A stretch of DNA of 64,000 nucleotides, taken from assembly GCA_964618625.1 (NCBI GenBank), contig CAZUBI010000001.1, forward strand, positions 164,781 through 228,780, written 5' to 3'. The notes below the pieces were generated by a model. That model made no database searches and was not told the DNA's origin. It was given only the letters and a program-made list of their open reading frames with translations. The translations under genes were made by a program, and so were the position numbers. Of this stretch, positions 1 through 64,000 are shown one piece after another. Origin of the DNA: an uncultured Candidatus Saccharibacteria bacterium (lineage in GTDB: Bacteria; Patescibacteriota; Minisyncoccia; UBA6257). Each line of letters begins with the position of its first letter. Position 1 is the first letter of the stretch.

Positions 1-150
1 TTCTATAATCTTATTCCTTATCCTTTAATTTCTTCTTCATTATTCTTTTAATCGCCATTCTTCTGCCGAACCAAACCCCCAGCATCCCTATGGCGAACAA
101 AAATAAATATTTTACAAAATCATTTTCCATAATTATCATTTTCCATAATT

Positions 151-849
151 TTACGCAATAAACTCTCCACCATCTACTGAATATATTCCACCAGTTACAT
201 AATTTGCTTCATCTGAAGCTAAAAAAGCTGCCACATTTGCAACATCTTCAGGTTTTCCAATTCTTCTCATCGGGTTTAACTCAGCATACTTATGAATCGC
301 TTCATCAGAAGAAAGAACTCTTCTTAACAAGGGAGTATCTATAGGCCCTGGCAATATCACATTTACCCTTACTCCCTCTGCAGCATACTCTTGAGCCATA
401 CATTTAGTAAGCATCACTATTGCTGCTTTAGTTGAACAATAAGCTGGAAATTCTGAATAAGGAATGCTGCCCGCAACTGAAGAAATATTAATAATATTGC
501 CTTTACTTTCTTTAATTAAAGGAAGCGCGTATTTAGAAATTAAATATGCTCCTTTAAAATTTACATCAATAATCTTATCCAATTGTTCTTTTGATGTTTC
601 TTCAACAGATGCTTGAAAAGAGATTCCTGCATTATTAACAACAATATCTAAATGTTTAATTTCCTCAAACGCTTTCTTAATTTGTTCCTCTTTGCTTATA
701 TCAACTTCATAAAAATCAACTTCATAATCTGGTTTTACAATGTCAAAGATTATAACCTTTGCCCCTTCATTTAAAAACCTCTGGGCAATAGCTTTTCCAA
801 TACCATTTGAACCACCAGTTACTAAAGCTACTTTTTTGTCTAATTTCAT
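151..849 (-). CDS. SDR-family short-chain dehydrogenase/reductase
   Basis: 232 aa ORF; TGGSNGIGKA Rossmann motif near N-terminus, NNAG, catalytic Y-x3-K (YCSTK). Confidence 0.85.
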   Translation of the reverse strand: MKLDKKVALVTGGSNGIGKAIAQRFLNEGAKVIIFDIVKPDYEVDFYEVDISKEEQIKKAFEEIKHLDIVVNNAGISFQASVEETSKEQLDKIIDVNFKGAYLISKYALPLIKESKGNIINISSVAGSIPYSEFPAYCSTKAAIVMLTKCMAQEYAAEGVRVNVILPGPIDTPLLRRVLSSDEAIHKYAELNPMRRIGKPEDVANVAAFLASDEANYVTGGIYSVDGGEFIA

Positions 850-888
850 ATTTTTATTTTAATTATTATTTTAAATTTAAAAAATGCC

Positions 889-1890
889 TTAAGTATTTAT
901 AAGATTTATGATTATTCTAATCAAAATATCTTTTTCTTTAGAATCACTTATTGCAACCAAAAGAGCTAAAGCAACTAAAGCATTATCATTTATTTTCTTC
1001 TCACCATTCTTGCGATAGAGATAGTTATTTTTATCTAAGAAATAAACAAACAAAAACGAAGCAATCCGCTTGTTACCATCTACAAATGGATGATCTTTAA
1101 TAGTAAAGTAAAGTAAATGCGCTGCTTTTTCCTCAATAGTTTTATACAATATTTTTCTATCAAATGTCTGGTATAAATTTTTAGCTATACCTTCAAATTT
1201 ACCTTCTGTCTCAACGCCAAAAAAACCACTGGCCTTTTTTTCTGCTATCAAATTCTTCCTTAATATAACAATGATATTCTTACAACTATTATATTCTAAA
1301 ACAAATTTCGCTTCTTTGCCTTTAGGCTTTTTTACTTTCCTTTTATCATACTGACTTAAAATACTAAGTGTTTTGGCGTAATTACCAAGTAAATCTAATA
1401 TCTCTTTTTCCTGACCTTTAAGCGTTTTCTTGCTTGATTTCTCCCGTAGAAAAGCAATAGCGCTTTGTAATTCATTAAACTTAGACCGAGTTTCTAATAG
1501 ACGTCTCTGATTAATGGTATAGCCATCAAAAATATGTTGTTTTAAAACCCTTGTTGCCCAAATTCTAAACTGTGTCGCTCTTTTAGAATTCACTCTGTAG
1601 CCAACAGAAATAATCATATCAAGATTATATTGATTCATTTGTCGAACTTTTCCATCGGCAGCAACCTGTGCAAAAATTGCACAGGTTGATTTTTCAAACA
1701 ATTCGCCACTTTTGTAAATATTGTGAATATGTTTTACAATCACGGTTCTATCAATATCAAAAATCTGCGCTATTTGATGCGCATTAAGCCAAATTGTTTC
1801 TTTCTCCAATTTAACTTTTACTTCAACTTCACCGCCTTTAGGCCGATAAATAACAATCTCACCTTTACTAATATCCTTTCCTTTTTTCAT
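889..1890 (-). CDS. RhuM/Fic (Fido) family protein
   Basis: 333 aa; C-terminal Fic motif HPFVDGNKRIAS; N-terminal IWLNAHQIAQIF..NIYKSGEL resembles RhuM-type proteins. Confidence 0.7.
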   Translation of the reverse strand: MKKGKDISKGEIVIYRPKGGEVEVKVKLEKETIWLNAHQIAQIFDIDRTVIVKHIHNIYKSGELFEKSTCAIFAQVAADGKVRQMNQYNLDMIISVGYRVNSKRATQFRIWATRVLKQHIFDGYTINQRRLLETRSKFNELQSAIAFLREKSSKKTLKGQEKEILDLLGNYAKTLSILSQYDKRKVKKPKGKEAKFVLEYNSCKNIIVILRKNLIAEKKASGFFGVETEGKFEGIAKNLYQTFDRKILYKTIEEKAAHLLYFTIKDHPFVDGNKRIASFLFVYFLDKNNYLYRKNGEKKINDNALVALALLVAISDSKEKDILIRIIINLINT

Positions 1891-1897
1891 AAAATTA

Positions 1898-2194
1898 TTA
1901 TACTACTTTTTTATTCTTTCCAAAAACTATTCTCAATTCTTTTTTGGCTTGTTCCAAAATCTTGCGTTGTTTTATATCAAGGTTTTTACCAGTACGATTA
2001 ATATAAAAATTGAGCATTGACATTGCTGATTGAAATGAAAAAGCTTTTCGTCTCTTACTTTCTTCAGCCGATCTTTTAAGCGATTGAGCAATACGTTTTG
2101 GATTCTTCCAAGTAAAAACACCTTCCTCTAAATCCAGAGCATTGCTCTTTAAAGTAACTTCTTTGGACCAATATTTTTCAGATTTTCCTGCCAT
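1898..2194 (-). CDS. small conserved hypothetical protein (DUF3175-like impression)
   Basis: 98 aa ORF tightly packed between neighbours; YWSKEVT..ALDLEEGVFT..SAMSMLNFYINR pattern recalled from the DUF3175 family, unverified. Confidence 0.5.
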   Translation of the reverse strand: MAGKSEKYWSKEVTLKSNALDLEEGVFTWKNPKRIAQSLKRSAEESKRRKAFSFQSAMSMLNFYINRTGKNLDIKQRKILEQAKKELRIVFGKNKKVV

Positions 2195-2199
2195 AAAAT

Positions 2200-2421
2200 T
2201 TAAAGCCCTTCTTTCTGGAACTTTTCTTCCTGTGTAGAATCTAATTTTCTAATTATCTTAATTAATTCAGCTACATGCTCTTTTTCATCATCTCTAATAT
2301 GACCTAATACTTTTTTAGCTTCATCATCGTCTATATCGTCAATATGCTCCTGATATTGATTAATAGCCCCTAATTCACCGACTAAATCTTCCCTTAAAGC
2401 TTTCAATGTTTTATTATCCAT
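2200..2421 (-). CDS. small acidic hypothetical protein (possibly ferritin-like)
   Basis: 73 aa ORF, 5 bp from the downstream gene; acidic helical sequence; no firm family call. Confidence 0.45.
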   Translation of the reverse strand: MDNKTLKALREDLVGELGAINQYQEHIDDIDDDEAKKVLGHIRDDEKEHVAELIKIIRKLDSTQEEKFQKEGL

Positions 2422-2428
2422 ATTTTTA

Positions 2429-2662
2429 TTATTTAACTTGTCCTGAGTTTATCGAAGGATTAATTTTCGACCTTTTTTGGTCTTTAATAAACATTTCAAA
2501 GGAACGATCAAAAGTTTTTTCTGCTTCTTTTGAAAAACAACAAGCCAGCAATTCATTATGCGCCAAATGATATTTTATACATTCACAACAAATACCCTTT
2601 CTTGGACAATCAGGATAAGTACAAGGACATATTTTTAAATTTTCTTCTTTTTGACATTCCAT
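2429..2662 (-). CDS. cysteine-rich small protein
   Basis: 77 aa, multiple CxC/CxxC; the C-terminal ~12 codons and the stop codon are supplied by the long-variant junction repeat. Confidence 0.5.
   Translation of the reverse strand: MECQKEENLKICPCTYPDCPRKGICCECIKYHLAHNELLACCFSKEAEKTFDRSFEMFIKDQKRSKINPSINSGQVK
2435..2482. repeat. junction repeat, long variant
   Basis: AACTTGTCCTGAGTTTATCGAAGGATTAATTTTCGACCTTTTTTGGTC. Confidence 0.8.
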
Positions 2663-2710
2663 AATAAATTCTCAATTTCTTCCTCTATAATATTTTAGCA
2701 TAAAACCTTT

Positions 2711-3775
2711 TTATTCTAAAAATTCATCTACTGCTTTAATAAACTTCAAAGGATCAACGCTCGCGCCATTTACTTTTATAGAAAGATGTAAATGAGGACC
2801 TAATGACCAACCAGTATTTCCAACAAGCCCAATTAATTCTCCTCTTTCTATCATTTTTCCTTCTGAAACTTTAAATTGAGAAAGATGTAAATATAAAGAA
2901 TAGATTCCTAAACCATGATCTATAATTATCGTATTTCCATAAACTGTTAATTCTTGAACAAGAGCTACTTTACCATTATTAATCGCATAAATTGGCGTTC
3001 CCACAATAACATCCAAATCCACTCCCAAATGCTGAATTGTAACATCTCCGTCTTTTCTAATGTTCCCAAAAGCTCCAACATCTATTATTTCCCCAAGTGG
3101 ATAAATAAATTTCTGGTTAAAATATGCTATAGGATTATATTTTCCTAAAACCTCATAAATGATAACTCCGTCTTTGGTGGCAATGGTTTTTGATATATTT
3201 GATGAAGTTAGGCCTTTTTCTTCCAATTCTGGCGTTATTACAATTTTAGTTATATAAAAATCCTTCTTTTTTACTGTTATTGTTTCTTCAATTTTTGATT
3301 CGCCAGAAAGAAAAATTGATAAAGAATACCCTCTAGGAGTTTTTTTTGCATCAATTCCCAGAAGAGCTATCCATTTTCCTTCTGATTCAGTTGGGAAAAA
3401 ATCAAATGATTTGTTATTAAATTTTCCAGTAATCTTTTCTTCTTCGGAAACATTTTCTGCCGTAATAATTAATGTATCTCCCTGCTCAAGCTCAGTAACT
3501 GATAATAAAACCGCAAAAGAAGATTTTATTAATTCTGTAGTAGTAGCAGTAGTTGTTGTAATAGTTGTGGTTACAGTAGTAGCTGCAGTAATGGTTGTAG
3601 TTGTTATTGAATCTTCATTAATAGTTATTTTTGCACTTAGTTTTTCTTCTGGCTGAATATTTTCAAACGACCATTTAGATGACAATTGTGAAATAAAAAA
3701 GATAATTCCTGCCAAAATCAAAAAAAACAAAAAGATTAATGTCTTTGCTGAATTTTTTCTTACAAATAAACCCAT
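2711..3775 (-). CDS. membrane-anchored M23 (LytM-type) metallopeptidase
   Basis: 354 aa; N-terminal TM helix, Thr-rich linker (TTTTITAATTVTTTITTTTATTT), HxxxD (HLGVDLD) and HxH (HLHLS) M23 motifs. Confidence 0.85.
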   Translation of the reverse strand: MGLFVRKNSAKTLIFLFFLILAGIIFFISQLSSKWSFENIQPEEKLSAKITINEDSITTTTITAATTVTTTITTTTATTTELIKSSFAVLLSVTELEQGDTLIITAENVSEEEKITGKFNNKSFDFFPTESEGKWIALLGIDAKKTPRGYSLSIFLSGESKIEETITVKKKDFYITKIVITPELEEKGLTSSNISKTIATKDGVIIYEVLGKYNPIAYFNQKFIYPLGEIIDVGAFGNIRKDGDVTIQHLGVDLDVIVGTPIYAINNGKVALVQELTVYGNTIIIDHGLGIYSLYLHLSQFKVSEGKMIERGELIGLVGNTGWSLGPHLHLSIKVNGASVDPLKFIKAVDEFLE

Positions 3776-3783
3776 TTTTTAAT

Positions 3784-3807
3784 TTTCAATTAATTTTTTA
3801 CCTTTTT
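3784..3807. repeat. junction repeat, short variant
   Basis: TTTTCAATTAATTTTTTACCTTTT. Confidence 0.7.
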
Positions 3808-3867
3808 ATAAAATTCGGTTTATTAAAATAATGAAAAACGCCCCATTGGGACGCTTTTCATTTTTCT

Positions 3868-4149
3868 TTATTCAGCTTTTCTTTTACCTTCTTCATATTT
3901 TCTCCAAGCACTAGCTACAGCCGGTTCAACTCTATCCAACTCACTAAGAATAATCTCTCTAATTTCACTTGCAGCTATTTCCTCTCTATTTTCAATCATA
4001 GGAATTACTGAGGATGCAACTTGCTCTGCTACTTCACTTTTTCTCTCTTCTGGGATATCAGCCTGTCGAGCAGCACCAGCAATTGATTTTTTAATTTTTT
4101 CAGGATCAAATGGTTCTTTTGTCCCATTTTTTTTGATAACTTGAGCCAT
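3868..4149 (-). CDS. ATP-cone domain protein
   Basis: 93 aa; MAQVIKKNGTKEPFDPEKIKKSI matches the ATP-cone N-terminal consensus; a hairpin plus T-run follows the stop. Confidence 0.65.
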   Translation of the reverse strand: MAQVIKKNGTKEPFDPEKIKKSIAGAARQADIPEERKSEVAEQVASSVIPMIENREEIAASEIREIILSELDRVEPAVASAWRKYEEGKRKAE

Positions 4150-4391
4150 AATTTATTAAGAATTATCTATTAATTAATGTTAACGACCTTTGTTCCACTA
4201 TTTTAATTATACCAGATTTTCAAAAAAACTAATATATTAGTAAATCCAGATATCATTTTTCACTCAATCAATTTCTAATTTTTTATAAACTTGACCTTCG
4301 TAATAGTTTATGGTATCATTTTATACAAATAGCATATTGAAATCTTAAAACAAAATCTGATAAAAAGAGAAAAAAGAGGGGGTAAAAGAAG

Positions 4392-4598
4392 ATGCGAAAG
4401 ATACCAAAAAGGATTCGCAGATGCAAGTATTGTGGCTATAAAACCCATCATGCACTTTGGAAAGATAAAGTGTGCCCAATTTGCGAATCCGCCGAGGGTT
4501 ACTCAGAGAGTACCCACGGTGGACTAAATACAATTGAAATAGAGATTGAAAAACAGAAAGTTCTTTCAACAATTCAAAAGCGACAAGGGGGGCAGTAG
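4392..4598 (+). CDS. small zinc-ribbon protein
   Basis: 68 aa; CKYCGYK..CPICES two Cx2C pairs; SD-like GAGGGGGT 8 nt upstream; TTGACC-17-TATCAT promoter-like sequence ~70 nt upstream. Confidence 0.55.
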   Translation: MRKIPKRIRRCKYCGYKTHHALWKDKVCPICESAEGYSESTHGGLNTIEIEIEKQKVLSTIQKRQGGQ

Positions 4599-4713
4599 TT
4601 AGTTCTCCGGCTCTCCTTGTCCTTACTTTCGTAGCCCGGAAAGCCCCAATACCTGACAATTAGATCTTGACAAAATTTTATCAATTCTTATAAAAAATAG
4701 GAGGTAGAAATTA

Positions 4714-4950
4714 ATGAAAGAATTTTTTCCTTTTAAAATCGAGAAAATTTTTTCTCGTATATTAGCGCTGCTAGGAATCCTACTCGTAATCTCTATTGTA
4801 ACATCTGTTATCTGCTTGATTATCATTATGTTTTCTCCAATAGAAAGATTAGCGGTCAAAAATATTGGTATAATGAGCTCAGATTCTACTATATATTTGC
4901 TCATAGCAATATTTACCATCTTTATAGTAGTTTATCATGAAAAGAAATAA
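4714..4950 (+). CDS. small membrane protein
   Basis: 78 aa, two predicted TM helices; strong SD AGGAGGT upstream; followed by a perfect hairpin (4968-4991) and a T-run. Confidence 0.55.
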   Translation: MKEFFPFKIEKIFSRILALLGILLVISIVTSVICLIIIMFSPIERLAVKNIGIMSSDSTIYLLIAIFTIFIVVYHEKK

Positions 4951-4967
4951 TAAATCTCACTATCACC

Positions 4968-5000
4968 GCCCAAGGATAAGCTTATCCTTGGGCATTTTAT
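4968..5000. terminator. bidirectional intrinsic terminator hairpin
   Basis: CCCAAGGATAAGCTTATCCTTGGG perfect palindrome followed by a T-rich run; lies between convergent genes at 4714-4950 (+) and 5017-5472 (-). Confidence 0.6.
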
Positions 5001-5020
5001 TTCTCAATTAATTTTTCTAC
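5001..5020. repeat. junction repeat (CTAC subtype)
   Basis: TTCTCAATTAATTTTTCTAC; supplies the TAG stop of 5017-5472. Confidence 0.8.
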
Positions 5021-5472
5021 AATGATATTTTTTCTAAAACTTTCTCAAACCCCGGCAGTAATTTCAACTTTTTTGCGTCCCTCAATCTAATCCATTTATA
5101 ATCTTTTGCTTCCCAATTCAGTTTCACCTTATCTGTTCTTACCTTAACCAACACTGGATGAACAATCCATGTCTTCTTATATCGGAGCGCTTCCTGATGA
5201 AAAATCTCGCCCATACAAATGCTTTTTATTTCTTTTCCGCCAATACCTAGCTCTTCCTTTAATTCCTCTTTTACTTTTTGCTTAAGAGTTTTTTTATCAT
5301 CTAAAAATCCAGAAATGCCATTCCAATAACTCGGATAAAAAGCCAAATTTTCGCTTCGTTGAACAACTAATACTTTTCCCTTGTAATTCAAAACACAATT
5401 TATTACTGGCACCCAATGCACTTCAGTATAATCAATTTGCCCTGGTTTTGGTTTAAATTTAATCTTTTTCAT
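5017..5472 (-). CDS. NUDIX hydrolase
   Basis: 151 aa; Nudix box GISGFLDDKKTLKQKVKEELKEELGI (G-x5-E-x7-REUxEExGU pattern); identical protein to 9372-9827. Confidence 0.85.
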   Translation of the reverse strand: MKKIKFKPKPGQIDYTEVHWVPVINCVLNYKGKVLVVQRSENLAFYPSYWNGISGFLDDKKTLKQKVKEELKEELGIGGKEIKSICMGEIFHQEALRYKKTWIVHPVLVKVRTDKVKLNWEAKDYKWIRLRDAKKLKLLPGFEKVLEKISL

Positions 5473-5506
5473 ATTATTAACACAATAAAACTATAATAAA
5501 TTTTAT

Positions 5507-5530
5507 TTCTCAATTAATTTTTGACGTTTT
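5507..5530. repeat. junction repeat
   Basis: TTCTCAATTAATTTTTGACGTTTT. Confidence 0.8.
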
Positions 5531-5566
5531 TTGAATTAACGAGGTCTGACCTCCAAACTCATGTCC

Positions 5567-6163
5567 TTAAATGAGTTTATGGGCTTCAAGAAAATTCCTT
5601 ACTTTTTGAAAAATTTTATTATGGCCCTTCGCATTTGGATGAAGGCCATCTTCAAAATCGCTATTTTCCAGAAGACCTAATATATCCAGAAACAAAACAC
5701 TGTTTTCTTTGCACACTTTTCGTATTATCTCGTTATAAGTCTTGATGTCTTTGTTTGTGTAATAAATATTCCGCCAAGGCACAGGCATTGTTTTCGATTC
5801 ATCGCAATTTTTAAAACCAATGAAGATAATATTATCGGTAATTCCATGCGCTCTTTTGATAATTTTTTCTAAATTCGCCTTGAACTCACTATGTAACACT
5901 TGGTGATTGCCTTCAGTATGCTCATAGGCGGCATCATTTCCGCCTGTTTGGAAAATCAAAACATCGGCTTCTCTTATCTTTGCTTCTGATTCAAACCGAG
6001 CAAGAATTGTTTTGGTTGTGCCATCAGAGATACTAAGATTGTAAACTTCGTTATCAGTATCTTTTTCTGCCAAGTGCAACCAAAGACGATTTACCCAACC
6101 GCCTTTTTCTATATCCCATGCACCCCAAGCGGTGCTAGTGCCAAAAATACAAAATGTATGCAT
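5567..6163 (-). CDS. SGNH/GDSL-family hydrolase
   Basis: 198 aa; N-terminal GTSTAWG block, GGNDAAY block and DGLHPN (DxxH) catalytic block. Confidence 0.8.
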   Translation of the reverse strand: MHTFCIFGTSTAWGAWDIEKGGWVNRLWLHLAEKDTDNEVYNLSISDGTTKTILARFESEAKIREADVLIFQTGGNDAAYEHTEGNHQVLHSEFKANLEKIIKRAHGITDNIIFIGFKNCDESKTMPVPWRNIYYTNKDIKTYNEIIRKVCKENSVLFLDILGLLENSDFEDGLHPNAKGHNKIFQKVRNFLEAHKLI

Positions 6164-6166
6164 ATA

Positions 6167-6194
6167 ATTTTCAATTAATTTTTGAGGTTTTGGT
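6167..6194. repeat. junction repeat
   Basis: TTTTCAATTAATTTTTGAGGTTTTGGTT; abuts the start codon of 5567-6163. Confidence 0.8.
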
Positions 6195-6256
6195 TTTTAA
6201 GCCAGATGGCTTGAATTAGATGCTTGGAGGTTGAACCTCCAAGCATCTATTGTCTT

Positions 6257-6481
6257 CTACCTTTCAGAACCACCTAGACAAAATGCACAATTGTCATAAC
6301 CTTCATTTTTTGCTTGTTCTAAAGTATCGGGATCAAAAACCACTGCATTACCAGCTTCTATAATTTCATTAATTTGGCATTGCTCCTTTTCATTTTTAAG
6401 ATCGTGAACCTCCATATGACCAGAACTACTATTTCCTAAATATTTTTTATCAATCGGGCGACTACTAATTGGAATTGCCAT
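6257..6481 (-). CDS. hypothetical small protein
   Basis: 74 aa ORF in cassette-like spacing; C-terminal CAFCLGG; no family call. Confidence 0.45.
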   Translation of the reverse strand: MAIPISSRPIDKKYLGNSSSGHMEVHDLKNEKEQCQINEIIEAGNAVVFDPDTLEQAKNEGYDNCAFCLGGSER

Positions 6482-6506
6482 AATCTTATTTTTTATTTTT
6501 ATTTTA

Positions 6507-6570
6507 TTATTTTCGACCTTTTGAATTATTTTTCAATTAATTTTTGACCTTTTAGTTATTTCTCGACTTT
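6507..6570. repeat. junction repeat (one full copy flanked by two partial copies)
   Basis: TTATTTTCGACCTTTTGAATT + TTTTTCAATTAATTTTTGACCTTTTAGTT + ATTTCTCGAC. Confidence 0.75.
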
Positions 6571-7167
6571 AAACGGTTTTCCGTGGCCAGGAATTATATA
6601 ATCTGCAAATGCTAAAACTTTCTTTCTGCTATTTACTAAATCTTCTTCATTTTTTACATAAGGGTCTTGCAACTCTATTAGACTTCCTTTATCGGTTTTC
6701 TGTTCCTGGCTATCTTCCCACCAAAAAACATCGCCAGCTATTGCCACCTTTCCAAGATTCTCATCTTGAACTAAAACAGAGCAATGGAACATATCGTGCC
6801 CAGGGGTTTTAATTATTTCAATATCAGTTCCAGGAATTTTACCTCCATGTGATTCTATTTTTCCATCCCAGGAATAAATGTCCTCATTATCCAAAATTTT
6901 TGCCTTTTCAAAAACTCCAGCTAAAAGTGAATGGTCTAAATGATAATGCGTAAGAATTACGTAATTAATTTTATCTGGAGATAAATTTTCTTTTCTTAAA
7001 GCCTCTAATAATAGCTCCCTATTCGTTCCAGGGTCAACAATGATCTTTAAATCTACTTCTTGAATTAAAGTAGTTGATGATGAAGCAAATTCAGCACCGT
7101 CTTTTTCTCTTGCATAACCTTCAATTAAAATTTTAACTTTCGCCATAGTTTTATTTTTATTTCTCAA
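6556..7167 (-). CDS. MBL-fold metallo-hydrolase
   Basis: 203 aa; THYHLDH (HxHxDH) metallo-beta-lactamase motif. Confidence 0.85.
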   Translation of the reverse strand: MRNKNKTMAKVKILIEGYAREKDGAEFASSSTTLIQEVDLKIIVDPGTNRELLLEALRKENLSPDKINYVILTHYHLDHSLLAGVFEKAKILDNEDIYSWDGKIESHGGKIPGTDIEIIKTPGHDMFHCSVLVQDENLGKVAIAGDVFWWEDSQEQKTDKGSLIELQDPYVKNEEDLVNSRKKVLAFADYIIPGHGKPFKVEK

Positions 7168-7190
7168 TTAATTTTTGATGTTTTGGTTGG
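7161..7190. repeat. junction repeat
   Basis: TTCTCAATTAATTTTTGATGTTTTGGTTGG. Confidence 0.8.
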
Positions 7191-7286
7191 ATTTTAGTTT
7201 GTGGATAAATGGGCTTGACAACAGGTGTATTCTTGATACAATTTAACTAGAATACACATGAAAAACACCTCTATGGGTTTCGTCCC

Positions 7287-7787
7287 TTAGCGGTGTTTTT
7301 CTTTATACTCGAGTTTTTTTCTTAAATTAGCCATAAAAAATATCTTTTCTTTAGCTGTCTTTTTTAATAAAACCGAGCAAGTCCTGATATATGGGCTTAT
7401 CACACAATTAAGCTTATTGTTTTTGTATAAATGTTTAACTAAAGAATAAAAATCTCCGTCGCTTGTAACAATTACGGCTTTATCATATTTCTTATAATCA
7501 ACCATTACTTGTAAAACTAAATCCGCGTCCACATTGCCTTTAACTTCCCCGTTTTTATCGGGTAGTGTTGGTTTAAAAATTAGAACATAACCATCCCTTT
7601 GTAATGAAGAATACAAATCTTGGTTAGCCGGAATATAACCAATAAATAGATAAACTGTTGACACTTTATACTTTTCCTTTAAATAAATTCTAAATCTTCG
7701 ATAATCCAATTTCCAACCCAAACTTTGAATTCCTAAGTTAAGATTTTGACTATCAATAAAAGCAAAATTGTTTTCTTGTTTCTTCAT
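7287..7787 (-). CDS. NYN-domain (LabA-like) protein
   Basis: 166 aa; FAFIDSQNL, VDADLVLQ and VIVTSDGDF acidic blocks typical of NYN/LabA nucleases. Confidence 0.7.
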   Translation of the reverse strand: MKKQENNFAFIDSQNLNLGIQSLGWKLDYRRFRIYLKEKYKVSTVYLFIGYIPANQDLYSSLQRDGYVLIFKPTLPDKNGEVKGNVDADLVLQVMVDYKKYDKAVIVTSDGDFYSLVKHLYKNNKLNCVISPYIRTCSVLLKKTAKEKIFFMANLRKKLEYKEKHR

Positions 7788-7941
7788 AAGTTTTATTTAC
7801 GAGATTCGACCTCATAATACCTACTTATTAACATTTTAACATAAAATGCTAATTTATAATAAAATCCCCAAAAATTTGGGGATTTTAACTTTTTATTTTA
7901 ATAAAACATAAGCACTCAAGGAGAACTGTTCTCCTTTATTC

Positions 7942-8385
7942 TTAATTCTTTTTAAACCAACTAATAGCTTCGTCTATCATTGAGCGATAATCTTCTATTT
8001 TAACATAATTGAAAAATTCATCTGATGGTATAAATTTTCTTTCCTTCACTGTCCCTGAATCAGGATCAATTGTGCGTGGTTTTTTCTTGTCCAATAAAGC
8101 AGCAAATCTAAGCTGATAAATGGTAGGTTTATCTGAAATAACTTCATAATATCCAATCATTATATTTTCACCAATAATTACATCAGCCTCTTCCTCAAGC
8201 TCACGTTTTAATGTTTGCTCTGGCGTTTCATTATTTTCTGGCTTTCCTCCTGGAATATTCCAACTTCCATTCGAGTGACGAATAATTAAAATATTTCCTC
8301 CATTATCAAAACATATACCATATACTTGAGTAATTGGTTTTAAAGAAAAATGATCTGTAGTTTTATGCCAAATAAATTTCTTCAT
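7942..8385 (-). CDS. NUDIX hydrolase
   Basis: 147 aa; Nudix box PGGKPENNETPEQTLKRELEEEADV. Confidence 0.8.
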   Translation of the reverse strand: MKKFIWHKTTDHFSLKPITQVYGICFDNGGNILIIRHSNGSWNIPGGKPENNETPEQTLKRELEEEADVIIGENIMIGYYEVISDKPTIYQLRFAALLDKKKPRTIDPDSGTVKERKFIPSDEFFNYVKIEDYRSMIDEAISWFKKN

Positions 8386-8400
8386 TTGTATTTTAAATTC

Positions 8401-8796
8401 TTACTTCCCAGTTAATTTTTGACCTTTTCGTTTACCAAAATCTGGACCAGAAATGAAATATAAACCAAGTGCAATACCCAAATAATAATGAATTCTACCA
8501 CCTTCTATTATAATCAGCGCTAAATTAACTATTACCATTAAAATTCCAATGATCAGAAAGCCCTTTTTGATTTTAGCGGTCGTTATATACCTGCGATATC
8601 TAGCACCAAGAAACATAGACATTGGCAAAACTACTATAAGCATTCCTACAGCAATAAGAACCGCCTTAACAGGTATTCGCCCACCATACGCAATAAAAAC
8701 AAGAAATAAACCAAATGCAGCCGCTGCCGCCGTATTTACTAAAATCTTTTTGATAAGAAGCTTATTATCAATTTTTGGTAGTTGATTATTTTCCAT
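8401..8796 (-). CDS. integral membrane protein
   Basis: 131 aa, 3-4 hydrophobic helices; last codons (GQKLTGK*) are read from the junction repeat. Confidence 0.55.
   Translation of the reverse strand: MENNQLPKIDNKLLIKKILVNTAAAAAFGLFLVFIAYGGRIPVKAVLIAVGMLIVVLPMSMFLGARYRRYITTAKIKKGFLIIGILMVIVNLALIIIEGGRIHYYLGIALGLYFISGPDFGKRKGQKLTGK
8407..8430. repeat. junction repeat (inside the ORF 3' end)
   Basis: CCCAGTTAATTTTTGACCTTTTCG. Confidence 0.7.
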
Positions 8797-8798
8797 AT

Positions 8799-8820
8799 TT
8801 TTTTCAATTAATTTTTGAAA
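8799..8820. repeat. junction repeat
   Basis: TTTTTTCAATTAATTTTTGAAA. Confidence 0.75.
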
Positions 8821-9346
8821 TTATTTTAATTACCTTATTTGATTTTTCTTTCCAGCTTTTAAAAGATTTTATTCCAATATCCCACGAATTAAGTCCTTTT
8901 CCGACTATAAAATTCTTTTTATAAAAATCGCTTGTTTTTATATCTAAACTAATAGTTCTTTTACTCTGATCAACTATAATCCAATGTTCATTAACATACA
9001 CCTCTATAACACAATGCCCCCTGTTTTTAGGGTTTAATTTATCTATACCCATTATATATTTTGCAGGAATTCCTACTGCTCTGCATAGCGTCGCAAATAC
9101 TAAGGCATTATCATGACACCCTGTAGTAAAACCATCTTCCAAAACCTTATTAACATTTCTCCTAGCAAATATCTTTAGTATCTTTTTATAATCTTTACAT
9201 TGTTTAAGGTTTTTATCCATCCATCGAATAATACTCTCTATTTTTTCAAAATCATTTCCTGAAAATTTAGAAACTAATTTTTTAATTGATTTAGTAACCT
9301 TGCTTTGTTTTCCTTCTTTTAACCAAATTTTTATATTTTCTTTCAT
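8804..9346 (-). CDS. transglutaminase-like cysteine peptidase family protein
   Basis: 180 aa; GCHDNALVFATLCRAVGIPAKYI matches the transglutaminase-like core. Confidence 0.65.
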   Translation of the reverse strand: MKENIKIWLKEGKQSKVTKSIKKLVSKFSGNDFEKIESIIRWMDKNLKQCKDYKKILKIFARRNVNKVLEDGFTTGCHDNALVFATLCRAVGIPAKYIMGIDKLNPKNRGHCVIEVYVNEHWIIVDQSKRTISLDIKTSDFYKKNFIVGKGLNSWDIGIKSFKSWKEKSNKVIKIISKIN

Positions 9347-9356
9347 ATTTTAAAAT

Positions 9357-9376
9357 TCTCAATTAATTTTTCTACA
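9357..9376. repeat. junction repeat (CTAC subtype)
   Basis: TTCTCAATTAATTTTTCTAC; identical to 5001-5020. Confidence 0.8.
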
Positions 9377-9827
9377 ATGATATTTTTTCTAAAACTTTTT
9401 CAAACCCAGGCAGTAATTTCAACTTTTTTGCGTCTCTCAATCTAATCCATTTATAATCTTTTGCTTCCCAATTCAGTTTCACCTTATCTGTTCTTACCTT
9501 AACCAACACTGGATGAACAATCCATGTCTTCTTATATCGGAGCGCTTCCTGATGAAAAATCTCGCCCATACAAATGCTTTTTATTTCTTTTCCGCCAATA
9601 CCTAGCTCTTCCTTTAATTCCTCTTTTACTTTTTGCTTAAGAGTTTTTTTATCATCTAAAAATCCAGAAATGCCATTCCAATAACTCGGATAAAAAGCCA
9701 AATTTTCGCTTCGTTGAACAACTAATACTTTTCCCTTGTAATTCAAAACACAATTTATTACTGGCACCCAATGCACTTCAGTATAATCAATTTGCCCTGG
9801 TTTTGGTTTAAATTTAATCTTTTTCAT
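9372..9827 (-). CDS. NUDIX hydrolase (duplicate copy)
   Basis: 151 aa, amino-acid identical to 5017-5472; the ~505 bp duplicated segment is bounded by junction repeats. Confidence 0.85.
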   Translation of the reverse strand: MKKIKFKPKPGQIDYTEVHWVPVINCVLNYKGKVLVVQRSENLAFYPSYWNGISGFLDDKKTLKQKVKEELKEELGIGGKEIKSICMGEIFHQEALRYKKTWIVHPVLVKVRTDKVKLNWEAKDYKWIRLRDAKKLKLLPGFEKVLEKISL

Positions 9828-9865
9828 ATTATTAACACAATAAAACTATAATAGATTTTATTTTT

Positions 9866-9913
9866 GAACTTGTCCTGAGCTTACCGAAGGATTAATTTTT
9901 CGACTTTTTGGTA
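9866..9913. repeat. junction repeat, long variant
   Basis: GAACTTGTCCTGAGCTTACCGAAGGATTAATTTTTCGACTTTTTGGT. Confidence 0.8.
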
Positions 9914-9920
9914 ATTTACT

Positions 9921-10568
9921 TTATTCCCATAAATCTTCTTCGGAAATTAAAAAATCTTTTCTTTCTTTTAAACTTTTTATTACTTCATTAAAATGCTTGA
10001 TGCATTCTAGAAAACCATTCTTAGAAATTTCCTTTGCCTTTTTTGTATAAAACCCCTCTTTAATAAATTTTTGAGTTCTTATTATCCCTCTTTCAATCCA
10101 TTTATCCATTGGGGTTGTTGATTCTTGTTGCGCTTTGTAAAAACTAAAAACCCCGCTAATTCCGGATTTTTCTAATCTATCCGCATCAAAAAGGATTTTC
10201 GCCTCAATTGTTTCTGGCTCTATTTTACCATCATGCGATTCTATGCAATGAGCAATTTTTTCAATTTCTTTTTTAGAATACCCGAGCTTCGGTATATCTC
10301 TTTTTATAATTGACACCCCTGCCTCTTTATGGTTTTCATGTTTACTTTCTGTTCCTCCAATATCATGCAGCAAAACAGCAGGGATTAGAATAAAATAATT
10401 TATATCATTCTCTATTTCGGCAATAATTAAAGCTCTGTATAAATCCCTTAAAACATGTTCTAAATTGTGCTGTGGAAGATTTGCCTTATCATATTTCTCT
10501 TTTGCATAATCATAAACTTTCTTTATCCGAGGATCTTTTTCAACAAAATAATCTAATTTCTTCACCAT
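9921..10568 (-). CDS. HD-domain phosphohydrolase
   Basis: 215 aa; H..LLHDIGG..D metal-binding HD motif. Confidence 0.8.
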   Translation of the reverse strand: MVKKLDYFVEKDPRIKKVYDYAKEKYDKANLPQHNLEHVLRDLYRALIIAEIENDINYFILIPAVLLHDIGGTESKHENHKEAGVSIIKRDIPKLGYSKKEIEKIAHCIESHDGKIEPETIEAKILFDADRLEKSGISGVFSFYKAQQESTTPMDKWIERGIIRTQKFIKEGFYTKKAKEISKNGFLECIKHFNEVIKSLKERKDFLISEEDLWE

Positions 10569-10580
10569 ATTTCTAAATTT

Positions 10581-10907
10581 TTATTTTTTTGTCTTTATTA
10601 AAAATAGTCGTTTTTTAAAGCCTCCCCGCTTTTTATTTTTTACTTTTTGTTGTTTGTGAATTTGTAATTTTGTTAGACCACTTTCCGATATTAAAACATT
10701 AATTAATTCTTGAACATCAACGATTTCATTAATAACCTCTTTTTTGCCCTTGGCTTCAATTAATTCTTTTGCTTCTTCCAGTATTTTCTTCTTTATCTCT
10801 TTAATATATTCTTTTTTATTTAAAACTCGAAAATAGGGCTTTTCTTTATTTGCCTCTATAATTTCCAAAATTCTATCCCGAATTAACTTATTATGTTTTT
10901 TAATCAT
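10581..10907 (-). CDS. MazG-like NTP pyrophosphohydrolase (putative)
   Basis: 108 aa; KLIRDRILEI, EEAKELIEA, EIVDVQELINVL pattern typical of small MazG/HisE-like all-alpha NTP pyrophosphatases. Confidence 0.55.
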   Translation of the reverse strand: MIKKHNKLIRDRILEIIEANKEKPYFRVLNKKEYIKEIKKKILEEAKELIEAKGKKEVINEIVDVQELINVLISESGLTKLQIHKQQKVKNKKRGGFKKRLFLIKTKK

Positions 10908-10913
10908 TTTTAT

Positions 10914-10937
10914 TTCTCAATTAATTTTTGACGTTTT
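10914..10937. repeat. junction repeat
   Basis: TTCTCAATTAATTTTTGACGTTTT. Confidence 0.8.
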
Positions 10938-10965
10938 TATTTTCTATAACTTCAATTATCAGTAT

Positions 10966-11541
10966 TTATATTTCTTTTTTTCTTTCATTTAAATACTTCC
11001 CAAATAAAGATTTCGTAGTTTTTGTTGAAAAGGGTCTTTTTATTAACTTCTCTTCATTTTCTAAATACTCAACCATAGCTTTTTTATCCTTTCTAAGAAT
11101 ATTCTTCATAATAGAAAATCCTTTTAGTGTTGCCATCCACATAAAGTCCAAATCGTTAAATACACCTAAAATGAGATCCTCCTTGTATATTTTATCTTCT
11201 CCTAATGCCCAATTATCATGAACCGATACATAGTATGAAATTTGGTTAATTTTATCTTTATTATAATTTAATTTCATTAAAATATTCCTTGATATTTTTT
11301 CTCCCTCCTCCATATGAGCCTTACGTAAATTAAGATCGAGAGGATTGCCTGATTCTATATTTCTATATCCAACATCATGTAAAATAACAAGCGGCAATAA
11401 TAAAGAATCGTCAATATTTTCTTCTTCGCATATAAACATAGCATCCTTCATCATCCAATTTATATGCTCTATATCATTAGGCCGCCCTTTTTCATAATAA
11501 GGCTTTGCTAACTTCCAGATATCTTTATATACTTCTTTCAC
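10966..11541 (-). CDS. HD-domain protein
   Basis: 191 aa; ILHDVGY plus downstream His/Asp residues. Confidence 0.75.
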   Translation of the reverse strand: MKEVYKDIWKLAKPYYEKGRPNDIEHINWMMKDAMFICEEENIDDSLLLPLVILHDVGYRNIESGNPLDLNLRKAHMEEGEKISRNILMKLNYNKDKINQISYYVSVHDNWALGEDKIYKEDLILGVFNDLDFMWMATLKGFSIMKNILRKDKKAMVEYLENEEKLIKRPFSTKTTKSLFGKYLNERKKEI

Positions 11542-11556
11542 TTTTTTAAAGATTTT

Positions 11557-11584
11557 ATTTTCAATTAATTTTTGACCTTTTGGT
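11557..11584. repeat. junction repeat
   Basis: TTTTCAATTAATTTTTGACCTTTTGGTT, followed by AGAT (GTTAGAT). Confidence 0.8.
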
Positions 11585-12167
11585 TAGATTTTTCGGAAAG
11601 TCTTATATATTTGATTAGTTTATTACCATCAATTAATTCAATTGGTTTATCTTCTGCAAATCTTTCAGCTTCTTCAGTAAAAAAATTAGTTGTGATAAAA
11701 AAAGCTTTATCATTAGATAATTTATCAGATAAAGCCCCACAAAACTCCCTAACGTCTTTAACTCCTACTTTATTATTATAATGCTTGCATTGAATATAGT
11801 GTTTTATTCCATCTTTTTCAGCAATAACATCAATTCCTTCATCATATGAACTACCAATAACCCTAGTTTTATATCCCAATTTATTAAATAAATCTCCAAT
11901 ATAATGTTCGAATTCCCAATGTTTTAAATTGTTCAACCACTTTATTAATTCTCCATCAGTGTTAAATTGACTTCGTTTATGAATTTTAGATCTTTTAATC
12001 AACAACCTTACTACGATCAGAGCAGCTAAAAACGCTAGCCCCCATAATAACAACTTCCAAAAAAGTACTTTATTTGTCCATAAAAAGATTAGTAGAAAAA
12101 GTACATAAACAATACCTACTTCTTTTAAAATATCTTCTAGTGTGTCTAACCATGCTTTTCTTGACAT
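11565..12167 (-). CDS. membrane-anchored Mrr-cat restriction-endonuclease-like protein
   Basis: 200 aa; two N-terminal TM helices then GIDVIAEKDGIKHYIQCKHY (D..EK..QxK PD-(D/E)xK-like Mrr_cat core); C-terminus NQKVKN* is read from the junction repeat. Confidence 0.7.
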   Translation of the reverse strand: MSRKAWLDTLEDILKEVGIVYVLFLLIFLWTNKVLFWKLLLWGLAFLAALIVVRLLIKRSKIHKRSQFNTDGELIKWLNNLKHWEFEHYIGDLFNKLGYKTRVIGSSYDEGIDVIAEKDGIKHYIQCKHYNNKVGVKDVREFCGALSDKLSNDKAFFITTNFFTEEAERFAEDKPIELIDGNKLIKYIRLSEKSNQKVKN

Positions 12168-12186
12168 ATTTTTATAATTAAATTAT

Positions 12187-12210
12187 TTTTCAATTAATTT
12201 TTGACCTTTC
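12187..12210. repeat. junction repeat
   Basis: TTTTCAATTAATTTTTGACCTTTC, then ACGAAG. Confidence 0.8.
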
Positions 12211-12234
12211 ACGAAGTTGAAATTTATAAGGTTA

Positions 12235-12591
12235 TTATTTTCTACTGAAAATGAGCATCGTTATAAAAATAATAACTGAAGGTATCCCAAAAGCTAATGC
12301 AAGTGTTTTGTTGCCAGAAACAAAATAATTTATAGAAAAACCAACGCCTCCAATTGATAGAAACTTAAACAACTCTATCCAAAAAAAGGTTTTTTGTCTT
12401 TCTTCTAAAACTACATTCTTTTTTTCTTGTTCAAATTTCTCCTCCCTCATTTTTTCAAGTTCATCCTGCGTTTCTTTTAAAGATTCTTTCAGTGTTTTAT
12501 TTTCATTAATAACAATTTTTACTACGCCCGGGCTTTTCAGGTCTTTTTTGGTTAAATCCGTTATTTTTTTATTATTTTTGTGACCCGACAT
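12235..12591 (-). CDS. hypothetical coiled-coil/membrane protein
   Basis: 118 aa; charged coiled-coil segment then two C-terminal TM helices. Confidence 0.5.
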   Translation of the reverse strand: MSGHKNNKKITDLTKKDLKSPGVVKIVINENKTLKESLKETQDELEKMREEKFEQEKKNVVLEERQKTFFWIELFKFLSIGGVGFSINYFVSGNKTLALAFGIPSVIIFITMLIFSRK

Positions 12592-12592
12592 G

Positions 12593-12970
12593 TTAAGTAA
12601 AAAATAGGTTTATCGGGTCCTTTTCTGACCAAGAAAAAGATTTAAATGGTTTAAATGGAACAAATTCAGTAAATGGACGAAATGATTCGAATTCTACAAA
12701 CCCTGGAAATGGCTTAAATTGTTTAAACGGGAAAAATGGCGCAGGATAATCAGTCGGATTTTCGCCAAACCCAACACAATTGCCACCCTTATCTCTCATT
12801 ATCCCATTCTCAAACCAGCCAACGTATCTCCCAGAATAATTAAAAAGATTTCCATCTTTTACAAAACCAATGCTTTTGCCGGGAAAGCTAACTAACCTAC
12901 CATTATCAAGTAGCCTTAAGGTTGGCGCTCCGTATCTATTGTAAATTGTGTCAATTTCTTGCTCGTTCAT
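12593..12970 (-). CDS. hypothetical protein with C-terminal FKPFP-type short repeats
   Basis: 125 aa; ORF abuts the downstream gene (1 bp gap). Confidence 0.5.
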   Translation of the reverse strand: MNEQEIDTIYNRYGAPTLRLLDNGRLVSFPGKSIGFVKDGNLFNYSGRYVGWFENGIMRDKGGNCVGFGENPTDYPAPFFPFKQFKPFPGFVEFESFRPFTEFVPFKPFKSFSWSEKDPINLFFT

Positions 12971-13036
12971 AAATGAGACGATACTTTACAACTTACGTTT
13001 TTATCTCCCCGCTCATTAATTTTGGTAAAAGTAAAT

Positions 13037-13086
13037 CACGAAGGATATTTTAATTTTAATTTTATTTCTCAATTAATTTTTCGATC
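13037..13086. repeat. junction repeat (CGAAGGAT piece plus short variant)
   Basis: CACGAAGGATATTTTAATTTT ... TTCTCAATTAATTTTTCGAT. Confidence 0.7.
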
Positions 13087-13412
13087 TAAAAATGAAAATT
13101 CTTAAGCCAATGAACTATTTTTTGAAACGACTTTGTCCTCGACAAAACACTTCCCAGCCATCCCATAATTAATCCTAAAATTGATAATATAATTGCAGCA
13201 GCATAAGGATTTTCAAAAAGTTTTACAAGATTTTCCTGTTTTGAAAAAAAACTATATAATAAAAACATTAAAAGACCCCAGAGTGCACTAAGTGCAAAAT
13301 ATTCAAAATCCCTTTTTTCTTTTGATCCTATAAAATAACGAAACGACCAGACTGTAATAAATCCAGGTATAACAAAGAGAAAAAAATGAAAATTCAATGG
13401 TTGTTCTAGCAT
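13086..13412 (-). CDS. small membrane protein
   Basis: 108 aa, three hydrophobic helices. Confidence 0.5.
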   Translation of the reverse strand: MLEQPLNFHFFLFVIPGFITVWSFRYFIGSKEKRDFEYFALSALWGLLMFLLYSFFSKQENLVKLFENPYAAAIILSILGLIMGWLGSVLSRTKSFQKIVHWLKNFHF

Positions 13413-13436
13413 ATTAATATTATGAATATTTTAGAA

Positions 13437-13462
13437 ATTTATTAATTTTTGACCCTTTGGTT
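13437..13462. repeat. junction repeat
   Basis: ATTTATTAATTTTTGACCCTTTGGTT. Confidence 0.7.
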
Positions 13463-14185
13463 TGGAGTGCTTAAGACTTCTTTTAAAAGTTGCGTAGCAG
13501 GATTAATAGGGCGCGCAATTCCAAGTCCAACGATTTCATATCTTTGTTGCTTTCCAACAATTGGTTTTGCAAATCGACCACTAATAAAACCTATGATCCT
13601 ACTAGATTTTTGAGAAAAAACTGGAGATCCACTAAATCCTTTGTCGCAATTTGTGTCTAAATAAAATAGCTCCGTTTTCTTTGTATTAGAATTCTTTTTG
13701 ATTGTAGCTATTATTGCATGAATATTTACAAAAGAAACGTTTTTTCTACCTGAAGAAATAGCCATTGTTGACTCGGGAAATCCAGAGAAAAAAAGTTTTT
13801 CACCTTCTTTAACTTTTTCAGAATCAGCAATAGCTAAAGGCTTAATGAACTGCTTTTTATCTTTATTAGCTCCCTCAGATATTTTCAGTAACTCAATAAT
13901 AACACAATCATTAATTATGTCTTGAGTTACAAATTTAGCATCACACATAATATAGTTAAATTCGTCTGATGAATCTAAAATCCAAATTTTTAGATTTCCC
14001 TTATCTTTATCAGGTATTTGATTATACACATGTGCCGCTGAAACAAAATAAGACGAGGATACACAAAAAGTTGTTCCTCTTATACCTAAAATTGTTTTTC
14101 CATTATTAGTACTGAAAAAACCAATAATCCCAATTGATGGTTTAACTCTCTCAATAAACTTCTCCAATGAATTTCTAAAACACAT
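13442..14185 (-). CDS. trypsin-like (S1/chymotrypsin-fold) serine protease
   Basis: 247 aa; VSAAHV (His block) and GFSGSPVF (Ser block, GDSGGP-like); C-terminus NQRVKN* is read from the junction repeat. Confidence 0.65.
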   Translation of the reverse strand: MCFRNSLEKFIERVKPSIGIIGFFSTNNGKTILGIRGTTFCVSSSYFVSAAHVYNQIPDKDKGNLKIWILDSSDEFNYIMCDAKFVTQDIINDCVIIELLKISEGANKDKKQFIKPLAIADSEKVKEGEKLFFSGFPESTMAISSGRKNVSFVNIHAIIATIKKNSNTKKTELFYLDTNCDKGFSGSPVFSQKSSRIIGFISGRFAKPIVGKQQRYEIVGLGIARPINPATQLLKEVLSTPNQRVKN

Positions 14186-14193
14186 AAATTTTT

Positions 14194-14213
14194 AAATTAA
14201 TTTTTGACCTTTT
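14194..14213. repeat. junction repeat
   Basis: AAATTAATTTTTGACCTTTT. Confidence 0.7.
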
Positions 14214-14270
14214 AAAATTTCTCCTAATTTTTTGGTGACTAGGACATAAATATAATTGCTTACTCGATAA

Positions 14271-16112
14271 TTATTTATTCTCATCAATTTGTGGTATAAG
14301 AAGTTGCGGTCGTTCTTTTATTTCTTGTTGAATAAATTTATCTAAGCTATCCTTTATTAAAATGAGTTGGGCGCGTTGTTTTTCTGTCAATTTAAATTCC
14401 ACATCTTTTAAATCTCCATCCTTAAATAAAATACCAAGCGCTTGTATTTCCCGAGGCTTACTAGGATTATTTGATGGTAAATTAAACTCGGTCCGAATAT
14501 TTTCTATAAGATCTCCGAAGTCATCTATTTCTTTCTTCAAAACCGTTTCTAAATTTTTACCAAATACTAACAACCTATTGTTAATTACTATCTCTGCATT
14601 TTTAACCTTCCTAATATCATCCATGGAAATATCGAAAGCGGTTGAATCTTTATTTTGAGCACTAGATTGATTAAGCACTTTAATAATTCTTTCGTTTATG
14701 CCATTTTCGCTGTTTGCCTCATCTCTATCAATCACTATAAGACAAGGGATTCCGAAAGCAGTAAGAAAAGTATAAATGGATGGAATATTATTTTTTCCAT
14801 CCGCTATTACCAACGCAAATTGATTTTTATCAATATTTGAAAAAGAATGAAATACCTCTGCGTCAGAGGGCCCTTCTACAATAACCGCTCTAGGAGCGAA
14901 AAGAGCTTCCCTCAAGCCGTTTGCAACTGTTTCAATAAGACTGTAATGAATATGTTGATCACTAATATTCTCTTTCTGTTGTCCCAAAGAAATTGTATGC
15001 TTCCTAAGTAGGGTACTATCCACATGTCTAACACTTATATTTTTATTTTCTTCCCATAAGACAACTATGTCTTCAAAGCTCCCGCAATCAATAAAATCTT
15101 CCGAATGAGTAGTATAAATTATTTGCCCTTCGGTATCCTCAGTTTTAATAGCTTGTTTCAAAACAGTAAACAAAGTTTTTCTTGCTTGTGGATGAAGGTA
15201 GCTTTCTGGCTCTTCTACTAAAAGCACAGCCCGATTATTTCTACTGTGTCTTTTCAAATAAGTTCGATAAATAGCTATAATTGCTAGTCTTTGAACACCT
15301 TCTCCTAATGTTTCCAACGGAACTTTGTTGCCATGTCTTTTAACCGAAAGCTTAAACTGACGATAATACCGCCATGGTTCATAATCAAGAAACTCCAGAT
15401 CTGTTCCACTAAGATTTAGAGGCTTAATCTGGCCCCAAAAAGTTTTTATATCTTTCTCAATATTCTTAAATTCCTGAGGGGCTCTTAATACCTTGACTGC
15501 ATCCGATATTTTCTTTTCAAATTCTTCTACTTTTTTCCCTTCATCTTCTTCGCTAAATATTCTTTCAACCTTCTGCAACATTCTCCCCAAAACACCCCAC
15601 TTGTTTGATGGTTGTTCGCCCTGAAGTTTTATCAGAGGAATCGTAATAACAACTGGTAAATTATTCTTGATATCCTGGCTTATTCTTATTTCGTTCTCCC
15701 ATTTATTTTTGGCTATTTCCCAATCACATTTATTAAAATCGTTTATCGTGTTGAGGAGAAAATAGTCAACACCAACAGAAGATTCACCATATCCAGTTTT
15801 TAAATGGTAGGCTTCAATAAGCAAACCGATAACTTCTTTATTTTCCCCGTAATAGGAAATTTCAATTGGGCTATTAAATTCCGCCGCTAGAATAATCTTT
15901 CTAGAAAGTTTATTGTTATAAAAATCATTTTCATTAAATTGGCTAGATGGCCATTTATCACCAAACAAAATATCTAGTGCCTTCAAAATGGTACTTTTGC
16001 CAACATTATTTGGACCAATCAAAGCAGTAAGACCAGAATTAGAAAATTCTATTATGACTGGTTCATCACCAAAACAGCGATAATTTTTTATTAGAAGCCT
16101 TTTTATAAACAT
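14271..16112 (-). CDS. OLD-family ATP-dependent endonuclease (AAA ATPase + Toprim)
   Basis: 613 aa; N-terminal Walker A GPNNVGKST in the LLIKNYRCF..LTALIGPNNVGKSTILKAL context typical of OLD/AAA_15-21; C-terminal Toprim block AVIVEGPSDAEVF. Confidence 0.8.
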   Translation of the reverse strand: MFIKRLLIKNYRCFGDEPVIIEFSNSGLTALIGPNNVGKSTILKALDILFGDKWPSSQFNENDFYNNKLSRKIILAAEFNSPIEISYYGENKEVIGLLIEAYHLKTGYGESSVGVDYFLLNTINDFNKCDWEIAKNKWENEIRISQDIKNNLPVVITIPLIKLQGEQPSNKWGVLGRMLQKVERIFSEEDEGKKVEEFEKKISDAVKVLRAPQEFKNIEKDIKTFWGQIKPLNLSGTDLEFLDYEPWRYYRQFKLSVKRHGNKVPLETLGEGVQRLAIIAIYRTYLKRHSRNNRAVLLVEEPESYLHPQARKTLFTVLKQAIKTEDTEGQIIYTTHSEDFIDCGSFEDIVVLWEENKNISVRHVDSTLLRKHTISLGQQKENISDQHIHYSLIETVANGLREALFAPRAVIVEGPSDAEVFHSFSNIDKNQFALVIADGKNNIPSIYTFLTAFGIPCLIVIDRDEANSENGINERIIKVLNQSSAQNKDSTAFDISMDDIRKVKNAEIVINNRLLVFGKNLETVLKKEIDDFGDLIENIRTEFNLPSNNPSKPREIQALGILFKDGDLKDVEFKLTEKQRAQLILIKDSLDKFIQQEIKERPQLLIPQIDENK

Positions 16113-16166
16113 AAAGATTTTAGTTCTTCAATTTTTCCCAATATTTCTTCCTATTTTTTATTATTT

Positions 16167-16238
16167 TTTATTTTCGACCTTTTTTATTTTTCAACTTGTC
16201 CTGAGCCTGTCGAAGGATTAATTTTTGACCTTTTGGTT
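16167..16238. repeat. junction repeat (partial copy plus long variant)
   Basis: TTATTTTCGACCTTTTTT ... TCAACTTGTCCTGAGCCTGTCGAAGGATTAATTTTTGACCTTTTGGTT. Confidence 0.8.
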
Positions 16239-16269
16239 ATTACGTTCAAAAATCAGACCTCATAATAAA

Positions 16270-17883
16270 TTAACTTTCGGACTCAGTGCCCATAGTCATA
16301 AAAGATACATTGTATCTAAATGCTCCATTCAATCTTTTTTGTGCATTTCGTAAATTTATTTTGCTAAAAAATGGAATATCAATTAAATTTCCATGCTTAC
16401 TGACAATCGCAAAAACAATTGTATATTCTGATGACTCTGGTCTTGTAATGGGCACTAATGATCTATGCGAAGAAGGTAAGATATCTCGCACTTTTTTTCT
16501 AAACTCTACATCAGACAAAAACAATTCTCCCGATACAAGACCTTGCGAAAATAGATGACTTAATACTGATGATGCGCCATATCGTTTGACATGAATAATC
16601 TTTTTATCACTGGTTAAAAGATCACAAAATTCAATCTTGCTATGGGCACCACCGTGAGAAACAAGTTTGCTATCCATATTACACACTCCTGAAAGCTCCA
16701 CGGATACTCTCTTATTATACTCGTCTTCCTTCTCTCCTTTTTGAGATTCTGGCAAACTAACAACTGGTGTAATCGTTCGGATACCCTCAAAATGATTATT
16801 AATTTCGTTAGCGAAATTAGTCTCTACTTCATACCATCTCCCATTGCTCAAAATATATGTTTTATCATTCTTTGTTAACTCTCCATATAAACAATTATAT
16901 GCTTTCCAGTGATCAATTAACTCCTCATTTTCTGCACCAATGCAATCAATAATTTCCGATTTAAATATTCCCAATGATAAATTATCACGAGCATTTGGAT
17001 CTAATGCCATAATAAAATCTTGTAAATAAATATCGTCACCTAGCGAATTTTTATTGCTTTCCATGCGAAATTCTAAAACTTTTTCCCATGGAATAATACT
17101 TGGAATTGCCATCCAAATTTTTTCTATATCTTCTATGCCTGAATTCTTAACTTTTTCTATCAGCTCATTATTTAATTCCTCAATAATCTTCGGGGATTTA
17201 ATTTCTGCAATATTATCTATCCAACTAAAATTGTTTTTATAATCACTACTATTATATTTTTCATAACATAATTTAAGAAAATTCTTGATATTTTTTAATT
17301 TTATTTTTATAGAAAGTGACAAAGCATCTTTTCCTGTAACTGTTTGTCCAAACTCTTCAAATTTCGATTTACCAGTCATTCCTTGTAGTAAATCTTGCTC
17401 AATATCAATTCCAAAATCTGCAACTGACCCACTTCTGGTCATTTGTTCAGTCACAAGCTTTGGAATAACTGTCATGTTCTTCCTATCAATATTTCTAATA
17501 TTCTCATGGTCAATTATATTAACTAAAACTTTGAGCCCAAACCGTTCTTCCCATACACCAGGATTCAAAAGCGTTCTACCATAACCAAATGTTACAGCAA
17601 ACAATCTACCTTCCACTTGAACAAGAAGGACTGCTTTTGCGCTGGCACTAAATATCTTAAGTTTATTATTGCCGTTTAGTTTTATATAATTATCAAAATC
17701 ACTCCCAAAAAACTTTTTAAGCCAAGTCGGTGAAAATATGTATGACTCCCCATAATAAATGTTCCCTACCTCATCTATTTGTTCGGTACTCAAATCATCA
17801 ACATTTTTAAAAATATCTACATCATTTGTATATTCATCTTTGATGAGATAAATCGTTAATTTGTTGCAATATTCTCTTGGCAT
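16270..17883 (-). CDS. hypothetical 537-aa protein immediately upstream of the OLD nuclease
   Basis: Long uninterrupted ORF; no motif I can assign; N-terminus MPREYCNKLTIYLIKDEY. Confidence 0.7.
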   Translation of the reverse strand: MPREYCNKLTIYLIKDEYTNDVDIFKNVDDLSTEQIDEVGNIYYGESYIFSPTWLKKFFGSDFDNYIKLNGNNKLKIFSASAKAVLLVQVEGRLFAVTFGYGRTLLNPGVWEERFGLKVLVNIIDHENIRNIDRKNMTVIPKLVTEQMTRSGSVADFGIDIEQDLLQGMTGKSKFEEFGQTVTGKDALSLSIKIKLKNIKNFLKLCYEKYNSSDYKNNFSWIDNIAEIKSPKIIEELNNELIEKVKNSGIEDIEKIWMAIPSIIPWEKVLEFRMESNKNSLGDDIYLQDFIMALDPNARDNLSLGIFKSEIIDCIGAENEELIDHWKAYNCLYGELTKNDKTYILSNGRWYEVETNFANEINNHFEGIRTITPVVSLPESQKGEKEDEYNKRVSVELSGVCNMDSKLVSHGGAHSKIEFCDLLTSDKKIIHVKRYGASSVLSHLFSQGLVSGELFLSDVEFRKKVRDILPSSHRSLVPITRPESSEYTIVFAIVSKHGNLIDIPFFSKINLRNAQKRLNGAFRYNVSFMTMGTESES

Positions 17884-17886
17884 ACT

Positions 17887-17914
17887 TTTTCAATTAATTT
17901 TTGACCTTTTGGTT
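17887..17914. repeat. junction repeat
   Basis: TTTTCAATTAATTTTTGACCTTTTGGTT, followed by GGGC (GTTGGGC). Confidence 0.8.
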
Positions 17915-18697
17915 GGGCAATTTTGAAGGTTGAATCTCTAAACGGTTTATTAAAAAATTACCAGATTCGAATTGTTCTTTTTGATTTTGATTTAAAGAAT
18001 TTTCTAAATATCCCAAAAGGTTATCCAAAATCTGTTTGCTATCTCCAACTAGTTGGTGATAGCTGTCAGAATTTCTAAGATCATTAAAATCCCATAAGGC
18101 TCTAAGCCCATTTTTAAAATTAGCCTTAAGAACAGTAATTATTTCTTCTATATGATTTTTTGCTTCTCCGATGTTTTCCGCAATTAAATATCTGATGGTT
18201 CTAAGGTAATAAAAAATTATTTGATTTTCAGGATCTAATAAGGTTTTTTGGAAAATACCCATCATTTGAATACTATTTATTGTTTCATCAAAATTATGGA
18301 AGTCTTTTATAAGTAAGTAAGCCTCTAAAAGTTCTAAGGTGGTATTAGAATCTGGTTTAATATATGAGGCTTCTTTTAACCTATTTATGGCGCTAATATA
18401 GTTTCTCGTTTTAATATGGCTCCTTCCATCCTGTTCTAATCTTTCAAATCTATTCTCTATTAGTTGCTTAAAAACAAGCCAAATAGAAAATATCGCGAAA
18501 ACTAAAATGCCTATTTGGGTTAAAAAATTCAAAAACCCAAATAACAAATTCAAGTCTTCTGCCATATCTAATCTCCGAATCATAGAAATTCCAAATATTA
18601 CCAAAATTAAAGTTCCTACCACGACCGTAGTCCAAAATCTTATATTAAAGGATGGAAACTTAAATATTTTTTCCCAAAATGTTTTTTTGTTATTCAT
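17894..18697 (-). CDS. membrane protein with cytoplasmic helical domain
   Basis: 267 aa; 2-3 N-terminal TM helices; C-terminus NQKVKN* is read from the junction repeat. Confidence 0.55.
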   Translation of the reverse strand: MNNKKTFWEKIFKFPSFNIRFWTTVVVGTLILVIFGISMIRRLDMAEDLNLLFGFLNFLTQIGILVFAIFSIWLVFKQLIENRFERLEQDGRSHIKTRNYISAINRLKEASYIKPDSNTTLELLEAYLLIKDFHNFDETINSIQMMGIFQKTLLDPENQIIFYYLRTIRYLIAENIGEAKNHIEEIITVLKANFKNGLRALWDFNDLRNSDSYHQLVGDSKQILDNLLGYLENSLNQNQKEQFESGNFLINRLEIQPSKLPNQKVKN

Positions 18698-18748
18698 ATT
18701 CTCTTAATCCTTTTGTTCGTTAAGATAATTTAAGCATTAAAGTCAAAT

Positions 18749-19039
18749 CTAAATTATTTTCTTTTTAAATTCTCTCATTTTTTTTCTTTCTGCATACTCC
18801 TTGAATGCTACCTGTTGTCCTTTGTCTTTTTCGTTTGTTTCCTTGGTCTCAACTTCGCCAATAATCTCTTCTTTACCTTTTTTTGCAATCCAATCAGGAA
18901 CATATCCCTTTATCTTTTTCGGCTTGTCATAGCCTGGAAGATCGGCTTTTACTTTATATCCTTGACCTTCATACCATTTAACACTTCTTAAAACTGCTTC
19001 ATCGTGTTGTTTTTGACCAATTTTGGTTCTTTTTTTCAT
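18749..19039 (-). CDS. small basic hypothetical protein
   Basis: 96 aa, Lys-rich; 2 bp downstream of the AIPR-like gene. Confidence 0.45.
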   Translation of the reverse strand: MKKRTKIGQKQHDEAVLRSVKWYEGQGYKVKADLPGYDKPKKIKGYVPDWIAKKGKEEIIGEVETKETNEKDKGQQVAFKEYAERKKMREFKKKII

Positions 19040-19041
19040 AA

Positions 19042-20670
19042 TTATTTTTCAATTAATTTTTCTACTACTTTCCAAGTTGCTTCATTTTTAAAAATATTAT
19101 TATAACTATATTCTTTGCCTTCCTTTTTTCTTATTATCTTAGCCGCTTTTTTGCAAAAATTAACAGCCTTTTTAAAACTTTGCACTTCTTTTTTATCGTA
19201 GTTATATAAAAAAGTCATAATATGAAAATTAGCATGATCTAAAAATGCTCTTTTGTTCTTATTATTGACGCCTTTTAATATCTTCTTCTCTCTTTTTATT
19301 TCTTCTTGTACAAAGATACAATAATCACAAATCTTTGTTATTTCATCTATTTTTAATTCTTCCTCGTTAAAAATCTCTTTGTATATTGATTTATCCCCTT
19401 TTATTATGTCAAATAGATCCTTTTTAGAAGATTTAGCTTTAGCTGGTTTCATATATTTACAAGAATAAATCCACTGCCCTAAATCAGTAATCAATATTTT
19501 GTCCTTAATTCCTGGCTTCTTTTTCCTTTGATATGAATAACCTTCTAGATTCAATATTTCTTCTAGCGTTTTTTGAATGAAATCATTTGTCCTAAGATCC
19601 CACTTATCTATTTTTCTTTGAGTATTAGTAGATTGGCAAACCGAATTTATCTCATTTTCATCCTCTGCCTCAAAAAGTCTAGTCAAAATCATAATTTTTT
19701 TACAGTCGCCTGCTAAAATTTCCTTATTTTGATACATATTATAAAGAGTACTTAATGATTGACATCCGTTTATAATTTGAGGATTGATAACATTAAAAAC
19801 ATATTTATCACTTATTTGTTTCAAATTCTTGCAGCTGACAGTAATACCATTATGAAAAAGATAAAATTTATTTTTTCGTTCTAAAATTGTATTTTTGAAA
19901 CTAAATTTTAGGCTTTTATCATTTTGATTAACTCTAATATTATCTTCAAAAATATTATATTTTTCATCATCTGCTTTTTCAAACATATCTAATAGTTTAA
20001 TCAATAAAACTTTACCAATAACAATACGATTTTTTTTATCATAAAAAGAACTATTATCTTGAAATTCTATCCTATCTAAAAAGTTAATCTTTTTCGAATA
20101 ATTAATATCTACTTTGACCAAATCTCTTAAATTAAGTAATTTCAATTCTACTCCTGTGTAATTATTGAGATGTGATTCTAGATTTTTTTTTAATTTATTC
20201 TCCGCATTCTTTTTGTCTGAATATCTTATTATGTTTAAATATATTTTATAATTTCCTTTTAAAAATCTTTTCCTTGCTTCCTTAATCTTCTTTGCCGCCA
20301 AAGGATTTAAATTATGCAAAGAAGTATTTGGATTGAAAAAATTCCTTTTTAATTCTTCTAAAAAACCATTAAGAATACTCTGACGATCAAATCCCTCGCT
20401 TTTAACATCTAAAATATTAATCTGCTTTTTTGCCTTGTTTACAACTATCGCATCAACCCCTCCATCCTTTTTTCCATCCGTAATCAATTCTTTATTATAT
20501 ATTTCATCATTATTAAAGCCAAAAAGTATTTTTATAATAGTTATGATCGCAGCATAAGCGTTTTCGCTCGAGCCCTTCATAGAATAATGTTCTCGATTGT
20601 GACTGAAAATCTTTTTAGCTAATTTAAAATCTTGATTTATTCTCCTTTCTATATATTCTTTTAAAAGCAT
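19042..20670 (-). CDS. AIPR-family (abortive infection phage resistance) protein
   Basis: 542 aa; N-terminal ITDGKKDGGVDAIVV block resembles the AIPR DG..DGGIDA signature; C-terminus EKLIEK* overlaps a junction-repeat copy. Confidence 0.6.
   Translation of the reverse strand: MLLKEYIERRINQDFKLAKKIFSHNREHYSMKGSSENAYAAIITIIKILFGFNNDEIYNKELITDGKKDGGVDAIVVNKAKKQINILDVKSEGFDRQSILNGFLEELKRNFFNPNTSLHNLNPLAAKKIKEARKRFLKGNYKIYLNIIRYSDKKNAENKLKKNLESHLNNYTGVELKLLNLRDLVKVDINYSKKINFLDRIEFQDNSSFYDKKNRIVIGKVLLIKLLDMFEKADDEKYNIFEDNIRVNQNDKSLKFSFKNTILERKNKFYLFHNGITVSCKNLKQISDKYVFNVINPQIINGCQSLSTLYNMYQNKEILAGDCKKIMILTRLFEAEDENEINSVCQSTNTQRKIDKWDLRTNDFIQKTLEEILNLEGYSYQRKKKPGIKDKILITDLGQWIYSCKYMKPAKAKSSKKDLFDIIKGDKSIYKEIFNEEELKIDEITKICDYCIFVQEEIKREKKILKGVNNKNKRAFLDHANFHIMTFLYNYDKKEVQSFKKAVNFCKKAAKIIRKKEGKEYSYNNIFKNEATWKVVEKLIEK
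19046..19065. repeat. junction repeat (CTAC subtype; inside the AIPR-like ORF 3' end)
   Basis: TTTTCAATTAATTTTTCTAC. Confidence 0.75.
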
Positions 20671-20721
20671 GTGTGATGAAATATTATATTTATCTATAGT
20701 GTTTTACTATATTTTATCAAT

Positions 20722-21492
20722 TTATTTCTCTAAAATCCGAAATTTCCCTGATTTTACTAATTTGATACTGTTATAATTTTTTGGATTCTCAAATTCAAAC
20801 TGCCAAATTGAATAGAGATCCTCACCGTGTGCTTTATCAAAAAATAAAGTAATTACTTTTTTTCTTATCTGCTCTTGCCATTGCCTAAAAGGATAGTAAA
20901 GCTGACGAATAATTACATTTGCTGCACTAAAGTTCTTTGCTTCAATTAATACAACCTGCTTCTTACCTTCATACCCAGCATCAACTTCAGTTTGTACACT
21001 TGAAACTTTAATTTTTTGTTTGCCAACTCTAAAGTCAAAGCTAGGTGTATATTTTCTACCTCGTATTGTAAGAACAAGCGAAGGATCATTCATAAAAGTA
21101 CGAATCAAACTTGAGGCATAAGCATAATCAAGATGCTGCATTTCTGAATTACCGATTCTTGCAGTATCTAATTGAAAATCTAATTTTGAGGAATAAATTG
21201 ACACTTCTTTTTTAATTTCTGGAATATCAACATAACCTTCTCCTTTAATAATATTATAATATCCATTTTTTACAGGAAGTAAAAATAAATTATGCTTTTG
21301 AAAAATGTCTGGTCTATCCTTTCGTCTGTCCTGCTTGCACAAAATACGAACCTCTTTTTTACCTGTTTCTTTAAACCTTTGACAAGCCTGCTTTATCTGT
21401 TTTGCAGAAAGTAAAAACGGTGATTTATCAAAATCATGATCTAAGATTTTATAATCATCAAATATCTTTTTCCAAGATTTACTATTTGCCAT
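20722..21492 (-). CDS. type II restriction endonuclease (putative)
   Basis: 256 aa; immediately downstream of the methyltransferase (15 bp gap); D..EGKKQVVLIEAK PD-(D/E)xK-like block. Confidence 0.55.
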   Translation of the reverse strand: MANSKSWKKIFDDYKILDHDFDKSPFLLSAKQIKQACQRFKETGKKEVRILCKQDRRKDRPDIFQKHNLFLLPVKNGYYNIIKGEGYVDIPEIKKEVSIYSSKLDFQLDTARIGNSEMQHLDYAYASSLIRTFMNDPSLVLTIRGRKYTPSFDFRVGKQKIKVSSVQTEVDAGYEGKKQVVLIEAKNFSAANVIIRQLYYPFRQWQEQIRKKVITLFFDKAHGEDLYSIWQFEFENPKNYNSIKLVKSGKFRILEK

Positions 21493-21507
21493 AATATCAA
21501 AAACAAT

Positions 21508-22464
21508 TTATTTTTTAAGACTATGATTTAATTTTTTAAAACGCTTTATTGATAAATCTAAATATTTTTTTTCTGTATCAATACCTACAAATTTTCTATT
21601 GTTAAAACATGCAGCTAAACCTGTCGTCGAACTACCTGTAAAAGGATCTAAAATAATATTGCCTTTATTTGTGCTTGCTAATACTATTCTTTTAAGTAAT
21701 TCAAGCGGCTTTTGGGTTGGATGTTTTCCAAATACTTTTTCTTCCTTTTTAGGAGTTGTTATAGCCCATACAGAACGCATTTGTTTCCCTTTCTTATGCA
21801 TTGGCTCTATAAACTCATCATTCTGACAACGAATCTTATAATTATTATCCCAATCTCGCATTAGTTTATAATTAAAAGTGTGTTTTACTTTTTTATATTT
21901 TCGCGCCCATAAAATTGTTTCATGGCTAGCTGTGAAATAACGACAACTTAAATTGGGTGAAGCATTTGGCTTAAACCATGAAATATCATTTAGTATATGA
22001 AAGCCGGCAACTTGTAAAGCAAACCCACATTGATAAATAGAATGATAAGTTCCGCTAATCCAAATTGTTCCGTTTGGTTTTAATACACGCCTGCATGCTT
22101 TAATCCACTCCAAATAAAATTCAAAATCCTTTTTTAATCCATTGCTTTTATCCCATTTACCTTTATTTACACTTACACGTTTCCCAGCATGAACCGTAAA
22201 TCCTCCGTTAGAAAGCAAATAAGGAGGGTCGGCAAATATCATATCAATTGAATTTTCTGGCAATTGTTCTAGTATTTTTAGACAATCAGATCTATATAAC
22301 ACAAAATCGCCTTTGGAAAAATAAGGCTTTTGCTTGATAGAAAAAAGTATTTTCTTATTTATACTCATAAAGTTGTTTTCTATCTCCGGAACTAATATTT
22401 TTATCTTTTCGCATCTATAATTAAGATCTAATTGTATTAAATTTTGTTTGTTACGGTGGGGCAT
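21508..22464 (-). CDS. DNA methyltransferase, beta-class amino-MTase (N6-adenine or N4-cytosine)
   Basis: 318 aa; motif IV DPPY (IFADPPYLL) precedes motif I FTGSSTTG near the C-terminus, which is the beta-class order. Confidence 0.85.
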   Translation of the reverse strand: MPHRNKQNLIQLDLNYRCEKIKILVPEIENNFMSINKKILFSIKQKPYFSKGDFVLYRSDCLKILEQLPENSIDMIFADPPYLLSNGGFTVHAGKRVSVNKGKWDKSNGLKKDFEFYLEWIKACRRVLKPNGTIWISGTYHSIYQCGFALQVAGFHILNDISWFKPNASPNLSCRYFTASHETILWARKYKKVKHTFNYKLMRDWDNNYKIRCQNDEFIEPMHKKGKQMRSVWAITTPKKEEKVFGKHPTQKPLELLKRIVLASTNKGNIILDPFTGSSTTGLAACFNNRKFVGIDTEKKYLDLSIKRFKKLNHSLKK

Positions 22465-22505
22465 AGTTTTAAATTGTTATATTGTTAAATTATTGATTGC
22501 TATGT

Positions 22506-22694
22506 TTATTTTTTTGGCTTCCAATCACTAATTGTAATTGTTTTCTTTTTTTCGTTTATTTTAAGTTCAACTTTCTGTCTTTCTCTCCAGCGCCATTTTC
22601 GAATAATATCTATAGGCAAAGTAACAGCATAGCTTTTTTTGCCTACTTTTGTAATTTTTCTAATATTTTTTTCTTTAATTTTTCTCCTTGGCAT
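22506..22694 (-). CDS. AbrB/SpoVT/MazE-family small DNA-binding protein (controller-like)
   Basis: 62 aa; KVGKKSYAVTLPIDIIRKW..ELKINEKKKTITI swapped-hairpin pattern; three ATTACGTAAT palindromes in its own leader. Confidence 0.65.
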   Translation of the reverse strand: MPRRKIKEKNIRKITKVGKKSYAVTLPIDIIRKWRWRERQKVELKINEKKKTITISDWKPKK

Positions 22695-22703
22695 TTTGAT
22701 TGT

Positions 22704-22745
22704 TTACGTAATATATTACGTAATTTATTACGTAATCCTATTATA
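22704..22745 (-). promoter_or_regulatory. promoter -10 (TATAAT) plus three tandem ATTACGTAAT palindromic operator boxes, 12-bp period
   Basis: Minus-strand reading: GGTATAATAGG ATTACGTAAT AA ATTACGTAAT AT ATTACGTAA ACAATCAAA ATG. Confidence 0.6.
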
Positions 22746-22814
22746 CCATTTTTTGTTTCAACCAACTATTATATATAGTACCCCTGTTATAAGATATTTT
22801 CAAACCCCAAAAAA

Positions 22815-22895
22815 TAACAAAAAAAGCCCTTAATTAGGCTTAAGATTTTGAAATGGTTCAGGAGGAGTAAGTAATTTATTACTTATTCCTCCTGA
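22815..22895 (-). terminator. conserved 3' element T1 (large GGAGG-containing hairpin, then AAGCC..GGGCTT hairpin plus U-tract)
   Basis: AAAAAAGCCCTTAATTAGGCTTAAGATTTTGAAATGGTTCAGGAGGAGTAAGTAATTTATTACTTATTCCTCC; similar copies at 23945-24015 and 27052-27145. Confidence 0.6.
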
Positions 22896-22901
22896 TATAC
22901 T

Positions 22902-23801
22902 TCAAATAACATAATATGTACTACGACAATGATAGTCATAGCACTTTTTCATTACCGCTTTAATAGCAGAATGAAAACATGACAATATTCCCGGTAATTC
23001 ATTCGGTTGCCCAGACCATATTTCTTTTTGCTCTATCCAGCATCTATTTCTCTTTTGAACTATAGAACATTGAATTAGATAAATTTTCTCTCCGTGATAA
23101 CCCTGACTACCTCTAGCAAGTACCGCAACTTGTGGAATCGAGAAATAGGCATGAATGCCATTAGACAAACTGCCACTTTTCGGTACCCAATATGGACGAA
23201 AAGCTTGTCCTCTTCTCCCACAAATAATTGTGGCACTCCCTCCGCTTGCCGTACTACCTCCTTCTTCAACCAATTCCATGCGAAGTTGCATATTGATTGA
23301 ATTAGGAATTAAAAACTTTGGTTTTTCCACTGCCTCTTTTTCCATCATCTTTTTATTCCTGTACCAATCTGCATATTCTCTTATAACGGTTGGTACATCT
23401 TGAGTCTTTAATTTCATCTCCTTTAAGGAATACCATGTTGTATAACGATCTCTACGATTATATCCTTTTTCATAAATCCATTGACTTGACCCAATAAGAA
23501 ATCTAAATTTCTCTTTAATCCCCCCTCTATCTTGATTTGCAACTTCAATAGTTCGAATAAAAAATAGTATATCATGGTAAAAATCCTTATCCCATCCCGA
23601 TTTATCCGGATCTTCTGGTTTTTCTTGTTCAAATCTTCCCTCTATTTCTGCGAGTTCAAGTGAATCAACTTTTTTAAGATTTATAACAATTCCTCCTCTA
23701 ACAATACGAGAATTGAATCCCTTATTTGTAAGAGATTCTTCCAAATCTTGATGTTCACCATAATGAAATCCGCTAATTTTGATTTCTTTTATTTCTCTCA
23801 T
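22902..23801 (-). CDS. hypothetical protein (module a cargo)
   Basis: ORF-track frame 22902-23867; likely start at MREIKEIK (ATG 23801), which is preceded by AAGGAG SD; the upstream codons in the track belong to the conserved leader. Confidence 0.6.
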   Translation of the reverse strand: MREIKEIKISGFHYGEHQDLEESLTNKGFNSRIVRGGIVINLKKVDSLELAEIEGRFEQEKPEDPDKSGWDKDFYHDILFFIRTIEVANQDRGGIKEKFRFLIGSSQWIYEKGYNRRDRYTTWYSLKEMKLKTQDVPTVIREYADWYRNKKMMEKEAVEKPKFLIPNSINMQLRMELVEEGGSTASGGSATIICGRRGQAFRPYWVPKSGSLSNGIHAYFSIPQVAVLARGSQGYHGEKIYLIQCSIVQKRNRCWIEQKEIWSGQPNELPGILSCFHSAIKAVMKKCYDYHCRSTYYVI

Positions 23802-23930
23802 TTCTTTCTCCTTTGTTCCCTTGCCTGTCATTACCAGATCAGGACTTGTGGAAACTAAAATTATCAAAGAACAGGCTAGTATCTAGCTTTATGCTAACAT
23901 ATTGGTGCTTAATCGTCAAGTATATAAATA
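23802..23930 (-). promoter_or_regulatory. conserved promoter plus 5' leader (module a)
   Basis: Leader CCTGATCTGGTAATGACAGGCAAGGGAACAAAGGAG shared with modules b and c; upstream TGTTCTTTGATAATTTTA block and TTGACG -35-like element. Confidence 0.5.
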
Positions 23931-23944
23931 ATGCCCCCGGCAAT

Positions 23945-24015
23945 AAAAAAAAGCCCTTAATTGGGCTTAAAGTTTTGGAAGGAGTAAGTATTTATTGCTT
24001 ACCCCTTCCGTTTTT
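23945..24015 (-). terminator. conserved 3' element T2
   Basis: AAAAAAAAGCCCTTAATTGGGCTTAAAGTTTTGGAAGGAGTAAGTATTTATTGCTTACCCCTTCC; hairpin plus T-run on the minus strand. Confidence 0.6.
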
Positions 24016-24023
24016 ATAATCTT

Positions 24024-24518
24024 TTATCTATATATTCCTTTCAGTGTGCAACCATAAAGATTAAACTCTATGCTTCTTATATCTCGATAAATATAAGTCG
24101 GGACTCGTACTTCTTTCTTACCAATTTTTATCCAAATACCATTATCCTTAATTTCAAAGGGAATATTCCTCTTAGTGTTTAAAAAATATAGTTCAACTAA
24201 TCTCTTCTTCTTCTTCTTTTGCTGTAGTTGATAATCCTTCATTATCTCAAAACAAATTTTCCAAGATGCCACTATTTCTTCTCCGCAGCTCTCTTCTTCA
24301 CAATTAATAGTAATCTCTTCTTCTTCTCCTGAAAAAAGAACTTCCTTTTCTAATCTCTTTTCTATCATTTTTCTTACAAAATCTTTGCTGGGAACACTTA
24401 TATCATCAACGTATTCTGCTGTCTGATCTAATGGAATACAAAACCCATTAATATACAAACCCTCTAAATTTGAAGAAATAAGCTTGACCTCTCCCCACAA
24501 TGTTTTAATTCTTGCCAT
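24024..24518 (-). CDS. hypothetical protein (module b, second gene)
   Basis: 164 aa; Glu-rich and Cys-containing; 38 bp downstream of module b gene 1. Confidence 0.55.
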   Translation of the reverse strand: MARIKTLWGEVKLISSNLEGLYINGFCIPLDQTAEYVDDISVPSKDFVRKMIEKRLEKEVLFSGEEEEITINCEEESCGEEIVASWKICFEIMKDYQLQQKKKKKRLVELYFLNTKRNIPFEIKDNGIWIKIGKKEVRVPTYIYRDIRSIEFNLYGCTLKGIYR

Positions 24519-24556
24519 TTTCTTTCCTCCTCTTTTATTTTTTTATCATTTATTCA

Positions 24557-24919
24557 TTACTTTTTTACTTTCAAAACAGAATCTAATTCATTTAATATCA
24601 AAACTTTCATTCTATTAATTGTTTCTTTAAATCCTATCTTTAGGTCCTCCTTTTTTAGAAAATACTTTTTTACGGGTGTTCTGCACTCTAATAAGCTAGC
24701 AGAAATGAGGAAATATTTTCCAAGAAGCTCTAATTCAAAAATCATTCCTGTAGCAGACAATTTAAACTCTATCTCGTATCCAGCATCTTGCGTCCCATAT
24801 ATTTCAATGGAATCTTTCAATATTCCTTCACTTCCTTCACCAAAACTCTCAATTATATAATCAATCACCCATTTTACCTTAGACGGGATATATCCAATAC
24901 CACCAATTTTCATTTTCAT
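24557..24919 (-). CDS. hypothetical protein (module b, first gene)
   Basis: ORF-track frame 24557-24949; likely start MKMKIGG (ATG 24919), which is preceded by GGAGG SD. Confidence 0.55.
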   Translation of the reverse strand: MKMKIGGIGYIPSKVKWVIDYIIESFGEGSEGILKDSIEIYGTQDAGYEIEFKLSATGMIFELELLGKYFLISASLLECRTPVKKYFLKKEDLKIGFKETINRMKVLILNELDSVLKVKK

Positions 24920-25050
24920 CTCTTTCCTCCATATTACCTTGCCTGTCATAAGTGCATCAGGGCTTATCGGTTTTTTTCAAAAAACTATACTATTATCTTG
25001 TATAATAGTATATTAACAGTAGACTGTCAAGTATATAAAATCACTGGCAA
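24920..25050 (-). promoter_or_regulatory. conserved promoter plus 5' leader (module b); upstream terminator hairpin
   Basis: Minus-strand reading: TTGACA-gtctactgttaatatac-TATTAT, then leader ..CCCTGATGCACTTATGACAGGCAAGGTAATATGGAGGAAAGAG ATG; ACTGGCAAATTGCCAGT hairpin just upstream. Confidence 0.6.
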
Positions 25051-25113
25051 ATTGCCAGTTTAAGAGTTTAAAGGTTTAAAGATTAAGAGATCTTTCGTTA
25101 TTGCTCAGGATGA

Positions 25114-26127
25114 CTATGAGATTGCCAGAAAAATAGATCTAAATATTTTATCAACTTCTTCTTTATAGAGATAACCCTCCTTAGCAAGAGTACTTCTTAC
25201 GGGACTGATCTCCTTATCGACAAAGGTCTGATCTCCTATTTTGTAAGTCTCAGTTTTTGTCTTAAATTTTGTCAAAGAATCACAGGGAGTACTTGCTAAT
25301 GGAAAACTATTAACTACACGCAATAAAGTGCCTGACACAATAAAGCGTCCTACTCTTAGCATATCAAAAACTTTATTTCTATCTTTACTTTCTTTGATAT
25401 AAGAAACAACAGAACTCTTGTTCTTGCCTTCAAGAAATACAACATCAAATCCTTGATATTTCCCCTTGCGAATTTTAACGTCTTTGGGGAATTTATTCTT
25501 CACTTCTCCCATTGCCTTTTCCAACTCCTTAATCTGTTCTTTAGTTATATAATCCTTCATCACACCACTTTTAAAAAGTTCCCTCAGAGTAGTTTTATCA
25601 CTCATTCCTGGTATGCTCATTCCTGGAACAGAAGCGTCTAAAAAGCCCTGCGTTGGCACTAAACGACGGCTTTCCAGAATTTGTTTGGCTGTTTTCTCAT
25701 TAGCGAGTTCTGTGATAATAATAAAACCATGATAATCAAATTTTTCTGCCACAGGAGCAAGTAAATCATCTTGTTTCAAGCTTTCTATTGCCTCGCTGCT
25801 TTGCTCTTTCAACTTTTGCACTTTTTGGATGAGATCCGTCTGCCCAAATGCTTGAGCATACGATTCCAGCATTTGCTCACCTTCTTGTTGAGCTCTTTCC
25901 CATATCTTTGGACCGTGTGGACGTTCTGAACCAATTATAATCGTTTGGCTAGTTTCACTTTCTGCAAAAACTCTTGGATTGATAAAATTAAGGTCAGCAT
26001 TACGCCGAGGGTCAATATGACCGATTTTTACCTTAAATCTTGTTTCATCTGCCTGACGTAAGATTTCCTCCCATTGTTTGGTAAGAAGCCAACTTTTAGA
26101 CAATATTTTAGTTATTTTTACCCCCAT
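25114..26127 (-). CDS. hypothetical protein
   Basis: 337 aa ORF; no recognisable motif. Confidence 0.6.
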   Translation of the reverse strand: MGVKITKILSKSWLLTKQWEEILRQADETRFKVKIGHIDPRRNADLNFINPRVFAESETSQTIIIGSERPHGPKIWERAQQEGEQMLESYAQAFGQTDLIQKVQKLKEQSSEAIESLKQDDLLAPVAEKFDYHGFIIITELANEKTAKQILESRRLVPTQGFLDASVPGMSIPGMSDKTTLRELFKSGVMKDYITKEQIKELEKAMGEVKNKFPKDVKIRKGKYQGFDVVFLEGKNKSSVVSYIKESKDRNKVFDMLRVGRFIVSGTLLRVVNSFPLASTPCDSLTKFKTKTETYKIGDQTFVDKEISPVRSTLAKEGYLYKEEVDKIFRSIFLAIS

Positions 26128-26192
26128 TTTTATAATATTAATAGGATGAGAATAAATTGTTAATTTTTAAACAATCCCATTGTGGATAACTC

Positions 26193-26221
26193 TTGCTTGA
26201 CATAAGGTTTTTTGATATAAT
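26193..26221 (+). promoter_or_regulatory. sigma70-type promoter with extended -10
   Basis: TTGCTT, 17 bp spacer, then TGATATAAT (TGnTATAAT); no protein-coding gene lies downstream on the plus strand. Confidence 0.55.
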
Positions 26222-26227
26222 GCAGAT

Positions 26228-26314
26228 GGTGCTTGGAGGGCCTTGGCCCTGTCACGGCTATATCCAAGCTGTACCCAAGTACCACTAAAGAATACCGTAA
26301 AAACGGTATTTTTT
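26228..26314 (+). ncRNA. candidate small RNA (~85 nt)
   Basis: Own promoter; GC-rich structured body (GGTGCTTGG pairs with CCAAGTACC; internal AGGGCCTTGGCCCT hairpin); ends in ACCGTAAAAACGGT hairpin plus TTTTTT. Confidence 0.35.
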
Positions 26315-26320
26315 AGTTGT

Positions 26321-26806
26321 TTAATCATTTTCAAGGTCTCCACTGTGTAAAATTCTCTTACTTGTTACTTTATCAACGCCCCAAAATGGAACTACGCTCC
26401 AAAAATGCTTTTCTCCGCCTAACACTTGTTTAATAATCACTTTTAGTCTTATAGTATCTATAACTGCAGTAAATTCATAATATATTACATCTTTCATAAC
26501 CTGCTCCCACCTGCTATTCATCTTTTGAACTTCAAATCTTCTTATTTGCCAAATACCTTGTAAAGTATGGGATCGTTTTAAAACTTCTGGCGCGAAATGA
26601 ATAAGTTTTAATCTTGAGTATTGATCTTTTTTAGGTCTGGCTTGCCTATTTGATTTAAATTTTAAATGTTTTAATCCTTTTGTGTTAAAAGCAATTTTTT
26701 CTTTAAAATAGGGGCAATAAATATCATTAATTGTTTTATAGAATTTTTCTGCTCCATTTTTAACTTTTAAAAAATCTTTTTCATCTTTAAAATTAAATTT
26801 TCCCAT
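26321..26806 (-). CDS. hypothetical protein
   Basis: 161 aa ORF; extended -10 TGATATAAT about 70 nt upstream on the minus strand. Confidence 0.55.
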   Translation of the reverse strand: MGKFNFKDEKDFLKVKNGAEKFYKTINDIYCPYFKEKIAFNTKGLKHLKFKSNRQARPKKDQYSRLKLIHFAPEVLKRSHTLQGIWQIRRFEVQKMNSRWEQVMKDVIYYEFTAVIDTIRLKVIIKQVLGGEKHFWSVVPFWGVDKVTSKRILHSGDLEND

Positions 26807-27051
26807 ATACTAAAAACATATCTTTTAATTTTCCCCATCAGTATGGTTCGACTTCACTCACCACAAGCTTTGTTTTTATTATGTAGTTATATTATATCAT
26901 AATCATGGTATATTCTTACCATAAATCAGGTTTTTATTTTGTTTACTCTTCTTTTAATAATTGCGCAAGAATCGCGCAAGAATCGCGCAAACAAAACCCA
27001 TTGTTTTCTCTTTATATTTTACCCTTATTAAGAGGTGTTTTCAAACCTCAA

Positions 27052-27145
27052 AAAACAAAAAAAGCCCTTAATTAGGCTTAAAATTTTGAAATGTTTGGGA
27101 AGGAGTAAAATATTATGATTTTCATAATACTTTACTCCTTCTATT
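27052..27145 (-). terminator. conserved 3' element T3
   Basis: AAAAAAAGCCCTTAATTAGGCTTAAAATTTTGAAATGTTTGGGAAGGAGTAAAATATTATGATTTTCATAATACTTTACTCCTTC. Confidence 0.6.
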
Positions 27146-27173
27146 CTTTATAAATACGTGTTCTTTAGGGAAA

Positions 27174-27530
27174 TTAAACAAAATCCTCAATTTTTGGCCC
27201 CCTCGAGGGATCAAATCCGATCCAAACTCCCTCGATCCAAGTTCCATTCTTGTTGAATCTTTTTCCAGCAGCTATTCTCTTTACAATCTTTTGTAAATTA
27301 CAGAGAATAGCTTTCCGTCTTCCAAGAATAAAAATTTTATCCACAAAAGGCCCAGTACTACCTCTACCACGCATATGCAACACTAAATTTAAGATTGAAC
27401 ATTGATTCTCGCTTAAAACTTTCTTAAGAACTTTTAAAATTTCCTCTTTGGTTGCTAATAAACTATCTTCTTTGGTCCCCGGGTCTTCCCACAAAGAAAT
27501 TTCCTTTGTGAGAATTTGTGGCATTCCCAT
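27174..27530 (-). CDS. hypothetical protein (module c cargo)
   Basis: ORF-track frame 27174-27590; likely start MGMPQ (ATG 27530) after AAGGAG SD; the first ~25 residues resemble those of module a. Confidence 0.55.
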   Translation of the reverse strand: MGMPQILTKEISLWEDPGTKEDSLLATKEEILKVLKKVLSENQCSILNLVLHMRGRGSTGPFVDKIFILGRRKAILCNLQKIVKRIAAGKRFNKNGTWIEGVWIGFDPSRGPKIEDFV

Positions 27531-27680
27531 TTCTTTTCTCCTTGTTCCCTTGCCTGTCGTTACCAATCCGATCAGGACTTTTGGGAACATATAAAATTAT
27601 CAAAGAACATTCTACTATTTATATAATGATATATTAATATATTTATATAATGGTATATTAATAATTGATTGTCAACAACT
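27531..27680 (-). promoter_or_regulatory. conserved promoter plus 5' leader (module c)
   Basis: TTGACA-atcaattattaatatac-CATTAT, then TGTTCTTTGATAATTTTA..AAGTCCTGATCGGATTGGTAACGACAGGCAAGGGAACAAGGAG ATG. Confidence 0.55.
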
Positions 27681-30277
27681 TAATCTTCGGTCTGGTGGCG
27701 GACAATGAAATAATGTTTTGCCGCTTCAATAAAACCTAATTCTATTATGCCCAGGGTAACAATAATTAACCAATCATAAACTCCTAATGGGGCAGTCTTT
27801 AAAAGTGTTTGAAATAAAGGCACATAAACAGCGACAACTAGCATTATTATTCCAATAATGACTGAACCTATTAAAAATTTGTTAGAGAAAAGATTTATGT
27901 GCCATAAATTCTTGCGTAAGCTTTTACAAGAAAAAACATAAAAAAGCGAATCTATAGTAAGGCAGGCAAAAATCATTGTCCTGATATAAGTAATATCAAA
28001 ACCTTGTTTCCATAACCAGAAGAATAATCCTAGAAGTATTAAATCAGTAATCACTCCGATAATCACAATTATGAATTTCATCTCTTTGGTTAACAAAGGA
28101 ACTTCATGAGCCGCAGGTTTCTGCTGCATTATTTCTTTTTCTTTCGGCTCAAAAGCCAAAGCCATACCAGGTAAGCCATCTTCTATTAAATTAACCCATA
28201 AGATCTGTACTGCTATTATTGGTAAAGGAAGCCCAACAAAAATACTGGTTCCTACTAAGATTATTTCAGTAAAACTATCTGAAAGCAGATAAGTAATAAC
28301 CTTTCTAATATTATCAATAATAACTCTTCCCTCTTCTATGGCTTTAACAATAATAGAAAAACTGTCATTTAATAGAATTAAATCAGAACTTTCTTTTGCC
28401 ACAGCTGTTCCAGAGCCTAAAGCTATTCCAATATCAGCTTTTTTCAAAGCTGGCGCGTCGTTTATTCCATCGCCAGTCATTGCTACAACTTCACCTTTGT
28501 CCTGCCAAGCGCCAATAATCCTCATTTTATGTTTAGGCTCTACTCTGGAATAAATCTGTATCTTATCCAAAATTTCTTCAAATTCTTTATCAGAAAGTTT
28601 ATCTAAATCCATTCCTTCTAAAATATTTTCTTTTGTTATTTTAAAGCCTAATTCTTCTGCAACAGCTTTAGCTGTTAATTTATGGTCGCCAGTAACAATA
28701 ATGGGTCTCATACCAGCTTTTCTACAAATTCGCATTGCTTGTTTCACCTCTTTGCGAATTGGATCACTTAAAGCAATAAAACCTGTAAAAATAAAATCAT
28801 AACAAAGAGCTTCTAATCCTTTAATTTCATAGGTTATATTCTCGCTTTTTTCAACTTTTCTGCATCCTGTGGCAAGTACGCGCAAGCCTTTGCCAGTTAA
28901 TTCTTTTAATTTTTCTTCTAATTTTCTCTTTTCTTGATCAGTTAAATTACTTCTTTCAAAAATTCTTTCTGGAGCGCCGCAAATATACAAATTCATTTCG
29001 CCTGATTCTTGATAAAAAGCAGCGGCAAATTTATTTATAGGATTAAAAGGAACTTCGGATAATTTACCTTCTTCCATCTTTTTCTTCATATTAATCAATC
29101 CATTTTCAATTCCAGCTTCTAATAAAGCCCTGTCTGTGGGCCTTCCCCTTAAAATCCATTTTTTCATAATATCATCGGGATTTTCAATAAACGCTTCTGA
29201 TGTTAAAACAGCTGATTTAAGAATCAAAGATTTATCACCAATTATTTCACTAACTTTCATTTTCCCTTTTGTTAAAGTCCCGGTTTTATCAGTACATATT
29301 ATGCTGGTATTTCCCAAAGTTTCTGCTGAAGATAGTTTTCTTATTAATCCTTTCTTTTTTAATACTTTTTGCATTCCTAAAGCTAAAATAACTGTTATTG
29401 CCACAGGCAATCCTTCAGGTATGGCGGAAACAGCAATAGCGACAGAAGTAGTAAACATTTCTACAAATTCTTTTCCCTTTATTATTCCCTCAAAAAAGAT
29501 AAAGGCACAAATAATAGTAATGCCTATTCCAATCATAGTTGAAAAACTTGTTAGTTTCTTCTGGTATGGAGTTTTTCTTTCTGGCGCCTCTTTTACCATT
29601 TTGGCAATCTTTCCAATCTCTGTATATATACCAGTATTTACCACAATCGCTTTGCCTTTCCCAGCTTCTATCACACATCCCATATAAACCATATTATCCC
29701 TGTCCATCAAATGCGTCTGGCCTAATAATGTTCTGGAAATTTTTTCTGATGGCAGCCACTCGCCAGTCAAAGCCATTTCATTAACTTTTAAGCCCTGGAA
29801 CTCAATAATTCTTGCATCTGCAGGAACTTTATCCCCAGGATTTAGAATAATAATATCTCCAGGAACTAATTCTTCAGAATTGATAATTTTTAAATTCCCA
29901 TTCCTGAGAACTTCGGATTCCTGTTTAACAACTTCTTTTAATGCTTTTAAAGCGTTTGAAGTTCTATTTTCCTGAACAAAACCAACTGTAGTATTTACAA
30001 GTATAGCCGCCCAAATAACAATAGTATCAGCAAACTCTTTTAAAAGTAAAGTAACAATTCCAGCAACTATTAGAATATAAACAAAGGGGCTATGAAACTG
30101 CTCCAAATATATTTTTAATTTTGATAATGGCTTTTCTTCAGGAAGCTTATTTTTGCCAAATTCTTTTTCACGGATTTTTATTTCTTCACCAGATAATCCT
30201 TGTTTTAAATCTGAGTTTAATATTTGTAATGCTTCCTGCCAAGAAAGACTATGCCACATTCTATTCATTAATATCAT
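27680..30277 (-). CDS. cation-transporting P-type ATPase, type II (Ca2+/Mg2+ family)
   Basis: 865 aa; DKTGTLT phosphorylation site, PEGLP in TM4, [11 protein letters not shown] hinge, 8-10 TM helices. Confidence 0.9.
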   Translation of the reverse strand: MILMNRMWHSLSWQEALQILNSDLKQGLSGEEIKIREKEFGKNKLPEEKPLSKLKIYLEQFHSPFVYILIVAGIVTLLLKEFADTIVIWAAILVNTTVGFVQENRTSNALKALKEVVKQESEVLRNGNLKIINSEELVPGDIIILNPGDKVPADARIIEFQGLKVNEMALTGEWLPSEKISRTLLGQTHLMDRDNMVYMGCVIEAGKGKAIVVNTGIYTEIGKIAKMVKEAPERKTPYQKKLTSFSTMIGIGITIICAFIFFEGIIKGKEFVEMFTTSVAIAVSAIPEGLPVAITVILALGMQKVLKKKGLIRKLSSAETLGNTSIICTDKTGTLTKGKMKVSEIIGDKSLILKSAVLTSEAFIENPDDIMKKWILRGRPTDRALLEAGIENGLINMKKKMEEGKLSEVPFNPINKFAAAFYQESGEMNLYICGAPERIFERSNLTDQEKRKLEEKLKELTGKGLRVLATGCRKVEKSENITYEIKGLEALCYDFIFTGFIALSDPIRKEVKQAMRICRKAGMRPIIVTGDHKLTAKAVAEELGFKITKENILEGMDLDKLSDKEFEEILDKIQIYSRVEPKHKMRIIGAWQDKGEVVAMTGDGINDAPALKKADIGIALGSGTAVAKESSDLILLNDSFSIIVKAIEEGRVIIDNIRKVITYLLSDSFTEIILVGTSIFVGLPLPIIAVQILWVNLIEDGLPGMALAFEPKEKEIMQQKPAAHEVPLLTKEMKFIIVIIGVITDLILLGLFFWLWKQGFDITYIRTMIFACLTIDSLFYVFSCKSLRKNLWHINLFSNKFLIGSVIIGIIMLVVAVYVPLFQTLLKTAPLGVYDWLIIVTLGIIELGFIEAAKHYFIVRHQTED

Positions 30278-30313
30278 TTTACTATCATTTTGCTGTATTC
30301 ACAAACAACAAAA

Positions 30314-30343
30314 AACCACTCTGTTTTTAATTTTGGAGTGGTT
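30314..30343 (-). terminator. intrinsic terminator downstream of the methyltransferase
   Basis: AACCACTC..GAGTGGTT 8-bp stem followed on the minus strand by TTTTTGTTGTTTG. Confidence 0.5.
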
Positions 30344-30414
30344 AATTAACTCTTTTAATTACTCCATTTCCATCTGAGCAAAAGGACAACGCAAATAAGG
30401 AAAATTATATTTTT

Positions 30415-30488
30415 TCAGAATTTTCCTTGTTTTATATTGTCTAAAAGATCTGCTAAAAGAGTGTTTTTGGTAATCTTTACCATTATTC
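30415..30488. repeat. ~73-bp direct repeat, copy 1 (flanks methyltransferase)
   Basis: CAGAATTTTCCTTGTTTTATATTGTCTAAAAGATCTGCTAAAAGAGTGTTTTTGGTAATCTTTACCATTATT; second copy at 31222-31296 with 3-4 mismatches. Confidence 0.8.
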
Positions 30489-30494
30489 CAGTCC

Positions 30495-31184
30495 TTATTT
30501 TCTAAAAATGTAAATCTGAATTTTCTCGATTACGGTTTTTTCCTCTAGGCCTTTGCCTTCCAATACTTTATGAATTCTGTTTACTAATATTTGTCTTTCT
30601 TCGTCATCTTTTGGAATTAATATATCTGACCACCAATCCAACATAGTATTATCAAGTTCTGTAATATCATTAAAAACCATATCTATTTGGCCAGTTTTAT
30701 ATTGGAGTAACTTATGACCATTTTGTTGCATATAGTTTTTTATGGTTGAAGCGGATTTTTTAATTCGTTCACCATGATTCTCATTCGGATCAAAAACCCT
30801 AAACAAATCATTTGTCACTGATCTTTCTGTTGGATCTATGAATATAAGCAAACCATTATCTTTAAGAACGCGCATAGCTTCGTTTAGCACATCTGTTTGT
30901 TTTTCATGGTCAATTTCGTGAAAACTAGATGAAAAAACGACATCAAAGAACTTATCATTAAATTTCAAATCGCTGGCATCCATTAATAAAAATTCAGTAT
31001 TTGGTGCAGAATTTTCTTTTATGTTCATATCAATAAACATTTGCAATAAATCAATGCTCTTAAGCGATTTTGCGTATTTTTGTATTATTTGCGTATAGCT
31101 ACCGTCACCACAACCAATTTCCAAAACATCTTTGTCTTTAGCTTGTTTGATTACATCCTCGACAATGTGCATATCTCTTTTCAT
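30495..31184 (-). CDS. class I SAM-dependent methyltransferase
   Basis: 229 aa; VLEIGCGDGSYT motif I; acidic motif II. Confidence 0.8.
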   Translation of the reverse strand: MKRDMHIVEDVIKQAKDKDVLEIGCGDGSYTQIIQKYAKSLKSIDLLQMFIDMNIKENSAPNTEFLLMDASDLKFNDKFFDVVFSSSFHEIDHEKQTDVLNEAMRVLKDNGLLIFIDPTERSVTNDLFRVFDPNENHGERIKKSASTIKNYMQQNGHKLLQYKTGQIDMVFNDITELDNTMLDWWSDILIPKDDEERQILVNRIHKVLEGKGLEEKTVIEKIQIYIFRK

Positions 31185-31221
31185 TTTATTATTTATTTAT
31201 TTTTTATATTTTACTAATTTT

Positions 31222-31296
31222 TCCAGAATTTTCCTTGTTTTAGTATTGTTTAAAAAATCTGCTAAAAGAGTGTTTTTGGTAATCTTTACCATTATT
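31222..31296. repeat. ~73-bp direct repeat, copy 2
   Basis: CCAGAATTTTCCTTGTTTTAGTATTGTTTAAAAAATCTGCTAAAAGAGTGTTTTTGGTAATCTTTACCATTATT. Confidence 0.8.
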
Positions 31297-31485
31297 TTAA
31301 ATGTCGGAGATAAGTTGAAACCTTAAAATCTTTCTATATTTTTAGTTTAACAAAAATATGAATGAAAGTAAATTTTTTAACCCATTGTTATACTATTGAC
31401 TCAAAATCTATTAGTTGCTAAACTAGAAATAGACCCATACCTGTGGTCGGGGTGTGGATAACTTGATTAATAGTCTTTAAAAACT

Positions 31486-31758
31486 ATGTCTAATCAAAAA
31501 GAAAAAACATTTATTAACTTTAAAAAAGCGCAGGGCTCAATTGCAAAAATTATTAAAATGGTTGAAAGCAATGAATACTGCATTAATATTATGCAGCAAA
31601 ATTTAGCAGTCATTGGGCTTTTAAAGTCCGCCCATCAAATGTTAATGGAAAATCATCTAAATACCTGTTTTAAAACAGCAATGGGAACAAAGAATGAGAA
31701 AAGAAAACAAGAAATGATCGAAGAAATTTTAAAGGTTACAAGATTGTTTAATAAATAA
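31486..31758 (+). CDS. csoR: CsoR/RcnR-family metal-sensing transcriptional repressor
   Basis: 90 aa; conserved Cys (YCINIM) and His/Cys (HLNTC) ligand positions of the DUF156 family; first gene of the copper island. Confidence 0.75.
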   Translation: MSNQKEKTFINFKKAQGSIAKIIKMVESNEYCINIMQQNLAVIGLLKSAHQMLMENHLNTCFKTAMGTKNEKRKQEMIEEILKVTRLFNK

Positions 31759-31779
31759 GCTTAAGAAATATAATTTACG

Positions 31780-33492
31780 ATGCTTAAAAAAACTAAAATT
31801 CAAATTGAAAATATCCGCTCGGAAAACGATAAAGCGTTGATTGAGACTGAAGTTGATATTTTAGAAGGAGTAAAAGATATTAATATTAACGAAAAAAACG
31901 GCGAAACTATTATAGAATTTGATGACAATATTATTTCTTTAGATGAAATACGAAGAGTAATTAAAAAACTGGGTTTTCAAATAGAAAGCCAAGAAAAAAT
32001 CTTGTCAGTGCAAAAGGAGCATATTTATTTTGTTAAAGGAATGCACTGCGCTTCTTGTGAGGTTTTGATAGAAAAAAAATTATTAACTTTTAAACAGATA
32101 AAATCAGTTGAGGCATCGGCTGATAAGGGCAGAGTTTTTATTGTCTATGAAGGAGAGAGGCCAAGCACTGACAGATTAAACAAAAATTTTAGAAAAGAAA
32201 ATTATCTTTTCTTTGACCACCCAGCAAAAATCACAGAGAAAAAAGAAGGGAACAACTTTTTCATAATCGCTGGCACGGCGTTATTTATTATCATCGGATT
32301 TTTTATTATTAAAAACAGCGGCTTTACCGGTTTGATAAATGTTAATTCAACTTCATCTTTGCCTACGTTCTTTTTCTTGGGGCTATTGGCCGGAGTTTCT
32401 AGCTGCGCGGCTTTGGTTGGTGGCTTGGTTCTTTCAATGTCAAAACAATGGCTTCAAATGTATTCTGAAAAAAACTCAACTTTAGAAAAACTTCAGCCCC
32501 ATTTAATGTTTAATATCGGAAGAATTGTTTCTTATGCTCTTTTAGGAGGCGTTATTGGCGCCATCGGCAGTAAATTTCAAATCTCTTTAACTTTTACTTC
32601 TGTTTTAATTATCGCTGTTTCTATAATGATGTTCTTTTTAGCTTTACAAATGTTAGGGGTAAAAGCTTTCCGAAAATTTCAGTTTACAATGCCTAAATTT
32701 ATAACCAGACGCATTGTTGATGAAACTAAATTCCAAGGAAAATACATGCCATTTCTAATGGGAGCGCTGACTTTTTTTCTGCCTTGCGGTTTTACCATTA
32801 CTGCCCAAGGACTGGCTTTAATTTCCGGAAACGCGGTTCAGGGCGCTTTAATTATGCTTTTCTTTGCCCTGGGAACATTGCCGGCACTTCTGGCAATTGG
32901 ATTATCGGCGGTTAAATTTTTTGAGAAGCCTCATTTGTCCTATAAATTTCTAAAAGTTGCCGGCGTTCTGGTTTTGTTTTTCGCTTTATACAATATTAAT
33001 TCCCAATTAAATGTTTTGGGATTTTCCAGTTTTAGCGATATAAAACCGAACTTTATTGGTCGGCAAAATGAAGAGGGATTGCCGCCGATTGTTAACGGCA
33101 AACAGGTTATAAAGATGGATGCCTTGAGTTTTGGCTATAAACCAAATTATTTTAAGGTCAAAGTCGGAGTTCCTGTCAGATGGGAAATTAGTGATAAAGG
33201 AACAAGCGGATGTACTAACGCCATTATTTCCAAAGGCCTATTTAAAGAAGAAATTCCTCTTACTCCGGGCCAGACAAGTATTACAGAATTTACGCCGGCA
33301 AAGCCGGGAAAGTATAAATTTAGTTGTTGGATGGGGATGGTTTCTGGCATTATAGAGGTAGTTGACGGTAAAATTGCAGCAAAAAACCCTGTCGCTAATG
33401 TTCAAGCCGCCAACGGGGACGATGATATTATCCCCTCCGGCGCCAAAGGATGCGGCTGCGGCGGCGAAAGCGGCAGCTGCGGCGCAAGATAA
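31780..33492 (+). CDS. HMA-domain / CcdA-TauE-like membrane domain / cupredoxin-like fusion protein
   Basis: 570 aa; GMHCASC HMA site, TM helices with GLLAGVSSC and FFLPCG cysteines, C-terminal cupredoxin-like domain (FSCWMGM) and a GCGCGGESGSCGA tail. Confidence 0.65.
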   Translation: MLKKTKIQIENIRSENDKALIETEVDILEGVKDININEKNGETIIEFDDNIISLDEIRRVIKKLGFQIESQEKILSVQKEHIYFVKGMHCASCEVLIEKKLLTFKQIKSVEASADKGRVFIVYEGERPSTDRLNKNFRKENYLFFDHPAKITEKKEGNNFFIIAGTALFIIIGFFIIKNSGFTGLINVNSTSSLPTFFFLGLLAGVSSCAALVGGLVLSMSKQWLQMYSEKNSTLEKLQPHLMFNIGRIVSYALLGGVIGAIGSKFQISLTFTSVLIIAVSIMMFFLALQMLGVKAFRKFQFTMPKFITRRIVDETKFQGKYMPFLMGALTFFLPCGFTITAQGLALISGNAVQGALIMLFFALGTLPALLAIGLSAVKFFEKPHLSYKFLKVAGVLVLFFALYNINSQLNVLGFSSFSDIKPNFIGRQNEEGLPPIVNGKQVIKMDALSFGYKPNYFKVKVGVPVRWEISDKGTSGCTNAIISKGLFKEEIPLTPGQTSITEFTPAKPGKYKFSCWMGMVSGIIEVVDGKIAAKNPVANVQAANGDDDIIPSGAKGCGCGGESGSCGAR

Positions 33493-33521
33493 AAATTTAT
33501 TAAAATAATTAAATTCAAATT

Positions 33522-34496
33522 ATGAAAAAAGCAAAATTTAAAATTCATGGCATGTATTGCAACTCCTGCGCCATTCTTATTCAAGAAAGATTAAAAAATC
33601 TGCCGGGTGTGATTCAAGTAAAAATAAATCATGAGTCGGAAAAAGGCGTGATAGCTTACGATGAAAATGCGATTGAAGAAACGGAAATTCAGAGTGAGAT
33701 TGAAAGCGTCGGTGAATACAGCGTTGAAAAAATTGAAGACACAGAAAAAGAAAAAAATATTAAAGAAGATTATTTTCAGACCTTGGAAAAGAAGAAAGAT
33801 TATTCTCGTCCCAATCTTTCTATACCAATCTCCATAATTATCGCAGGCTTGATTATCGGAGGGGCAGTTATTATCAGTAGTGGAAATGTAAATATCGGTA
33901 AAGAAATTGCCACCACTGGACAAATAGCCCAAAATTTGCCCGTTAACGATACTCAACCGCCCGAAGTGCCAGCAATTGCTCAATTTGACATTACAAAAAA
34001 CGACCATATTCGCGGCGATTTCAATGCGCCGATTACTTTGGTTGAATTTTCTGATTTTGAATGTCCGTTCTGCGCCAGACATAATCCAACTCTGATTAAA
34101 ATTTTAGACGATTATAAGGGAAAGGTCAGGTTAGTTTATAAACATTTTCCTTTGGGATTCCATTCAAACGCTCAAAAAGCGGCCGAGGCCTCGGAGTGCG
34201 CCAGCGAGCAAGGCAAGTTTTGGGAATATCACGATAAATTATTTGAAAATTTAGCTACAAGCGGTTATAGTCTCGTGAATTTTAAACAATGGGCGAAGGA
34301 TTTGGGTCTTAATTCAAAGAAGTTTGACGATTGTCTTGATTCGGGAAAATTCGCTCAAAAAGTTCAGGCTGATTTTCAGGAAGGATCACAAAAAGGAGTA
34401 AACGGAACGCCAGCCACTTTTGTTAACGGCCAGTTTGTAAGCGGCGCCTTACCTTATGATTCGTTCAAGCAGATAATTGATTCATTGTTGCGATAA
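33522..34496 (+). CDS. HMA-domain protein fused to a membrane-anchored thioredoxin/DsbA-like domain
   Basis: 324 aa; GMYCNSC HMA site, one TM helix, FSDFECPFCAR CxxC thioredoxin fold. Confidence 0.75.
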   Translation: MKKAKFKIHGMYCNSCAILIQERLKNLPGVIQVKINHESEKGVIAYDENAIEETEIQSEIESVGEYSVEKIEDTEKEKNIKEDYFQTLEKKKDYSRPNLSIPISIIIAGLIIGGAVIISSGNVNIGKEIATTGQIAQNLPVNDTQPPEVPAIAQFDITKNDHIRGDFNAPITLVEFSDFECPFCARHNPTLIKILDDYKGKVRLVYKHFPLGFHSNAQKAAEASECASEQGKFWEYHDKLFENLATSGYSLVNFKQWAKDLGLNSKKFDDCLDSGKFAQKVQADFQEGSQKGVNGTPATFVNGQFVSGALPYDSFKQIIDSLLR

Positions 34497-34500
34497 AATT

Positions 34501-35712
34501 ATGGACATAGATAAAATTAGACCGGATTTTCCCTTGTTGCAAACGAAGATTAATGGGAAATCTATAATTTATTTTGATAACGCCTGCCAGTCATTGCGTC
34601 CTTGGCGGGTTATTAATGCCATAAATGATTATTATCAAAAATATTCGGCTTGCGGTGGCCGCAGTGTTCATAAATTAGGAGAATTAGTGACTCAAAAATG
34701 TGATGAATCAAGAAGGGTGGTCGCTGATTTTATCGGCGCCAGAAGAAAGGAAGAAATAATCTTTACCCGTAATACCACTGAAGGAATAAATTTGGTTGCC
34801 CAGTCACTAGGATTAAAAAGGGGAGATATTGTTTTAACTACCGACAAAGAACATAATTCCAATTTGATCCCCTGGCAGATTTTGGCAAAAAATATCGGGA
34901 TTATCCACAAGATAGTTCCTTCAAAAAAAGACAACACTTTTGATTTGAAAAAATTCACAGAGATGATGAGCGAGCGAATAAAATTGGTTTCAATGGTTTG
35001 GACATCCAACTTAGATGGAGTGACAATTCCGGCGCGAGAAATAATTAATATTGCCCACAAAAAAGGAGCAATCGTATTGCTGGATGCCGCTCAGACTGCC
35101 TCACACCAGAAGATTGATGTGGCAATGCTGGATGTGGATTTTTTAGCTTTTTCCGGTCATAAAATGCTCGGACCATCCGGCATGGGAGTATTATACGGGA
35201 AATATCACCTTTTAGAGGAATTAGATCCTTTTTTGGTCGGCGGAGAAACGGTTGAATCTTCAACTTACGAAAATCATAAATTGCTTCCGCCGCCGGAAAA
35301 ATTTGAAGCTGGATTACAGGATTTTGCCGGCATCATTGGATTGGGCGAAGCGGTTAAATATCTGCAACAAATCGGCTTTAAAGACATAATCCGGCAAGAA
35401 TTAGAATTAAACAAATTTATTACAGAAGAAATAAGCAAAATTCCTTCAGTGAGAATTATCGGACCGCTTGATCCGGCGTTGCGGGGTGGAATTATTTCTT
35501 TCTGGGTTGAAGGAATGGATTCTCATCAAGTAGCTTTGGTTATGGATGAAATGAGCGGGATAATGATTCGCTCCGGTCAGCACTGCGTCCATTCATGGTT
35601 TAATGCCCATCAGATCAAAAGCTCTGTAAGAGCTTCCTTGTATTTCTATAATATGATCGCGGAAGCGAAAATCTTTGTAGAGAGCTTAAATAAAATTATT
35701 AAATTAATATAA
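34501..35712 (+). CDS. cysteine desulfurase (class V aminotransferase, SufS/NifS-like)
   Basis: ORF-track frame starts 34477; PLP-lysine region SGHKMLGPSGMGVLYG; conserved C-terminal Cys (SGQHCVHS). Confidence 0.85.
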   Translation: MDIDKIRPDFPLLQTKINGKSIIYFDNACQSLRPWRVINAINDYYQKYSACGGRSVHKLGELVTQKCDESRRVVADFIGARRKEEIIFTRNTTEGINLVAQSLGLKRGDIVLTTDKEHNSNLIPWQILAKNIGIIHKIVPSKKDNTFDLKKFTEMMSERIKLVSMVWTSNLDGVTIPAREIINIAHKKGAIVLLDAAQTASHQKIDVAMLDVDFLAFSGHKMLGPSGMGVLYGKYHLLEELDPFLVGGETVESSTYENHKLLPPPEKFEAGLQDFAGIIGLGEAVKYLQQIGFKDIIRQELELNKFITEEISKIPSVRIIGPLDPALRGGIISFWVEGMDSHQVALVMDEMSGIMIRSGQHCVHSWFNAHQIKSSVRASLYFYNMIAEAKIFVESLNKIIKLI

Positions 35713-35717
35713 ATCCA

Positions 35718-36644
35718 ATGCTTTGCATAATTGCCTTAATAGTTTTTGCATTTTTAGGAATTTTTAGCGCCAGCCATCGTGCGCTGGCAAAAGAAGCGCT
35801 TGATTGTGTTCTGCGGCGCATCACTTTAAGACCTTGTAATACTGGATTTAATGAAAAAATAAAGGGTAGGATGATTGGCAAACTACTTAATCGATCTGTG
35901 TTGGCCGCCCGCGTTTTCAATAAACACTTTGAATTAATTTCCTGGATTTTTATTATTTTGTCTTTAACAAGCGCTTTTTATGTAGTCAAAGGAGGCTACA
36001 ATTATTATCTATATGGTAGTTGCAATGGTTTAAATCAGAGTGGATTCTGCGTATTTGATCCGATGGGAGGAAGTAATAAAGTATCGCCAGTTAATAGCAA
36101 TACTTGCCCTATTCACCAGGATACCAAAGAAGCCGTAACCTTGACCGGTTTAGATCTTGCCCAATTCCCGCAAAAAAAGTTTGATTCTAAAAATCAAGTT
36201 GTTTTTATCGGATGTTATAACTGCGATTATAGTCGTAAGGTTTACCCCCTTATTCAAAAACTTATCAATAAAAATAAAGCTGATTTTACTTTTATTCATA
36301 TCCCGGCTAAGGAGGAAACGAATTATATTTCCGACTATGTATATTGTCTCTACAAAGAAGATCAAGAAAAATTCTGGAGCTTTAACGATAATCTGTTTGC
36401 TTCCGATAAAAAAGATATAGAAAACAATGATTACATTAAACAGTTGGCCGGAAATGTCGGCTTTGATATGACAAAATTACAGCAATGTGTTTCAAGCAGT
36501 GAAACCAAAAACGTTGTCAGTCAACAGTTTGAACAAATTCAGGCTACGGGAGTCTATGGCACGCCCACCATTTTTATAAATGGCGAAACGCTTGTTGGAC
36601 CCAAGCCTTACAGGGTTTATGAAAAAATGCTTAAAAATAATTAA
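35718..36644 (+). CDS. membrane-anchored DsbA-like thioredoxin-fold protein
   Basis: 308 aa; N-terminal TM region with Cys pairs; CYNC CxxC in a DsbA-like C-terminal domain. Confidence 0.6.
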   Translation: MLCIIALIVFAFLGIFSASHRALAKEALDCVLRRITLRPCNTGFNEKIKGRMIGKLLNRSVLAARVFNKHFELISWIFIILSLTSAFYVVKGGYNYYLYGSCNGLNQSGFCVFDPMGGSNKVSPVNSNTCPIHQDTKEAVTLTGLDLAQFPQKKFDSKNQVVFIGCYNCDYSRKVYPLIQKLINKNKADFTFIHIPAKEETNYISDYVYCLYKEDQEKFWSFNDNLFASDKKDIENNDYIKQLAGNVGFDMTKLQQCVSSSETKNVVSQQFEQIQATGVYGTPTIFINGETLVGPKPYRVYEKMLKNN

Positions 36645-36663
36645 TTATTATAAAAATAAAAAT

Positions 36664-37491
36664 ATGTCAAAAAATAAATATCATACAAACCAGCAAGGGG
36701 AAAAATATTGGCCGATTTTTGTAGTCGTAGTTGTTGTTTTGATTGTCGGAGGGTTTTTTCTTTTGAGAAAGTCTGAAGAAAAAAATATTAGCCAAAGCCA
36801 ATGTCAAGTCAAAGAGATGATTTTTTATTATCGAGATGGTTGTTCTTGGTGTCAAAAAGTTAAAAATGAGGGAACAATTAAGAATATTAAAGAATTAGGA
36901 GTAAGTGTTAAAGAAATTAATACAGATATTGGTCCGATCAAGCATCAATTTCAAGGAGTACCAACTTTTGTCATTGATGAAAAGGTTTACTCCGGTTATA
37001 AAACCTTTGAAGAGTTAAAGGAGCTTCTTGTCTGCTCAACGGACGGCAAGCAAGGTCTTGAAACTCAAAATCAAGCATCGCTTCCGGTTCAGGCCGAAAA
37101 AGCCTTTTTTGGCGAAAAGGGCGAAAATGTATTCTTGGAAAATGGAGAAATTAAATTGGACGCTTCGCAATTTAATGATAATCAAGCGCGTTTCTACAAC
37201 ATAAAAATGTCCGGCGGAAAAATAATTTATTTTTTTGCAGTGAAGGATAAAAACGGAATTTACAGAGCCGCCGCTAATGCCTGCGCGATCTGTTTTAAAA
37301 CATATAAAGGATTTCGCCAGGAAGGCAACGAGATCGTCTGTAATAATTGCGGGAATCGTTATCCGATAGAAAAAATCGCCACTGAAAAAGGCGGCTGCAA
37401 TCCCGGCCCGATTAATCCGAATTTATCAATTCAAAGCGGTAAAATTATTATAGAGCAGGCCGACATTGAACAAGTCGCCGATCTTTTTTGA
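36664..37491 (+). CDS. membrane-anchored thioredoxin/glutaredoxin-like protein with C-terminal Cys-rich domain
   Basis: Start at MSKNK (ATG 36664) chosen to avoid overlap with the upstream gene; CSWC active site; C-terminal CAIC..CNNCGN Cx2C pairs. Confidence 0.6.
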   Translation: MSKNKYHTNQQGEKYWPIFVVVVVVLIVGGFFLLRKSEEKNISQSQCQVKEMIFYYRDGCSWCQKVKNEGTIKNIKELGVSVKEINTDIGPIKHQFQGVPTFVIDEKVYSGYKTFEELKELLVCSTDGKQGLETQNQASLPVQAEKAFFGEKGENVFLENGEIKLDASQFNDNQARFYNIKMSGGKIIYFFAVKDKNGIYRAAANACAICFKTYKGFRQEGNEIVCNNCGNRYPIEKIATEKGGCNPGPINPNLSIQSGKIIIEQADIEQVADLF

Positions 37492-37524
37492 AAACATTAA
37501 AATTAAAAATTAACCGCAAATATT

Positions 37525-39756
37525 ATGGAAAAAACAATCTTAAAAATCTCTGGAATGCATTGTGCTTCTTGCTCGGCAATAATTGAAAACGCCCTTAAAA
37601 AAGAAAGGGGCGTTATTTCAGTAAATGTTAATTTTGCCTCAGAAAAAGCGAATTTAGAGTTTGATCCTAAAAAGATTAAAATTGAGGAAATTCAAAAAAT
37701 TATTCAAGGATTAGGGTATAAGATCGAGAAAGATATTAATAAAGAAGCTATCAACTATCAAAAAAGCCAAAAAATAAAACAATTAAAAAAACGGTTTATT
37801 ATTTCTTTTGTTTTTGGTTTACCTCTCATTTATATTGTTATGGGCGGAATGCTCAGTTTGCCAATACCGCAATTTTTCAAAGAATGGAATATTTTAATTC
37901 AATTTATTTTAGCAACCATTGTAATTTTAGTTTGCTTTAATCTTTGGATTTCTGGCTTTAAGAATTTAATACGACTGAGGCCTAATATGGATTCTTTAAT
38001 TTTTATTGGCACGGCTACTGCTTATTTTTATAGTCTTGCTGTCACCACCTTTTTTTGGCTAGGCGTTCAAAAACTGCCTCTTCATTTATATTATGAAAGC
38101 GCTGTCTTTATCCTTATTTTTATTTCACTTGGCAAATATTTAGAAGCAGTTACTAAAGGAAAGACCAGTGAAGCCATTAAAAAATTAATTGGGTTGCAGC
38201 CAAAGGAAGCGACAGTTATCAAAGATAGACAGGAAATCAAAATCCCAATCTCTGAAGTGAAAGTTGGTAGTGTTATTTTGGTGAGACCGGGTGAAAAGAT
38301 TCCAGTTGATGGAGTTGTAATTGATGGGTATTCGGGCGTTGATGAGAAAGCAATTACTGGCGAGAGTATTCCAGTTGAGAAAAGCAAGGGAGACGAAGTC
38401 ATTGGCGCAACAATTAACAAGACGGGAGTTTTAAAATTTAAAACAACAAAGATTGGAAAAGATACAATGCTTGCTCAAATTATTAAAACAGTAGAAGAAG
38501 CCATGGAGTCTAAAGCGCCAATTCAACTTCTGGCTGACAGAGTTTCTTTTTATTTTGTTCCAGGAGTAATCGGGATAGCCATTTTAGCTTTTATTGTCTG
38601 GATTGTTTTAGGCCAACCCTTTGTTTTTGCCTTGACAATTTTCGTTGCGGTTCTTATTATTGCTTGCCCCTGCGCCTTAGGGTTGGCGACACCGACAGCA
38701 GTGATGATGGGGACAGGTTTAGCGGCGCAAAACGGTATTTTAATCAAAACCAGTAAGGCTTTAGAAACAGCCCAGAAAGTGAATATAGTTGTTTTTGATA
38801 AAACAGGCACCTTAACTAAAGGTGAGCCAGAAATAACAAATATTGTAAACATCTCGAATTCCAAATCTCAAGAACAAATTTTGCAATTAGCTGCTTCAAT
38901 AGAAAAAAATTCTGAACATCCTCTTGCCCAAGCCGTTACTCAAAAAGCTCAAAAAGAAAATATAAGCTTGTTAGATGTCCAAAATTTTGAGGCAATACCT
39001 GGTAAAGGTGTTATGGCTCTATCTAAAGGTGCTAAGATTTTATTAGGAACAAGAAAATTAATGAGCGAAAATAATATCAATGTAGATTTTATTGAAGAAA
39101 AATTAGTAAAATTAGAAAACCAAGGTAAAACAGCAATGATTTTGGCTCATAATGGAAATGTTGTCGGAATAATTGCTGTAGCTGATACTTTGAAAAAGTA
39201 TTCTAAAGAAGCAGTAACCATGTTACACAAATTAGGTAAAAAAGTTGCCATAATCACTGGGGATAATAAAAGAGTGGGACAAGCTATTGCTCAACAAGTT
39301 GGTATAGATAGAATTTTAGCTGAAGTTTTGCCGCAGGAAAAATCAGAGGAAATTAAAAAATTACAAAAAGAAGGAAATATAGTGGCAATGGTAGGCGACG
39401 GAATAAACGACGCTCCAGCTTTAGCTCAGGCAGATTTAGGCATTGCTTTGGGCTCTGGCACTGATATTGCCATAGAAACAGGAGAAATAGTTTTAATAAA
39501 AGATGATCTACGGGATGTAGTTAAAGCTATTGATTTGAGTAAATATACTTTTAAAAAAATCAAACAAAATCTTTTCTGGGCTTTCTTTTACAATAGTATT
39601 GGTATTCCTATTGCCGCGGGCATTTTATATCCGCTAACTGGTTGGCTTCTCAATCCAGCAATCGCGGCTTTAGCCATGGCTTTTTCCTCAGTAAGCGTTA
39701 TCTCTAATGCTCTTTTAATGAAACGATATAAGTTACAAACTGTTAAAAAATTTTAG
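37525..39756 (+). CDS. copA: copper-translocating P1B-type ATPase
   Basis: 743 aa; N-terminal HMA GMHCASC, CPC in TM6 ([12 protein letters not shown]), [17 protein letters not shown]. Confidence 0.9.
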
Positions 39757-39770
39757 GGAGTTATTTCGGT

Positions 39771-39849
39771 TGGTCGGGGTGACAGGATTCGAACCTGCGA
39801 AGTCTCTCGCACCCCATGCGAGCGCCCTAAACCACTGGGCCACACCCCG
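39771..39849 (-). tRNA. trnP: tRNA-Pro (anticodon GGG)
   Basis: Cloverleaf read by eye: acceptor CGGGGTG/CACCCCG, D-stem GCCC/GGGC, anticodon stem CTCGC/GCGAG with loop ATGGGGT, T-arm GCAGG-TTCGAAT-CCTGT, encoded CCA. Confidence 0.85.
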
Positions 39850-39859
39850 AAGGTCTGTG

Positions 39860-40054
39860 TTATTTTTCCGTAATCTCAATAGCCCCAACAGGACAATTTT
39901 CTGCTGCTTGTTTTATGCAATCTTTGTGTTTTTCTAAATCTACTTCTTCTTTAATTTTTGATTTTCCATCTTTTAATTCAAAAACCTCGGGGCAAAGACT
40001 GATACATACTCCGCAACCGAGGCATTTTTGTTTATCTATTTTTACCTTTTTCAT
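39860..40054 (-). CDS. 4Fe-4S ferredoxin
   Basis: ORF-track frame 39860-40093; likely start MKKVKID; CLGCGVCISLCP and C..C..CP clusters. Confidence 0.75.
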   Translation of the reverse strand: MKKVKIDKQKCLGCGVCISLCPEVFELKDGKSKIKEEVDLEKHKDCIKQAAENCPVGAIEITEK

Positions 40055-40112
40055 AAGGGTGTAAAGGGATTGCCACGGCCTTCGGCCTCGCAATGACAGG
40101 TAGATTGTCAGT

Positions 40113-40304
40113 TTAGGTGATTGTTTTAGAGAGGCGTTTGCGGCATTTAGTGCAAGCCTTTACTCTTTTACCATCTGGCATTCTAAACCATTGCAAATTA
40201 GGCTTCTGGCGATGTTGAGCAACTGGATTATAAGCTGAATGCACTTTTTTGTATTTAGTGGCATTTTGATAGCTTTTTCCGCAAATTGAACAAACTCGTG
40301 ACAT
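40113..40304 (-). CDS. rpmB: 50S ribosomal protein L28
   Basis: 63 aa; MSRVCSICGK..PNLQ..KACTKC L28 pattern. Confidence 0.8.
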   Translation of the reverse strand: MSRVCSICGKSYQNATKYKKVHSAYNPVAQHRQKPNLQWFRMPDGKRVKACTKCRKRLSKTIT

Positions 40305-40486
40305 AATAGTAATAATTGAAGTAAATAACGGGCCCTACCCGCAACTAAGGTCGAATCAGCTAGTAGTAAAGTGGGTGCTCGCGCTTTTGCCCAACAGGAC
40401 AAAAGACATTGAGCTCCCTAAGAAAACCAACTTGTCCTGAATCGTTCCTTAATCCGGCAAGACCCAGTGGATTATAGCATAAAAGT

Positions 40487-41896
40487 TTAAGATTTTAAAG
40501 TCTTGATGTGAAGATCCTTCAACTGCTTTTCATCCACTTCTGCTGGAGCATTCATCATTAAATCTTTACCGTCTCCGGTTTTAGGAAAAGCAATTACTTC
40601 CCGAATACTCGATTCATCTTCCAAAATCATTACAATTCTATCAAGTCCCAATGCAATGCCCCCATGAGGGGGAACTCCATACTTAAACGCTCCGATTAAA
40701 TGACCAAATTTTTCCGCAATGTCTTCTTTTTTATGACCCAATATTTCAAAAATAGTTTCTAATAGTTTTGGTTCATGAATTCTTAAAGAACCGCCTCCAA
40801 TCTCATAACCATTTAAAACAAAATCATATTGGTCAGCAAATGGTTTGCCTGGATCTTTTTTAATTCTTTCAATCAGCTGCTCAATTGTTTCGTCTTTTTC
40901 TAATTTAGGCCTTGTAAATGGATGATGGACAGCTCCCCATTTCTTTTCTTCTTTTTTAAATTCAAAAAGAGGAAAGTCAACAATAAAAACAAAAGCTAAT
41001 TCATTTGGATTGTCTTTATCTTTTCTCAAATCAGGCTTATCTGATTTATATTTTTCAACTGCATCTTTGTATTTAATGCGGGGGAAAGGAAATTCTTTTA
41101 TCTTTTTCTCAGGATAAATCTTTTCAATTAATTGTTTAAATAAATTTTCTATTAAGCTTAAAATGTCTTCCTGGGCAGGAAAATCCATTTCCAAATCTAA
41201 TTGGGTAAATTCAGGTTGTCTGTCTCCACGCGTATCTTCATCCCGAAAACAACGGGCAATTTGAAAATATCTTTCAATCCCGGCCACCATTAAAAGTTGT
41301 TTGTATTGCTGGGGGCTTTGCGGTAAAGCGTAAAATTTTCCCGGTTCCAAGCGGGAGGGAACAATATAATCACGAGCTCCTTCTGGAGTAGATTTAGTTA
41401 AAATAGGTGTTTCTACTTCTATAAAACCATCATCTGAAAGAAAGTCACGTATAAACTTAATTATTTTATGCCTATAAATAAGATTTTTACTTAAACGCTC
41501 ACGACGCAAATCCAAATATCTATATTTTAAACGCACTTCTTCATTAATATCTCTGCCATCAGCTGATAAATCAAATGGTGGAGTAAGCGCTTCGCTTAAT
41601 ATTTTTAATTCAGTTGCTTCAATTTCTATGGAGCCTGTTGGCATTTTGGGATTTTCCATTGATTTGGGCCGAGCTTTCACAACACCCTTCATCTCTACAA
41701 CCCATTCTGAACGCAGTTTATTGCCTAATCCATAAGTTTCTTTTTTGTCTGGGGAAAAAACTATCTGTACTTTGTCTGTTCTATCACGTAAATCAATAAA
41801 AATAATCTTTCCGTGATCTCTACGGGAATCTACCCATCCATAAAGGGTTATCTCTTCATCAATATGTTGTGGCGTGTCCTTTATCCAAAGACGCAT
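40487..41896 (-). CDS. aspS: aspartate--tRNA ligase (short form lacking the GAD insertion)
   Basis: 469 aa; class II motif 2 FRDEDTRGDRQPEFTQLD; N-terminal OB-fold anticodon-binding domain. Confidence 0.85.
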   Translation of the reverse strand: MRLWIKDTPQHIDEEITLYGWVDSRRDHGKIIFIDLRDRTDKVQIVFSPDKKETYGLGNKLRSEWVVEMKGVVKARPKSMENPKMPTGSIEIEATELKILSEALTPPFDLSADGRDINEEVRLKYRYLDLRRERLSKNLIYRHKIIKFIRDFLSDDGFIEVETPILTKSTPEGARDYIVPSRLEPGKFYALPQSPQQYKQLLMVAGIERYFQIARCFRDEDTRGDRQPEFTQLDLEMDFPAQEDILSLIENLFKQLIEKIYPEKKIKEFPFPRIKYKDAVEKYKSDKPDLRKDKDNPNELAFVFIVDFPLFEFKKEEKKWGAVHHPFTRPKLEKDETIEQLIERIKKDPGKPFADQYDFVLNGYEIGGGSLRIHEPKLLETIFEILGHKKEDIAEKFGHLIGAFKYGVPPHGGIALGLDRIVMILEDESSIREVIAFPKTGDGKDLMMNAPAEVDEKQLKDLHIKTLKS

Positions 41897-41958
41897 AATA
41901 TTAAAAAATTAAAAATTTGATATGATTTTATTGTATAATAAAAAGCGTTATTAGGCAA

Positions 41959-42783
41959 CTATTTAATTTTAAAACGGATTGTACCGTCTAAATCAGTACG
42001 AAAGATTTGAGCGCCAATGTTTCTTAAACGCTCAAGCGTATCAGGATGAGGATGACCATAACTATTTTCCCCAACTTCAATAACCGCTATTTGAGGTTTA
42101 AATTCTTCTAAAAACAACGCAGAAGATGAATAGCGAGAACCGTGATGCGGAACTTTTAATATCCGGGAATTATTATCAGGGCAGAGGAGCAAAGACAAGA
42201 TTTTCTTTTCTTGAGCAGAACTAATGTCTCCGGTAAAAAGAAAACAATTTTGTCCCAAAAATAACATGTGAACTGAACTAAATTTATTAGGATCTTGCCT
42301 GGAAGAAACCATTATGTCTGGATAAAGAAATAAAAGATTGTCTTGATTTTCCCAACTTACCTTTGTGCCAATTATTCCTTTAATTATCAATGTTTCTCTT
42401 TTATCTAATTCCTGAAGCAGTTTTTGAAACAAAGAATTGGAATAAGATAAATTATTAAGTATTATAGCCCTAACTTTATATCTTTCCAATATATCAAACA
42501 AACCATTAAAATGGTCTTTGTTAGGATGAGAAAGTATAAATAAATCAATTGTCCTGTCGTAAAAAGGCAGTAATTTATCTAATTCAGAAAGAATCTTTGC
42601 GTCAGGACCAGCGTCAATCAAAATGTTGCCTCCTGGAATTTGAATAAATTCAGCGTCGCCTTGCCCAACAGACAAAAAACTCACTTCACCTTTAGACATA
42701 CAAAGAAAATCAAGAATAATCCAATAAGCAAAAATATTGGCGGCAATAAGAATTATTAAAAAATATTTAAAAGGTTTTTTCAT
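41959..42783 (-). CDS. comEC: ComEC C-terminal metallo-beta-lactamase domain protein
   Basis: ORF-track frame extends to 42870, but MKKPF (ATG 42783) overlaps the upstream TGA as ATGA; HPNKDH..VPHHGS MBL motifs. Confidence 0.7.
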   Translation of the reverse strand: MKKPFKYFLIILIAANIFAYWIILDFLCMSKGEVSFLSVGQGDAEFIQIPGGNILIDAGPDAKILSELDKLLPFYDRTIDLFILSHPNKDHFNGLFDILERYKVRAIILNNLSYSNSLFQKLLQELDKRETLIIKGIIGTKVSWENQDNLLFLYPDIMVSSRQDPNKFSSVHMLFLGQNCFLFTGDISSAQEKKILSLLLCPDNNSRILKVPHHGSRYSSSALFLEEFKPQIAVIEVGENSYGHPHPDTLERLRNIGAQIFRTDLDGTIRFKIK

Positions 42784-44186
42784 GTTCTTTTGCGGATGTA
42801 GAAGAAGAGAAAAATATAATAAGGAATAATGAACCAATGCAAAACAGATGGAATATAAATCTGCGACCAAGACAAAGAAGAAAATAATGAAATAACTTTT
42901 AGGAAATAGGCAAGAATTAAATTAAGCAAGGCCCCGAGAAAAAGCCCGAATGGATAAAACAATAAAGAAGAAATCGCTACAATTGCTCCACCTGCCATTA
43001 TTAAAGGAACTAAAGGGAGAATTAAAAGATTTGTAATCGGAGAAACCAAAGAAAGAACCTGCATTTTAAATATCACCCAAGGAATAACAAATGTTAAAGC
43101 TGAAGATGTAGAAAGAACTGTTTCTCTAATAATTTGGCCTTTTTTATTAAACCAATCCTGTTGCCAAAATGGACTTTCTTTCCATATAGGATAAAGAAAA
43201 ATTATTCCTGCAGTAGCTAAAAAAGAAAGTTGAAAACCCAAATCCCAAAAAAGAACCAAAGGATTTAGCCAAATCATTATCACAGCAGCTAAAAGCAGAG
43301 CATTAAAGGAATTGTAAAGACGAAAACTGAAGCGGGATAAAATCAATAAAGACGCCATAATAGCAGCCCTAATAATAGACGGGGTTAAACCTGCCATAAA
43401 AGCAAAGCTTAATATAAACAGAGAAGAAATAATAAAATTAACAGAATTACTCATACATAAAATATCAAGAAAACCAGAAAGCGCTTTTGCTATTATTGAT
43501 AAATGAAGGCCGGACGCGACAATAACATGGGACAAGCCACATCTTCTTATTTGCTTTTCCAAAACAGACGTTAAATTATTTTTAGCGCCAAACATTAAAC
43601 TAATAAGAAGGCTGGATTTGGGTTCAGGAATTATTTTTTGTAAAGATGATGTAATTTTATTTTTTACTAATAAAGCGGTTCTCCTCAAAGAAAATTTAGC
43701 AGGAGAAAAAAGCTCTATTGAGGGATAACTTATTTTTCCAGAAATAATTATTGAACTATATGAACGAAATTCAGAAAAAGGCTTAACTTTACCCTTAATA
43801 TTTATGATATCCCCATAATGATAACGGGGATACCTGTCTGTATAAATAACAATTTTTGGAATGATAATTCTTTGATAATTCTCTTTGAAAATAGGCTCAG
43901 CAATAATTGCAGCCTTGATTTCTATTTGCTCTTCCTCAATAATGGCAGTATTTTTTAATTCCCTAAAAACAACAAAATATCGATATCCTCCTAAAAATAA
44001 ACTTAATAAAACTAAAATCAAAACAATAAATTCTTTTTTTCTGACAAAAAAATAGGCACAAATTAAAAAAGCGAAAAAGCAAATCGCCTGTAAAGAAAAA
44101 GACGAGTTAGTAAAATAAGACAAAATTACACCAATTAAAAAAGACGCCCCGCATTGGCGAAATACTCTTGAAGCCGAAAGCGTCAT
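42780..44186 (-). CDS. comEC: ComEC N-terminal competence membrane domain protein
   Basis: 468 aa polytopic membrane protein; ends in a TGA that overlaps the ATG of the MBL-domain ORF. Confidence 0.7.
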   Translation of the reverse strand: MTLSASRVFRQCGASFLIGVILSYFTNSSFSLQAICFFAFLICAYFFVRKKEFIVLILVLLSLFLGGYRYFVVFRELKNTAIIEEEQIEIKAAIIAEPIFKENYQRIIIPKIVIYTDRYPRYHYGDIINIKGKVKPFSEFRSYSSIIISGKISYPSIELFSPAKFSLRRTALLVKNKITSSLQKIIPEPKSSLLISLMFGAKNNLTSVLEKQIRRCGLSHVIVASGLHLSIIAKALSGFLDILCMSNSVNFIISSLFILSFAFMAGLTPSIIRAAIMASLLILSRFSFRLYNSFNALLLAAVIMIWLNPLVLFWDLGFQLSFLATAGIIFLYPIWKESPFWQQDWFNKKGQIIRETVLSTSSALTFVIPWVIFKMQVLSLVSPITNLLILPLVPLIMAGGAIVAISSLLFYPFGLFLGALLNLILAYFLKVISLFSSLSWSQIYIPSVLHWFIIPYYIFLFFYIRKRT

Positions 44187-44878
44187 CTTATATTACATTT
44201 GGAAAAATACGGTTTTATTTTTTTTAATAACTGCTTTGTCCTTTGTTCTGACCATGGTTGAGCATTTTTAAATTTTTCATCCAAAACTTTGCCTCTCTGA
44301 AAACGCTGAAGATAGTAATGGGGAGCGAATTTTATCCAATCAACAATGGCTAAAACATCCTGCTCATCTAAAACATCAGAAACCAAAGTTGTTCTAAATT
44401 CGTAATCAATTTTATCCCGTTTTAATAATTCTATACTTTTATCAACTTTTTCTACAATATTCTTATCTTCACTAAAAATTTCATACTTTTCTTTCGGCGC
44501 TTTTATATCCATTGCCACATAATCTATTAATTTTTCCTCAATTAAATTATTTAAAACATTCGGACAAGAACCATTCGTGTCTAATTTTATCAAAAAACCC
44601 AAATCCTTTACTTTTTTTATAAAATCAATCAAATCAGGTTGAATAGCAGGTTCTCCTCCAGTAATACATAACCCTTCTAATAGTTTCCGGCGTTCTTTTA
44701 AAAAATCAAGAATTTCTTTTTCTGTAATTTTTGGCTGTTTTTTTATTAATTCTGGCAAAACTAATTCTGGATTATGGCAATATGGGCAACGAAAATTGCA
44801 GCCAACAGCGAAAACAGTAGCTGCCACTTTCCCCGGATAATCAACTAAAGTTGTTTTTTGCAAACCGCCAAACAACAT
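44183..44878 (-). CDS. nrdG: anaerobic ribonucleoside-triphosphate reductase activating protein
   Basis: 231 aa; radical-SAM CNFRCPYCHNPE. Confidence 0.85.
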   Translation of the reverse strand: MLFGGLQKTTLVDYPGKVAATVFAVGCNFRCPYCHNPELVLPELIKKQPKITEKEILDFLKERRKLLEGLCITGGEPAIQPDLIDFIKKVKDLGFLIKLDTNGSCPNVLNNLIEEKLIDYVAMDIKAPKEKYEIFSEDKNIVEKVDKSIELLKRDKIDYEFRTTLVSDVLDEQDVLAIVDWIKFAPHYYLQRFQRGKVLDEKFKNAQPWSEQRTKQLLKKIKPYFSKCNIR

Positions 44879-44881
44879 AAT

Positions 44882-47800
44882 TTATATTTTAAAGGTGGAA
44901 CGTTCTTTAAATTCTTCCTGTTTTCCTTTATGCCATTGTTGTACAGGACGCAAATATCCGACAACTCTGGAATAAACCTCACAAGGCTGTTCTATTGTAC
45001 ATTTTGGACAAATAAAATGTTCCCCTGCTATATATCCATGAATAGGGCAGACAGAAAAAGTAGGCGTAAGAGTAAAATATGGCAAACGGAATTTTTCAAA
45101 AACAATTTTAATTAAAGATTTTACTGATTCAGAATCAGACACTGCTTCTCCTAGGAAAGAATGAAATACCGTATTATGAATAAATACTAAAGTATTTTTA
45201 CCAGCTAAATAATTATGATTTTTTTGAGTGGTCAAATCATAAAATTGATTATCTTTCACATCAACTTTTGAAATTTTCTTTACTCTGATTACGGGTAAAA
45301 ATCTTTTCTTTCTATTAGAAAACTTATTGTTAATTCTTTCTTTATTAACAGTGTTTTTTAATTGATCTTTTATTTTAATCATCTCGTATTGTGGTATTCG
45401 AATCCGCCAAATATCCACCTCATTTTTTCTTTTATTTTTCTTCCTTGTCTTACCGACCATAATTCCAGCGATTGAGCAAATCTCTAAAATATCATCAGCT
45501 AACCCCTCGGAAACAGTATAATATTCGAAAAACCCATCTCTTTTATCAATATGACCATCGCTATCCATTAACCCTGATAAAAGTGAATAAAAATTCTCTT
45601 TTCTAATGTTCGCTTTTACTATTTCAGGAATTCTTATTATATAAGTTTTTTCTCCAAAAGAAAATCCATATTTAAAGAAAAACTGCCAAACAGCTTTTTT
45701 AGACGTTGAAACACATCTCAATAATTTACTCCTTTTATCATTTTGTATTACATTCACATGACAATTAAAATATTTATTAAGAATATTCTTTATTTTGCTT
45801 AGTGCTACTCGATGTTCGGAAAAAAAACGCACTACAAATTTTTCAATCTGATTTCCTCCTCGATTATCAAAAAACTGAGAGATGGAACCATCGCCAATAA
45901 AAAATCCAATTAACCACATTAAATTATTATCTAGCCTAGATGATTTTTCTAAATAAAGATTGAAAGAGTTTTGTAAAATATAATCACTTTTCTTCAGCTC
46001 ATCTGCTCTTTTTTCTATTACTCTATATTTTGACATTTTTGAATACTTCAATCGACATTGTGCATGATGCTTTAAATGAACAGCAAAACCTTTAATATTG
46101 CTTACCTTTTCTTGACAAATAGGACAACAAGAATCAGGTTTTATCTTTTCCAAAACAAAAAATGGATGCCAATCAGAAGTAGTAATATCCATTCCCTTCT
46201 CTCCCTTTATCCTAATTTTATTCTTTTTTTTAACATTAATTTTAAAAACATCAACAATTGCGTCCCATTCGCTAACGCCTTTCTTTAAATTGTAGCTTAA
46301 AGCTTTAATGGGTTTTAATTTTTCAAAATTCTCTACTATTTCTTCTATTTTAATCAAACCTTTATTAGTCAAAACTTTATTCCCTTTCTCAATACATCCA
46401 CCTGTATATTTTGTTTGTAAAGAATCCTGTAATTTTAAAGCTTCAAATAAATCATCTGTGTAATTTACAGGTAGTTGGGTGGAATTAGTATAATAAGGCT
46501 CTTTTCCCCCTGCAGTAATAATATCAGGATATTTTTTCTTATCTTTTAGCGCCAAACGATAAGAAGTTCCTTCGGCAGGAGTAGCCTCTAAATTATATAG
46601 ATTTCCGGTTTCTTCCTGATACTCTACCAACCTATCACGCATAAAATCTAATACTTCTAAAGCAAATTTAACTCCTTTTTTATTACCTAAATTTATTCCC
46701 AAAAAATTAAGAAGCGCTTCATTCATGCCAATCAATCCAATGGTGGAAAAATGATTGCCCCAATAACAACTTCTCATCTTCTTCACTCCGTTTAAATAAT
46801 ATTTTGCATAAGGATAAAGCCCTTTATCTGTCCAATCTTCCAAAACCTTTCTTTTTATTTCCAAGCTTATTTTAGCTAAATTCATTATATGCGCTAATTT
46901 TTGGAAAAATTCTTTTTTTGTTTTGGATAAATAAGCCAAACGAGGCATATTAATCGTTGCCACGCCAATACTCCCTGTGAGCGGAGCTGCTCCAAACAAT
47001 CCTCCTCCACGTTTATAAAGTTCTCTATTATCCAACCTAAGTCGACAGCACATTGAACGCGAATCTTCTGGACTCATATCAGAATTGATAAAATTTGAAA
47101 AATATGGAATTCCGTACTTTGCCGTCATTTTCCAAATTCCATCATAAACTGGATTATTCCAGTCAAAATCTTTAGTAATGTTATAAGTAGGAATAGGGAA
47201 GGTAAAAACTCTTCCACTCGCATCACCATCTACATAAACCTCGCAAAACGCCTGATTAAGCATATCCATTTCTTCTTGAAACTCTTTGTAAGTTTCTTTT
47301 TGATGCTCACCACCAATTATCACAGGCAACTCTTTAAAATGACTTGGAACTTTTAAATCCAAAGTAAGATTTTCAAAAGGGGTTTGAAAGCCTACTCTTG
47401 TAGGGATATTACAATTAAAAAGAAATTCCTGCAAAGATTGTTTTACCTCATTATAGGTTAAATTATCATAACGAATAAAAGGCGCTAATAAAGTATCAAA
47501 ATTAGAAAAAGCCTGGGCCCCGGCTCCTTCTCCTTGTAATGTATAGAAAAAATTAACTACTTGACCTAAAGCAGAACGAAAATGTTTTGCAGGTTTTGAT
47601 TGAATTTTACCAAAAACTCCACCAAATCCTTTTAAAAGAAGATCATATAAATCCCAGCCACAACAATAAGTGGCTAAAATATCTAAATTATGAATATGAA
47701 AATCTCCGCTTTCAGTTGCTTCCCTGACTTCTGGCGGATAAATTTTTCTCAACCAGTATTTTTTTGCCACATAAGCAGCAACATAATGATTTAATCCCTG

Positions 47801-48217
47801 CAAAGAAAAGGCCATATTGCTATTTTCTTTTACCTCCCAATCTTTCTCCTTTAAATATTCATCTACTAAGCTTATTGCTTCTTCAGAAATGATACGGCTT
47901 TCCCTTAATTTTTTTCGCTGTTCACGATATAAGATATAGGCTTTTGATGTCTCCACTAAATTCTCTAAAATTAGAACCTCTTCAACAATATCCTGAATCT
48001 GCTCTACGGTAGGAATTTCATCTTTTTTAAATCTTCTGTTTAAAATTTTTATCACGCGAGCGCATAATTGCCGCGATAAAACTTTGCCACCTTCATCAGT
48101 GGCTGTTAAAGCTTTATAAATAACTTCTTCAATCTTCTTTTTATCAAAAAGAACAATATCCCCTGTTCTTTTTTTTACTTGCTTTATATGATTATGAAAT
48201 TTTCTTTTTGGGGACAT
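44882..48217 (-). CDS. nrdD: anaerobic ribonucleoside-triphosphate reductase (class III) containing an intein
   Basis: 1111 aa; ATP-cone N-terminus, glycyl-radical motif RVVGYLRP, C-terminal Zn ribbon CPIHGY..CPKC; ~408-aa insertion carrying intein and LAGLIDADG motifs. Confidence 0.85.
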   Translation of the reverse strand: MSPKRKFHNHIKQVKKRTGDIVLFDKKKIEEVIYKALTATDEGGKVLSRQLCARVIKILNRRFKKDEIPTVEQIQDIVEEVLILENLVETSKAYILYREQRKKLRESRIISEEAISLVDEYLKEKDWEVKENSNMAFSLQGLNHYVAAYVAKKYWLRKIYPPEVREATESGDFHIHNLDILATYCCGWDLYDLLLKGFGGVFGKIQSKPAKHFRSALGQVVNFFYTLQGEGAGAQAFSNFDTLLAPFIRYDNLTYNEVKQSLQEFLFNCNIPTRVGFQTPFENLTLDLKVPSHFKELPVIIGGEHQKETYKEFQEEMDMLNQAFCEVYVDGDASGRVFTFPIPTYNITKDFDWNNPVYDGIWKMTAKYGIPYFSNFINSDMSPEDSRSMCCRLRLDNRELYKRGGGLFGAAPLTGSIGVATINMPRLAYLSKTKKEFFQKLAHIMNLAKISLEIKRKVLEDWTDKGLYPYAKYYLNGVKKMRSCYWGNHFSTIGLIGMNEALLNFLGINLGNKKGVKFALEVLDFMRDRLVEYQEETGNLYNLEATPAEGTSYRLALKDKKKYPDIITAGGKEPYYTNSTQLPVNYTDDLFEALKLQDSLQTKYTGGCIEKGNKVLTNKGLIKIEEIVENFEKLKPIKALSYNLKKGVSEWDAIVDVFKINVKKKNKIRIKGEKGMDITTSDWHPFFVLEKIKPDSCCPICQEKVSNIKGFAVHLKHHAQCRLKYSKMSKYRVIEKRADELKKSDYILQNSFNLYLEKSSRLDNNLMWLIGFFIGDGSISQFFDNRGGNQIEKFVVRFFSEHRVALSKIKNILNKYFNCHVNVIQNDKRSKLLRCVSTSKKAVWQFFFKYGFSFGEKTYIIRIPEIVKANIRKENFYSLLSGLMDSDGHIDKRDGFFEYYTVSEGLADDILEICSIAGIMVGKTRKKNKRKNEVDIWRIRIPQYEMIKIKDQLKNTVNKERINNKFSNRKKRFLPVIRVKKISKVDVKDNQFYDLTTQKNHNYLAGKNTLVFIHNTVFHSFLGEAVSDSESVKSLIKIVFEKFRLPYFTLTPTFSVCPIHGYIAGEHFICPKCTIEQPCEVYSRVVGYLRPVQQWHKGKQEEFKERSTFKI
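45173..46396 (-). mobile_element. intein with LAGLIDADG homing endonuclease inside nrdD
   Basis: Begins at Cys 608 (TGG|CIEKGNKV), ends VFIHN|T; LIGFFIGDGSIS and LSGLMDSDGHI LAGLIDADG blocks; coordinates computed from residue positions. Confidence 0.7.
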
Positions 48218-48356
48218 ACAAATATAATTTTTAATTTTATAATTTTTAATTTTTGAGTCTATACAAGAATTGTTTAAAAATTAAAAAATAAGCAATTAAT
48301 AATAATTGGGATTGCCGCACTCGCCTGTTGGCTCGTTCGCAATGACAAAATATTTA

Positions 48357-49586
48357 TTATTCTTCTTCGTCGTCTTTTTTGTTCTTTCTTCGGAGAAAAG
48401 CGGGAATCTCAAATTCTTTTGCTTTTTCTTCTTTTTTTTCTTCTTCGTTCACAGGAATTTTTATTTCTAATGGTAAAACGCGACTAGTTTCTCTAAATTC
48501 TTCTCCAAAACCTCCAGCTACAACTGTAACTTTTATTTCTCCTTTTCTAAGATCATTATCAAAACTAGCGCCGAAAACCACCTGTGCATCTTTTGCTATA
48601 GATTCAGTAATAACTCGAGCCGCGTCATGAATTTCCACTAATGACATATCTTTCCCGCCAGCCACATTAAACAGAACACGTCTTGCCCCATCTATAGAAA
48701 TATCTAATAAAGGTGAGGAAATAGCTAATTGAGCCGCTTTTTTCGCCCGTTCCTGCCCTTTTGATTTTCCTATTCCCAATAAAGTACTTCCGGCTTCAGT
48801 TAAAATTGCTCTTAAATTTGCAAAATCTAGATTAATTAAACCAGGATAAGCAATTAAATTAACCATTCCTTCCACTCCTTGCTTTAAAACATCGTCAACT
48901 TTAATAAAAGCGTCAAGAATCGGCGTCTTTTCATCAATAATATTAAAAATTCTATCATTAGGAATTGTCACCAAAGCGTCAACTTCATTAAAAAGCTTAC
49001 TCCATGCCTCCTCGGCAATTTCCAACCTTTTTTCTCCTTCAAAAACAAATGGCCTTGTTACTACCGCTATCACCAAAGCTCCTGATTGTTTTGCCAGATT
49101 TGCAACAACAGGCGAGCCGCCAGAACCAGTTCCTCCTCCCAAACCACATGTAAGAAATAGCATATCAGTCCCTTGGATTATCTGATTTATTTCTTCAATA
49201 TTTTCCTCTGCCGCTTCTCTTCCCCTTATTGGGTCCATTCCAGCCCCTAACCCGCGGCAAACTTCTTTTCCAATTTGTAATTTAATATCTGCCTTTGTAC
49301 TATGCAAACCTTGAACATCAGTATTAATAGTAATAAACTCTACTCCCTCAATTTTTTTCTCTTTCATCCTTGTCACTACATTTCCACCAGCTCCCCCTAT
49401 ACCAACTATTTTTACACAAATATTTTTAGTTAAAAACTTCTTCTTTTCTTTTTTCTCTGCTTTCTTCCTTATTGGCTTCGATCTTTGCTTTGGTTTCTCA
49501 ACCAATTTCTGTTTTGGTTTCTGTTTGTGTTTTAGCCTTTTATTCTGTTTTTTTTCTATTAGTACTCTTTTTTTTTGTTTTTTCAT
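48357..49586 (-). CDS. ftsZ: cell division protein FtsZ (with ~55-aa Lys-rich N-terminal extension)
   Basis: GGGTGSGG tubulin signature; VGIGGAGGN; N-terminal MKKQKKRVLIEKKQNKRLKHKQKPK.. extension before the GTPase core. Confidence 0.9.
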   Translation of the reverse strand: MKKQKKRVLIEKKQNKRLKHKQKPKQKLVEKPKQRSKPIRKKAEKKEKKKFLTKNICVKIVGIGGAGGNVVTRMKEKKIEGVEFITINTDVQGLHSTKADIKLQIGKEVCRGLGAGMDPIRGREAAEENIEEINQIIQGTDMLFLTCGLGGGTGSGGSPVVANLAKQSGALVIAVVTRPFVFEGEKRLEIAEEAWSKLFNEVDALVTIPNDRIFNIIDEKTPILDAFIKVDDVLKQGVEGMVNLIAYPGLINLDFANLRAILTEAGSTLLGIGKSKGQERAKKAAQLAISSPLLDISIDGARRVLFNVAGGKDMSLVEIHDAARVITESIAKDAQVVFGASFDNDLRKGEIKVTVVAGGFGEEFRETSRVLPLEIKIPVNEEEKKEEKAKEFEIPAFLRRKNKKDDEEE

Positions 49587-49635
49587 AAAATTATTGTAAT
49601 GCTACGCTGTCAGTTTAAAAGTTTAATGCTTAATA

Positions 49636-50844
49636 TTATAAACGGCCATTGAAAAAATTCCTAATTTTTTGAAAAATCTTATTTTCCATGGGAATCGGAC
49701 CATTTTCTGCTTGAAATTTCAAGTTAAGTAATCCCAATACAGGAATAAAAGATAAATCTGGGTTTTCTCTATACCATTCAATATCTGGATTAGCTAATCT
49801 TACAGGAAGTTTAAATTTTTCTTTTGCTAACTCAACAATAGAAGGCATATTAGCCCCACCGCCATAAAGAACCACACCGCCAGGAAGTTTTCCAAAGCGA
49901 TCAATTTCTTTTAATCTTTTTATTACTAAATCGAAAATTTCTGATAAGCGAGCTTCAATAATTTCCGCTAAAAATCTTCTACTTACTTTCTCGCTAGATT
50001 CAGTTTCTTCCAAGTAAATATTTAAATCTATATTCTCGTTCTTGCCAATTTTCTTTTTAATTGCCGCACCTTCATTAACTTTTATTTTTTCAGCAATATC
50101 AACATATGTTTTTAGTCCTACTGCAATATCATTTGTAATATTGTCCCCTCCCATTGAAAACACCTGCAAATCCAAAATCTCATCATTTTCATAAACACAA
50201 GCGCTAGTAGTCCCAGCGCCTAAATCCAGAGCTATTACCCCTAAATCTTTATCCTGGTCAGTAAGAACAATTTCTGCGCCTGCAAATGGTAAAATAATTT
50301 TTGGATCAAGCCTTAAGCCAATTATTTCGCCTAAACGATTAATATAACTAATATTAGGGCTGAAAGCATCAATCAAAAGGCACTCGGTCTCAATTTTTAA
50401 TCCTTTCATTCCTACTGGATCTTTTACTTTTGTCACTCCGTCAACAATGTAGCTTCTTGAAACAGTTTGAACTAATGTTCTGTTAGATGGAAGAGCAAAA
50501 GCTTGGGCAGCTTTATCTGCTCTTTCTTTATCTTCCTCAGTAATCTCCTGATCTGGCCGTGAAACTACGGCCACACCCTTAGAAAGACGGGTTTTTATAT
50601 TAGGGCCTCCTATGCCTATAATGGATTCTTTAAAATGAACATTCTTTAGCATTCCTTCTATTTCTGCCACCAAATTATCCAATTCCTCAGCTGTTCCTTC
50701 TATATCCACAATTTCTCCTTTTTTAATGCCGCGAGATTTTCTATGGGCAGGCAAAACAACGCTCCAATTGTCAGAATCTTCCTTTCCAACTAAAGCTTTC
50801 ATATTAGACGTGCCTAAATCTATTGCTAAAATATGAGAACGCAT
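49636..50844 (-). CDS. ftsA: cell division protein FtsA
   Basis: 402 aa actin-like ATPase; ILAIDLGTSN phosphate-1 motif; immediately upstream of ftsZ. Confidence 0.85.
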   Translation of the reverse strand: MRSHILAIDLGTSNMKALVGKEDSDNWSVVLPAHRKSRGIKKGEIVDIEGTAEELDNLVAEIEGMLKNVHFKESIIGIGGPNIKTRLSKGVAVVSRPDQEITEEDKERADKAAQAFALPSNRTLVQTVSRSYIVDGVTKVKDPVGMKGLKIETECLLIDAFSPNISYINRLGEIIGLRLDPKIILPFAGAEIVLTDQDKDLGVIALDLGAGTTSACVYENDEILDLQVFSMGGDNITNDIAVGLKTYVDIAEKIKVNEGAAIKKKIGKNENIDLNIYLEETESSEKVSRRFLAEIIEARLSEIFDLVIKRLKEIDRFGKLPGGVVLYGGGANMPSIVELAKEKFKLPVRLANPDIEWYRENPDLSFIPVLGLLNLKFQAENGPIPMENKIFQKIRNFFNGRL

Positions 50845-50874
50845 ATTTGTGATTTACCAATTACCAATTATTAA

Positions 50875-51330
50875 TTACCCATTAATTGCTTGCAGAATTT
50901 TATTTTCTAAACTTTCCATTTTCAACTTGTTCTCCTTTTTATCATGGGTATACCCATAAAGATGCAATAGGCTATGGACTACTAATTTTTGATAAAAAGA
51001 ATCCAGGGATACATTGAATATTTTAACTTGTCTTTTTATTTCTTCAGGGCAAAGAAAAATATCCCCAAGTATTTTTTCTTTTTTTCCTAATTCTAGCGGA
51101 AGAGTTTCATTCAAGGAGAAAGAAAGAACAGCAGTCTCTTTATTTTTCCCTCGCCAATAATTATTTAACCGGCGAATATTTTGAGAATTGACAAAAATTA
51201 AAGATAAAACTATTCTTTTGTTTTCTTTTAGAACGATTAAGGCCTTCTCAATGATGCTGTAAAAGAATCTTTTAGAAGGGATATTTTGCCTATCTAAATT
51301 ATATATTAAAACTTCATGCTTGAAAACCAT
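50875..51330 (-). CDS. ybeY: rRNA maturation RNase YbeY
   Basis: 151 aa; HSLLHLYGYTHD (H-x3-H-x5-H). Confidence 0.85.
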   Translation of the reverse strand: MVFKHEVLIYNLDRQNIPSKRFFYSIIEKALIVLKENKRIVLSLIFVNSQNIRRLNNYWRGKNKETAVLSFSLNETLPLELGKKEKILGDIFLCPEEIKRQVKIFNVSLDSFYQKLVVHSLLHLYGYTHDKKENKLKMESLENKILQAING

Positions 51331-51339
51331 CGTTTTATG

Positions 51340-51555
51340 TTAAAGAATCCCCTTTTTTCTCTTAATAGCTACTTCTTTAAGAACTTTTATTTTATGAAGA
51401 GCTGATAATTTTTGGCTTCTTTTAGTCGGTTTAGGATGGTAATATTTTCTTTTTCGAGCTTCCAAAAGCACACCACTTTTTTTTATAATCTTAAAGGCTC
51501 GGCCGAGAAAAGAACTCTGATTTTCTCCTTGTCTTCTTTTTACTGTAATAGGCAT
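51340..51555 (-). CDS. rpsU: 30S ribosomal protein S21
   Basis: 71 aa basic; MPITVKRRQGE..ARKRKYYHPKPTKRSQK pattern. Confidence 0.75.
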   Translation of the reverse strand: MPITVKRRQGENQSSFLGRAFKIIKKSGVLLEARKRKYYHPKPTKRSQKLSALHKIKVLKEVAIKRKKGIL

Positions 51556-51568
51556 AATCTATGAATTG

Positions 51569-52903
51569 CTAAATTGTTAAATTGTTAGTTGTTATTTGCT
51601 TTTTGCTTTTTGTTTTTTGTTTCTTTAATCGCTTTTTAACTTCATTAATTATCTTTTCCAGAGGAATTAATTCTTGCAGGCCTGAATCCATATCTTTCAA
51701 AATTATCATACCATTTAAAACCTCCTCCTGTCCAAGTATAAGAACATAGTCTACATTTAATTTATTGGCGGCTGTTAATTGAGCCCTTAAACTCTCTTTT
51801 CCTAAATTCTCCCCAAGAAAAATATTTTCTTTACGAAATTGCTCTAAAAGCTTAAAAGATTGTCTTTTTGCCGCATCCCCTATTTGCACCAAAAATATTT
51901 TTGGTTTTGGCAAAACTAATTCTTTGCCTTTTTCTATCAACTCATTCATCAATCTTTCAACGCCAAAAGCAACGCCAACAGCCGGTTTATATGTTCCGCC
52001 TAAAGATTTTACCAATTTATCATATCTTCCACCGCCAGCTAAAGCAATCCTTTTTATTTCGTTGCCAAGAAAAAATTCAAAAACAGTTCTCGTATAATAA
52101 TCAAGCCCCCGAACTAATGTTTTATCCAGTATGTAAGAAACGCCTAAATAATCCAATAGTTCTAAAATATCTTTAAAATGGCTATGACATTCTGAACAAA
52201 GGTAATCTAAAAAAGTTGGAGCGCCATTTTTAATAGATAAACATTCCTCATTTTTACAATCTAAAACCCTTAAAGGATTTTCTTTTATGCGCCTTCGGCA
52301 ATCAGCACAAATTTGCTTAATATATTTTCTATAATATCTTTTTAATTCTTTTATATAAACAGGCCTACATTCAGAACAGCCAATACTATTAAGAGATAAA
52401 CAAATATTCTTTTGCTTAAATCCTAAGTTTTCCAAAAAGACTTTTGAAGCAATAATTATTTCTACATCAGTGGCTGGGGAACCTTCCCCAATTATCTCCG
52501 CTCCTAATTGATAGAATTGACGGTAGCGGCCGGCTTGGGGTTTTTCATGGCGAAAGAAGGGGCCAAAATAATAAAACTTGACTGGCTGAGGTAAATTAAA
52601 CATTCCTTTCTCTACATATGCCCTTACTACTGAAGCTGTTCCTTCTGGCCGAAGAGCCAATAATTCCTTATTTTCTTTGGCTCTCAAAATATACATCTCT
52701 TTTTCTACAATATCTGTTTTTTTGCCTATTCCTTTGGTAAATAATTCGGCTTTTTCTAATATGGGAGTTTCTATTCTTTGAAAACCGTAAAATTCGAAAA
52801 TCTTTTTAGCATTAGATAAAATATAATCATAATAAAGCCAATTTTTTGCCGAGATATCTTTCATCCCGCGGAGCGCTTGAAAAGACTTTCTTTTATAAAC
52901 CAT
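51569..52903 (-). CDS. hisS: histidine--tRNA ligase
   Basis: 444 aa; LRPEGTASVVRAY motif, GGGRYD motif 3 region. Confidence 0.9.
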   Translation of the reverse strand: MVYKRKSFQALRGMKDISAKNWLYYDYILSNAKKIFEFYGFQRIETPILEKAELFTKGIGKKTDIVEKEMYILRAKENKELLALRPEGTASVVRAYVEKGMFNLPQPVKFYYFGPFFRHEKPQAGRYRQFYQLGAEIIGEGSPATDVEIIIASKVFLENLGFKQKNICLSLNSIGCSECRPVYIKELKRYYRKYIKQICADCRRRIKENPLRVLDCKNEECLSIKNGAPTFLDYLCSECHSHFKDILELLDYLGVSYILDKTLVRGLDYYTRTVFEFFLGNEIKRIALAGGGRYDKLVKSLGGTYKPAVGVAFGVERLMNELIEKGKELVLPKPKIFLVQIGDAAKRQSFKLLEQFRKENIFLGENLGKESLRAQLTAANKLNVDYVLILGQEEVLNGMIILKDMDSGLQELIPLEKIINEVKKRLKKQKTKSKKQITTNNLTI

Positions 52904-53423
52904 AAGCCATTATTCTTTGTGAAGGCCAAAGCCGAAGCCATACCCGACCTATTACCAATTTTTCATCCAACGGCCCCCAATTACGTGAATCATAAGAAGC
53001 CAAACGATTATCGCCTAAAACAAAAAGTTCGTTTTCTCCAAGGATTAACTCAAGATTGCCTGAGGTATTTGATGTCTCAGGTAAAAAATCTTCCTCTAAA
53101 GAGATTTGATCTCCAGAACTATCAAGTACAGTTATATTACCATCTTCTATAATTATTGTTTCCGTAGGCAAAGCAAGGATTCTTTTGATATAATATTGAT
53201 GTGGATGATTAGGGGCTTTAAAAACTATTACTTCATATCTTGTTGGCTGACGAAAGCGATACGACAATTCATCAATAATGAGATAATCCTGGGTATAGAA
53301 ATTTGGCTCCATACTACTGCCATGAACTATAAAAGGTTGAATTAAAAAATATCTTATAGGAGCGACTATAAGAATAGCGATAAAAATCATTTCTATATTT
53401 TCCCGAACAATTTTCTTCCACAT
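52893..53423 (-). CDS. lepB: signal peptidase I
   Basis: 176 aa; GSSMEPNF catalytic Ser box; GDNRLASYDSRNWGP box. Confidence 0.85.
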   Translation of the reverse strand: MWKKIVRENIEMIFIAILIVAPIRYFLIQPFIVHGSSMEPNFYTQDYLIIDELSYRFRQPTRYEVIVFKAPNHPHQYYIKRILALPTETIIIEDGNITVLDSSGDQISLEEDFLPETSNTSGNLELILGENELFVLGDNRLASYDSRNWGPLDEKLVIGRVWLRLWPSQRIMAYGL

Positions 53424-53540
53424 ATAAGAACCTCGTTTACAAGAACCTTGTTATTCGCCTTTGGCTCATAATTAGTAAAAACTATTGCTGATAATACCAT
53501 AATTGAACCATCAAAGCAAATATGTTAAATTATAGAAAGT

Positions 53541-54557
53541 ATGACGTTAATTAACAAAAAAACCATCACATTGGGGTTAATTATTGGCGGAATTGTATTT
53601 CTGTTCTTTTTATTTTATGGATTAAATGATTCAAAAGAATACTCTTTTTCTTATAATAATGATTCTATTGCGTTCTCAAAAAAAGAATTTCCAAAACCAG
53701 AAAATTCACCAATTAATATCCTTTTTTTAGGAATAGTAGGAGAAGGATCGCGAGGCGCTTTTCTTACCGACACCATTTTCGTCGCGAGTATTATCCCATC
53801 TAAAAAACAAATCTCAATGATTTCCCTGCCCCGAGATTTATGGGTAAAAATTCCAAGTGGCTCTACTGGCGTTAAGATTAATTCCCTTTATGAATTAGAA
53901 AATAAGGGAAAAAGATTTTCAAAAGCAGACTCTTATGAATTAATAAAAGAAAAAATGGAGGACATAACAGGATTACCTATGGATTATATTGTTATTCTTG
54001 ATTTAAAAGGATTTGAAAAATTAATTGACGCTTTGGGAGGAATAGATATTTGGCTGGAAAAAGATATAATAGATCCGAGTTTAGTAAATCCCCATAATCC
54101 TTCGGAAATTTTCCACCTTTCTGCTGGCTGGCGCCACTTAGACGGAGCATTAGTTATAAAATTTATTCGCACACGTTATGCCCCTAATGGCGATTTCTAT
54201 AGAATTAAGCATCAACAACAAATAATTGCCGCATTAAAAGATAAACTTACTAAATTAGCTGACATTTGGAATTTAATTACTTGGTTAAAGATTTGGCAGT
54301 CTTTAAGCGGGCATATTATTACTAACCTGGATTTTAATACAATATGGCAAATATTCCCTGTTGTAAAAGATATATCATCCAGCCAAATCCAATATCTCAG
54401 CATAACAAACAAGCCCCCTGATGAATTATTAATGACATCTACAATATATGACAATTTGGCTGATAAGGATATTTATATTCTTATACCAGCTAAAGGATTT
54501 GAAAATTATGAAGAAATAAATAATTATATTAAGGAAAAAATTTATTCACTCCGTTAG
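53541..54557 (+). CDS. LytR-CpsA-Psr (LCP) family cell-envelope transferase
   Basis: 338 aa; N-terminal TM; RGAFLTDTIFV (R-x-DT) and LPRDLWV blocks. Confidence 0.8.
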   Translation: MTLINKKTITLGLIIGGIVFLFFLFYGLNDSKEYSFSYNNDSIAFSKKEFPKPENSPINILFLGIVGEGSRGAFLTDTIFVASIIPSKKQISMISLPRDLWVKIPSGSTGVKINSLYELENKGKRFSKADSYELIKEKMEDITGLPMDYIVILDLKGFEKLIDALGGIDIWLEKDIIDPSLVNPHNPSEIFHLSAGWRHLDGALVIKFIRTRYAPNGDFYRIKHQQQIIAALKDKLTKLADIWNLITWLKIWQSLSGHIITNLDFNTIWQIFPVVKDISSSQIQYLSITNKPPDELLMTSTIYDNLADKDIYILIPAKGFENYEEINNYIKEKIYSLR

Positions 54558-54657
54558 AAGTTTGTCATACTTAAATATGTTAAAATCTAAACAATCACTT
54601 TATCTTATTAAACTTTCGCCAAAAAGACGATTCTGCCTTTTTGACCAATAACTATAT

Positions 54658-55221
54658 ATGCAAACTTCTAACGGGGTGAATAAAAACTATCTTCTCATTG
54701 GCTTAGGAAATCCTGATAAAAAATATGAAAAAAACCGACATAATATCGGTTCTGATTTTGTCATGTTTTTAGAAAAAGAATGGCGTGGTTCTGGTTGGAA
54801 AAAGAATAAAAAATGCTTTGCTGAAATAAGCTACGTTGAAAAAAAAGATAAAAAGATTATCTTAGCCAAACCATTGGTATTTATGAATAATTCAGGAAAA
54901 AGCGTGGTCCAGCTTAAAAGATTTTATAATGTACCGCTAAAAAATATATTCATTGCGCAAGATGATACTGATATAAACTTAGGAGATTTTAAAATAAGCT
55001 ATGATCGCGGATCAGCAGGACATAATGGCATTAAATCTATTATTAATTACCTCAAATCAAAAACTTTTTATAGAATAAGAATAGGCATTAGGCCTTCTTC
55101 CAAAAAAAGGGAAAAAGCCGATAAATTGGTTCTTAAAAATTTCACTCTGCAAGAAAATAAGATTTTAGAAAAACTTTTCCCAATCATATTGGAAGAGATA
55201 AATAACAAAACGGAAAATTAA
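54658..55221 (+). CDS. pth: peptidyl-tRNA hydrolase
   Basis: 187 aa; LIGLGNPDKKYEKNRHNIG signature. Confidence 0.85.
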   Translation: MQTSNGVNKNYLLIGLGNPDKKYEKNRHNIGSDFVMFLEKEWRGSGWKKNKKCFAEISYVEKKDKKIILAKPLVFMNNSGKSVVQLKRFYNVPLKNIFIAQDDTDINLGDFKISYDRGSAGHNGIKSIINYLKSKTFYRIRIGIRPSSKKREKADKLVLKNFTLQENKILEKLFPIILEEINNKTEN

Positions 55222-55812
55222 AATGCTAAGTACCCCTAATGCTAAAGTACTCAGGGAAAGATAACTTAGAAGCAAGAAAAATTCCAAATTCACAAGAATC
55301 AAAACCAAAAATAACGGTAGAAAATCTGAGCGCAAGGTGTCGGTGGAAAAAAAATAAAAATAGGAAAAACCTATTAGCCCTAAAACATAAACTAAAAACC
55401 CAATCCAAAAAGGATAATTAAGAAAAAAATAAAGGCCATAGGAAATAATTATCCAAAATAAAAAAAGATAATAGAATAAAAGTTCCTGCCAATACTTTTC
55501 TTTAGGTAGAGGAAAAAATAATTTCTTCCAAAAAAGACCAAGAAATATTAAAACAAAACCAATAGCCCACAAAGGTTTTACGAAAAAGACTAAAATATTG
55601 ACTTCGAGAGAAGCTAAAAGAAGAAAGATAAAATTAAACCAGGAGAGGCCTAAAAACGCTTTCCATAAAAAGATTAACAAAAAACATATAAAAATAGACT
55701 GAAAAAAAGATAAAGAAAAAAGGATGCTACCAATCAGACAAAAACCGTAGAACAAAAAAAAGAGAAACTTTCTAATTCCGATAAGAGGAAGAAAATCTTT
55801 TATTGTTTGCAT
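55165..55812 (-). CDS. polytopic membrane protein (hypothetical)
   Basis: 215 aa, highly hydrophobic; overlaps pth 3' end and clpB 5' end by a few codons, so the true start is uncertain. Confidence 0.45.
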   Translation of the reverse strand: MQTIKDFLPLIGIRKFLFFLFYGFCLIGSILFSLSFFQSIFICFLLIFLWKAFLGLSWFNFIFLLLASLEVNILVFFVKPLWAIGFVLIFLGLFWKKLFFPLPKEKYWQELLFYYLFLFWIIISYGLYFFLNYPFWIGFLVYVLGLIGFSYFYFFSTDTLRSDFLPLFLVLILVNLEFFLLLSYLSLSTLALGVLSILIFRFVIYLFQYDWEKFF

Positions 55813-58433
55813 AAATTCAGAGTATTCTTCTTTAAAGAAACAGTAATTTTGTCTCCTTCTTTTATTTTACTCTTGATAATTTCATCAGCTAAAGGATCAA
55901 GGACTTCTTTTTCAATAAGCCTTTTTAACGGTCGCGCGCCATAATTAGGATTATAACCTTTTTGAGCTAAATATTTCTTTGCCTCTTTGCTTAATTTTAA
56001 AACAATCTTCTTATCAGCTAACCGATGATTAATTATATTTATTTGCAAATCTACAATTCTTTCTATGCTCCGAATGCTTAAAGCATTAAAAATGACAATT
56101 TCATCAACACGATTAAGGAATTCTGGACGGAATTTTTCCCTTAAAGCATCATGAATTTTAACTTTTAATTCCTCTTTCTGTTGCTCCACCTTATTCTTTT
56201 TATTTGCAACAAATCCCAAAGAAACCATTTCCTGTAAATATTCCCCACCCAAGTTAGAGGTCATAATAATAATCGTGTTTTTAAAATTCACTACCCGACC
56301 CTTACCGTCAGTAAGGCGGCCATTATCTAATATTTGAAGAAGAATATTAAATACCTCTGGATTGGCCTTTTCTATTTCATCAAACAAAATCAGGCTATAT
56401 GGGCGATGTTTTATTGCTTCTGTTAATTGCCCCCCTTCTTCATAGCCAACATATCCAGGAGGAGAACCGATTAAACGGGCAATACTATGTTTTTCCATAT
56501 ACTCGGACATATCTATACGAATCATTGCTTTTTCATTAGAAAACATAAATTCTGCCAAAGCCCTAGCAAGCTCTGTTTTTCCCACTCCAGTTGGCCCTAA
56601 AAACATAAAAGAACCAATCGGCCTGTCTTCTTCGGATATTCCCGCGCGAGCTCTTCTAATAGCCCTGCTCACCGCAAAAATAGCCTCTTTTTGTCCCACA
56701 ACTCTTTTGTTCAAATCTTTTTCCATTCTCACTAATTTTTTGCTTTCTTCTTCAAGCATTCTTGTTACAGGAATTCCAGTCCATCGGGAAACTACGCGAG
56801 CGATATCTTCGGCTGTTACCTCGTCTTTTAAAAACCTTTCCCCTTCAGCAATTTTACTTAAAGACTTCCCATTAGATCTTAATGTTTTTCTTAATTGAGG
56901 AATTTTGCCATAAATTATTTCGGCAACTTTATCTAATTGCCCGATTCTTTCAAATTCTTGCGAATTTTTTTCTAATTCTTCTATTTCTTTTTTAATGGCG
57001 CTCACTTCGCTAAATATTTCTTTTTCCTTCTGCCATTTACTTTTTATCTTATTATATTTTTGTTTTAATTTCTTTAACTCATTTCCGATTCTTCTTCTAT
57101 CTTGCGTTATTTTTTTACCTTTTCGTATTTCCTTTTTGTTTGCCTCTTTTTGCAATTCCAAAGATTTTATTTTGGCCTCTAATTCAGAGATGGGCAAAGG
57201 AATACTGCCAATTTCCAAACTCATTGATGAAGCGGCTTCATCCATTAAATCTATGGCTTTATCAGGCAAAAAACGGGAGGTAATATAACGGCTGGATAAT
57301 TGCACCGCCATTATAATTGCTTCATCAGATATCTTTAATCCATGATGAACTTCATATTTTGATTTTAATCCCCGTAAAATCTCAATTGCTTCTTCAATTG
57401 AGGGTTCTTCTACTAATACTGGCTGAAAACGCCTTTCTAAAGCCGGGTCTTTTTCAATATATTCACGGTAATCTTTAAAAGTTGCCGCTCCAATAGCCCG
57501 CAATTCACCTCTGGCTAATGCGGGTTTTAATAAATTAGAAGCGTCAATAGCTCCTTCAGCTGCTCCTGCCCCTACCAATGTATGAATTTCATCAATGAAA
57601 ATTATAATATTACCGGCCTTTTTTATTTCTTTAAGAAGATTTTTTAATCGTTCTTCAAACTCCCCTCTAAAACGGGTCCCGGCTATTAATGCCCCTAAAT
57701 CTAACGATATAATCTTTTTATCAATTAAACTTTCCGGAACTTCAGAAGAAGCAATACGTTGAGCCAATCCTTCTACAATAGCGGTTTTTCCAACACCTGC
57801 TTCACCCATTAATATTGGGTTATTTTTTGTCCTGCGTGACAATATTTGCATAACCCGCCGTAATTCTTCCTCTCTTCCTATCACTGGATCCAATTTATTC
57901 TCTCTTGCTAATTCAGTAAGATCTTGTGTATATTTTTCTATGGCGTTAGCGCCAACTTCTTGGAATTCATCAGTAATTTTTTCACCATCTGTATAATGAT
58001 GAAGCGCCTCTAAAAACTCTTCCTTGCTAATATTAAATTCGCTTATTAATTCCTGCGCAGAATTTTTAGAAGCAAGTATGCCATAAAATAAATATTCTGG
58101 GGAAATAAATTCATTTTTTTCCTCCATCGCCTTTTTAGCAGTCACTTCTATAATTTGCAACATTTCCTGAGAAAGATACATTGGACCAAAACCCTTGCCA
58201 ATAGAAAAGATACGCGGTAATTTAATAATTTCTTCTAATATCTTCTTTAAAAATTTTTCTACATTAACTTTTAATTCTTTTTCTAAAATTTCCCTTGGGC
58301 CAGACCCTTCTTCATCTAACAAAACATACAAAAGATGGAGAGCGCGCATCTCTCCCTGGTTTCTTTCCATAGCCATTTGCTGAGCTCTTTCTATTGCCGC
58401 TTGAGCTTTTGCTGTAAATCTTCCTAAAGGCAT
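55800..58433 (-). CDS. clpB: ATP-dependent chaperone ClpB
   Basis: 877 aa; two AAA modules ([20 protein letters not shown]) and a long M-domain coiled coil. Confidence 0.9.
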
Positions 58434-58653
58434 AAATAAAAATTAAACGTAATATATAGTATACAATAATCCATATTATTTTCCAAAACGACGACGACGT
58501 TTTTGGAATTCTTTAATAGCTAAGTCAAATTGTTTTTTGGTAAAATCTGGCCCATACCCTTTCTATGCCTCTTTTATGGCCTAAAAAAGCAGGGGGTTTC
58601 TTCTCCCTAGCCCAACGGCGATTACCGTGTTTTTGAAATAATCTCTTCCCGCT

Positions 58654-61600
58654 TTACTCTCTAAACCCTGTCCCCGCAGGAATCAACCTGCCAATAATAA
58701 CATTTTCTTTGAGCCCTTTTAGATAATCTTTCTTTCCTTCAACAGCAGCTCTGATTAACACTCTTGATGTTTCTTGGAAGGACGCAGCTGAAAGTAAGCT
58801 GTCAGAATTCAACGCAACGTTTTTAATTCCCATAAGTACTTCGCTTCCCTTAGGCACTTCTTTCTTTAAACTTTTTAATCTATCTACTTCTCCTTGAAAA
58901 GATTTTTTAGATACCACTTCACCTGGAATAAACTCACTATCACCGCTATGTGTAATCTTTAATTGAGAGAACATTTGTTTAATGATTATCTCAAAATGCT
59001 TATTATTAATATTCTCGCCCGCAATATCGTATACTTTCTTTATTTCCGTCAATATATATTCCTGGCAAGCATTTTTGCCTAAAATCCTAAAAAGTTTTTT
59101 AAGATTAAGATGTCCTTCGCAAAGCTGATCGCCTTTTTTGACTTCTTCTCCATTTTTAACCCATAAAGTTACTACTTCAGATATAACATATTCAAGTACA
59201 CGAGATTTTTTGTCGTCTGGTTTTATCCTGATAAATTTTTGATGATTTATTTTTTTTATTTCAATAATCTCTCCATCTACTTCGCTCATAGGCGCCTCAC
59301 CTTTAGGTATCCTGGCTTCAAAAATCTCTTCTACTCTTGGCAACCCTTGAGTGATATCAACGGCTTGAGCTACTCCGCCAGTATGAAATGTCCTTAAAGT
59401 TAACTGGGTACCTGGTTCTCCTATAGATTGAGCAGCAACAACACCAACTGCTTCCCCTAAATCAATAAGTTTTCTCCATGCCAAATCAAGTCCGTAACAC
59501 TTCTGGCAAATTCCATTTGAGCTTTCGCAAGTGATTGGAGAACGAACTAATATTTCTCCAACTGAAGAATCTACTATTTTTTTAGTTAATATTTCATCTA
59601 TTAACTCCCCCTTTTTAGCTATAATTTTGCCTTTTTTATCAACAGCATTATCACCCAAAATTCTTCCAAAAATCTTCTTTGATAAATCTTCATTTTGTTC
59701 TTCAACCTTTTTTCTATTAACAATCAAGCCCTTTTTTGTTCGGCAATCTTTTTCCCTGATAAGAACATCTTGAGCAACATCCACTAATCTTCTGGTAAGA
59801 TATCCTGCAAAAGAGGTCTTTAAAGCAGTATCAGCTAATCCTTTTCTTCCACCATGTGAAGCAGCAAAATATTCCAAAACATTAAACCCTTCCTGATGGC
59901 AAGATAAAATAGGCATTTCTATCAACTGCCCAAGAGGATTAATCACTAATCCCTTCATGCCCATAATTTGCGTGGCTACTGCCCAATTTCCTTTTGCCCC
60001 TGAATTAAAAAATATGTAAACTGAATCTTTCGGGTCTAAAGTCTTTAAAACTAATTCTGATATTTGATCAACAGCATGCCTCCATTGTGTCTCTGTTAAA
60101 ATCTTCTTTTCCTGCGCAGTTAAAAGCCCTTCTTCATATTGAGTGGTAATCTCTTCAACTTTTGCAGATGTCTCATCCAAAATCTCCTTTTTCTTTGAAG
60201 GGACTCTTATATCAGTAAGTCCCCATGACACGCCTGATAAAGTAGAATAATAAAAACCTAACTTTTTTATATCATTTAGAATTTCGGCGCTTTTATTAAA
60301 ATCATTAAAATAATGAATTATATCCTTAGTAATACCTTTTATGTCTTTACTCGTTAATTGTTTGTTTATAAACGGAAAGTCTTCTGGTAAAATCTCGTTA
60401 AAAATAATTCTTCCTACAGTAGTACTAATCAATTTATTGTTTTCTTTTAAAATACGGACCTTAATTCTTTCTTGAAGTCCGATCTTTTTATATTCATAAA
60501 TTAATAACGCATCACTTGAATCAGAAAAGATTTTTTCTTTTAAATCATCGCCTTTAACCTCTTCCTCCGTCATATCCATTGTTAACCAATAAATACCTGC
60601 CACCATTTCATGTCGAGGTAACATAGCAGGTTCTCCATTAGATGGCTTTAATAATCCTAAGGTTGATAACATTCTATTTTCACTCTCCCTCTGAGCTTCT
60701 TCAGATAAAGGAACATGCACTGCCATTTGATCTCCATCAAAATCAGCATTAAAAGGAGGACAAACCATTGCAGGAATCTGAATAGCTAATCCTTCAATTA
60801 ATTTTGGACGAAAAGCTTCAATACTTAAACGATGAAGCGTAGGAGCTCTATTTAAAAGAACATATTTATCTTTCACTATATTTTCTAAAATTTCCCATAT
60901 AACGTCAGACCCTTCTTCAATTAAATGATTTGCAGCGCGAGGATTAAAAACAATTTCTCTTTTTATTAACTCGCCAGCTACAAATGGTTTAAATAATTCC
61001 AAAGCCATTTTTTTTGGCAATCCACATTCGTGAATTTTTAGTTCAGGGCCAATAACAATTACTGAACGGCCTGAATAATCCACTCTTTTTCCTAAAAGAT
61101 TCTGACGGAAACGCCCCTGCTTGCCTTGTAAAATATCAGCTAAAGAACGCAACGGACGATGTTGAGCCGAATGCATAGGTGTAGCACCAGAACCTTTTCT
61201 TATAGAATTATCAATTAAAGCGTCTACTGCTTCCTGCAGCATCCTCTTTTCATTCTTTATAATAACTTCAGGCGCTCTAAGCTCTAATAATTTTTTTAAA
61301 CGATTATTACGATTAATGACACGGCGATAAAGATCATTTAAATCTGACGTAGCAAATTTTCCTCCATCCAACTCAACCATTGGACGCAAATCAGGAGGAA
61401 GTACGGGAAGTATAGTTAAAAACATCCACTCTGGGCGTGCCTTTGAGTGTAAAAACCCTTTCGCTAATTTAAGACGATTAAGAACTTTTTTATCAACATT
61501 TTTTAAGTGCGATTTTTTCTCAATTTCTTTTTCTAACTCACTAACCAATTTTTTAAGGTCTATCTGTTCCAAGAATTTTCTCACTGGCTCACTTCCTGTT

Positions 61601-62262
61601 TCTGCTGTGAAAACTTCACCGTATTTTTTTGAAAGGTTTAAATAATCAATTTCAGAAAAAATAGCTTTTGGCTTTATCATATCTAATCCTATTCGCGCTT
61701 GACTGCGGGATTTTGTTAAATCTTTTTTCTTATCTTTAGGCCATGTTTTTGATTTAATCTTGTATTCAGATTCTATTTCATCTAAAGCTCTTTTTTTTGC
61801 GGCTTCATCTACAGAAGCTACAATATAGCTATTGTAATAAATGACTCTTTCTAAAGCGGCCATTGGAACATCAAGCGCTAAAGCAATTCGTGAAGGAATG
61901 CTACGTAAAAACCAAATATGAACTACTGGAGTAGCTAATTTAATATGACCCATTCTTTCTCTACGAACAAAAGAACGGGTTATTTCTACTCCGCAACGAT
62001 CGCAAATAATCCCTTTGTAGTGGGCGCCTTTATACTTTCCACAAGGACATTCATAATCTTTTACAGGTCCAAAAATCTGCTCAGAAAAGAGACCTTCTTT
62101 TTCCGGCTTTTGAGTTCGATAGTTAATTGTCTCAGCTTTAATAATTTCTCCATATGACTTATTCCCTTCTATATATGACCAAGATAAAATCTCCTCTGGA
62201 GAGGCAATTTTTAAACCAAGCGCTTCAAAATCACTAACCTTTTTTTCTATGTCTTTTATCAT
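58654..62262 (-). CDS. rpoC: DNA-directed RNA polymerase subunit beta'
   Basis: 1202 aa; NADFDGDQMAVH catalytic motif, Zn-binding Cys cluster near the N-terminus. Confidence 0.95.
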   Translation of the reverse strand: MIKDIEKKVSDFEALGLKIASPEEILSWSYIEGNKSYGEIIKAETINYRTQKPEKEGLFSEQIFGPVKDYECPCGKYKGAHYKGIICDRCGVEITRSFVRRERMGHIKLATPVVHIWFLRSIPSRIALALDVPMAALERVIYYNSYIVASVDEAAKKRALDEIESEYKIKSKTWPKDKKKDLTKSRSQARIGLDMIKPKAIFSEIDYLNLSKKYGEVFTAETGSEPVRKFLEQIDLKKLVSELEKEIEKKSHLKNVDKKVLNRLKLAKGFLHSKARPEWMFLTILPVLPPDLRPMVELDGGKFATSDLNDLYRRVINRNNRLKKLLELRAPEVIIKNEKRMLQEAVDALIDNSIRKGSGATPMHSAQHRPLRSLADILQGKQGRFRQNLLGKRVDYSGRSVIVIGPELKIHECGLPKKMALELFKPFVAGELIKREIVFNPRAANHLIEEGSDVIWEILENIVKDKYVLLNRAPTLHRLSIEAFRPKLIEGLAIQIPAMVCPPFNADFDGDQMAVHVPLSEEAQRESENRMLSTLGLLKPSNGEPAMLPRHEMVAGIYWLTMDMTEEEVKGDDLKEKIFSDSSDALLIYEYKKIGLQERIKVRILKENNKLISTTVGRIIFNEILPEDFPFINKQLTSKDIKGITKDIIHYFNDFNKSAEILNDIKKLGFYYSTLSGVSWGLTDIRVPSKKKEILDETSAKVEEITTQYEEGLLTAQEKKILTETQWRHAVDQISELVLKTLDPKDSVYIFFNSGAKGNWAVATQIMGMKGLVINPLGQLIEMPILSCHQEGFNVLEYFAASHGGRKGLADTALKTSFAGYLTRRLVDVAQDVLIREKDCRTKKGLIVNRKKVEEQNEDLSKKIFGRILGDNAVDKKGKIIAKKGELIDEILTKKIVDSSVGEILVRSPITCESSNGICQKCYGLDLAWRKLIDLGEAVGVVAAQSIGEPGTQLTLRTFHTGGVAQAVDITQGLPRVEEIFEARIPKGEAPMSEVDGEIIEIKKINHQKFIRIKPDDKKSRVLEYVISEVVTLWVKNGEEVKKGDQLCEGHLNLKKLFRILGKNACQEYILTEIKKVYDIAGENINNKHFEIIIKQMFSQLKITHSGDSEFIPGEVVSKKSFQGEVDRLKSLKKEVPKGSEVLMGIKNVALNSDSLLSAASFQETSRVLIRAAVEGKKDYLKGLKENVIIGRLIPAGTGFRE

Positions 62263-62283
62263 AAACTACTTAATTACTAATTA

Positions 62284-64000
62284 CTATCTATCGTTATTTG
62301 TTTCTTCTTTTTTGACTCCAATCAAATTTACTGATAAAGATAATGATTGCAATTCTTTGAGAATCACGTTAAAAGCAGCGGGGATATTTGGGTTTTTAAT
62401 CTTTTCCCCGGTAATTATAGCTTCGTAAGCTGACCCCCTTCCAAATACATCATCAGATTTTATCGTTATCATTTCCTGAAGTGTGTATGCGGCGCCATAT
62501 CCTTCTAATGCCCAAACTTCCATTTCGCCGAATCTCTGACCTCCAAGATGAGCTCGACCGCCTAAAGGTTGCTGGGTAATTAAAGAATATGGACCAATTG
62601 CTCTCATATGAACTTTGTCCTTTACCATATGCTCTAATTTCATTATATATATTATGCCTACTGCCACATCTTTATGAAATTTCTCGCCAGTTTTGCCATT
62701 ATATAAAGCAATTTTTCCATCTTCTGGCAATCCGGCTTTTACAAGTTCTTTTTTTACATCTTCCTCAGTGGCACCATCTAAAGACGGAGTAACAGCTCTA
62801 TATCCTAATTTTTGAGCTGCTAAACCTAAATGATTTTCAAAAACCTGCCCTAAATTCATTCGGCTGCCGATTCCTAAAGGATTTAAAACCACATCAATTG
62901 GAGTTCCATCTTCTAAATAAGGCATATTTTCTTCAGGAACAATAACAGAAATAACGCCTTTATTTCCGTGCCGTCCAGATAATTTATCTCCTGCCATAGT
63001 TTTTCTTAACTCTGCAATTTCCACGCTTATACTTTTTATAACGCCAACGTTTAATTTATCCCCTTCTTTACGGGAAAGAATTTTTGTTTTAACAACTCTG
63101 CCTTGTCGAGATGGCTGAAGAATTAAAGATGTATCTTTTATATCCTTCATCTGCTCTCCAAAAATAGCTTGTAGCAATCTTTCTTCAGGAGTTAGTTCTG
63201 CTTTTCCTTTCGGTGAAATTTTCCCAACTAAAATATCCCCCCCTTTTACCTCAGCTCCTATCATTATGACTCCATCCTCATCTAAGTTCTTTAATTTATT
63301 CTCGGAAACATTAGGTATATCACGAGTGGTGCTTTCCTGACCTAACTTAGTTTCCACTACATCACAAGTAAATTCTTCTAAATAAACTGAAGTAAAATAA
63401 TCATTTTTTAAAACTCGTTCTGAAATAACAATTGCATCTTCATAATTAGCTCCAAAAAATGGCATAAAAGCAACCAATAAATTTTGCCCTAAAGCTAAAA
63501 CTCCGTTTTCCGTAGCTGCTCCATCTGCCAATAAAGTTCCTTCCTTTACAACATCTCCTTTGTTCACAACAGGTTTTTGCATCAACCAACTATTTTTATT
63601 GCTGCGGCCAAAATTAATTAATTCGTAAGTTCTATTTTTTTTATTATGAGTTGAAGACGAATAAGAAGGTTCTCGCGAAACGAGGTTCTTATCATTTGTC
63701 TTTACAACAATATGATTTGCGTCCACTTCAATAACTTTTCCCTCAATATCGCTAATCAGGCACTGGCCCGACTCAAAAGCAATTTTTTCCTCCATTCCAG
63801 TACCAACCAACGGAGCTTTTGGCCTTAAACAAGGAACAGCCTGCCTTTGCATATTTGCTCCCATTAACGCTCTATTAGATTCATCATGCTCTAAGAATGG
63901 TATTAAACTAACAGCAACAGAGATAATTTGCTGGCAAGAAACATCAATTAATTCGACTTCTTTGTTGTGAATTAAAGTTGGCTCCCCTTTAACCCTTGCC
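62284..64000 (-). CDS. rpoB: DNA-directed RNA polymerase subunit beta (C-terminal part; gene continues beyond window end)
   Basis: Open frame runs to the window edge; conserved C-terminal beta-subunit blocks (GGQRFGEMEVWALEGYGAAY). Confidence 0.95.
   Translation of the reverse strand, partial: ARVKGEPTLIHNKEVELIDVSCQQIISVAVSLIPFLEHDESNRALMGANMQRQAVPCLRPKAPLVGTGMEEKIAFESGQCLISDIEGKVIEVDANHIVVKTNDKNLVSREPSYSSSTHNKKNRTYELINFGRSNKNSWLMQKPVVNKGDVVKEGTLLADGAATENGVLALGQNLLVAFMPFFGANYEDAIVISERVLKNDYFTSVYLEEFTCDVVETKLGQESTTRDIPNVSENKLKNLDEDGVIMIGAEVKGGDILVGKISPKGKAELTPEERLLQAIFGEQMKDIKDTSLILQPSRQGRVVKTKILSRKEGDKLNVGVIKSISVEIAELRKTMAGDKLSGRHGNKGVISVIVPEENMPYLEDGTPIDVVLNPLGIGSRMNLGQVFENHLGLAAQKLGYRAVTPSLDGATEEDVKKELVKAGLPEDGKIALYNGKTGEKFHKDVAVGIIYIMKLEHMVKDKVHMRAIGPYSLITQQPLGGRAHLGGQRFGEMEVWALEGYGAAYTLQEMITIKSDDVFGRGSAYEAIITGEKIKNPNIPAAFNVILKELQSLSLSVNLIGVKKEETNNDR

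Follow-up and report, generated by a model that had tools for sequence, protein, structure and literature searches.

A stand-alone protein of 62 amino acids with the AbrB/SpoVT fold is encoded directly ahead of a type II restriction-modification (R-M) pair on the minus strand of the 64-kb stretch of DNA analysed here (the window). Its gene is not the R-M system's own. It belongs to a family spread across the bacteria of the candidate phyla radiation (CPR), which we read as portable promoter-operator-repressor modules leading exchangeable cassettes. We favour, at a probability of about 60%, the reading that this portable protein is an autorepressor that heads the R-M operon, puts the methyltransferase (M) and restriction enzyme (R) genes under negative feedback and acts as a non-homologous stand-in for a controller (C) protein. 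The C proteins of type II R-M systems described so far are all helix-turn-helix (HTH) proteins, no other fold being mentioned in a 2025 review (PMC12707154). An AbrB-fold repressor in the slot of an Xre-type C protein would amount to a clean non-homologous replacement of the controller, in bacteria in which very few regulators have been recognised. No description of AbrB-type R-M controllers, or of regulators of CPR defence systems, was found in the literature.

The initial annotation had proposed four minus-strand genes in this region, and all four open reading frames (ORFs) are present exactly at the coordinates it gave and belong to the families it named. The first of them, the small gene (22506-22694), was said to encode an AbrB/SpoVT-fold protein. 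Its product matches the Pfam MazE_antitoxin/AbrB-SpoVT family PF04014 above threshold (28.8 bits, cut-off 24.7, E 1.2e-6), a match that is also precomputed for most of its homologues, and no HTH family was matched in the profile search. The AlphaFold (AF2) model has a pLDDT of 82 and a beta-beta-alpha-beta-beta topology, and its top matches in the PDB are Sso7c4, AbrB-N, MazE, SpoVT and VapB. In Foldseek the monomer model reaches probabilities up to 0.97, although the very small size of the protein keeps the E-values at 0.2 or worse; the profile match to Sso7c4 has an E-value of 0.14, and identity with solved members of the superfamily is only 14-26%. The AbrB domain spans residues 12-58 approximately, with basic tails at both termini and no C-terminal extension past the domain. 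Homologues were found in 56 clusters at 90% identity and in 517 clusters at 50% identity, the latter nearly all from CPR/Patescibacteria and nearly all of 55-75 amino acids, so the ORF is not a product of chance. No relatives were found among the viral contigs of IMG/VR.

The family is a distinct, CPR-restricted subfamily of the AbrB/SpoVT/MazE superfamily, and the protein is probably a stand-alone swapped-hairpin DNA-binding protein and an autorepressor. As a small stand-alone domain it resembles Sso7c4 and the plasmid and virus proteins C56 and C68. It differs from these, and from AbrB-N and the MazE/VapB domains, in its restriction to CPR bacteria, its basic tails and its lack of a toxin partner, and from members of the superfamily in having its own conserved candidate operator of short tandem palindromes.

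This candidate operator (22703-22736, minus strand) consists of three tandem 10-bp palindromes, ATTACGTAAT, with a 12-bp period, the third copy reading ATTACGTAAa, and had gone unnoticed in the initial annotation. Its core, TTACGTAA, would be expected 0.95 times in the window but occurs five times, a count reached by no shuffle; two single sites (6957 and 11321) both fall within ORFs, and a regulon search found the paired motif nowhere else in the window. The operator starts 3 nt past a -10 box and ends 8 nt ahead of the ATG of the small gene, a position between -10 box and start codon at which binding would repress the gene's own promoter. That proximal promoter, P2, is read from an extended -10 element, TGGTATAAT (22740-22748), and its transcription start is predicted within the first palindrome. 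Further upstream, also on the minus strand, lies P1, a sigma-70-like promoter (TTGAAA-17-TACTAT, 22775-22803). It forms part of an intergenic unit combining terminator and promoter, of which the window has further copies at 27013-27108 and 23946-24001. An intrinsic-terminator-like hairpin, AAGCCTAATTAAGGGCTT, followed by a T-run (22824-22841) ends the upstream transcription unit and recurs at 27062-27079 and 23951-23968. No Shine-Dalgarno sequence was seen ahead of the ATG of the small gene, a point that weighs against the favoured reading.

The arrangement is conserved in the family, whose related loci were searched with an alignment built from 16 closer sequences. Homologues keep two to four copies of the operator motif before the ATG, whatever gene lies downstream, and an exact repeat of at least 10 nt is present in the upstream 80 nt of 28 of 47 family members, compared with 31 of 456 control ORFs. 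The TGGTATAAT/TGTTATAAT element also precedes the operator in four related loci (L012, L014, L019 and L067). Moreover, the motif co-varies with the class of the protein, taking the forms ATTACGTAAT, GTTACGTAAC, CTACGTAG, CTACTGAG/CTCAGTAG, CCCTAGG, CTTAAGTAATTACTTAAG and others. These easily read, co-varying operators provide a directly testable series for protein-DNA recognition.

The gene next to the small gene (21508-22464) encodes a beta-class N6/N4 DNA methyltransferase of 318 amino acids from the CcrM/HinfI-like branch, matching N6_N4_Mtase with 202 bits and PADLOC MTase_II with 328 bits (E 1e-98). An amino-methyltransferase with DPPY followed by FxGxG had been proposed, and this is the order found: motif IV (DPPY, residues 78-81) precedes motif I (DPFTGSSTTG, at about residue 272), as in the beta class. 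The protein scores 229 bits against the NCBIfam CcrM model, below its cut-off of 830, and is therefore no CcrM orthologue. The observed/expected ratio of GANTC in the window is 0.75, a mild depletion that is indecisive as a clue to the recognition site. At the N-terminus, the first 32 codons or so consist of a 5′ remnant of RadC and a linker, with Met33 as the first residue of the conserved body.

The following gene (20722-21492) encodes a candidate type II restriction endonuclease of 256 amino acids, made up of DUF6996 and DUF6997; no paper mentioning either domain was found. It matches PADLOC REase_II (E 4e-37) and has a conserved PD-(D/E)xK-type motif (D171...E184-A-K186). Its structure model, built on an alignment of just two groups of sequences, reaches for that reason a pLDDT of only 62, and the fold evidence is accordingly moderate; a sequence search against solved structures gave no match. 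The protein is very probably the PD-(D/E)xK restriction enzyme that the initial annotation took it for, with putative activity.

Small gene, M and R lie on the same strand, with gaps of 41 nt (22465-22505) and 15 nt. No terminator was seen in the 41-nt spacer, nor any terminator-like site on the minus strand from the small gene down to 16270, and with such gaps M and R are probably co-transcribed with the small gene. The spacer is a conserved 5′UTR that precedes RadC in related loci, and the R-M pair probably entered by recombination at the 5′ end of RadC. A weak internal promoter could nevertheless lie in the spacer or inside the small gene. In the mechanism that we propose, the 62-amino-acid protein would bind the three tandem ATTACGTAAT palindromes, one dimer per site, and, once bound, repress its own promoter. 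M and R, carried on the same transcript, would be subject to the same negative feedback, and in a naive cell expression would first surge and then settle at a low, capped level. C proteins are known above all for delaying R relative to M. In a C-M-R operon, simple negative autoregulation is not enough to produce such a delay, and any effect here on the timing of R against M would be conjectural.

That the small protein occupies a controller position, as had been suggested, holds in part. The position itself is real: among 80 homologous R-M loci (REase 79-94% identical), M lies directly upstream of R in all 75 in which the sequence is present, and about 16 have an Xre-type HTH_3 gene of 66-74 amino acids upstream of M, which in seven of them stops no more than a few bases from where M begins. 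These sister genes identify the slot ahead of M as that of a controller, and the fold and the candidate operator of the small gene also stand. What does not hold is conservation with the R-M system, since the AbrB gene is found in a single locus (L067) and 79 of the 80 are without it; in the closest homologues (L061-L066) other upstream modules take its place. The idea that it is a C protein dedicated to the present R-M family is rejected on this count. The refuting condition set by the initial annotation, lack of conservation beside R-M systems, thus has a mixed outcome: R-M and defence genes are over-represented among the cargo that the small gene leads, yet it also leads other cargo and is not bound to this one R-M family.

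Compared with known C proteins (C.PvuII, C.AhdI, C.Esp1396I, C.Csp231I and C.Kpn2I), the small gene is likewise a small same-strand gene heading an R-M system, in a slot that an Xre-type C gene fills in sister operons. It likewise has a repeated, palindromic site overlapping its own promoter, with autogenous control presumed here and an operator sequence unrelated to known C-boxes. In contrast to their HTH, its fold is the swapped hairpin of AbrB. Activation of a C-R unit is typical of C proteins, whereas the operator here, lying downstream of the -10 box, suggests repression only. Unlike them, the small gene also serves more than a single R-M family, and heads cargo other than R-M.

By analogy, the regulator that it appears to resemble most is HsdC, the operon-head repressor of Mycoplasma gallisepticum. 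The promoter of HsdC contains direct repeats to which HsdC itself binds, apparently repressing the entire operon, and its additional targets include housekeeping genes such as clpB (PMC5282649). Both regulators stand first in the R-M operon of a bacterium with a reduced genome, but HsdC is of the HTH C-protein family, serves a type I system and is not reported as a multi-copy, cassette-leading family. Defence-system head regulators such as BrxR and CapW (WYL/wHTH) offer a further parallel, in which a single type of regulator stands ahead of a variety of defence systems and represses the operon that it leads. The present family similarly leads defence systems of several kinds and probably represses its own operon; its fold is unrelated, it has no ligand- or damage-sensing domain, and it heads housekeeping operons too.

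The cargo behind the small-gene family is indeed diverse. It includes type I, type II, type IIG and helicase-linked R-M systems, RadC, AIPR and DpnI, as well as housekeeping operons with genes for EF-G/EF-Tu, IF-1, the ClpB region, RlmH and GlmS. R-M or defence genes make up roughly a third of about 50 contexts and non-defence genes about two thirds, so that any association with restriction may be no more than a by-product of how the islands are built. The commonest direct partners are RadC together with a methyltransferase or an R-M system, and the gap between small gene and cargo is often only -12 to +45 nt. At one syntenic locus, marked by a P-type ATPase and a 139-amino-acid gene, five different cargos are found (in the window, L012, L014, L019 and L020) behind small proteins that are 87-97% identical. 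Copies of the small gene flank the cassette on both sides in L067 (small-M-R-small), a remnant copy is present in L012, several copies occur together in L031 and L049, and the gene marks cassette junctions, where 5′ remnants of RadC are also found.

It is possible, though on balance we doubt it, that the portable modules of the family form a diversifying set that marks the 5′ edge of exchangeable cassettes, especially RadC-led R-M or defence cassettes, both expressing captured cargo and anchoring homologous swapping. This would explain the five cargos, flanking duplicates, remnants, multi-copy islands and RadC 5′ stubs. If so, the module would be a resident expression unit that captures incoming cargo much like an integron promoter, with no integrase in evidence, and would also serve as a homology anchor for the swapping of cassettes. 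The family offers a way into the expression and reshuffling of defence islands in uncultivated, reduced genomes.

The same distribution lends some weight to a different explanation, which we consider rather unlikely: that the small gene encodes a resident autoregulated transcription factor, or an Sso7c4-like nucleoid-associated protein, beside a hot spot for defence-island insertion, with M and R expressed from their own signals and free of any regulatory link to it. The small gene is fixed at the syntenic locus while the cargo differs, housekeeping genes follow many family members, and the R-M homologues in L061-L066 make do with other modules. Structurally, its closest match is to a chromatin protein of Sulfolobus, and a -10-like element, TGATAAAAT, lies just ahead of the cargo ATG in L001 and L014. 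A generic chromatin protein, however, sits poorly with specific operators that co-vary with the protein, and independent expression of M and R with the terminator-free gaps of 41 and 15 nt, the often tight spacing of other cargo and the true C proteins that fill the slot in sister operons.

Autorepression of the R-M operon also has to be set against two further accounts of the upstream repeats and their gene. Type II toxin-antitoxin operons typically begin with a palindromic operator, used for autoregulation, ahead of their first gene. The palindromes here, the MazE_antitoxin name of the Pfam family, the naming of two homologues as antitoxin components by JGI and the presence of AbiEii upstream in L001-L003 could thus suggest an AbrB/MazE-type antitoxin whose toxin is a downstream or lost gene, possibly the REase. 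We regard this as highly improbable and have rejected it, as the protein is a DNA-binding domain alone without a toxin-binding tail, has no match in PADLOC, and is never followed by MazF, PIN or another recognised toxin family, the next gene varying in almost all contexts. Only slightly less improbable is that the repeats are no protein operator and work instead through an RNA structure in the 5′UTR or in recombination. They can pair with one another (MFE -8.9 kcal/mol, z = -2.0), and the promoter-operator-gene module coincides with cassette junctions and duplications. Yet the fold is weak, is equalled by 8 of 200 shuffles and leaves the start codon unsequestered, the motif co-varies with the adjacent DNA-binding protein, and no recombinase is associated with the module in the loci examined.

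The initial annotation had joined the AIPR-like gene to the R-M pair in one defence cluster, and the cluster does lie within a defence island. The gene (19042-20670, minus strand) encodes an AIPR/AbiU-like abortive-infection protein of 542 amino acids (AIPR PF10592, 92.4 bits; PADLOC AbiU, E 1e-31). It is probably a cassette separate from the R-M pair, because homology with the R-M cassette of L067 stops just past the stop codon of R. The rest of the island (14271-19039, minus strand), downstream of this cluster, comprises four genes, encoding an AHJR-like protein of 96 amino acids (18749-19039), a membrane-like protein of 267 amino acids (17894-18697), a DUF6119/TIGR04141 protein (16270-17883) and an OLD-family ATPase-TOPRIM protein (14271-16112). 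A phage origin was considered and rejected, given the lack of IMG/VR relatives of the small protein and a PHROGs search in which neither the 62-amino-acid protein nor the four inserted ORFs gave a match, nor did another four ORFs nearby; DUF6119 alone matches, to a phrog of unknown function. A single tRNA is the only Rfam match in the window.

Four consecutive ORFs occupy the minus strand at 19042-22694, in the order proposed by the initial annotation: a small AbrB-type gene, a methyltransferase (M), a restriction endonuclease (R) and an AIPR-like gene. The 62-aa product of the first (22506-22694) matches Pfam MazE_antitoxin/AbrB-SpoVT at 28.8 bits (gathering score 24.7). In the 318-aa M (21508-22464) DPPY precedes FxGxG, in agreement with the claimed beta class, and the protein is recognised as an N6_N4 methyltransferase (202 bits) and as MTase_II in PADLOC (E 1e-98); it is CcrM-like, yet falls far under the NCBIfam CcrM cut-off. 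The 542-aa protein (19042-20670) is indeed AIPR-like (92 bits; AbiU in PADLOC). The same strand continues downstream with genes for an AHJR-like protein (96 aa) and a membrane-like protein (267 aa), then a DUF6119/TIGR04141 gene and an OLD-family ATPase-TOPRIM gene (14271-17883), which makes the region a defence island. The DUF6119/TIGR04141 gene ('sporadically distributed protein', 468 bits) adjoins the OLD-family gene (PADLOC Old, E 5e-44), and the two may form a two-gene defence pair. The window is chromosomal, since RpoC, ClpB, an intein-bearing NrdD and P-type ATPases are also present; its relatives are Patescibacteria/CPR.

The 256-aa R (20722-21492) carries Pfam DUF6996 and DUF6997 and is REase_II in PADLOC (E 4e-37). 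Its family is huge in CPR, with 3856 clusters, of which more than 120 reach at least 80% identity. Distant Firmicutes homologues of 423 aa, which lie beside Dam-type methylases, bear the name 'type II restriction enzyme' in NCBI and UniRef, and residues E169, D171 and E184-A-K186 are invariant among sequences 36-95% identical. Because of these named homologues and invariant residues the assignment as a nuclease holds, with moderate structural support. The GANTC depletion of 0.75 in the window is not informative on the specificity of the enzyme.

The small ORF belongs to a genuine family, with homologues in 56 clusters at 90% identity; a profile search found 517 clusters at 50% identity (192 with E<=1e-10), nearly all of 55-75 aa. 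The alignment is strongly conserved, with P27, W36, Q40, D57 and W58 invariant. An AlphaFold model (pLDDT 82) has the order beta-beta-alpha-beta-beta, and its top PDB matches all belong to the AbrB/SpoVT superfamily (Sso7c4, C56, AbrB-N, MazE, SpoVT, C68, VapB1), with probabilities up to 0.97; the very small size of the protein keeps the E-values poor. Sso7c4 is also the first match in a profile search of PDB sequences. The AbrB domain spans the entire protein, which thus has no antitoxin-type tail. A search of viral contigs found no relatives. Two related metagenome loci, L019 (JAFCDK010000020.1) and L020 (SUPS01000136.1), carry a 95-97% identical small gene among CPR-type neighbours in bins labelled Pacearchaeota and Helarchaeota, and several MAG labels read 'Bdellovibrionales' or 'Gammaproteobacteria'; such labels are probably due to mis-binning or mislabelling.

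Upstream of the small gene, the minus strand reads TGGTATAAT-agg-ATTACGTAAT-aa-ATTACGTAAT-at-ATTACGTAAa-caatcaaa-ATG. Overlooked in the initial annotation, three 10-bp palindromes with a 12-bp period (22703-22736, minus strand) begin 3 nt after an extended -10 box. The sequence TTACGTAA occurs five times in the window (0.95 expected), and the paired palindrome motif only once. Further upstream on the same strand, this candidate operator is preceded by another sigma-70-like promoter (22775-22803) and by the terminator (22824-22841) that closes the preceding unit. Two to four ATTACGTAAT repeats also precede the ATG of homologues with quite different downstream genes. Direct or inverted exact repeats of at least 10 nt are present in the 80 nt upstream of 28 of 47 family members, as against 31 of 456 control ORFs from the same loci. 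The repeat varies with the class of small protein, and the observed classes include GTTACGTAAC x4, ATTACATAAT, GATTACGTATTCGAATACGTAATC, CTACGTAG, ATCTACTGAG..CTCAGTAGAT, CCACCTGAGATATCTCAGGTGG, CCCTAGG, CTTAAGTAATTACTTAAG and CGTAATTACGG x3. Since a protein with a DNA-binding fold co-varies with its own upstream repeats, the small protein would most simply be read as an autoregulator. An action of the repeats as RNA structure is a weak alternative: the predicted fold has an MFE of -8.9 kcal/mol (z = -2.0) and leaves the start codon free.

Under autoregulation, dimers of the AbrB-fold protein would occupy the three palindromes, which span approximately the predicted transcription start to +35, directly behind the -10 box. 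Bound protein would prevent initiation or promoter escape and act as a roadblock to transcription entering from the upstream promoter. The small gene is first in its unit, 41 nt from M, with 15 nt between M and R, and a search of the minus strand found no terminator before the region beyond DUF6119; the R-M genes would therefore be under the same negative feedback, with expression released when they enter a naive cell and kept low from then on. Binding by the small protein, the transcription start, co-transcription and any timing of M before R are what we infer from this arrangement.

The claim of an AbrB-fold protein in the controller position was examined in the converse direction, in 80 metagenome loci encoding an REase 79-94% identical to that of the window. 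In each of the 75 loci whose sequence covers that stretch, a methyltransferase gene immediately precedes the REase gene. In about 16 of the 80, an Xre-type HTH_3 gene of 66-74 aa (Pfam 55-63 bits) is found upstream of M, and in seven of these its end and the M start are at most a few bases apart. Examples directly upstream of M are L085 (2248-2448), L098 (306-506) and L106 (3978-4178), with further cases in L118, L126, L138, L114 and others. These are candidate classical C proteins in C-M-R order, and the slot before M is therefore a true controller position of this R-M family, occupied in the window by an AbrB-fold protein. The small gene itself is not a conserved component of the R-M system: its family HMM detects it in one of the 80 loci, L067, in the order small(partial)-M-R-small. 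In the nearest R-M relatives, L061-L066, the upstream modules are different again. Elements of other kinds are seen about 40-130 nt upstream of M in L061-L066, and in L068, L074, L076 and L080; one consists of AAAACGGTGGG(G) x1-3 amid long hairpins, and another is a promoter in which TTGACA and TATTAT enclose the palindrome CCCGACCAnnTGGTCGGG, a possible operator for some factor.

In the forward direction, the cargo of the small-gene family is highly varied. It includes type II R-M genes (window, L067), RadC+HsdM (L001, L020), HsdM (L028), HsdR (L031), an MmeI-like IIG enzyme after RadC (L012), a 1087-aa IIG enzyme (L029), a 742-aa MTase+AAA+helicase (L014), PLD-SNF2 (L002, L046), RadC-Dam+Dam (L034), AIPR (L023), DpnI (L049) and an EVE protein/helicase (L067 copy 2). 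Housekeeping and other cargo comprises IF-1, PpiC/HtrA/ClpB, EF-G/EF-Tu/S10, Dus/MnmA, RlmH, GlmS, L10/L7-L12, P-type ATPase, DUF488 and others. For L020, L022, L025-L029 and L060 the cargo was identified by sequence motif only. By our own tally, R-M or defence-like cargo makes up roughly one third of about 50 distinct contexts, and about 10 of 14 among close relatives with the TTACGTAA operator. Defence genes generally make up a few per cent of all genes, and the share among the cargo would be far above this general level.

DNA homology to the P-type ATPase gene and a 139-aa gene places the window, L012 and L014 at one syntenic locus; L019 and L020 are assigned to it only from the sequence upstream of the small gene, which resembles that of window/L014 and of L012. 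At this locus five different cargos follow an 87-97% identical small protein. Compared with L012, the window contains an insertion of 3.3 kb (22888-26179) that separates a 161-aa gene from the small gene and has a repeated terminator-plus-promoter module at its borders; the four ORFs of the insertion (337, 130, 164 and 321 aa) have no match in Pfam, PADLOC, NCBIfam or PHROGs. In L012 (5200-5300) the intergenic region before the 161-aa gene has a second, truncated copy of the module, consisting of promoter, operator and 21 nt from the start of the small gene (ATGCCAAGGAGAAAAATTAAA), joined to the start of the 161-aa gene; this looks like a recombination scar. Small-gene copies flank the R-M pair in L067, two head RadC and HsdR in L031 (4490-6180), and three within 6 kb in L049 (364-6180) head a 591-aa unknown, a MerR-like gene plus DUF4325, and DpnI. 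The insertion, the truncated copy, the flanking copies and these multi-copy loci point to exchange of cassettes at the small-gene module.

A conserved 5'UTR and RadC start follow the small-gene stop codon. Intact RadC genes occur in L001, L020, L031 and L034, and L012 has one behind an inserted protease gene; only a stub is left in L002, L019 and L067 copy 2. The stub in the window (MPHRNKQ...) reads in frame into M: the first ~32 codons of the ORF (22366-22464, minus strand) are RadC 5' stub plus linker, MPHRNKQNLIQLDLNY..., and the conserved body runs from Met33 (MSINKKIL). Elsewhere among the homologues, compared in L061-L067, L020 and L012, the RadC stub is either of another sequence (MRIKDIPKIERPREKLIQ) or absent, so it is uncertain where translation of M truly begins. 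Homology to the L067 R-M pair stops just past the R stop codon, so AIPR is probably a separate cassette.

A 2025 review of R-M systems (PMC12707154) presents C proteins as an HTH group, with no mention of a different fold. A literature search for AbrB-type R-M controllers, DUF6996/6997 and such regulators in CPR found no paper. Compared with the C-protein family, the small protein differs in fold and in cognate R-M association, and appears alike in position and operator logic. The proposed mechanism is closer to that of HsdC, an operon-head repressor in Mycoplasma, than to that of classical activating C proteins. On this comparison, the small protein may be classed as a non-HTH, portable, autoregulated cassette leader substituting for a C protein. 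In principle, an operon headed by a small AbrB-type autorepressor is nothing rare; controller displacement inside one R-M family, together with a co-varying operator series, makes the case attractive and testable.

Two families of repeated intergenic modules lie between cassettes (22772-22870, 27013-27108 and 23946-24001; also 2406-2476, 9856-9916 and 16163-16241), one of which has a terminator hairpin AAGCCTAATTAAGGGCTT, a T-run and a TTGAAA-N17-TAAAAT promoter. Elsewhere in the window, a 508-bp direct duplication of 99% identity (5001-5508 and 9356-9863) covers two 151-aa ORFs (5017-5472 and 9372-9827). NrdD, the anaerobic ribonucleotide reductase (44882-48217), is split by an intein carrying a LAGLIDADG homing-endonuclease domain. 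An 80-bp direct repeat of 95% identity (30409-30487 and 31217-31296) lies either side of a 229-aa ORF (30495-31184), where strand bias and GC content shift.

Follow-up and report, generated by a model that had tools for sequence, protein, structure and literature searches.

Gene content of the locus

The locus considered here lies in what we call the window, the whole 64-kb stretch of DNA that was analysed. A gene for a 62-aa protein on the minus strand (22506..22694) is followed on the same strand by a gene for a beta-class N6/N4 DNA methyltransferase (21508..22464; PF01555, E=1.7e-59; PADLOC MTase_II, E=1.4e-98) and then by a candidate type II restriction endonuclease gene (20722..21492; DUF6996+DUF6997; PADLOC REase_II, E=4.2e-37). 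These Pfam and PADLOC matches agree with an earlier, sequence-only reading of this DNA, which had placed restriction-modification (R-M) genes downstream of the small gene. A consensus scan of the minus strand found no terminator-like site between 22694 and 20722. The run of genes behind the regulator on this strand (14271-22694) consists of the methyltransferase, the endonuclease, an AIPR/AbiU-like protein, an AHJR-like nuclease, a 267-aa unknown protein, a DUF6119 protein and an OLD-family AAA_15+TOPRIM ATPase; because of the AIPR/AbiU-like protein, the AHJR-like nuclease, DUF6119 and the OLD-family ATPase, we consider this region to be a defence island.

A spacer containing short TTTAACAAT-like repeats and ending in ATGCCCCACCGT sits 3' of the regulator gene (22453..22505, minus strand). 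The repeats, of the form TTTAACAAT(A/T), are arranged in tandem at 22470-22500, between the regulator stop codon and ATGCCCCACCGT, and are expanded in one related locus (L136, 690-740); a further regulatory site and a hotspot of recombination are both conceivable. The methyltransferase ORF as listed opens at ATGCCCCACCGT and its profile matches start only at residue 46, which suggests that the start was mis-called and that Met33, at 22368, is more likely. The window is bacterial, with rpoB, a single-chain rpoC (beta'), FtsA, FtsZ and ClpB and a G+C content of 32.5%; the single-chain beta', FtsA, FtsZ and ClpB rule out an archaeal origin. Elsewhere in the window, the gene for NrdD (anaerobic ribonucleotide reductase, 44882-48217) contains an intein with a LAGLIDADG homing-endonuclease domain.

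The 62-aa protein

The small gene had been read as AbrB-like, and profile, model and structural matches agree on this point. The protein matches PF04014 (MazE/AbrB/SpoVT) with 28.8 bits, above the cut-off of 24.7, over residues 17-61, and its AlphaFold2 model (single chain, 29-sequence alignment, pLDDT 77) is a beta-beta-alpha-beta-beta half-barrel with elements E13-16, E22-25, H28-33, E42-47 and E52-57. Fourteen of the 15 best Foldseek matches are AbrB-type, with a probability of up to 0.92 and E-values that are weak because the domain is tiny. The top matches are the single-domain archaeal AbrB proteins 5itj/5itm, SpoVT, MazE and AbrB-N, and the same archaeal proteins are the best sequence matches in the PDB. 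Alignment with hhalign placed P27/D29/R32 on P19/E21/R24 of AbrB and LPIDIIR on IPIELRR. R12, K16 and R32 are nearly invariant in the family, R32 being the residue that aligns with AbrB R24.

The AbrB domain takes up residues 12-57 of 62, and Pfam, the model and Foldseek revealed no second domain beyond AbrB/MazE/SpoVT. The protein has no match to a helix-turn-helix (HTH) family, its fold being half of a beta-barrel. Searches of the window by tblastn and by HMM on six-frame ORFs recovered no paralogue, only the gene itself. The 62-aa protein is a bona fide single-domain member of the AbrB/MazE/SpoVT superfamily, neither an MraZ nor an antitoxin, and we propose that it is a repressor.

Promoter and tandem boxes

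Read on the minus strand, the DNA preceding the gene consists, in order, of TGgTATAAT, agg, ATTACGTAAT, aa, ATTACGTAAT, at, ATTACGTAAa, caatcaaa and ATG. The extended -10 (TGgTATAAT, 22748..22740) is followed 3 nt later by an array of three boxes that occupies the entire leader. Boxes 1 (22727..22736) and 2 (22715..22724) are perfect 10-bp palindromes, ATTACGTAAT, and box 3 (ATTACGTAAa, 22703..22712) is a 9/10 match with a perfect 8-bp core, TTACGTAA; the start-to-start distance is exactly 12 bp for all three. The ATG (22694..22692) lies 8 nt past box 3, and no Shine-Dalgarno sequence is present in these 8 nt. We infer that transcription starts at about 22732-22734, within box 1.

The earlier reading had singled out positions 22704-22745 as three perfect palindromes with a 12-bp period between the -10 box and the start codon. 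One limit of this interval is indeed the end of box 3 and the other the first T of the -10 hexamer, and both the period and the position are exact on the minus strand. Perfection extends to boxes 1 and 2 but not to box 3, where it is confined to the TTACGTAA core. TATAAT is a plausible -10, as had been assumed; it belongs to an extended TGnTATAAT that the closest relatives keep even though they differ further upstream. Five copies of TTACGTAA are present in the 64 kb where 0.95 would be expected; five was reached in 0/100 shuffles, and the array accounts for three of these copies. The remaining two (6957 and 11321), considered as extra targets, were rejected: they lie inside ORFs and look like chance occurrences.

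The consensus site of PAR proteins is RTTAYGTAAY, and ATTACGTAAT fits it letter for letter. The resemblance to bZIP or PAR sites that had been remarked upon is therefore a true string match, yet it is a coincidence without biological content: short AT-rich palindromes are easily shared by chance, no bZIP protein is involved, the cores of the relatives are quite different and the candidate binder is a swapped-hairpin beta-barrel.

The region upstream of the promoter

By alignment with its relatives, the conserved module has its 5' limit at about 22752, some 4 nt upstream of the extended -10. Beyond it lies a possible promoter, P1 (TTGAAA, 17 nt, TACTAT; 22775..22803, minus strand), which belongs to a repeated intergenic element outside the conserved regulator module: a repeat copy of the element at 27013-27063 reads TTGAAA-17-TAAAAT, and P1 is missing from four of the close relatives (L003-L006). 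The upstream transcription unit ends, according to a consensus scan, at an intrinsic-terminator-like hairpin, AAGCCTAATTAAGGGCTT, with a T run (22824..22841, minus strand). The terminator sequence AAGCCTAATTAAGGGCTTTTTTT is itself repeated, at 22821-22844, 23948-23971 and 27059-27082. More generally, 22770-27660 is made up of gene cassettes bounded by repeated elements, including conserved 5' leaders of ~50-90 nt with an AAGGAG ribosome-binding site (23798-23885, 24916-24965 and 27527-27621); none of the three enclosed genes scanned against Pfam gave a match.

About 150 bp upstream, at 22871..22882, the 12-mer formed at the junction of boxes 1 and 2, GTAATTTATTAC, occurs once more. Perfect matches to GTAATNNATTAC in the 64 kb are limited to three, this distal site and two within the array. 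The distal copy sits at the apex, GTAATAAATTAC, of a near-perfect 38-bp palindrome, TCAGGAGGAATAAGTAATAAATTACTTACTCCTCCTGA (22858-22895, minus strand), at the 3' end of the upstream ORF and before the terminator; the combined fold of palindrome and terminator has an energy of -33.5 kcal/mol (z=-6.3). The apex sequence differs in the further copies of this hairpin element, present in the window and in L002, and for this reason we did not count 22871-22882 as an operator; a role for the distal GTAATTTATTAC as an auxiliary site is possible.

Related loci and their arrays

A protein search for relatives returned 56 clusters, most of them carrying PF04014, and a profile search of 1.84 billion representatives returned 511 clusters at E<=1e-3 and 185 at E<=1e-10. 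The members are nearly all 55-65 aa long and come overwhelmingly from Patescibacteria/CPR genomes. We read the DNA upstream of 80 metagenome loci and of 54 genome (GTDB) loci, the latter found in a scan with a narrow alignment. Nearly all of these ~130 loci have 2-5 tandem 12-bp units near the start codon. With a lax rule (up to 2 mismatches per 8-mer), at least two units were present in 119/122 non-redundant upstream regions and at least three in 67/122, with a median distance from array to ATG of 11 nt. A strict rule (at most 1 mismatch and at least 2 G/C per core) gave arrays of at least three units at period 12 in 18/77 upstream regions, compared to 0.08% of 1,211 control windows from the same contigs, and none in the 77 regions at the other periods from 8 to 16. 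In 20 loci, against 1.8 expected, the distance from the end of a -10-like hexamer to the first 8-bp core is exactly 4 nt, as in the window. This geometry is not universal, since in some relatives, such as L013 and L044, 30-100 nt separate the array from the ATG or the array precedes the -10.

Among the six closest loci, similarity opens at AAAATGGTATAATA, the sequences further upstream are unrelated, and AAATGGTATAATA is invariant. Two further loci have TGtTATAAT (L081) and TGcTATAAT (L082), so that they differ only at the free n of TGnTATAAT, the pattern to be expected of a functional promoter with this extended -10. The window has three units where L001-L006, L081 and L082 (~87-97% identity) have two, a difference of exactly 12 bp. 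L081 and L082 (95-97% identity), the closest relatives in the genome collection, come from bins labelled Pacearchaeota and Helarchaeota, which are archaea; this points either to mis-binning or to a recent transfer of the module.

Several genomes have two or three paralogues of the regulator (L084/L086/L094, L104/L123/L132, L110/L131, L087/L088 and L101/L127). Some pairs have clearly different operators, such as CGTAATTACG vs AATACGTATT in JABMQE, and others have operators that are nearly alike (L087/L088); insulation and cross-talk between paralogues may both occur.

Box sequence and protein sequence

The sequence of the repeats varies by lineage, in step with the beta1-beta2 loop of the neighbouring protein. 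Proteins with a standard IRK-to-LP segment (e.g. ITKVGKKSYAVT) are found next to TACGTA-type cores (TTACGTAA, GTACGTAC, ATACGTAT), the outer units frequently being TAAGTA or TACTTA. Those with one residue more (ITKxAGGSSYxIT) are accompanied by CTACTGAG/CTCAGTAG units and those with one residue less (IIKSGDSYAIT) by AATACTGATTTAAATCAGTATT, LSRIGN proteins by TACCTA/TAGGTA and RNIQ...SYY proteins by CCTAGG or CTTAAG; further lineages have TCCCAGCA, TCACAGCA, ACAGTA or CGTAATTACG. Counted over 126 non-redundant protein-array pairs, at least two TACTGA/TCAGTA units occur with 21/44 proteins of non-standard length and with 0/82 standard ones (Fisher p=5e-12), and at least two TACGTA units with 34/82 standard proteins and 1/44 of the others (p=5e-7), p-values that overstate independence because shared ancestry is ignored. 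The many distinct pairings of box and protein are nevertheless hard to explain unless the protein reads the repeats.

Genes following the regulator

Regulators about 71-95% identical to that of the window, with the same boxes, precede different cargo. In L002 this is an SDH-type protease and in L005 a type III Mod; L003 has an unknown protein followed by a NERD nuclease, L004 has RadC with a type III Mod, L001 has the N-terminal domains of RadC and HsdR, and L007 has a type I HsdM. Even where regulators are 92-100% identical to that of the window and share its boxes, the cargo is quite different. In L136, an identical protein with the same three boxes is followed by another gene, and its similarity to the window ends exactly at the regulator stop codon. 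An identical stretch of 500 bp is present in SRR8482192, one of the source samples. ATGCCCCACCGT is found again ~30-230 nt 3' of the regulator gene in most close relatives; it opens the RadC-like gene (MPHRKKQK...) in L001/L004/L006, lies within a terminator hairpin in L003/L005/L136 and is in-frame with the methyltransferase ORF in the window. This suggests that cargo is swapped at one spot.

We surveyed downstream genes more widely by naive ORF calls and family counts (Pfam/PADLOC). The top families among 52 first downstream ORFs of the metagenome set were type I, II, IIG and III methyltransferases, ResIII/HsdR, DpnI and AriA/PtuA-type ATPases; NYN, MazG and RadC were present as well. Cargo in the genome (GTDB) set was more mixed, with P-type ATPases, EF-G-like GTPases, RRF and R-M genes, and we rejected an association with defence alone, since housekeeping genes also follow family members in this set. 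A tblastn search of the 80 loci with the methyltransferase, endonuclease and AIPR proteins of the window gave only two weak methyltransferase matches and one endonuclease fragment; the regulator is therefore not tied to the R-M system of the window. To judge from these comparisons, the promoter-operator-gene unit is portable.

Discussion

We consider it likely that the adjacent 62-aa protein binds the three boxes as its cognate operator array and that negative autoregulation results. An autoregulatory operator had already been proposed from the boxes themselves, and the comparative backing for this idea is now strong: homologues have 12-bp arrays in the same position, which co-vary with the protein. 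In the mechanism that we propose, swapped-hairpin homodimers of the 62-aa protein would bind one to each 12-bp unit, with neighbouring dimers binding cooperatively, side by side over the transcription start and the leader. The occupied array would block open-complex formation or promoter escape, because it begins 3 nt past the -10 and the predicted start site is inside box 1, and would also stop any read-through from the weak upstream TTGAAA-17-TACTAT promoter. In a naive cell, a burst of expression would thus give way to a low steady state. The AbrB-related protein MraZ is a precedent: it represses the operon to which it belongs by binding cooperatively to an array of 3-4 repeated boxes, one AbrB-type cradle to each box, and the transcription start lies within the first of them (PMC12957436).

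Two registers can be envisaged for the bound dimers, either on three TTACGTAA cores or on two GTAATnnATTAC palindromes with flanking half-sites. The junction-centred GTAATnnATTAC register would be more economical for arrays such as L070 and L033, in which the outer half-sites differ from the inner ones. Binding to the same face of the DNA would need distortion of the helix, since a 12-bp period exceeds one helical turn. The autoregulatory feedback probably also limits how strongly the R-M genes are expressed, given their predicted co-transcription, no terminator having been detected between them and the regulator. Control of downstream genes is not guaranteed throughout the family, because a terminator-like hairpin lies 3' of the regulator gene in L003, L005 and L136, where the regulator may be monocistronic.

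Five other explanations of the boxes were weighed. The one that survives best, and which is still improbable, is a timer of the C-protein type, in which the protein activates at low dose and represses at high dose, delaying the endonuclease relative to the methyltransferase upon entry of the R-M system into a new cell. The earlier reading had likewise taken the boxes as probably setting the expression timing of the R-M genes, an idea that fits their geometry poorly. A small DNA-binding-type gene does head the R-M unit here, the sites are several and of unequal quality (box 3 is the 9/10 match), and the circuits of C.PvuII and C.AhdI rest on multi-site operators (PMC2175313, PMC2275141). Against this, every box is downstream of the -10 and none is at an activator position, a geometry that would permit repression only. 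The methyltransferase gene precedes the endonuclease gene on the same strand and lies between it and the regulator, so that one promoter could not delay the endonuclease relative to the methyltransferase. In addition, the fold is not helix-turn-helix, and the same module is found before cargo that needs no delay (SDH-type protease, RadC, NERD, type I/III subunits).

The boxes could also be bound by some other host factor, or be a neutral tandem duplication without function, given that slippage can yield tandem 12-bp units and that the number of units does vary. This is very unlikely, as the same period and position recur at more than 100 loci with differing sequences that track the adjacent protein, and the array moves with the gene as one conserved module. 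Slightly less credible again is an action at the RNA level, with the self-complementary repeats of the 5' leader forming a hairpin that controls translation or mRNA stability. The leader folds to -8.9 kcal/mol (z=-2.9 vs shuffles) and there is no Shine-Dalgarno sequence before the ATG, but what is conserved among the relatives is period and position rather than base pairing: direct repeats that are unable to pair, such as AATTACATATTT x3 in L057 and ACAGTA in L115/L118, keep the 12-bp phasing, and the array upstream of the -10 in L013 would stay untranscribed.

We give the least credit to two readings, between which we see nothing to choose. In the first, the boxes are clustered R-M target sites (e.g. 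TACGTA or ACGT), and promoter methylation tunes expression. The boxes do hold short palindromes of the kind recognised by type II systems, and ACGT is mildly under-represented in the window (44 vs 65 expected); however, TACGTA is not avoided (6 vs 4.1 expected), the same boxes accompany unrelated cargo in relatives, including non-R-M cargo, and it is the regulator, not the cargo, with which their sequence co-varies. The most depleted palindromes in the 64-kb window are GATC, CTAG and GGCC, a small sample for inferring an R-M site. In the second, the protein is a MazE/VapB-type antitoxin and the boxes a toxin-antitoxin operator: the Pfam family bears the name MazE_antitoxin, a relative carries the label of antitoxin in one database source and AbrB-fold antitoxins (MazE, VapB, PrlF) autoregulate via palindromes in their own promoters, but the domain fills the protein with no toxin-binding tail, the downstream gene encodes a DNA methyltransferase rather than a member of a toxin family, R-M and other large enzymes predominate among the 52 downstream genes of the metagenome set, and no toxin family is among the 25 most frequent downstream families listed for the relatives.

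Returning to the autoregulatory array, a wider reading, whose chances we put as even, is that the locus represents an undescribed family of ~60-aa single-domain AbrB-fold repressors, each with its own 12-bp array, that form a self-repressed portable cassette before exchangeable cargo. On this reading, the family would comprise ~500 clusters at 50% identity, almost all from Patescibacteria/CPR; recombination would place the cassette, and the cargo would very often be R-M genes of types I, II, IIG and III or other defence genes. The family would be a non-HTH counterpart of the C proteins, with its specificity reprogrammed via the beta1-beta2 loop. A search of the full-text literature, subscription journals excepted, gave no report linking AbrB/SpoVT to R-M control, to C proteins, or to CPR or Patescibacteria. 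We thus found no earlier description of AbrB-type control of R-M/defence operons, although an autorepressor with an operator array is in itself a known kind of system. The single locus is ordinary; the family is of moderate to high interest.

The regulators known for R-M and defence systems are mainly helix-turn-helix C proteins, the N-terminal domains of methyltransferases and antisense RNAs. A controller of AbrB fold, its operator logic unlike theirs, would be a further class, and would offer a handle on how CPR bacteria, with their reduced genomes and few transcription factors, restrain toxic defence genes. How AbrB-type barrels read DNA is a long-standing puzzle, AbrB itself being without a clear consensus. 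The family offers dozens of natural protein-operator pairs (TACGTA, TACTGA, CCTAGG, CTTAAG, CCCAGC and others), and with so many sharp and differing sites on one 60-residue scaffold the recognition code is directly testable. The promoter-operator-repressor cassette, of ~250 bp and with orthogonal specificities, could also serve synthetic biology.

Comparison with known regulators

The C proteins of R-M systems (C.PvuII, C.AhdI, C.Esp1396I) resemble the present regulator in that a small protein of DNA-binding type heads the R-M unit, with repeated sites in its own promoter to which it is expected to bind, feeding back on expression. They differ in fold, C proteins being helix-turn-helix (Xre-type) where the 62-aa protein is AbrB-type, and in operator layout: C-boxes lie upstream of or across the -35 and bring about activation followed by repression, whereas all the sites described here are between the -10 and the ATG. 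Normally a C gene shares its transcript with the endonuclease gene, while the next gene here is the methyltransferase, and the module also serves cargo other than R-M genes. The functional likeness to C proteins extends to HsdC of Mollicutes, which serves type I systems too and uses direct repeats (PMC5282649).

MraZ is a likeness as regards the operator, being AbrB-related and repressing from evenly spaced repeated boxes with the start inside a box (PMC12957436). It is encoded by the first gene of its operon, and each AbrB-type cradle contacts one major groove (PMC12957436). MraZ is, however, a protein of ~150 aa with two fused half-barrels that assembles into 8-12-mer rings, whereas the 62-aa protein is a single half-barrel that must dimerise and is devoid of the ring-forming helices. 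The boxes of MraZ are direct repeats with a period of ~10 bp, while those described here are mostly palindromic and have a period of 12 bp. MraZ controls cell-division genes; the neighbours here are defence genes, and ftsA and ftsZ are ~26 kb away.

The MazE/VapB/PrlF antitoxins belong to the same Pfam family, but the 62-aa protein has neither a toxin-binding tail nor an adjacent toxin gene. The best matches share the swapped-hairpin fold: AbrB, SpoVT, Sso7c4, 5itj/5itm and C68/C56 of Sulfolobus plasmids. The LPI(D/E)xxR segment of the family is conserved and aligns with P19/E21/R24 of AbrB. AbrB binds many promoters without a sharp consensus, and proteins of the Sso7c4 type have been described as chromatin-like. 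In contrast to both, the family to which the 62-aa protein belongs has sharply defined, lineage-specific candidate operators beside its own gene.

Follow-up and report, generated by a model that had tools for sequence, protein, structure and literature searches.

The window, a stretch of 64 kb, is part of the chromosome of a tiny, uncultured member of Candidatus Nealsonbacteria (CPR), and the database names of the matches to the P-type ATPase of this locus are Nealsonbacteria or Patescibacteria. A hypervariable island immediately downstream of the ATPase gene houses three units, a (22902-23801), b (24024-24919) and c (27174-27530), with every gene on the minus strand. The ATPase gene was the conserved left anchor of the island in most of the related loci fetched, where units were again found downstream of the orthologous gene and gene content was strain-dependent; at loci L072 and L073, a radical-SAM gene lies between the ATPase gene and the island. 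Neighbors of the units in the window include AbiU/AIPR, a type II restriction endonuclease with its methyltransferase and a MazE/AbrB-like gene, and OLD-family, DUF6119 and Mrr genes lie farther along the island. The features of the locus, with P1 and P2 denoting the two leader helices, are as follows.

27680..30277, minus strand: P-type (Ca2+-type) ATPase gene, left anchor of the variable island
27647..27675, minus strand: promoter of unit c, TTGACA-N17-CATTAT, 10/12 in a consensus scan, beginning 5 nt past the ATPase stop codon
~27612-27659, minus strand: 24-nt tandem duplication of the unit c -10 region, following the promoter
27531..27610, minus strand: leader of unit c, with box TGTTCTTTGATAA at 27597-27609
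27583-27588 (GTTCCC) and 27544-27549 (GGGAAC), minus strand: P1 of the unit c leader
27573-27576 (CCTG) and 27553-27556 (CAGG), minus strand: P2 of the unit c leader
27538-27543, minus strand: SD of unit c, AAGGAG
27174..27530, minus strand: cargo c, 118 aa
27099..27141, minus strand: long, cargo-specific hairpin of unit c, 20 bp, -25.8 kcal/mol, with an A-rich tract before it
27057..27081, minus strand: conserved intrinsic terminator of unit c, stem 27062-27079 plus T-run
25043-25059: hairpin before the unit b promoter, terminator of the upstream 337-aa gene, covarying in sister strains
25002..25030, minus strand: promoter of unit b, TTGACA-N17-TATTAT, 11/12 in the consensus scan
24920..25001, minus strand: leader of unit b, type 2
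24969-24971 (ACC) and 24936-24938 (GGT), minus strand: P1 of the unit b leader
24958-24961 (CCTG) and 24942-24945 (CAGG), minus strand: P2 of the unit b leader
about 24926-24930, minus strand: SD of unit b
24557..24919, minus strand: cargo b1, 120 aa
24024..24518, minus strand: cargo b2, 164 aa
23946..24009, minus strand: 3' element of unit b, hairpin 23977-24009, then conserved terminator 23946-23970
23891..23919, minus strand: promoter of unit a, TTGACG-N17-TAGCAT with TG, 9/12 plus TG in the consensus scan
23802..23890, minus strand: leader of unit a, with the box at 23861-23873
23850-23855 (GTTTCC) and 23815-23820 (GGGAAC), minus strand: P1 of the unit a leader
23840-23843 (CCTG) and 23824-23827 (CAGG), minus strand: P2 of the unit a leader
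23808-23811, minus strand: SD of unit a
22902..23801, minus strand: cargo a, 299 aa
22819..22894, minus strand: 3' element of unit a, hairpin 22859-22894, then conserved terminator 22819-22843

Common to the three units are a sigma-70-type promoter, a leader of ~85 nt and a 3' element, and each of these has exactly three copies in the 64 kb, against about none expected by chance. This bears out the shared promoter, leader and terminator of the sequence-only reading. The leader core YGACAGGCAAGGKAAYA has exactly three mismatch-free copies (23814-23830, 24932-24948 and 27543-27559), while shuffled sequence gave a mean of 0.57 matches even with three mismatches permitted; the terminator TTAAGCCYAATTAAGGGCTTTTTTT also has exactly three copies (22819-22843, 23946-23970 and 27057-27081), with 0 expected. 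In an independent repeat search of the window, the two blocks came out as families D12 and D13. All three terminators and all three promoters were placed at the expected positions by the consensus scan, and the shared -35 and -10 elements are presumably active as promoters; predicted promoters over the whole AT-rich region numbered 24 against 20.7 in shuffles and were thus not above shuffles overall.

Alignment with MAFFT gave block-wise conservation from the -35 element to the SD and in the 3' element. Conserved upstream were the -35, the -10, AAGYCCTGAT, GACAGGCAAGG and the SD, with box TGTTCTTTGATAA conserved in a and c only; conserved downstream was TTYCAAAAYYTTAAGCCYAATTAAGGGCT7. The DNA similarity of the units stops at the SD/ATG. 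Some motif details needed adjustment: the proposed spacing CCTGAT-N8-TAAY is found in c, but a and b have N4, and TGTTCTTTGATAATTTTA, assigned to all units, occurs in a and c but not in b. The hairpin GGAGGAGTAAG...CTTACTCCTCC, which had been taken for a classic terminator, is the proximal of the two and is not followed by a T-run; the actual terminator is the distal AAGCC-loop-GGGCTT hairpin plus T7 (gene orientation). The 3' hairpin of 11 to 20 bp is near-perfect and has a different sequence in every unit. Overall flank identity was 57 to 67%, yet blocks of 11 to 25 nt were identical. Leaders of orthologous cassettes were 60 to 68% identical and their coding sequences 70 to 75%, and nonorthologous leaders within the window (61 to 67%) were as alike as orthologous ones. 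Since the leaders are no more alike than the coding sequences and are conserved only in motif blocks, the pattern points to constraint and away from recent copying.

No hits were obtained for cargo a, b1, b2 or c in Pfam, PADLOC, PHROG or NCBIfam, which gives no footing to the earlier suggestion of toxin/immunity pairs. Cargo c is the founder of a lineage-restricted superfamily of 115- to 166-aa proteins (34 clusters). Cargo a matches a widespread unannotated family of ~185 aa over its first ~45 and last ~125 residues, and relative to that family its middle ~110 aa is an insertion. The cargo had been described as unrelated, and this holds inside the window but not across strains, where the four families are found in company: sister strains carry them in single operons, each headed by one leader of this kind, in the orders c'-a-c''-b2 (L056), c'-b1-c''-x-b2 (L058) and a-c'-b2 (L062). 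The cargo is therefore drawn from a small set of co-occurring families and is not arbitrary. Because the four families form single operons elsewhere, the three units appear to be a single gene set divided among co-controlled units, not three cargos independent of one another.

A search with nhmmer yielded 19 distinct promoter-leader copies from sister strains, which precede no fewer than 10 different first genes, and leader-to-terminator (LEAD...TERM) units recurred across every island compared. Only three true matches to the leader came from the metagenome scan, and none from 2.9 M viral contigs or 185,579 reference genomes. Conserved flanks with swapped cargo, as first proposed, were further substantiated by the junctions in two strain pairs, on which this analysis rests. 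L056 and L058 are 98.9% identical across 4 kb outside the cargo; identity is lost ~3 nt before the ATG and is back at the terminator stem AGCCCAATTAAGGG, and between these breakpoints the two strains carry unrelated cargo, one of 0.9 kb and one of 2.0 kb. L072 and L073 share 98.4% identity as far as the island, and homology is back at the terminator. In both pairs the DNA between the flanks was wholly replaced. A lone cassette at L007, with near-identical terminator copies to either side, agrees with exchange at such ends. Breakpoints at conserved blocks are expected under any homologous recombination, and flanks need not be maintained for exchange.

We therefore consider it likely that each unit is an insulated and portable expression cassette, with conserved ends that double as shared control signals and as junctions for homologous recombination. 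The three would be copies of a self-contained cassette specific to one clade of Candidatus Nealsonbacteria, ordered as a strong sigma-70-type promoter, the ~85-nt leader, one to five genes, a cargo-specific long hairpin and the conserved terminator. Wherever a unit lands, its ends would bring identical signals for transcription, translation initiation and termination, and they would be the sites at which homologous recombination joins different cargo. Strains may thus exchange, split and reassort units by recombination at these ends, and in the window a single gene set may be distributed over three units that are transcribed separately but controlled identically. The exchange appears to be of the RecA type rather than site-specific.

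The leader is noncoding, as its upstream ATG is missing in three leaders and lies at distances from the start codon that span all three frames, while the upstream frame has stops in L007, L008 and L077; it would act as RNA on translation or stability. The leader is predicted to fold into two nested helices immediately 5' of the SD, for which the covariation check proposed at the outset gave moderate support. P1 closes an asymmetric internal loop with a conserved AAG, P2 is CCUG/CAGG with a loop of 9 to 16 nt ending in UAAUGA, the helices end 2 to 5 nt before a strong SD, and P2 lies 25 to 28 nt from the ATG in 16 of the 19 leaders. In a structural alignment fitted by hand to this structure, and hence leaning towards it, 67% of cells were paired against 60.3% in shuffles (reached by 0/500), and the covariation score was 0.172 against 0.080 in shuffles (0/500) and 0.02 to 0.10 in slid controls. 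P2 changes from G-C to A-U with a G-U intermediate, and the P1 pair beside the CC/GG core is A-U in nine sequences, C-G in four, U-A in one and U-G in one, although the covarying leaders belong to few lineages and the independent events are few. Of 17 leaders, 9 had P1 plus P2 as the minimum free energy (MFE) fold and 6 had a register-shifted one; folding z-scores were -2.3 or lower in 8 of 17, with the unit c leader at -17.7 kcal/mol (z = -3.97). P1 is just 3 bp in window b and L008, and RNAalifold on the plain MAFFT alignment retained only the 4-bp P2.

These data make it possible, if doubtful, that the leader is a sensing RNA (riboswitch, thermometer, or protein or sRNA site) by which all units are toggled together. 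P1 plus P2 would leave the SD free, while the shifted fold would pair the two C-rich arms or the upstream UUCUUUG box with the SD or spacer, and flank recombination would be a by-product; such a switch is compatible with exchangeable cassettes and may add to them. It agrees with the three pyrimidine-rich and three purine-rich segments, which permit two mutually exclusive nested folds, with the share of leaders favoring the shifted fold and with a predicted SD-unpaired probability of ≤0.26 in 11 of 16 leaders (range, 0.00 to 0.87) when more 5' context was included. The unpaired AAG (J1) and UAAUGA (loop) are conserved, GACAGGCAAGG is near-invariant, the P2-to-ATG distance is held, and conservation is block-wise in spite of 60 to 68% overall identity. 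Short structured elements directly 5' of the SD, alternative pairings that involve the SD and conserved unpaired nucleotides are likewise features of preQ1-I and SAM-II riboswitches and fourU and ROSE thermometers. Unlike those RNAs, the leader has no sequence or structure match in Rfam, the genes behind it are heterogeneous and unannotated, so that cargo without metabolic annotation gives no clue to a ligand, and no pseudoknot or ligand was identified. P2 is only 4 to 5 bp with a large loop, and AT-rich purine/pyrimidine tracts readily pair by chance. A conserved sRNA candidate in the island (26229-26318, plus strand) includes CCUUGGCCCUGUCA, which is complementary, save for a 2-nt bulge, to UGACAGG-CAAGG of the leader, but its duplex energies with leaders were no better than those of shuffled sRNAs (z, -1.1 to +0.7), it is invariant across strains with differing leaders, and it was not found at the L055, L062 and L069 loci.

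It is rather unlikely that the units are neutral leftovers of an ancestral operon that was duplicated along with its promoter and terminator and whose copies lost different genes, the flanks being alike by descent or gene conversion without a special role. This would fit the single operon of a, b1, b2 and c in relatives and the complementary subsets in the window, and promoter reuse before nonhomologous genes is common in prokaryotes (PMC3488235). However, neutral decay would be even, and not leave identical 11- to 25-nt blocks at 57 to 67% flank identity; these blocks persist in 19 leaders, before the at least 10 different first genes and in several strains, the helices stay paired through two-sided changes, and the 3' hairpins are near-perfect despite differing sequence.

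A cassette system had been suggested from the start, and the term applies in a loose sense. An integron-like, site-specific system, with the 3' hairpin and/or terminator as sites of a dedicated recombinase, is highly improbable. As with integron cassettes (IntI/attI/attC), an array of small units with strain-variable cargo adjoins one conserved anchor gene, each unit ends in a hairpin with a conserved base (GGAAGGAG/CTCCTTCC) and a cargo-specific center, and at L007 a lone cassette between a HAD-like gene and radC is flanked by near-identical, direct terminator repeats, resembling an insertion with site duplication. Against this, no tyrosine/serine recombinase or transposase domains were found in the island gene lists or scanned window ORFs, nor was an integrase, attC-type site, attI or Pc found for these cassettes. 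Extrahelical bases confer strand selectivity on attC, and the hairpins here are perfect palindromes without them. Most integron cassettes lack a promoter of their own, whereas every unit here carries both a promoter and a terminator; the hairpin travels with the cargo, the left junction lies at the SD/ATG, inside ~130 bp of homology, and the right junction in the terminator.

A family of polymorphic effectors that have the N-terminus in common and vary at the C-terminus, perhaps with toxin/immunity pairs among them, is exceedingly improbable and was refuted at the sequence level: automated calls run some ORFs back through the leader (P0001, 309 aa; P0002, 312 aa) and so yield apparent shared N-terminal peptides (e.g., MTGKG..KEM), and the island is variable and adjoins defense genes, but the true N-termini of a and c, whose first ~25 residues had been thought related, gave no N-terminal alignment in BLASTP and were equaled in score by 2899 of 5000 shuffles, the leader is noncoding, a strong, correctly spaced SD precedes the downstream ATG, and no toxin, immunity or secretion domains are present.

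Among known systems, the exchangeable cassettes resemble the putative mobile promoters of prokaryotes, of which more than 4000 families were reported and read as recyclable regulatory sequence (Matus-Garcia, Nijveen & van Passel 2012, PMC3488235), in that near-alike 5' regulatory regions precede nonhomologous genes within and across related genomes. They differ in being larger and two-sided (promoter, structured leader and SD; hairpin and terminator), in being confined to one variable island, in flanks conserved block-wise rather than at a uniform identity of ≥80% and in the direct between-strain breakpoint evidence of cargo replacement. PADLOC found no known defense family in the studied cargo, while the region itself is like defense islands and hotspots: strain-variable at a fixed site downstream of the P-type ATPase gene, with AbiU, restriction-modification, OLD-family and Mrr-type genes and contents that differ between neighboring strains. 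Known hotspots recombine via flanking core genes, whereas here additional internal, repeated noncoding arms divide the island into exchangeable subunits. A comEC gene was also observed near the island, and because of its proximity natural transformation is plausible.

Four cargo genes are carried by the three minus-strand modules a, b and c, and each module has its own predicted promoter of the TTGACA-N17-TATTAT type.

22902-23801, minus strand: module a ORF, 299 aa
24557-24919, minus strand: module b ORF b1, 120 aa
24024-24518, minus strand: module b ORF b2, 164 aa
27174-27530, minus strand: module c ORF, 118 aa
25030-25002, 27675-27647 and 23919-23891, minus strand: predicted sigma-70-type promoters (consensus scan)

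Alignment of the 5' regions (A1) gave conserved blocks at the -35, the -10, AAGYCCTGAT, GACAGGCAAGG and the SD, with a further box, TGTTCTTTGATAA, in a and c only, and alignment of the 3' regions (A2) gave the block TTYCAAAAYYTTAAGCCYAATTAAGGGCT7. The leader core YGACAGGCAAGGKAAYA has three perfect matches in the window, compared to a mean of 0.57 in shuffles with three mismatches allowed, and the 25-nt terminator TTAAGCCYAATTAAGGGCTTTTTTT has three matches where the expected number is 0. The leader and terminator blocks were also recovered by an independent repeat search (families D12 and D13). The repeated flanks are real, non-trivial and far beyond chance, and the promoter, leader and terminator that the sequence-only reading had proposed for all three modules are borne out by the alignments and the exact threefold matches. 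The hairpin it had called a classic terminator (GGAGGAGTAAG...) comes first and has no U-run; read in gene orientation, it is the distal hairpin, AAGCC-loop-GGGCTT-T7, that forms the terminator, and the consensus scan found three such AAGCC..GGGCTT hairpins. The relationship it had seen between the N termini of a and c gave no match there by BLASTP and was equaled by 2899 of 5000 shuffles; the two N termini are unrelated, and the polymorphic effector family with a conserved N terminus that had been built on their similarity was discarded.

The interpretation we favor, and consider reasonably probable, is that the modules are portable, insulated expression cassettes. The conserved ends would supply common control signals to every unit and would also act as recombination junctions between cargo, with a single unannotated gene set having been split and re-assorted among strains. 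This is addressed by the following comparisons. More than 20 related loci were fetched via five homologues of protein a and orthologues of the P-type ATPase encoded next to module c, which starts 5 nt past the ATPase stop codon. In two of these loci (L056 and L058), an identity of 98.9% over 4 kb spans promoter, leader and SD, ends approximately 3 nt 5' of the ATG and restarts at the terminator stem AGCCCAATTAAGGG; between these junctions lies 0.9 kb (123 + 133 aa) in one strain versus 2.0 kb (five genes) in the other. A second pair (L072 and L073) shares an identical ATPase protein and 98.4% identity up to the strain-variable island, from where the two differ, and homology restarts at terminator copies. 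The window is a mosaic relative to L070, L055, L069 and L072, with short matches at terminators or leaders between unrelated or reordered genes. The junctions of both pairs uphold the earlier view of conserved flanks with swapped cargo. Integrase or transposase domains were absent from the genes listed for 20+ related islands and from the window ORFs scanned, which took in part of the small ORFs, and a comEC gene lies close by in syntenic loci. We infer that exchange is by RecA-type recombination after DNA uptake rather than site specific.

A metagenome scan with the exact leader pattern, the means by which the sequence-only reading had proposed to find the flanks with other cargo, gave three true matches: L005, identical to module c; L008, syntenic with the window; and L007, in which the leader is joined to a new 141-aa cargo with a HAD-like gene on one side, radC on the other and near-identical terminator copies flanking both sides. 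A promoter-leader profile (nhmmer) detected 19 distinct copies; in the stretches of sequence covered, the copies seen lie in or adjoin the island except that of L007, and the recurring order in a pattern scan was leader, one to five genes, hairpin, terminator. In 185,579 reference genomes the exact leader pattern gave nothing but chance matches (Dyadobacter, Thermococcaceae, Bacteroidales), and its 44 matches in viral contigs were also attributable to chance: most were in unrelated contigs of higher GC content, and the flanks of none resembled a leader. A mobile promoter derived from a MITE or IS would have terminal inverted repeats, target-site duplications and several dispersed copies; no terminal inverted repeats bracket the promoter-leader.

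The cargo was grouped by all-against-all BLASTP of 49 island proteins, which gave families a (5 members), b1 (3) and b2 (6), along with a c superfamily of 15 diverse members. In other strains, the following operons each stand behind one leader.

L056: c'-a-c''-b2
L058: c'-b1-c''-x-b2
L062: a-c'-b2
L069: b1-c'

The same four families are divided among three units in the window. None of them has a match in Pfam, PADLOC, PHROGs, NCBIfam or the PDB, in agreement with the earlier failure to name a family for any cargo protein, and neither they nor 40 members of a wider a-type family match a known anti-phage system in PADLOC 2.0. PDB sequence matches to the profiles of a, c and the wider a family were rejected as a spurious antibody "VESGGG", and the AlphaFold model of a was unusable (pLDDT 48). 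Family a comprises 5 clusters among 5.8 billion proteins and family c 34. By exhaustive HMMER searching, ~45 residues at the N terminus of a and ~125 at its C terminus belong to the wider family, an unannotated group of ~185-aa proteins with 384 representatives and the conserved motifs E-GGG-TNTG, GHLSNG-HA-FSV and CYHCR. The gene neighborhoods of two of its members had no consistent partners. On two CPR-like contigs (L080, 3655-4000; L081, 3622-4000), a member lies behind a tRNA gene and a promoter of the TTGACA type, with a long (170 to 230 nt), GC-rich 5' untranslated region without an Rfam match. Two further unannotated genes lie between modules c and b (25114-26127, minus, 337 aa; 26321-26806, minus, 161 aa); their proteins are 80 to 88% identical across strains versus 53 to 66% for cassette-cargo orthologues, and in searches of Pfam, PADLOC, PHROGs and NCBIfam the 161-aa protein alone had a match, a weak one to PtuB (E=0.02).

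A leader peptide or upstream start codon was rejected, as neither frame nor ATG is conserved. The upstream ATG is in frame in window modules a and b, hence the automated calls of 309 to 312 aa for a, and is missing from some leaders; all three frames are represented in the leader-to-start-codon distances, and stops are present in the upstream frame. On these features the leader is non-coding.

Two nested helices of the leader RNA were tested on a hand-made alignment of 18 leaders (A7), which was fitted to the structure. The outer helix P1 has a constant CC/GG core that is extended outward in one leader type (GUUCCC/GGGAAC, with AUUCCC/GGGAAU in L073) and inward in another (ACCUCA/UGAGGU; AACCUUA/UAAGGUU), and it comprises only 3 bp in window module b. 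The nested helix P2 is CCUG/CAGG; two leaders have CCUA/UAGG in its place, and a third has CCUG/UAGG. Paired cells made up 67% of this structure-fitted alignment compared to 60.3% in shuffles, with 0 of 500 shuffles reaching 67%. The covariation score was 0.172, against 0.080 in shuffles (0/500) and 0.02 to 0.10 for slid partners, with the variants coming from few lineages. The covariation analysis proposed earlier gave moderate support: the score exceeds that of shuffles in the hand-made alignment, and RNAalifold on plain MAFFT alignments retained P2 alone because length differences in the internal loop J1 shift the 5' arm of P1. For 9 of 17 leaders, P1 plus P2 is the minimum free energy structure, and the lowest z-score is -3.97. 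In 6 of 17 the minimum free energy structure is register shifted, the C-rich arms pairing with the next G-rich segment, SD included, and when more sequence on the 5' side is included, a paired SD is predicted in most cases. On these predictions it is possible that the leader switches between SD-free and SD-masked folds. The leaders of orthologous cassettes are 60 to 68% identical overall, no higher than their coding regions and no higher than non-orthologous leaders within the window; only short blocks persist, a pattern that favors functional constraint over recent copying. With Rfam 15, the sole match at gathering in the 64-kb window was a tRNA, and at E<=10 no match overlapped any leader and no family was found for the 3' element; the leader is without a match among the riboswitch and other RNA families of Rfam.

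In 17 units, a long near-perfect hairpin (-17 to -28 kcal/mol) follows directly after the stop codon. Its base, GGAAGGAG/CUCCUUCC, is conserved and its center is different in every unit; the near-perfect palindrome can also be written with the base GGAAGGAG/CTCCTTCC. An A-rich tract (6 to 8 A in 10 nt) lies 5' of it in most cleanly parsed cases, no U-run follows, and on the opposite strand the hairpin is terminator-like. Combined with the conserved terminator of the sense strand, the hairpin would insulate every unit on either side.

Among described phenomena, the closest is the reuse of promoters by "putative mobile promoters" (PMC3488235), defined by 50 to 100 nt of upstream homology at >=80% identity before non-homologous genes. 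The first genes of the cassettes are likewise non-homologous; the 120- to 150-nt identity is only 61 to 67% within the window, with identical sub-blocks, and some inter-strain pairs are far closer (the L056 and L058 leaders are near-identical). Unlike putative mobile promoters, the cassettes are two-sided, island-bound and structured, with breakpoints at the flanks. An integron array has a similar layout, but requires an adjacent tyrosine recombinase gene, intI, with attI and Pc, whereas no Phage_integrase or recombinase domain was found in the 20+ island gene lists or the window ORFs scanned. In attC sites, R''/L''-L'/R' boxes, extrahelical bases and a GTTRRRY core are set in an inverted repeat that is imperfect, whereas the 3' hairpins here are near-perfect and without GTTRRRY, and the exchange junction is the terminator downstream of the hairpin, unlike attC as a cassette boundary. 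Integron cassettes are mostly promoterless and expressed from Pc, whereas each unit here has a predicted promoter of its own. In the islands and ORFs covered, the cassette units therefore lack the three integron-defining features tested, namely, integrase, attC-type site and promoterless cassettes.

To our knowledge, almost no regulation has been experimentally characterized in CPR/Patescibacteria, and the leader is a candidate new cis-regulatory RNA for them. In such tiny genomes, an insulated promoter-leader-terminator unit would give native expression parts, and short non-coding homology arms may allow a streamlined genome to keep one locus plastic by subdividing it. The four unannotated, co-occurring families, one of them tied to the widespread ~185-aa family, are a candidate new system in a defense island; these uncharacterized families, the candidate leader RNA and the clean junctions at which cassettes were replaced in a CPR genome are what we regard as noteworthy. 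It is a good deal less probable, and we consider it unlikely, that the flanks constitute a system which CPR bacteria dedicate to cassette exchange and co-regulation without a recombinase. The new structured leader RNA would there sense a common signal (e.g., infection or host contact) and turn on a strain-variable arsenal whose genes are continually re-assorted once DNA has been taken up by natural transformation, the leader and terminator serving as "handles", and a small RNA of the island with complementarity to the leader core could be the trans-acting controller.

A candidate small RNA of ~90 nt lies at 26190-26325 (plus) in the window, with 92 to 95% BLASTN identity to copies in three other strains (L056, 4848-4983; L070, 13801-13936; L072, 6097-6212). 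It has its own TTGACA-N17-TATAAT promoter (26197-26226) and strong terminator (26284-26317), is convergent with the 161-aa gene and has no Rfam match. Its segment CCUUGGCCCUGUCA could pair with UGACAGG-CAAGG of the leader core, leaving a 2-nt bulge; as a leader regulator it was rejected, the duplex energies being no better than those of shuffles.

The window genes are those of a bacterial chromosome (rpoB/rpoC, clpB and nrdD), and the close homologues of the ATPase are named Candidatus Nealsonbacteria or Patescibacteria. The nrdD gene (44882-48217, minus) encodes an anaerobic ribonucleotide reductase with an intein bearing a LAGLIDADG homing-endonuclease domain. On the far side of module a are genes for a MazE/AbrB-like protein, a methyltransferase and an endonuclease of type II, and AbiU/AIPR, followed at a greater distance by DUF6119, Mrr and an ATPase of the OLD family; the modules thus stand at the start of a large variable island rich in defense genes. 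In the related loci, the island likewise starts downstream of the ATPase gene, with one radical-SAM gene between in L072 and L073, and its gene content varies by strain. The site is a typical defense hotspot, yet with internal non-coding homology arms.

In several strains, the cassette region ends on its far side at the MazE/AbrB-like gene (22506-22694, minus). Its promoter region (22700-22760, minus) has three tandem ATTACGTAA palindromes, conserved in L070, which are likely to be an autoregulatory operator. The protein is not favored as a cassette regulator, as the three TTACGTAA palindromes of its own promoter are absent from the cassette promoters as read from the sequence.

A different repeat, (AACC)AAAAGGTCAAAAATTAATTGARAAATAAAAT, occurs among the minus-strand genes at 3776-19061, ahead of the start codons of many (13+) consecutive genes at distances of a few nt up to a few dozen, often without an obvious SD; the same motif at 19031 encodes the AbiU/AIPR C terminus (..EKLIEK*). 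This repeat is presumably the first cassette system to which the sequence-only reading alluded. In the sister strain L069, another promoter-leader family without relation to the first, ACTTGACAAAATCATGAAATAGGTGGATACTT...GGAGTTTTGTATATACTACATAAAGGTCG..., has three copies at the same island position (~9830, 10505 and 12105), and reuse of 5' regions therefore appears to be a general habit of the island. Directly 5' of the -35 of type-2 promoters, the module b kind, is a terminator-like hairpin (25043-25059, minus, and its equivalents in L008, L056, L055 and L069) that covaries as ACTGGCAATTTGCCAGT / ACTGACAATTTGTCAGT / ACTGGCAGCATAGCTGCCA, a pattern that marks a putative conserved terminator-promoter junction. 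Short palindromic intergenic repeats, GTCATTGCGAGCGAGC...GCGTGGCAATC and TTGCGCAAGAATCGCGCAA, recur between cassettes at the following positions.

Window, 26940-26975 and 25085-25110: palindromic intergenic repeats
L007, 590-650: palindromic intergenic repeats
L008, 1330-1370 and 520-560, minus strand: palindromic intergenic repeats
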